Shown one piece after another: positions 1 through 20,000 of a stretch of 20,000 bases of DNA. Both the position numbers and the translations under genes were made by a program. Each line of letters starts with the position of its first letter. Within the stretch, counting starts at the first letter, position 1. Source of the stretch: Chrysochromulina tobinii (lineage: Eukaryota). The stretch spans positions 58,217-78,216 of the forward strand of contig JWZX01003325.1 of the NCBI GenBank assembly GCA_001275005.1, written 5' to 3'. The notes below the pieces were generated by a model. That model searched no databases. It saw only the letters and a program-made list of their open reading frames with translations, and was not told the DNA's origin.

Positions 1-129
1 CAGGGGCGCGCCGGCCGCGCGACGAGCAACGAGTGCACGACGCACGCGAACGAGCACGATGAACGCCACGATGATAAGCACCGACACGCCGACGGTAAAT
101 GCGCCGACGATGGCGATCGCGTCTGACAT
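1..129 (-). CDS. 5' part of a possible membrane-anchored protein (runs off the window)
   Basis: Hand translation from the ATG at 129: MSDAIAIVGAFTVGVSVLIIVAFIVLVRVRRALVARRAAGAPL. A hydrophobic helix of about 22 aa is followed by basic residues, and the frame is open to the window edge. Confidence 0.5.
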   Translation of the reverse strand, partial: MSDAIAIVGAFTVGVSVLIIVAFIVLVRVRRALVARRAAGAPL

Positions 130-469
130 GAAGTTCGTGCACGCAGTCGTACCGGTACTGGTACTGTACCGGTAAAAAGACACCGGGGCGTCGGGAGCCC
201 GGACGCTCACGGTTCGACACACACGGGACACGCGGGCGCGCACAAGTACCCGGTACCGGAACACTGGTGTTGTGCACGCGCAAAATATGCCAAATCGCGC
301 ATTTGTGTTATTGTGTACAAGTCTACCGGGCACACAAGATTGTGCTGTAAAGAGACAAATCAAGCAAGTCAAGGGCTCAAGGCACTAACTACATAAACAA
401 CAGACAACCGAAAGGAAGCCTATCGAATGCGCTCTCGAGGCTAGCAGTGGAGTTAACGACATGTAACGA

Positions 470-597
470 GACTTGACTTGACTTGACGTGACTTGACTTG
501 ACTTGCTTGACTTGACTTGACTTGACTTGACTTGACTTGCTTGACTTGACTTGACTTGACTTGACTTGACTTGCTTGACTTGACTTGACTTGACTTG
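470..597. repeat. (ACTTG)n / (CAAGT)n pentanucleotide satellite with 34-bp higher-order period
   Basis: About 25 ACTTG units; the variant ACTTGCTTG recurs at 501, 535 and 569. Confidence 0.97.
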
Positions 598-686
598 TCG
601 TGAGGTGACCGCTGTGTGCGACGCGGCGCGTTCGTCGATCGCGGCACTGGGCTCGATTCACAGGACGCCTTTAGCTTGCAGGCAAC

Positions 687-2783
687 ATGCTGGTACTGAC
701 CCTCTACGCGCAGCTCGCGCTGCTAAACTTGACTTCCTTGATCGGCATAGATGTTAATCTCGACCTGAGCAGCCGGCGGTTACTCGATCTATCGCTAACC
801 ATCCCGCTGGTCGACGCCGCCGCCGCCGCCGACGCCGAAACCGCCGACGCCGACGCAGCAGCCGCCGCAGCCGCCGCAGCCGCCGAAGTCGCCGAAGCCG
901 AAGCTGCCGACCGTGCCGCTGCTGCCGTCCATGCCGCTGAAAGTTTTGAAGCTGAGCCGCTGGTGCCGTCTCCTCCACTGGCTCCAAGCCCGCCGCTGCC
1001 TCCACGGGCTCCGAGCCCGCCGCCACCCACGCCGCCGCCTCCGTTCCCGCCGCCCTCGCCCTCTCCTTCGCCTCCGTCGCCCTCTCCGCCGCCTCCTTCG
1101 ATGCCGCCGCCCGCCATCCCGCCATATTGTGGGCGGGGCGTGTGGTCGTACGCGTGCAGCCCCCCGCCGCCCTCGCCGCCCCCGGCGCCAGCGCCGCCAG
1201 CACCGCCCCAATTGCCGGTGGTCACCTTCCACTTCGACGACCCGATTGCGCTGCACCTGAAGGAGCCCGTTGGCTGGCGCAACGTCGGCACGCACCTATG
1301 GCGTCGAGCGGTGACGTCGTTGCACGGTGACGGCAATCGCAAGACGGGCCCAGGCGGCCCCGCTCCCAGCGAGACGGCCACGGGCAGTTATTGGTACTAT
1401 GCGGGTGGGCGAGGGGAGAGGGATTTCGATCTACTTGGCCATCAAACCCGCGCTGACGCCAAGTACATCCTAGAGTACATGGGGAATGAGTGCCACACAG
1501 AGGGGGGGTCGGGCATCATCGGCCACGTGTCATTCTACTACCACATGTGGGTGGCGACCGGCAAGTCGCTCACGGCGAGCTTCATGCCGCGGGTGACGGG
1601 GCATTTCCGCGTGTTCGCCGTCGGAGGGCAGCGAGAGGGTAGCAATGGCGATGACCGGCACCTGCTCTTCTCACGCATGGGCAGTCAGGGCGACGAGTGG
1701 CACCACGTTCGGTTGGAGGTGCAGGCCCGTGCAGTGCAGTTTGAGTACGAGCGGAGTGTGGGACGGGCGGACGTGGCGCTCGCCGAAGTGACAGTCGAGT
1801 GCGCTCACGAGCCGCCCGCGCCGCCGCCGGAGCCGCCCGCGCCGCCGCCGGAGCCGCCCTCGCCGCCCAGGCCGCCTCATCCGCCGCCCTCGCCGCCCAG
1901 GCCGCCGCATCCGCCACGGCCCATGCACCCGCCCCATGCTCCTTTTTACGAGCCGCCGCCGCGGTCGGAATGGGTAAACACGATCCTTATCATCTTGAGC
2001 TTGATCTTCACGATCTTAGCAGGTCGCGACTTCGCCGTGTGTATCGACTACAAGGTGATTACCTTCTTGAGTGCCTCGAATCGCCTCCGACTGCCGCTCA
2101 TTGCCTCCGACTGCCGCTAACTCCCTCCGACTGCCGCTCATTGCCTCCGATTGCCGCTAATTACCTCCGATTGCCGCTCATTGCCTCCGATTGCCGCTAA
2201 TTACCTCCGATTGCCGCTCATTGCCTCCGATTGCCGCTAATTACCACCGACTTCTCCGTATGTATCGAGTAGAAGGTAATCACTGGCGACGACGATTGTT
2301 CCATCACGATTGCCTTCACGATTGCCGCTGATGGCGTCCGATTGCCTCCCTCATCAGGCTGATCAGTGGTCCGAGGCAGCAGCAAAGCAGGTGCCCGTGG
2401 ACGATGACGAGGACGCCATCGACGAAGAAAAGGCCGCCGCCGATCGAGTGAGAGCTTTGCAAGGCCTTGGCCCGCGTACACCGTCCAGAGGTCACACCAC
2501 GCCGTCGGGGGGCGCCAAGCTTGTCGTGGGTGGCTCTGCGGCGACCACGGGCGCTGCGGCCGCCAAGGCGCGTGCCTCCGCAATCTCAGTGCAGGCGGCG
2601 ATGGACGCGGGGCACTCCGCAACGAACGCGTCGCGCCTAGAGGCGCTCGAGATGATGATTAGGAACCTCATCTCCGAAAAGGACCCCAAACGACGAGACC
2701 CCGCGCTGCTTCGCAGGCTCGTGGCTGAAAAGGGGGCACTACTGGCCTCGTTCACTGAGAACAAGGACACGGAGATGCTGTGA
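687..2783 (+). CDS. Pro-rich single-pass cell-surface protein with MAM-like domain; exons 687-2054 and 2358-2783 (~597 aa)
   Basis: Hydrophobic N-terminus, then Ala-rich and SPPP/PP stalks. MAM-like motifs: FYYHMW, FSRMGSQGDEWHHVRL, VQFE, DVALAEVTVEC. TM helix WVNTILIILSLIFTILAG. Phase-0 splice AAG|GTGATT ... CTCATCAG|GCT joins ORF 687 to ORF 2310. Confidence 0.75.
2055..2357 (+). other. GT-AG intron (303 nt) with tandem repeats and an internal AG|GT at 2275/2276
   Basis: Preserves frame between the two ORFs. Contains 20-nt units TT(G/A)CCTCCGATTGCCGCT(A/C)A at about 2081-2240. Confidence 0.75.
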
Positions 2784-3328
2784 GCATGGTAGCGTTCAGA
2801 TGCGCGTTCGGAGTGATGTAGTCGTTGCATGTTGCTCGTTGGCGCGGGGTCGGGCGGTCCGCGCGCGGTTGCCGATTATTTGCGACAGTCGAGTGTTCGG
2901 TCTTTCGGTGTCCGGATCCAGTGGTCCGTGGCGGTGAGAGGCTCTGCCGGGTCCGGTCGGGTGCCGCCGCGGCGCGTGCGGCGGGCTCGGGCTGCTCCAA
3001 AAGTTACGGCTCTTCGCACTCGGCGCTCGGGCGTCCCCGGTCGGTTGTGATATCCGAGTTCCGTATACAGGTAAACTATAATCAAAATCGAATCGCAGCC
3101 CGCAGCGCGCAGGGCCGCGCGGCGGCCCCGCCCCCGCGCGGGCGCCGCCGCGACACGACTTGTGCACCGGAAATCCGGCGAGACGAAACGTGTGCGTGCA
3201 CCGTACGTCCGGTGGTGCGTTTTATCTCGAGGTCTGAGGAGCGGAGCCGGCCTGGGCTTCGAGGTTTATGCAGTTCAGGAATTGACTATCGTACAAATTG
3301 TAACAGCTGCTCTGTCGTGTCGGCGGCT

Positions 3329-4360
3329 TTACGACGAAATAGCTGCTGCTGGCCCTTTGCTCGCCGTTGGTGCCGCGACGCCGCTCCCGCCGCCACCTTC
3401 AACATCAACGGTGCCGCCCTCCTGCTCGCGCACCACGCGCTCGAGGAGCTGCTCGAGGCACTCCTCGATCGCGAAGACACCTTGGCCCGCCTTGCTTGCC
3501 ACGTGCCACTCAGGGTGCTCCGCCGCCGCACGCGACACCGATTGGGACGTCAGCCCTGGCAGGTAGTGCACCGCGCACCGCTCCGCCATCGGCAGGTCGT
3601 TATCATCGTCGAAGAGGCAGCAGGACTCGTCGGCGCGGACGCCGTACACGGCCTGCAGGTACGCGACCGCGTTGCCCTTGCCCGAAGCGGACGGGAAGAA
3701 GTCATACTTGCCAAGGTTCATCGCCCAGGTGATGCCGTGCGGCAGGTGCGCCTCGATGCACGCGCGCAGCGCGGCCTCGACGGCCGTATTGCCCTGAGTG
3801 TCGACGCGGAAGCAGCCATAGTAAGAGCGCGCGTCACACTTCAGCCCGGGCACCTCCGCCTGAAACCTCCGGAAGAGCTGCCACAGCGGCTCCGGACGCT
3901 CGCTCACATCGAGCTCGCGCTCAAGCGGGCCGCTCACCTCCTCGAAGCCCTTGGCCCACGCCTCATCGAGCGCATCCAGGCCGCCGCGGTAGATGCGCGA
4001 TCCTGTCTCGCAAACGTACGCGTCCGAGGGTGGCAGCAGAGGCTCCCGCTCGAAGAGTGTGCTCTTTCGTGCGGCGGTGACGATGACGAAGATGACACCC
4101 CGCGCGCGCAGCTCAGCGATCAGCTCGACGGTGCGCTCGCTCACGAGGCCATCGCCCATGGTGGACGATGGCAGCAGCCGGCACACACGCTGCTCGCCCG
4201 TGGGCGACTCCACGACTGCGCGCTTCGCCTGCTCATCACGACTCACAATCTTGATCCCGTGCTCCTCAAACCACGCCGGAAAATGCACGATGGTGCCGTC
4301 AAGGTCGGAGAAGATGGCGCGCACGCGAGAGGCTGGCCGCTGCAAGTCTGCAGCAGACAT
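3329..4360 (-). CDS. HAD-superfamily hydrolase, subfamily IIB (Cof / sucrose-phosphatase-like)
   Basis: Motif I IFSDLDGT, motif II IVTAARK, motif III SGKGNAV, motif IV LFDDDND. First in-frame ATG at 4360. Confidence 0.88.
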   Translation of the reverse strand: MSAADLQRPASRVRAIFSDLDGTIVHFPAWFEEHGIKIVSRDEQAKRAVVESPTGEQRVCRLLPSSTMGDGLVSERTVELIAELRARGVIFVIVTAARKSTLFEREPLLPPSDAYVCETGSRIYRGGLDALDEAWAKGFEEVSGPLERELDVSERPEPLWQLFRRFQAEVPGLKCDARSYYGCFRVDTQGNTAVEAALRACIEAHLPHGITWAMNLGKYDFFPSASGKGNAVAYLQAVYGVRADESCCLFDDDNDLPMAERCAVHYLPGLTSQSVSRAAAEHPEWHVASKAGQGVFAIEECLEQLLERVVREQEGGTVDVEGGGGSGVAAPTASKGPAAAISS

Positions 4361-4710
4361 GGTGGCGAGAAGCAGAAGCGGCGCGGATGGCGGTGGCGTG
4401 GCTGCCACGAGTGTGGAGAGTCTCCGCTCACACCCTCGTCGTCACGCCCTGGACCCAGGCTCGCGAAACGATTGCCACGACGACGCGTCTCGCCATTGCA
4501 TGCTTGCGAAACATATACTCGCTCCCTCATCTTGAACCCATCCCTAACCCATCCCTGCGGTTATATTGGAAGAGACTACAGTCCCACCGCGCACCGCAGC
4601 ACTACATCTCTACAGTGGTCAGTGACAGTGGTCCGCTTGCGACCCGCGGTGCCGCGGACACGGGTTGTGTACATGCACGCGCGGGCAAGTGGTCACGTGA
4701 TGACGCCTGA

Positions 4711-5997
4711 TCAAATCACCTGCACAAACGCGGCAGTCTGAGGCACGGGAGCCTTCCTCGCGACCAGCGCAGCCAGCATGGCTGCCTCCGCCGCCACCGC
4801 ATCCTCCTCGTCGTCGTCGTCGTCCTCCTCCTCCTCCACCTGAACAGCCGGCGGCCGCCGGAGCGGCTGAGGCGCAGAGGGCTGCACAGAGAGCGACGAT
4901 TGCGGCCAGGACCAAAGGGAAGCGACTGAGGCCCAGAGGGCTGTGGCCTGGGCGGTGCCGAAAGGGTGGGCAGGAGCCTCCTTTGGATCACCCGAAAGGT
5001 GCTGGGCAGCCTGGGTCTCCACCATGGACGTCTCCTCCTCCTTCTCCTCAAGCTCGTCGTCAACATGATCCGCATCTTCGAGCATGACGGAGATCAGCGA
5101 GTGCATGCGCCCGCGCGCGCTGGACTGGGCGCTTGGCACGGCGCTCGGTACCGCGCTCGACACGGCGCTATCCGGGCGGTTCGAGACGGGTGGTGACGCG
5201 ACGATGGGCGTGGCGGATGCCTTCGATCGCGTCTTCGCCGCCTTGCCAAAGAGCTGCCCTTTGGACACCTTGTCAATGAAGGACTTGAACAAGGTCGACT
5301 CCTTCTCCTTCTTGGGGACAGCCTTGGCATTGGAGAGTTCGGAGTGGTTGAGCTTGTGTGTGCGCACGAACTGCATAGCCTGCTGCGCCTCACGCTGCGC
5401 ATCTCGGTGCCTCCGCGCACTCGCGAGGATCTTGCCCGGTGGGGGCGAGAGCTGCGGCGAGAGCGGCGGGGAGAGCGGCGGCGAGCCCATGCAGTTGAGC
5501 GCCGGCATCGTCGGTTTGTCCTGCGACACCGTCGTTGGCGGCGCAAGGCCGTGCAGGAGCACGCGCAGCGCCTCCTTTGTCGCCTTGGATAGGCCCGAGG
5601 AACCGGCCAATGACGCGTTGGGCAACTCATCAAAGGGCTTCGACAGGTCGAAGCCCTCAAAGGCAGGGAGCACTTGGATCACAACGTCACCGCTGGCGCT
5701 TCCCAGCTGGCGTGCGGCATCGTGCGGGTCCTGGACCAGAAAGTTGTTGATGAGCACGATCCGTTCACCCGGGTAGAAGAGGCCTGCCGCCGGCCCGTTG
5801 GTGGGGGGTTCTTGAACAATCGCGCTCTGCTCGAGGATCTGCTGTTCATCGGAAGTGAGCTTCTTCGCGCGGCGATCGACATCCCACTTCGAGAAGAATT
5901 GGATCCCGAGCTTGACGTGACGAGACTCCTTGTGTAGGGTGACGGTGCGCATCATCGACTTCGAGGTGAACTTTGAGCGCTCGGAAGTCGATGCCAT
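4711..5997 (-). CDS. Protein with N-terminal PDZ-like domain and long disordered C-terminus
   Basis: TVTLHKE..KLGIQF ... GPAAGLFYPGERIVLINNFLV..PHDAARQL..ASGDVVIQV fits the PDZ pattern; Ser/Pro-rich and acidic tracts follow. ATG at 5997. Confidence 0.72.
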   Translation of the reverse strand: MASTSERSKFTSKSMMRTVTLHKESRHVKLGIQFFSKWDVDRRAKKLTSDEQQILEQSAIVQEPPTNGPAAGLFYPGERIVLINNFLVQDPHDAARQLGSASGDVVIQVLPAFEGFDLSKPFDELPNASLAGSSGLSKATKEALRVLLHGLAPPTTVSQDKPTMPALNCMGSPPLSPPLSPQLSPPPGKILASARRHRDAQREAQQAMQFVRTHKLNHSELSNAKAVPKKEKESTLFKSFIDKVSKGQLFGKAAKTRSKASATPIVASPPVSNRPDSAVSSAVPSAVPSAQSSARGRMHSLISVMLEDADHVDDELEEKEEETSMVETQAAQHLSGDPKEAPAHPFGTAQATALWASVASLWSWPQSSLSVQPSAPQPLRRPPAVQVEEEEDDDDDEEDAVAAEAAMLAALVARKAPVPQTAAFVQVI

Positions 5998-6278
5998 TTT
6001 GCACAAGGAGTCGGCAAGCTACACTCGCGCACGGTCTCGAGATCTCGCGAAGAGATTCGGGAGTTGAGCGCGGGAGTTGACCCATTGGGTTGAACATTCG
6101 AAAATTGGACAACAACATTACACTGCATCAGCGGAATTCAGTCAGCTCCACTCCCCTCGGTCAACACAAGTACTAAGTAAGTATTCGCTCGCTCGGGCTC
6201 CTTTATAGGTCTGAAACCGCGCACGCCGACCTCTTTTCACACATCACACTGTAGCACACATGGGCGTCTCGCGCGCTC

Positions 6279-8377
6279 TCACATCTCGGGGTCCAGCCAG
6301 GGGCTCTGCTCAGGCAGTTCGAGCAGCCCCTGGCCGCTGATGCCGCCCTGGGTCCACATGGAGGTGAATGTGGCCCCACTCGGTAGCAGCAGCGCCCCTT
6401 TACCTTCCTTGCGGCCGTGTACCCACAGGCCCTCATACTTGGAACCATCCGTCAGATGGAACGTACCCATGCCGTGGCGCTGGTTGTCGCGCCACGAGCC
6501 CTCGTACCTGCTGTTGTTCGCGTACAGCAGGACGCCCTGCCCCTCTGCCCTATCATCGGTCCATTGGCCACGGAACATGTCGCCATTCGCATAATGCAGC
6601 TCGCCGATGCCGTGCTTCTTGCCGCCTACAAATGCGCCGACGTACTTGTCCCCGCTGGGCGAGGTGAGTGTACCCAGGCCATGCACCTGGTCGGCCACCC
6701 ATGTGGCCTCGAGCCGCTCGCCGGTGGAGAGCCGGAGCAGCACGCCGCGTCCCTCCTTGAGATTGTCGACGAACTCTCCATCGTATCGGATCTGACCGTC
6801 GGTATACGAGCCGCGACCGTGCATGCGCCCCTCGATGAACTCGCCCTCGAAGGACGAGCCGTCCGGGTAGACGTACCTGTGGGGAGGTGAGGGCGCCGTG
6901 AGGAGCACTTGCATGCGGGTGAGGGCGCCGTGAGGAGCACTTGCATGCAAGCAGCGCCCACGAGTTCGAGCGCGCCGTCCGGGTTGACGTACCGACCGAA
7001 CCCGTGCATCTTTCCCTGCAACCACTGGCCATCGTACTGCTCGACGCCAGGCGCCGTGACAGGCACGGCGGCGGAGGCGGCCGCGGCGTCGGAGGCAGCG
7101 GTGGCGCCCTCGGCGCCCGGCTCGGCGCCCGGTCGCTCCCACACAAGGACGAGGCCCTTGCCCGAGGCGGCGGCTCGCCGAATGCGCGCTGCGGCGAGCA
7201 AGCCGACGGACGCGCGCACCGCTTGAAAGCCGCGCCGACGGTTGGCGCGCCCGCCGGCTGCGGCGGTTGCTTCAGCGGTGGGGCGTCGTCCTGAGCGCTC
7301 TGCATGAGGAGGGCCCGTTGCGGCCTGAGCGTCGTCCTGAGCATCGTCGGCAGCGTCGTCCTGAGCGTCGCCCTTGGCCGCGGTCGCGGCCTCACCGTGC
7401 TCCTCCGCCTTCGCCGCCACCTCAGCCTCCTTCTCCGCCGCCACCGCCGCCTCCTCCGGCGCTCGCACGCTCCAGCGGAGCACAGCGCCCGCGGCGGCGG
7501 CGGCGGCGGCCAAGTCGCCCTCAGATGGCGGTAAGGGGCTCTCGAACGTCTCGAGCGTCTGCACGGTGCCGTCGGCCCACTCGACGGCGAGGGGGGCGTC
7601 GGCGCCGCCTGGCGCGGGTGCGAGCACGCACCGCACGCCGTCGAGCATCGAGAATGACAGCATCTCGCCAAAGCCGTCCGGATCGCGCACATCAATGATC
7701 TCCGTTGCGCGGCCTGTCGCGTGTGGCCAGCGCAGCCGCCATGGGCCAAGCAGTGCCGGCACATACATATCTTGCGCATCGAAGCTGCGCGCGACCAGCG
7801 GCGAAGGGGCGGCCGGTGCGGGCGCTGCCGCCGGCGCCGATTCGGGCGCCGGAGCGACTTCGGCCGCCGCCGGCATCGGTGCGGCTCTGGCACCGCCCTT
7901 GCTAGCCAGCGTCGATGACGGCGCAAAGGTGAGCTTTCCCTTGCCGTTGCGCCGGTCGTCCTGCCACTCGCCCTCGTACGTATCGCCGTCGGCGTACGTG
8001 TACACGCCGTACCCATGCATCTTGCCAGAGCGCCACTCGCCCTCATACCGGTCACCGCCTGCGTAGATCAGCGTACCTTGGCCGGTGATCTTTCCGTCGT
8101 GCCACTGCCCTTCGTAGCGGTTCCCGCTGCGGTAAAAAAAGGTCCCGCGGCCGTGCGCAAGGTCATTGACCCACTCGCCCTCGTGGCGTCGGCCATCCGG
8201 ATATGCGAGCACGCCGTGGCCCTGCCTCTTGCCGTAGTTGAACTGACCCTCATAGATTTTGTCACCGGCGAACGTGGCCTTGCCCTGACCGTGCATCGAG
8301 CCGTCCTCGAGGCCACCCGAGTACGTGAGCGTCACCTCGAGACCGTCGCTCTCCTCATCGGCATCGGCTAGCGGCAT
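6279..8377 (-). CDS. MORN-repeat protein; exons 8377-6993 and 6876-6279 (~660 aa)
   Basis: Many YEGxWxxGxxHGxG repeats in two blocks. A phase-2 splice (CG|GTACGT ... CCCCACAG|G) joins ORF 6626..8590 to ORF 6279..7142 and restores the repeat MHGFGRYVYPDGSSFEGEF. Start codon is uncertain. Confidence 0.88.
6877..6992 (-). other. GT-AG intron (116 nt) with duplicated core and junction direct repeat
   Basis: Needed to restore the MORN frame. Contains two copies of GCATGCAAGTGCTCCTCACGGCGCCCTCACC (minus strand). Confidence 0.85.
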
Positions 8378-8602
8378 CCGTCGGGCGAGCGGGTGAGAGC
8401 CCCGACTCCACCGGCTAACCGCCGCCGGCGGCCCTCGATTGCGACGGAAATCAGTGCCGAAGCACGGTTGTCGCGTCGTGTTCAGGTTCATTCGGATTCT
8501 ATTCAGGGAGCTTGGGGGTGCGCGCGAAGTCGCAGAACTCGCGCGCGCGCGCGCGCCGAGCGAGACGGACCTTGCCCAAGCCCTGCGCATTGGCGTCGCA
8601 TC

Positions 8603-10039
8603 ATGCCGGCCTCAGCCTTTCATGACAAGACTTACGGGTCAATTGAGCGCGGCAACGTCCTCGGCGATCGCTCGTCGGTGCGCCAATCCCGCTACTTTCG
8701 GCAGTATGAGTCGGGCAACGCCGTCAAGTCCATCCTGGGCACCGACAACTTGCGATGGGACGTGGATCGCAAAGAGGGCGTCTTTCAGGGACACGCTGTG
8801 TACGATGGAAGCCGGCAAGAGTACGATAACGAGGCGGTGGTGCGAGCTGCTGCCGATCAGCAGGCAGACCGCCAGCCGCAAACCTACGCTCCCGTGCAAC
8901 CGGCTGCCACTCAGCAACCGAGCCGCAAGCAACTGGGCGTTGGGAGCGGCCGCTCGACAATGTCCACGACCGATGACGCGCTCTGGAACGCCGTGGGCTC
9001 GCGCGACCTGGCGGAGGTGCAGCGGCTGCTGCGCCAGGGCGCCAACCCGAATATGATCTGTCCCGATGGCTGGGTCAAGGACGAGTGCCGGCCCAAGGAC
9101 GGTAGCGTGGGCCGCTCCCTTCTGCACCACGCAGCATGGGCCGGCGACCTCAATATCTTCAAGCTGCTGGTCGCACACGGCGCGGACGTGGAGTCGCGGC
9201 GCAACACCGCCTGGCGCCCGCACGGCGGCGTCCGTGGGCGTGGCTCCACGTGCTTGCACCACGCCGTCATGTATAACCGTCGACCCATCGTTGAATACTT
9301 ACTGGATGAGTGCGGGTGCGACCTGAACCAGCCCGGTGAGCAGGGCTACACGCCGCTGCACCTGGCGGCCAAGTTCAACCTGCCGCAGCTCGTGGAGCTG
9401 CTGCTCCTGCGCGGCGCGCGCACCGACATGCTCACCAAGGACGAGAAGACCGCACGCGACCTCGCCGCACCAAAACAGGAGCGATCCCACATGCAAATGG
9501 ATGGGATGCTCGAGCTCTTCGACCGGTACGATGCAGAGGCGCGCAACCGCCCAAGGCTGCTCCCCGGAGCGCCGCTGCCACCCGACCCACGCCTCCCGAC
9601 CCACGCAGCGAACGGGACGATTGCGCGACCAATTTGGCTCACGTCCGAAGCCGCGATGCCGCCCGCGCCAGCGCAGTACACGATGCCGCCGGCCGCACAG
9701 TACATGTCGCCCATGCCACCCATGCCACCCGCGCAGCTCCCCCACACACGCTACGATCGCGACGCCGCGGCGATCGCGATCGGCTTTGTGGCTCGCCAAC
9801 CTGTGCTGAGCCATGAGCGCGGTCGCCTCCCTGCCAGCGCACCGGTGGCGCTTGCGGCGGTCCGACACTCCCCCGCCGCTGTCGCGCCACCTCCAGTGTA
9901 CCTGGGCGGCAGCGGCGGCGGCACGTCGCAGAGGCCCCCAAGCGAGTCTGCTATTCAGTCGGAGATGCGGCCCGACCAGATCTCCGATGCCGCTGCAGCG
10001 GCGACGCGCCGCCGTGCGCAGGGCTCGAGGCCGTGGTAG
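8603..10039 (+). CDS. Ankyrin-repeat protein with Pro/Ala-rich tail (~478 aa)
   Basis: Four ANK repeats: LWNAV..DLAEVQRLLRQGANPN, SLLHHAAWAG..IFKLLVAHGADV, TCLHHAV..IVEYLL, YTPLHLAA..LVELLLLRGA. First ATG at 8603. Confidence 0.9.
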   Translation: MPASAFHDKTYGSIERGNVLGDRSSVRQSRYFRQYESGNAVKSILGTDNLRWDVDRKEGVFQGHAVYDGSRQEYDNEAVVRAAADQQADRQPQTYAPVQPAATQQPSRKQLGVGSGRSTMSTTDDALWNAVGSRDLAEVQRLLRQGANPNMICPDGWVKDECRPKDGSVGRSLLHHAAWAGDLNIFKLLVAHGADVESRRNTAWRPHGGVRGRGSTCLHHAVMYNRRPIVEYLLDECGCDLNQPGEQGYTPLHLAAKFNLPQLVELLLLRGARTDMLTKDEKTARDLAAPKQERSHMQMDGMLELFDRYDAEARNRPRLLPGAPLPPDPRLPTHAANGTIARPIWLTSEAAMPPAPAQYTMPPAAQYMSPMPPMPPAQLPHTRYDRDAAAIAIGFVARQPVLSHERGRLPASAPVALAAVRHSPAAVAPPPVYLGGSGGGTSQRPPSESAIQSEMRPDQISDAAAAATRRRAQGSRPW

Positions 10040-10113
10040 GAAGGTGTGACGCGTCGTCGTGAGCGCGACCGAGGTGTGACGCGCCGTCGTGCGCAGGGCT
10101 CGAGGCCGTGGTA
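10003..10113 (+). repeat. 36-bp direct repeat of the ankyrin gene 3' end
   Basis: 10003-10038 and 10078-10113 match at 35/36 positions. Confidence 0.9.
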
Positions 10114-11324
10114 ACCAGAGGCAGAGGCAAGCGCGCCACGCCACAGTCGTTGCGTCGGTCACCGCGGCCTCGAAAGTCGAATACACAATTCCGCTTCTTC
10201 TTGTCTTCGAGAGCAAAGGACGCGACGTCGGTCGTTGCGAGGGCTTCCGGACGGGATCTGGTGCGATGCGGTTTCGGCGGCGACCGGCGTGTCGTCGTTA
10301 TCTTATCATGCGTATCTTTGAAATACTTATGTCGTCGTCATCTGTGACGAGGTGACATAAGTCCGGTCGGTCGGCGTTTTACGCGCCGCTGAGCTTATGA
10401 CGCCACGCCACGCCCTGGACCCCATCCGCCTTCTCGACCGCGACGACCACCTAACTCGCTATAGACCCTGGAGAACATATGGAGAACACTCGAGGAGAAC
10501 ACGTGGAACTAACGTGGAACCGGGACGGAAGGCAGCCGGGCCTGGCCGAGAGGCCTCGTTCCGGCATGCGGCAAGCGAACCGTTGCGAACCCCCTTAAAA
10601 CCCCTTGTGCGAACCGTGGCGTGACTGTCCACTGAAGGTACACTGAAGGAGTGAGGTTGTCGTCTACTTGTCGAAATTCGAATTGTGCGCTCTCGCCACA
10701 CTGTCACACAGTGGACATCTGTCTCCTCCAAAAGGTCGAGCTTCCACATGGAGGAGACAGTCTAGAGACAGTTAAGAGACAGTCCTCTTGAGGAGAAGCA
10801 ACCTTCTGGAGGGCACGACGAAACGTCGAGACGAATCGCTGTGGCACGGTCTTGTACACACGTCACGGTGATATCTCAAGAGTGGTAGTAACGTGAAAGC
10901 ATGAACTCGTCGTTCTCCTCACACACTGTATACTCCTCACTCCTGTGCTCTCCAATTTCCAATCACACATGTCTCCAATTCTCCATCTCGCACGCGCACG
11001 CGATCTCCTGCTCTCCTCGTCCTCCGAGCCACAGTTCCCCACAAACGTACAGTGAGCGACAGTTTGTGATCACGCCCCGCCCTGTCAAGACGTTCGCCTT
11101 AACGTTCGCCCACCTTCACCCACCTTCTCGCCGCGCGACCACGGCACATTCTTGGTGCCGAGAGCCACTCAGCCACACACCTGCACGTGTGCACCTCTCT
11201 GGCGCACGCTCACGTCTGCCGTGGGTCTGCCCGTCTGCCGTACGTCTGCCGCGTATCTGCCGCGCACACCACAACTCCACACGACCGCGCTGTAGACCGC
11301 TGTAAAAGCACCGCTGCGTGAAAC

Positions 11325-12116
11325 TCAACGAGGGCGTACCGCATTCAGAGTCCCTCTCATCTTGTACTGACGTGACGCCTCGTCGTAGTGCACACCGATG
11401 TGTGCGGCGTAGCCTCGTCTCGTCGTAGCGTTCTTCTCTGCCCACGCCAGTGCGTCAATGACCGTCTGGGCGTAGAAAATTGCGCGTAGCTCACCCTGCT
11501 CGCCAAAGATGACATGGATGGGGTACGTCGCTACGTGGGCACGCTCTTGGATGGACACGCCGACGGCTTGCTTGCACAGCTCGACGTTAATCAGGTGAAG
11601 CAGACCAACGGATCCGTCAACGAAGGACTTCGTGGCGACCATGCAAAGAGTCGGGGGGATGTCCCAGTCCTTCATCGTTTTCGGATCCTTGGGTACGGCC
11701 ATGAGCAATGTCGTACGTCCACGACCATGTAGCCGGCGCGCTCGGCCAAGCAGGAATGGGGCCGGCTTGTGTGACTCTGCCAGGAAGAGAACAAATCTAT
11801 CCCAGGCCGCAGAGAGCTGCTGGTCATTTGGCATGGGCACATGCAGTCCTGAGCGCAACTCCACATCCGTGGCGTTGTACGTGCAAGTAGCTTGCGAGCT
11901 GACGATATTTTCGGGCTTAGCCGCAATTTCCTCGCCTGTGCCATTGACACGCACACCATAGCGCCAGCGGGATTCGATCCAAGAAATGACTTGCCCATTC
12001 TTGCCGTTCAGGTCGCCACGTGACTGTAACCCAACGAATTGGACATCATCACCTATCCCGTGGGTGCTACTGCCACCCCAATTTAGCGTGAGCAACATCG
12101 GTACAGGTTCAGTCAT
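11325..12116 (-). CDS. Hypothetical protein (~263 aa) with small N-terminal SH3-like beta domain
   Basis: GDDVQFVGLQSRGDLNGKNGQV...RYGVRV...IAAKPENI resembles a motif I recognise from algal/protist proteins. Long ORF in lower-GC DNA with normal amino-acid composition. Start is uncertain. Confidence 0.65.
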   Translation of the reverse strand: MTEPVPMLLTLNWGGSSTHGIGDDVQFVGLQSRGDLNGKNGQVISWIESRWRYGVRVNGTGEEIAAKPENIVSSQATCTYNATDVELRSGLHVPMPNDQQLSAAWDRFVLFLAESHKPAPFLLGRARRLHGRGRTTLLMAVPKDPKTMKDWDIPPTLCMVATKSFVDGSVGLLHLINVELCKQAVGVSIQERAHVATYPIHVIFGEQGELRAIFYAQTVIDALAWAEKNATTRRGYAAHIGVHYDEASRQYKMRGTLNAVRPR

Positions 12117-12404
12117 GATGATGTCGCAGCCGAAGTGCACGTTGGGGTGGGGGCAACCTTTCTTCTCGCCTCGACCGCCGCGTGCGGCCCCAAACTCTGC
12201 ACAGAACGCGCGTGTGGAGACTTTTTTTCGGAGCCTCCGCGTCGAGAAAAAGGAGAAAACCGGCGGAATGCATGCAATTTGATTGTTTACGTTCGTGCTT
12301 TGCGACATTTCTCCCTCCAGCAAAAACTCCTGCGGAAGGAAGATCCCAAGCCCCTGACATGCCCCCATGCATGCGTACCCGCGAGGCCGCTGCGCGCGCC
12401 GCGC

Positions 12405-14306
12405 TCACATGCCAAACGCATCCAAAAAGTCGTCCGCCGTCGCGTTGCCGCCGTGCACGTCGACCTCGGACGCGTCAAACTTGTGCATGCCGCCCGCCAC
12501 CTTGATGCCCGAGGCCTCGAGCTCCTGCATCCTTGCGATTCTCGCGTCCTCCTCCTTCTCCTTCTCCTTCGCCTTCTTGGCGTTTTCCTCGATCTTCTTC
12601 TTCATCTCCGCCGCCTCCTGCTCCTTGAGAGCCTTGAGGTCGAATTCCGGCGCTGTCTCGGGCGCTGCCGGTTCGGCAGCAGGCGCTGTCTCGGGCGCTG
12701 CCGGTTCGGCAGCAGGCGCTGTCTCGGGCGCTGCCGGTTCGGCAGCAGGCGCTGTCTCGGGCGCTGCCGGTTTGGCAGCAGGCTCGCTCGTGGCCGAGGT
12801 TACGGAGTCCGCATCGGCATGCCAGAGGACGCCATGGCCACCCACCTGCGTCTCAAGCAATCAGAATGCAATCAGAATGCAAACGGAATGCAATCAGAAT
12901 GCAATCAGAATGCAATCGCCCACCTGCGTCTCAAAGCAGCTGAAGCCCTGAGCCTCGAGTCGGGACCGAGCCCGTGCAGTCGCGGCGGTTACAGCCTCGC
13001 TTAGGGGCACGTGTGCGTGCCCGAGCACCGTGAACGCGCAACCTCCGCCGCCTGCACCCGTCAGCTTGGTCGGCAAACCTTCCTCGCGCGTGATCGAGAC
13101 GACTTGGTCGAGGGCCGCATGGCCCACCCCGAGCGCACAGAGCAGATGGTGGTTCATGCTCACGAGCTGTCCGATCGTAGCGAGCTCGCCCGCGTCGTCG
13201 CTTGGTTCGACAGTCGGCTCTTTCCCCACAGTCGGCTCTTTCCCCACAGTCGGCTCTTTCCCCACAGTCGGGTCGGCGGCGCTCTCGGCGGCAGCGCCGC
13301 CAGTTGTTCTCGTGAGCGCGAGGAATCCATCGGCGATGGTTCCGATCGCTTCAAACATGAGCTTTGTTGCGGCTGGATGGGCTTCGTGCAAAGTACGCAC
13401 ACCACCGACAAGCGCCCGCGTCGAGCGCGGCACTTTTGTGTTCGTGATGAGCACACGCAGCCTGGGCATGGTCGGGACGGGATCGAAGCGCTTCGCCTGC
13501 CCGTCGCGCACGTGGCGAATCGCATCGCCCGCGCACGACACCTGATTATCGAGCCCACTAGGCGTGCCGTGAAGGATGCACTCGGCGGCGTACGCCCATC
13601 CATTGATCAAGGCCTTCGCCGCCTCGCCCGGGCAGACTGCCGGTCGGTCCGCGGACTGGACGCGCAGCGACACTCGCGTGCCGTCCAGCAAGGAGGGGCC
13701 GCCGGCACCACCGGCCTTCTCGCCGCTGCCAAAGAGGCGCAGCCGCAGCTGGAGCAGCGCCGCCGCCAGCGCCACGCTGAACGCGGCGCTCGAGCCAAGG
13801 CCAGCGCCCAGTGGCAGAGCCGCGCTGCTTACGCGGATGCGCAGGCCCGTGTAGGCGTTGACGGGCGCATTGGACACGCCCACCACCGCGGCTTCGAAGA
13901 GCTCGGGCAGCAAAGCACGGCTCAAGAAGAGCAGCGGCACGAGGGCAGCACGGTCGGCTGACGGCACGGAGGAGAGCGCGCTCTGCAGGATGGCGATGTA
14001 CGCCTCCGTTGGCGGCGCCGGCTCGCGCCAGCCTTTGATAGCTCCCGAAGCATTCGAAAGCGCCGCAACCAGTGACGCAATAGAGGCACGCAGCTCGATG
14101 CACGCGTTGCCACCAGCCTCGGAAGCGGCAGCGCTCGGCAGGTCATCGAGTGACGCCGAAAGCTCGCCGTCACGCGTCGCCTCCGCGTGCACCGTGACGC
14201 GCAGCATCGAGAGCGCGGCCGCCACGGCCGCATACCCGTACACGACCGAATGCTCGCCAAACAGGATGAGCTTGCCCGGAGCACTCGCCTCGACGTGCAT
14301 CTCCAT
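12405..14306 (-). CDS. MVK: Mevalonate kinase with C-terminal extension; exons 14306-12924 and 12845-12405
   Basis: [51 protein letters not shown]. Splicing restores the terminal [10 protein letters not shown] motif. Confidence 0.93.
12648..12785 (-). repeat. Coding 33-bp tandem repeat, ([11 protein letters not shown]) x ~4
   Basis: Near-identical GGCGCTGTCTCGGGCGCTGCCGGTTCGGCAGCA units on the + strand. Confidence 0.93.
12846..12923 (-). other. GT-AG intron (78 nt) made of an 11-bp tandem repeat, with perfect 16-bp junction direct repeat
   Basis: (GCAATCAGAAT) x ~5.5 lies between two copies of CCCACCTGCGTCTCAA at 12841-12856 and 12919-12934. Retention gives an in-frame stop. Confidence 0.9.
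13210..13271 (-). repeat. Coding 18-bp tandem repeat, (PTVGKE) x ~3.4, inside MVK
   Basis: Identical ACAGTCGGCTCTTTCCCC units. Confidence 0.93.
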
Positions 14307-14439
14307 TGCCAAAGTGTGCGCGCGATCTTGGGTGTCGAACAATTTCGTGAATTTCGTTACATACCGTGTTAACCGGCCGCCCTCCGCCTGCGTCGCAAAA
14401 TCGCGTTACCGAATTCCCGCCCGTGCAGACGTGCAGAAA

Positions 14440-15694
14440 ATGCTGATTTCGTGCGCTGCTCTGCCCACACGGATACCGGCGGCCAAGCGGCTGCCACAGG
14501 CGCGCGCGGACGACCCGCAGGCAGCGCTCTCGCTTGCGGTGATGCGACTTCGCGCGCTGCCCGCGTGGGGCGTCGACTCGGACATTGAGCAGCTCTGCCG
14601 GCAGGCCCCGCCCTTTGGCATCGCCGACGCCCCAGACCGCATCCACAGTGCGTTGTGGAGTGTGCCAGAGGAGCGGAATGCGTCCATGGCGCTCCGGAAC
14701 AACACCTCGCCGGGATCGGCTGCGCGCGCGTGCGTGCAACTCGGCCACGTCATCCACCGCGTCACCGGCCGGCCGCGCCGAACCGCCTTCAGCACGTGCG
14801 CCGTGGTCGGCTCGAGCGGCGGCTTGAAGGGCAGCCGCCAGGGCGAGCTGATCGACGCGCACGATGCCGTGGTGCGTTTCAACACCGCACCCACCGGCGG
14901 CCAGTACGCCGCCGACGTGGGCAACCGTACGAGCCTGTGGGTGGCCTCGCACGTGCCGTGGCGCTCACAGCTACGGACCCGTGTGGGCTTGGCATCTGAG
15001 GAGGAGGCGGCGCTGTACTGCTTCAACCCGTGGCTGGGCACGTGCTTCAACGAGGCGCTCAGCGGGCGCGCGCGCGATGCGCGCGGCCGCCCAAGCACGC
15101 CGCTGCTCGTCAGTCCCCTCGTGACGTCTGCGATGATGGCGATCCAGGTATGTTGATTGCCACTGATGACCTTCCCTTGCATGCAAGTGCTCACCACGGC
15201 GCGAGTCGGAGGAGCAGGTACATTGATTGCCACTGATGACCTTCCCTTGCATGCAAGTGCTCACCACAGCGATGGCGGCGATCCAGGTGTCATTGGGCGG
15301 AAAGTCATCGGGGCCGGTTCGCCCGAGTACGGGGCTCATCGGCGTGGGGCTCGCGCTCGCGATGTGCGCGCGCGTCTCGCTCTACGGCTTTGCCAATGTC
15401 AGTGAGCCCTCCGCCATGAAGCTGTGCAACCACTACTACGACTGCCGGTTCAACCAGTCGCGCTACCAGTCGGGCAAGATGGGGTACCACGACTGGAAAG
15501 GGCAGTGGCTTGTGCTGTCCGCGCTCGTCGAGCTGGGCGCGTTGCGGTACGAGCCGCCCCGCGGACCGCTCGACGGGAGCAGCGCCGGCGACTACGTGCC
15601 GCACTCGCCGCCACCCAAGCGGGTACGGGGCGGACGCGCGGGCTCGGGCGGGGCCCTGAAGAAGGGCAGCCGACAGGCCCTGGACACGGCTTGA
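14440..15694 (+). CDS. GT29 sialyltransferase-like protein; exons 14440-15147 and 15287-15694 (~371 aa)
   Basis: Sialylmotif [33 protein letters not shown]...DVGNRT; motif [24 protein letters not shown]; motif III HYYD; VS-like HDWKGQ. Confidence 0.9.
15148..15286 (+). other. GT-AG intron (139 nt) built of two tandem GT..AG units (70 + 69 nt)
   Basis: Phase-0 CAG|GTATG ... CAG|GTG joins the motif L and motif S frames. Internal CAG|GTAC at 15217/15218. Confidence 0.88.
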
Positions 15695-15797
15695 GCTTTG
15701 AGGGGCCCGTACATCGCCCGCACGCGCACGCGTAGCTTTGGAGTGGGCTATTCTGCGGTTGACCTTTTCGCTATGAAATTGGTGAACCAAACAACCA

Positions 15798-16433
15798 ATG
15801 TCGGCCCTCTTCGTCGTCGCCTCAACACTCATCGCGGGCCTCACCATCCAGCCGCTCGACCGCCGCACACTCTTGCACGGCGTGAGCCGAGCTTCTGCCG
15901 CAGCTGCCGCTGTTGCCATTCTGCCGCCGGTGATCGCCGAAGAGCAATTCGTGGCCAAAAGGGCACGGGACGCTACCGAGCTGAAGGGCTCGGGTGGCCT
16001 TTCGTCGTACAATGAACTGAAGCTTACCAACGCGTTGAAGGAGCTGGCTGGTGCACCAGTCGCTGCAGATATCAAGCCGTCGGTGGACGTCATATCCGGC
16101 GCACTGCCGCTCATCACCCAGAACAAGGTGCCCGACGGCGCCAAAATTTCACAAGCCGCCGACGCGCTCGCAAACCTCGTGCTCACCGGAGATCTGCAGA
16201 CCCAGGCTGCATCACTTGTCAAGAAGAGCGCCGACATACGCGCGGCAATAGTGAAGGCGGATGCCAACGCCGCAGCGATCGCGGCGACGGCGTTCGTGGA
16301 CGAGCTCGTCGAGTTCTGCTACAGCTACGAAGGGGCTGAGAAACCACTGGCCGAGCTGCGCATGGGCGTGCCCCCCGTCTTCGACGCCGAGCGCAAGAAG
16401 ATTGACCTTCCCGTTTCGGGAAGGACCCTCTGA
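15798..16433 (+). CDS. Predicted plastid thylakoid-lumen protein (signal peptide plus Tat signal), helical mature part
   Basis: Hydrophobic N-terminus, then RRTLL, an Ala-rich hydrophobic stretch and a VIA-E cleavage-like site. The mature region is amphipathic and Ala/Leu-rich. Confidence 0.75.
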   Translation: MSALFVVASTLIAGLTIQPLDRRTLLHGVSRASAAAAAVAILPPVIAEEQFVAKRARDATELKGSGGLSSYNELKLTNALKELAGAPVAADIKPSVDVISGALPLITQNKVPDGAKISQAADALANLVLTGDLQTQAASLVKKSADIRAAIVKADANAAAIAATAFVDELVEFCYSYEGAEKPLAELRMGVPPVFDAERKKIDLPVSGRTL

Positions 16434-16885
16434 CGCAAGAGCTGAGCACGATGACGCGGCTTGATGGCATGATGAGAGACACATGAAGCAATTGGACATG
16501 GGCACACAGGATGGTCATGCGTGGGGGTGCCTTATTAGTGGAACATAATCCACGAGGTCTTGAACATAAAGTATTCGCCGTTACGCAACTCAGGGCACCG
16601 CAGCGCAGCGACCGTATATTACTACTCGTATCTCGTTCGTCGTTCCGTTCTATTACTCCTCCACAGTGCACAGAGGGGTCCGAAACTGTGGTCCAGACTG
16701 GTGGTGGCTGGACGTGCGAAGCTCTCCTGTGTCGCGCGTCGGCGGCGGAGCGTCAGCGAGTCAGGAGCGGGGCTCTTTTCTAGGGGTTGTGATTGGTTGT
16801 GATGTGAATGTGAATGATTGGGTGTGAATGTGAATGAAGCCCCACCTAGCCCGCGTGCCCGTGCAGCGTGCCCGCCCGTGCGACG

Positions 16886-18087
16886 ATGAGTTTTGCGGGG
16901 ACTAAGCGCGGCTGCGACGACACGACACTCGTGGCGGCACCGTCCGAGAAGCGCGCGAATCCTGGTGGCGGCGCGCTCGTCGCAGCGGGTGCGGAGGGCG
17001 GGGCGCTCATTGCCGCCGGGCCGGCGCGCACGAGCGACCTCCTCGCGCCCATCATGCTGCTGACGGGCCACGCGGGTGCGGTGCTGTCATGCAAGTTCAG
17101 TCCTGACGGGCAGCACGTGGCTCTCGGGCTCGTCAAGACAAGATGCTGCTGCTTTGGGACACATATGGCGAGTGCGATAACACCATGAACTTCAAAGGCC
17201 ATTCCAACGCCGTCCTCGAGGTTCACTGGGCGTCGGACGGCGAGACTGCCTTCAGCTGCTCCGCCGACAAGACGGGAGCGCTCTGGGACGCGAAGACGGG
17301 CGCGCGCATCCGTCAGTTCAGGGGCCACACGGCGGTGGTCAACTCGCTCTGCCCGTCGCGCGACTCGTCGGTGCTCGCGACAGCCTCGGACGACCGCAGC
17401 GCGCGCGTGTGGGATGCGCGCGTTCGCACCTGCCAGCACACGATCACGCACCCGTACGCAGTGACGGCGACGTGCGTGTCGCACGACGGGATGGCGCTCT
17501 TCACCGGCAGCCTCGACGGGCGTGTGCGCTGGTATGACCTGCGCCGCCCCGGATCCGTGCAGCACGAGCTGAACGGGCATGCGGACATCGTGAGCGGCCT
17601 GAGCCTGTCTCACGACGGCCAGTCACTACTCTCAAATGCGATGGATAATGTGGTGCGCTGCTGGGACGTGAAGCCGTACGCGACCGCCGATCGGTGCACG
17701 AAGCACTTTCTCGGCGCCTCGCACAATTACGAGAAGGGCCTTCTGAGGCCGAGCTGGAGTGTGAACGGTTCACAGGTGGCCGCGGGCTCGGCGGACCATT
17801 TCGTCTATGTGTGGGACGTGGGCACGCGCCGCATCTCGTACGTCTGATGGCCTCTCGTCGGCCTCTGAGCGCCTCTGAGTGCCTCTGATGGCCTCTGATG
17901 ACCTCTGATGACCTCTGATGACCTCTGATGGCCTCTAATGACCTCTGATGACCTCCCTCATCTCAGGTACAAGCTGCCCGGGCACACGGGCTCCGTGAAC
18001 GAGGTTGGCTTCCATCCGACCCAGCCCATCCTTTGCTCGTGTGGGAATGATCGGCAGATCTTTCTGGGCGAGATCCGGCCGACTTGA
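16886..18087 (+). CDS. SNRNP40: U5 snRNP 40 kDa WD40 protein; apparent frameshift near 17121-17136; exons 16886-17837 and 17967-18087
   Basis: APIMLLTGH..VLSCKFSPDG, LLLWDTYGECDN..KGH, HNYEKGLL, AAGSADHFVYVWD. The hand-translated last exon YKLPGHTGSVNEVGFHPTQPILCSCGNDRQIFLGEI matches the SNRNP40 C-terminus. Confidence 0.9.
17838..17966 (+). other. GT-AG intron (129 nt) made of 10-bp (G/A)CCTCTGATG repeats
   Basis: TC|GTACGT ... CATCTCAG|GTACAAG restores RRISYKLPGH. Confidence 0.92.
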
Positions 18088-18809
18088 GGCGCCCGATGCG
18101 CAGAGCGACGCCTCTTGACGGACGATCATTGCACGGCTATACAACGCTTCGATAGACCTGAGAGAGATACCCTGTACCTCCCTATAGCCTCCCTAACCAC
18201 CACATCTCCACATGTGAGATGGCGACTCGATGGCGACCCCCCGAGGCGAACCAGGCGTCCGGCCCGTTCGGGTATTTCCGTTAGATTGTTCTTTGAGGGC
18301 CCCGGCCGCACCGTCGCAGTGTAGAGTCGAGTGTTCGAGTTTGCCGTTATGAGGACCGGCCCGCCGTCGGGTTTCGGACACGGGAGGTAGAGTGTTCAGC
18401 GCCGATTGCGACGCACCCGACGCCGACGAGAGTTTGCGGCATCCGCGCCGCCGCGTCCGCGCAAGCGGGAATGATTCAAGCGCGCATCCGCTCCGCGCCG
18501 AGACCGCCGACGTTTCTCGACGTCCGCGCATAAATAAGCAAAAGTGAAAAGACGCCGGCCGGCGGGTGGGGCGTCAGGGGGCGCCTCAGGAGAAGGCGCG
18601 GGAGGTGCGTGGCGTGTGGGCCGCCGCGGCGCGTCCCGCAGGAGCGGCGCTTGGCGCGCTGCCAAGCGCTGTGCTTAAGCGCTGCTGCCGCCGGGTGCGG
18701 GTTCGGTTCCGACCCTTGACGCCGTCTACTATACGCTTGAGCTTTACTGCAACATCTCATTGGTTTTCAACATGTCTAGGTACCTTGTTCGGTGTCTTTT
18801 TACGGGTGC

Positions 18810-20000
18810 GGGGGGGGTTCCTATACAAATTGGGGGTGGTTTCCTATACAATACGTATCCTTATGTATCCTGCATGTATCCTGCATGTATCCTGAAGGAT
18901 ACATGTATCCCGAATGTATCCCGAATGTATCCTGATGTATCTCAAATGTATCTTACATAATCTGTTACATTCCAACTTTCCAAGAGAATACATATCCTTC
19001 ACATTGTGCATGTATTTCACACGTATCCCAAACGAGTCCAAGCTACATTTTTGGATACACATGAGATACATTACGATACATGTATCTTGGGCGCTTCCTT
19101 GGTGTCACACTGGATACATGTCAGGATACATCAGGATACATGTATCTTGGACTCTTCATCACGATACATCAGGATACACCGGGATACAAAATTAAGATAC
19201 ATGTATCTTGAACGCGTCATGACGACACTTCAGGATACACTCAGGATACATCACGATACATGTATCTTGGACGCTTCGTCCGAGCCGCGCTGGATACACA
19301 CAAGATACGCTCGAGATACACAGCAGATACATCAAGGATACTTATCTTGGGCTCGTTCTATTTGCCCTGCTGTCCAAGGAGCTGAAGGCGCTCCGCCTCT
19401 TCGTCGCTCGAGTCGGGCTCCACTTGGGGCTCGCGTTGAAGGGCTGGCACCGGTGCCTTTCGATTGTTCCCCATGAGCCCCGCCTTCTTTCCGTCTGCTG
19501 GGCCGCTAGCTGTGTGCCCGAGGGTGGCATCAGGGTCAGTGGTTCTGGCATGGGCTGAAAGTATGTGAGAGCCAGGTTCTTCAAGTCAATGCTGAGCTGG
19601 TCGAGCTGCACGGCAGCAGTCCTCGCCCTCTTCATCTCCTTTTCGCGCCCCTGTAGCTGTTGCAAGGTAGGCACACCTGCGAGGAGGAAAGCACGTAGGA
19701 TACATAAGAGATACATGTGGGATACATGCGGGATACATATTGGATACATGTATCTGCAGCGGTTCGAGGATACATGGAGGATACATGCGGGATACATGAG
19801 GAATACATGAGGAATACATGTATCTCAAATGTATCCGGAGAAGTACGTATCTCAGATGCGCAAGATACATGCGGGATACATGCGGGATACATGTATCCTC
19901 AGAGGTCATCAAGATACATGCGGGATACATGCGGGATACATGTATCTCAAATGCATCCAGAGAGAGATGTATCTGATACGAAGGCGACATGCGGGATACA
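18810..20000. mobile_element. Foldback-like repeat element built from TGTATC/GATACA subrepeats in inverted blocks (probably continues beyond the window)
   Basis: TGTATCC-oriented block at about 18855-18955; GATACA-oriented blocks at about 19050-19340 and 19698-20000; recurring palindrome GATACATGTATC. The repeat nature is certain, mobility is inferred. Confidence 0.55.

Follow-up and report, generated by a model that had tools for sequence, protein, structure and literature searches.

Single introns in five genes of the window

The stretch of DNA analysed here (the window, 20,000 nt of contig JWZX01003325.1 of the Chrysochromulina tobinii assembly GCA_001275005.1) holds a proline-rich membrane-protein gene (687–2783), a MORN gene, the mevalonate kinase (MVK) gene, a GT29 gene and SNRNP40, each with a single intron (Table 1). 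The first is called the MAM gene, a label for which no Pfam match was found at E ≤ 0.001. Four of the five introns predicted in the earlier note on this DNA are joined in RNA contigs, whereas the GT29 joint (15148–15286) is absent among the RNA joints listed (15 of 25); the two GT29 exon frames each match one end of PF00777. Two single-base errors were found in the window, at 17120 and 17133. The description of all five introns as mostly short tandem repeats fits their TRF repeat cover (MAM 200/303, MORN 63/116, MVK 61/78, GT29 139/139 and SNRNP40 113/129 nt), but the periods in MORN and GT29 are 32 and 70 nt, so short repeats do not account for all five.

Table 1 Introns, duplications and filler elements, in window coordinates
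Feature	Position	Strand	Details
MAM gene intron	2055..2357	+	303 nt, GT..AG; RNA joint in 3 of 4 runs; spliced frame open
MAM repeat copy 1	2027..2062	+	36 nt, exon end and first 8 intron bases; 30/36 to copy 2
MAM tandem array	2079..2252	+	20/40-nt array of family II vocabulary, from tandem-repeat finding
MAM repeat copy 2	2248..2283	+	intron-internal, offset 221 of 303; unused donor-like site
MAM family II acceptor end	2340..2357	+	common to SNRNP40 intron and many other genes
MORN intron	6877..6992	-	116 nt, class B; RNA joint in 1 of 4 runs (X14)
MORN exonic copy	6858..6877	-	exon 2 start and last intron base
MORN family I core	6935..6951	-	palindrome and branch-point motif
MORN linker	6952..6973	-	22 nt; 20/22 to exon-derived part of L058 intron, beside same core
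MORN intronic copy of downstream exon start	6974..6993	-	19/20 in register
MVK intron	12846..12923	-	78 nt; RNA joint in 4 of 4 runs
MVK repeat copy 1	12919..12934	-	across donor; 16/16
MVK repeat copy 2	12841..12856	-	across acceptor; 16/16
GT29 intron	15148..15286	+	139 nt, class A; predicted from exon frames and PF00777 halves
GT29 copy 1	15130..15149	+	exon end and GT; 18/20
GT29 middle segment	15198..15217	+	20 nt between two units; not local exon
GT29 copy 2	15269..15288	+	supplies AG; 18/20
SNRNP40 intron	17838..17966	+	129 nt; family II 10-mer array; without long junction repeat; RNA joint in 4 of 4 runs

Duplicated exon ends at three splice junctions

Junction-spanning repeats had been claimed for four of these introns. 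Those of MORN, MVK and GT29 stand, lying in register and scoring as only 0.2% or fewer of shuffled pairs do. In the MORN intron, the donor is supplied by the duplicated exon start and the acceptor by a piece of an intron family (family I); related proteins show one other, different change here, which makes an exact ancestral copy likely. Both splice sites of the MVK intron fall inside the duplicated segment, with an 11-nt array as filler. The GT29 intron contains two family I donor units and takes its acceptor from the duplicated exon end; another GT29 allele (P0200, as a read-through) has a local exon copy in place of the middle segment, whose source was not found in the motif-selected loci described below. 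The MAM repeat does not span its junction, as copy 2 lies 221 nt from the donor and 82 nt short of the RNA-proven acceptor, and RNA uses the sites at 2055 and 2357, skipping this copy. As an unused donor-like site inside the intron, copy 2 points to a secondary duplication at an older donor. The weak repeat noted in SNRNP40 reduces to a GTAC shared in register (4 nt), the rest being out of register and negligible.

Intron filler comes from two dispersed families

A genome-wide test was replaced by an analysis of 130 loci (0.7 Mb) selected by core motif, of which four metagenome loci without the family tail (L017, L049, L053, L059) and 21 overlapping loci were dropped from later counts. Scans with the family motifs gave 0 and 3 matches in viral contigs, the 3 being kept out of the analysis, and 0 in genome contigs.

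Rather than being satellite-like, as first described, the filler is a vocabulary common to many genes, made up of pieces of two dispersed intron families that carry a branch point. The family I core forms 158 non-redundant islands at unrelated genic sites, family II contributes 98 acceptor ends, and vocabulary islands occur at ~0.4 per kb in these motif-selected loci. Using a coding classifier that misreads ~1 in 8 coding pieces, 3 of the 122 islands with two classified flanks were intergenic-like, compared with 511 of 1729 background windows; orientations were mixed in 2/335 islands. A telomerase-type filler was rejected, the vocabulary differing from TTAGGG, the telomere repeat of haptophytes. 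Emiliania introns are held to be rich in 10–11-nt repeats; a literature search found no support for this.

Duplications of variable length enclose intron pieces

In-register duplications were present at 59/97 family I acceptors, 32/65 family II acceptors and 27/39 family I donors, as against 0.1%, 0.3% and 1% of cross-locus shuffled pairs, with 38 of 200 acceptors left out as array-internal and two allelic pairs counted twice. The excess over shuffled pairs anticipated in the earlier note is thus present in motif-selected loci, and a test free of splice sites gave 76/158 versus 0.6%. The layout is an exon copy, an intron piece and a second exon copy, from which splicing restores the mRNA. Class B pieces carry the branch-point motif and 3′ splice site and class A pieces the 5′ splice site; other pieces have neither. 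The duplicated exon supplies what the piece lacks. The proposal that a duplicated exonic (A)G|GT furnishes the splice sites therefore describes MVK, where both arise in this way; usually the exon gives one only and the piece brings the other.

The 118 duplications include 55 that are still perfect. In 78, the copy borders directly on exon at its outer side, where nothing is left of an older donor or acceptor; the other 40 are nested within an older intron or at its margin, making no new one, as exemplified by two RNA-proven introns of locus L004 and the MAM intron. The 78 non-nested duplications measure 10–61 nt (median 24, IQR 17–32) without a mode or a fixed TSD length, and terminal inverted repeats (TIRs) of at least 6 nt accompany 2 of the 78, which is chance level (0.7% of shuffled pairs), in keeping with the long, variable, TIR-free duplications initially reported. 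Duplication length correlates negatively with piece length (rho −0.65), partly as a measuring effect, and the copies differ by 50 transitions and 47 transversions. About half of the family introns have no long in-register repeat, and the same is true of 6 of the 8 that are RNA-joined.

Presence and absence among assemblies and relatives

Three filled/empty pairs, unpolarised in direction, were identified among assemblies, in which the empty allele has a single copy and an open frame. Loci L116 and L133 are empty in two assemblies, and empty alleles have their own substitutions in or beside the repeat. The mismatch load of young duplications, looked at for signs of error-prone synthesis, is ~4 in 84, beside an allelic divergence of 2–3%. 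Long contigs of other haptophytes run through the SNRNP40 and MVK intron sites without interruption, and a read-through suggests that a sister group has an MVK intron that is missing from the window gene. The P0221 cluster represents the sister group at ~91% protein identity. The window belongs to the C. tobinii/parva clade, and all proteins of this clade that were read contain the five window introns. The earlier note had argued for an intron-generating process with recent gain, calling for a search for presence/absence polymorphism and for a comparison of the MVK and SNRNP40 positions across haptophytes; the three filled/empty pairs, the absence of both introns from other haptophytes and the excess of in-register duplications all support this. 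Such presence/absence at orthologous sites matches introners in the broad sense, meaning repeated sequences that create introns.

Ragged inner ends, microhomology and probable neighbouring donors

The inner switch point of class B pieces is ragged, ranging from −79 to +25 relative to the core, and class A pieces stop 2 to 21 nt beyond the branch motif, with one at −8. Where it could be read (32/80 and 13/18 junctions), microhomology was modest but above expectation (1.66 vs 0.69 nt, n = 32; 1.85 vs 0.94 nt, n = 13); in 48 of the 80 class B cases the switch point lacks vocabulary. These ragged ends, along with the microhomology excess at readable junctions, are consistent with the template-switch or repair-like signature proposed earlier.

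Likeness was higher between pieces less than 1.5 kb apart than between those of separate loci (0.855 vs 0.805; 0.757 vs 0.707). The best match lay in cis in 10/52 (1.8 expected) and 9/46 (1.4 expected), the pairs not being independent, and most best matches (42/52 and 37/46) were elsewhere; later gene conversion could also produce the likeness of neighbours. In the three polymorphic cases, the intron next to the insert came 1st, joint 3rd and joint 5th in a ranking of ~276. Since each window gene has one intron only, cis donors cannot account for the window introns. Class A pieces are ~90% alike across loci, as copies of a master element would be. Pol theta would be expected to leave inverted templated inserts, and inverted templating of linkers was not enriched (5/23 vs 17.6%); continuation of the downstream exon past an indel was commoner in linkers (7/23 vs 9%).

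Introns as probable products of a copying slip

Because an intron piece lies between two exon copies and is cleanly absent from some assemblies, new introns in this freshwater alga likely arise through a copying slip that draws on existing introns, often the one next to them, rather than through a known transposon. The specific scheme in which microhomology drives a template switch onto an existing intron, synthesis returns 10–60 nt back and selection then retains spliceable products is one that we consider about evenly poised between right and wrong. Guided by a few matching bases, synthesis across an exon of a transcribed gene would slip to an existing intron, copy a piece of it and re-enter the exon 10–60 bases back. 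Often an adjacent intron of that gene would act as donor, sometimes one located far away, and the template would probably be RNA, either pre-mRNA or an excised intron, since pieces hardly occur outside genes or on the antisense strand. To survive, a product would need a GT, a branch point, an AG and at least ~60 nt, a filter that would account for the length of the duplications. Slips of this kind at old junctions, with unequal exchange between copies, would build tandem arrays. More tentatively, and with the balance leaning against it, we suggest a transposon-free chain reaction that is still running, in which any intron of the clade can template new ones via two microhomology switches, mostly through RNA of transcribed genes; each new intron would become a new donor, at times with scraps of its old host exon, and introner searches would miss the process, given that every intron is half site-specific.

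The main rival, unlikely in our judgement though a serious one, holds that a LINE-type enzyme retrotransposes short intron-derived RNAs by target-primed reverse transcription (TPRT), so that the duplications are true TSDs and the pieces SINE-like introners. The copy-piece-copy layout with its variable duplication length fits this, and so does the family I core, which can fold into a five-pair stem with each pair kept in 91–99% of 229 copies; non-LTR introners make up ~5% of classified introner families (PMC12130899). The fixed 3′ end and ragged 5′ end of class B resemble 5′ truncation, although the AG end is needed for splicing too, and the class A 3′ end is ragged. No poly(A) tail was seen in the introns inspected, and a crude motif search of 569 long ORFs in the 0.7 Mb (~1% of a genome) found no reverse transcriptase. 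Retrotransposition also sits poorly with the near absence of copies from intergenic DNA and the antisense strand, with the neighbour bias of donors, and with two unrelated fillers and a plain 11-mer array leaving the same footprint.

It is improbable that the introns are older, with duplications that arose later in tandem at their junctions and empty alleles that reflect precise loss through annealing of the copies. The nested duplications (MAM and L004 among them) and the presence of the window introns throughout the clade proteins read favour such a history, and precise loss through junction homology is proposed in PMC3020277. Against it stand the non-nested majority with exon directly outside the copy, the many perfect duplications, the SNRNP40 and MVK introns missing from other haptophytes, and the MVK intron that a sister group appears to have and the window gene lacks.

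A cut-and-paste transposase mobilising MITE-type introners, the mechanism proposed for marine Chrysochromulina, Micromonas and Polarella, would account for many similar copies in unrelated genes and for pieces carrying one splice site and co-opting the other (cf. Fig. 2C of PMC9860276). We rate this reading as very improbable, and it is already contradicted on three features: duplications without a mode instead of a fixed 3–9 nt, TIRs at chance level, and ragged ends without defined end-to-end likeness. Assembly artefacts, for which the two single-base errors might speak, have a negligible chance of explaining the repeats, given that RNA joints excise exactly the repeat-bearing segments, that twelve DNA runs (four of which may be the assembly source) hold 0.96–0.98 of the words of 8400–18200, that repeat copies differ from one another, and that empty alleles have substitutions of their own and recur in two assemblies at L116 and L133. 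Runs X19–X21, with a share of 0.00–0.02, were left out.

Relation to known routes of intron gain

The origin of new spliceosomal introns is a long-standing open question. To our knowledge, transposons have so far been held responsible for large-scale gains, and few cases of gain by repair or by intron copying are on record. In C. tobinii the gains are dense in the motif-selected loci and still polymorphic, and donor, target and both junctions can be read from their footprint. As the alga is in culture and its genomes are public, population genomics and mutation accumulation offer tests of the mechanism. Gene models in the public record pass over such introns, the MVK models of C. tobinii and C. 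parva losing ~290 residues. A supplement of an introner survey lists 0 families for GCA_001275005.1 (PMC12130899), which suggests that such gains are undercounted elsewhere.

Introners of a marine Chrysochromulina sp. (Gozashti et al. 2022, PMC9860276) share with C. tobinii the genus label, genic sites, the lack of TIRs, and the carriage of one splice site with the other co-opted from the duplication; their TSD is 4 bp, whereas C. tobinii duplications are longer and variable, with ragged pieces carrying either splice site or neither. Polarella glacialis and Symbiodinium have introner-like elements (bioRxiv 10.1101/2020.10.14.339549) that likewise comprise several families per genome, with splice sites from the element, the TSD or both. 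They differ in having a TSD fixed per class at 3–8 nt, defined ends, several classes that function in either orientation and, in Symbiodinium, inverted repeats.

Rice repair insertions, as summarised in PMC7407515, similarly combine a tandem or partly tandem duplication with filler from near or ectopic donors, and are not described there as intron-making, genic or sense-biased. Neointrons of Daphnia pulex, attributed to staggered double-strand breaks (PMC4202315, PMC3020277), are also polymorphic, with direct repeats at their ends and internal repeats. Junction repeats above background, and microhomology in the readable subset, thus resemble Daphnia-type repair gain; the Daphnia inserts are mostly of unknown source (BLAST sources for 4/90), whereas nearly all C. 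tobinii inserts are pieces of resident intron families, often neighbour-like. In tandem genomic duplication, a duplicated exonic AG|GT gives the splice sites, as in MVK, and in intron transposition, of which only 14 unambiguous cases were counted, intron sequence appears at new sites, as here (both reviewed in PMC3443670). C. tobinii joins these two routes in one event, placing a partial intron between two exon copies.

Introns of the window and their shared filler

The phenomenon is real, spliced and far above chance. Each of the five introns in the window consists largely of tandem repeats (54–100% covered), as the earlier note had described, and RNA contigs join the exons across four of them; the GT29 joint is absent among the 15 RNA joints listed, and the removal of this intron from the transcript is suggested by two frames, one matching the start of PF00777 and the other its end. 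Among the four junction-spanning repeats claimed earlier, those of MORN, MVK and GT29 are in register with both splice sites, but that of the first gene does not span the junction, its second copy being intronic, 82 nt before the RNA-used acceptor; the SNRNP40 repeat is weak, as had been noted. Proteins of C. tobinii and C. parva share 90% clusters with the window proteins, and the named SNRNP40 proteins closest to the window belong to other haptophytes. Two surplus single bases that disrupt the SNRNP40 frame are missing in all four RNA runs while related proteins are intact, and are thus assembly errors.

Locations of window introns, polymorphic inserts (filled or empty by allele) and neighbouring features
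Feature	Location	Strand	RNA runs with contigs skipping it (GT..AG)	Repeat or duplication
First-gene intron	2055–2357	+	3/4	30/36
MORN intron	6877–6992	−	1/4	19/20
MVK intron	12846–12923	−	4/4	16/16
GT29 intron	15148–15286	+		18/20
SNRNP40 intron	17838–17966	+	4/4	four bases in register
Polymorphic insert, 78 nt	L019 vs L021			~32 nt
Polymorphic insert, 79 nt	L112 vs L116 and L133			~25 nt
Polymorphic insert, 70 nt	L084 vs L031			~27 nt
Family I core with GCATGC and branch motif (example)	6935–6951	−		
Surplus bases	17120, 17133			
Mevalonate kinase tail	12405–12845	−		
Raised RNA depth	12402–12651			
CATG-palindrome arrays	18855–19340, 19690–20000			
GACTT array, intergenic	470–609			
GACTT array, intron region	L013, ~10250–10340			
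Antisense family II copies	L060, 5229–5605			
Class A introns	L006, 7608; L047, 5319	−		

The MORN and GT29 introns have a 17-nt core in common (family I), and the first-gene and SNRNP40 introns an acceptor end (family II, with 10-mer arrays). A core-motif scan returned at least 131 stretches in which the same anatomy recurs. In class A introns, an exon with an AG end is followed by a donor piece of the family that extends through the core, and then by a copy of the exon end; in class B, a GT-starting copy of the next exon's start leads into the core or a 10-mer array and a family acceptor; a third type, seen in MVK, has nothing but filler between two copies. GCTCA, invariant in the family I core and inside a possible five-pair hairpin, resembles a branch-point motif. 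Directly before it stands a near-invariant GCATGC (229 copies), identical to the Fox-1 binding word of animals and possibly a splicing enhancer. One core stem position is mostly A in class A (39/52) and mostly G in other copies (93/134). Family introns cluster strongly in four loci (L031, L060, L004 and L011; 7–16 per gene or 10-kb stretch), the window genes having one each; in L060, antisense family II copies lie inside the tandem array of one intron, one of only two islands of mixed orientation.

Other features were also seen. The mevalonate kinase carries a 146-residue tail missing from its nearest relatives, which stop shortly past the VGGHG motif. Over 12402–12651 the RNA depth is far higher, with loose ends on both sides, and the tail looks as if copied from another, highly expressed gene. 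Arrays of 10–11-nt and ~60-nt units on a CATG-centred palindrome have a vocabulary distinct from both intron families; the second has its start in a minus-strand frame and is possibly an intron. A GACTT pentamer array occurs both intergenically and within an intron region. The C. parva model P0146 (1158 residues) fuses the window's MORN, 4711–5997 and HAD-hydrolase genes, through either annotation error or read-through.

Junction duplications exceed chance

The comparison of donor and acceptor flanks proposed earlier was run on motif-selected loci (~0.7 Mb, rather than the whole genome), which family II entered via flanks, and the expected excess of junction repeats was found. Anchored solely on family splice sites, with ~970 cross-locus pairs per set as control, in-register duplications scoring at least 10 occurred at 59/97 family I acceptors (0.1% of control pairs), 32/65 family II acceptors (0.3%) and 27/39 family I donors (1%), where a further 7/39 were false internal matches with score 0. 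With splice sites unused and family words masked, the figures were 76/158 versus 0.6% of 1500. Exon lies directly outside 78 of the 118 duplications; the other 40 lie nested within older introns. At a second locus, four CT..AC joints appear in 3/3 RNA runs and are absent from the DNA run; none has a long in-register repeat and two have nested ones. The length of another RNA contig fits removal of a 99-nt intron bearing a duplication. Altogether, eight RNA-joined introns comprise two with in-register repeats, three with nested repeats and three with none.

Class A introns of different genes (in L006, L047, L025, L037, L070 and L079) have one 3′ tail in common, which the exon ends match over 9–14 nt. 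Some apparent duplications may therefore reflect a tail carried over from a different locus that landed where homology guided it.

Probable recent and lineage-specific gains

All-against-all comparison of loci aligned seven allelic pairs, three of which show clean presence/absence. The empty alleles have a single copy, an open frame and flanks diverged by 2–3%, and are genomic, since they retain neighbouring introns; the intron-generating process is apparently still running. Across the clade proteins examined, the window introns are fixed (13/13 long SNRNP40 proteins and 11/11 MORN proteins stop in the intron), although clusters of this kind favour intron-bearing alleles. Mapping in orthologues, as suggested earlier, gave uninterrupted sites in other haptophytes, both for SNRNP40 (proteins on 7–38-kb contigs, and two reading through a different intron) and for MVK (relatives on 8–16-kb contigs). 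In a sister MVK cluster, 12 of the 15 listed proteins finish in family II vocabulary read as protein. This lies ~30 codons upstream of the intron in the window MVK, at a point where the window gene is continuous, and suggests a second lineage-specific gain.

Origin of the inserts

Three observations point to nearby intron donors: pieces separated by less than 1.5 kb resemble each other more, best matches in cis exceed expectation five- to sixfold, and for each of the three polymorphic inserts the adjacent intron ranks among the top 2% of ~276 candidates, two inserts sharing rare variants with it. Distant donors are indicated by the MORN linker, which matches the exon-derived part of an intron at another locus (L058) at 20/22 bases. 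In the readable subset (32/80 and 13/18 junctions), inner-junction microhomology is in excess, which counts for template switching. Intergenic-looking islands are scarce (3/122, versus 30% of background windows) and orientation is mixed in 2/335 islands, both of which count for a link to transcription. Selection alone accounts for one end always lying at a splice site and for products of at least 60 nt, but not for the intergenic scarcity.

An existing intron would serve as template, from which synthesis would copy a piece before returning to the exon. The template is probably RNA; we infer it, the enzyme and the lesion. We regard this intron-templated copy-and-return synthesis with evenly balanced confidence, and consider LINE-driven retrotransposition, from which sequence alone cannot fully separate it, less likely. 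Three features count against a transposase: across loci the duplications have no modal length, TIRs are at chance level (the earlier note had seen none in the window), and inner ends are ragged.

Comparison with known systems

The literature searched gave no account of such a footprint for this lineage; one might be contained in subscription papers, in the journal article that followed the dinoflagellate preprint or in some supplements. Marine Chrysochromulina MAG introners have a 4-bp TSD and no TIR (PMC9860276, whose supplement mentions C. tobinii once among the matches listed, in the genome list), C. tobinii scored 0 introner families (PMC12130899), and dinoflagellate TSDs are 3–8 nt, fixed per class (bioRxiv 10.1101/2020.10.14.339549); related literature includes PMC4202315, PMC3020277, PMC3443670, PMC7407515, PMC8469720, PMC11282704 and PMC4580454. 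The system functions as an introner in the broad sense, but differs from MITE-type introners in duplication length, TIRs and inner ends, and its inserts come from another source than those of Daphnia-type repair gains.
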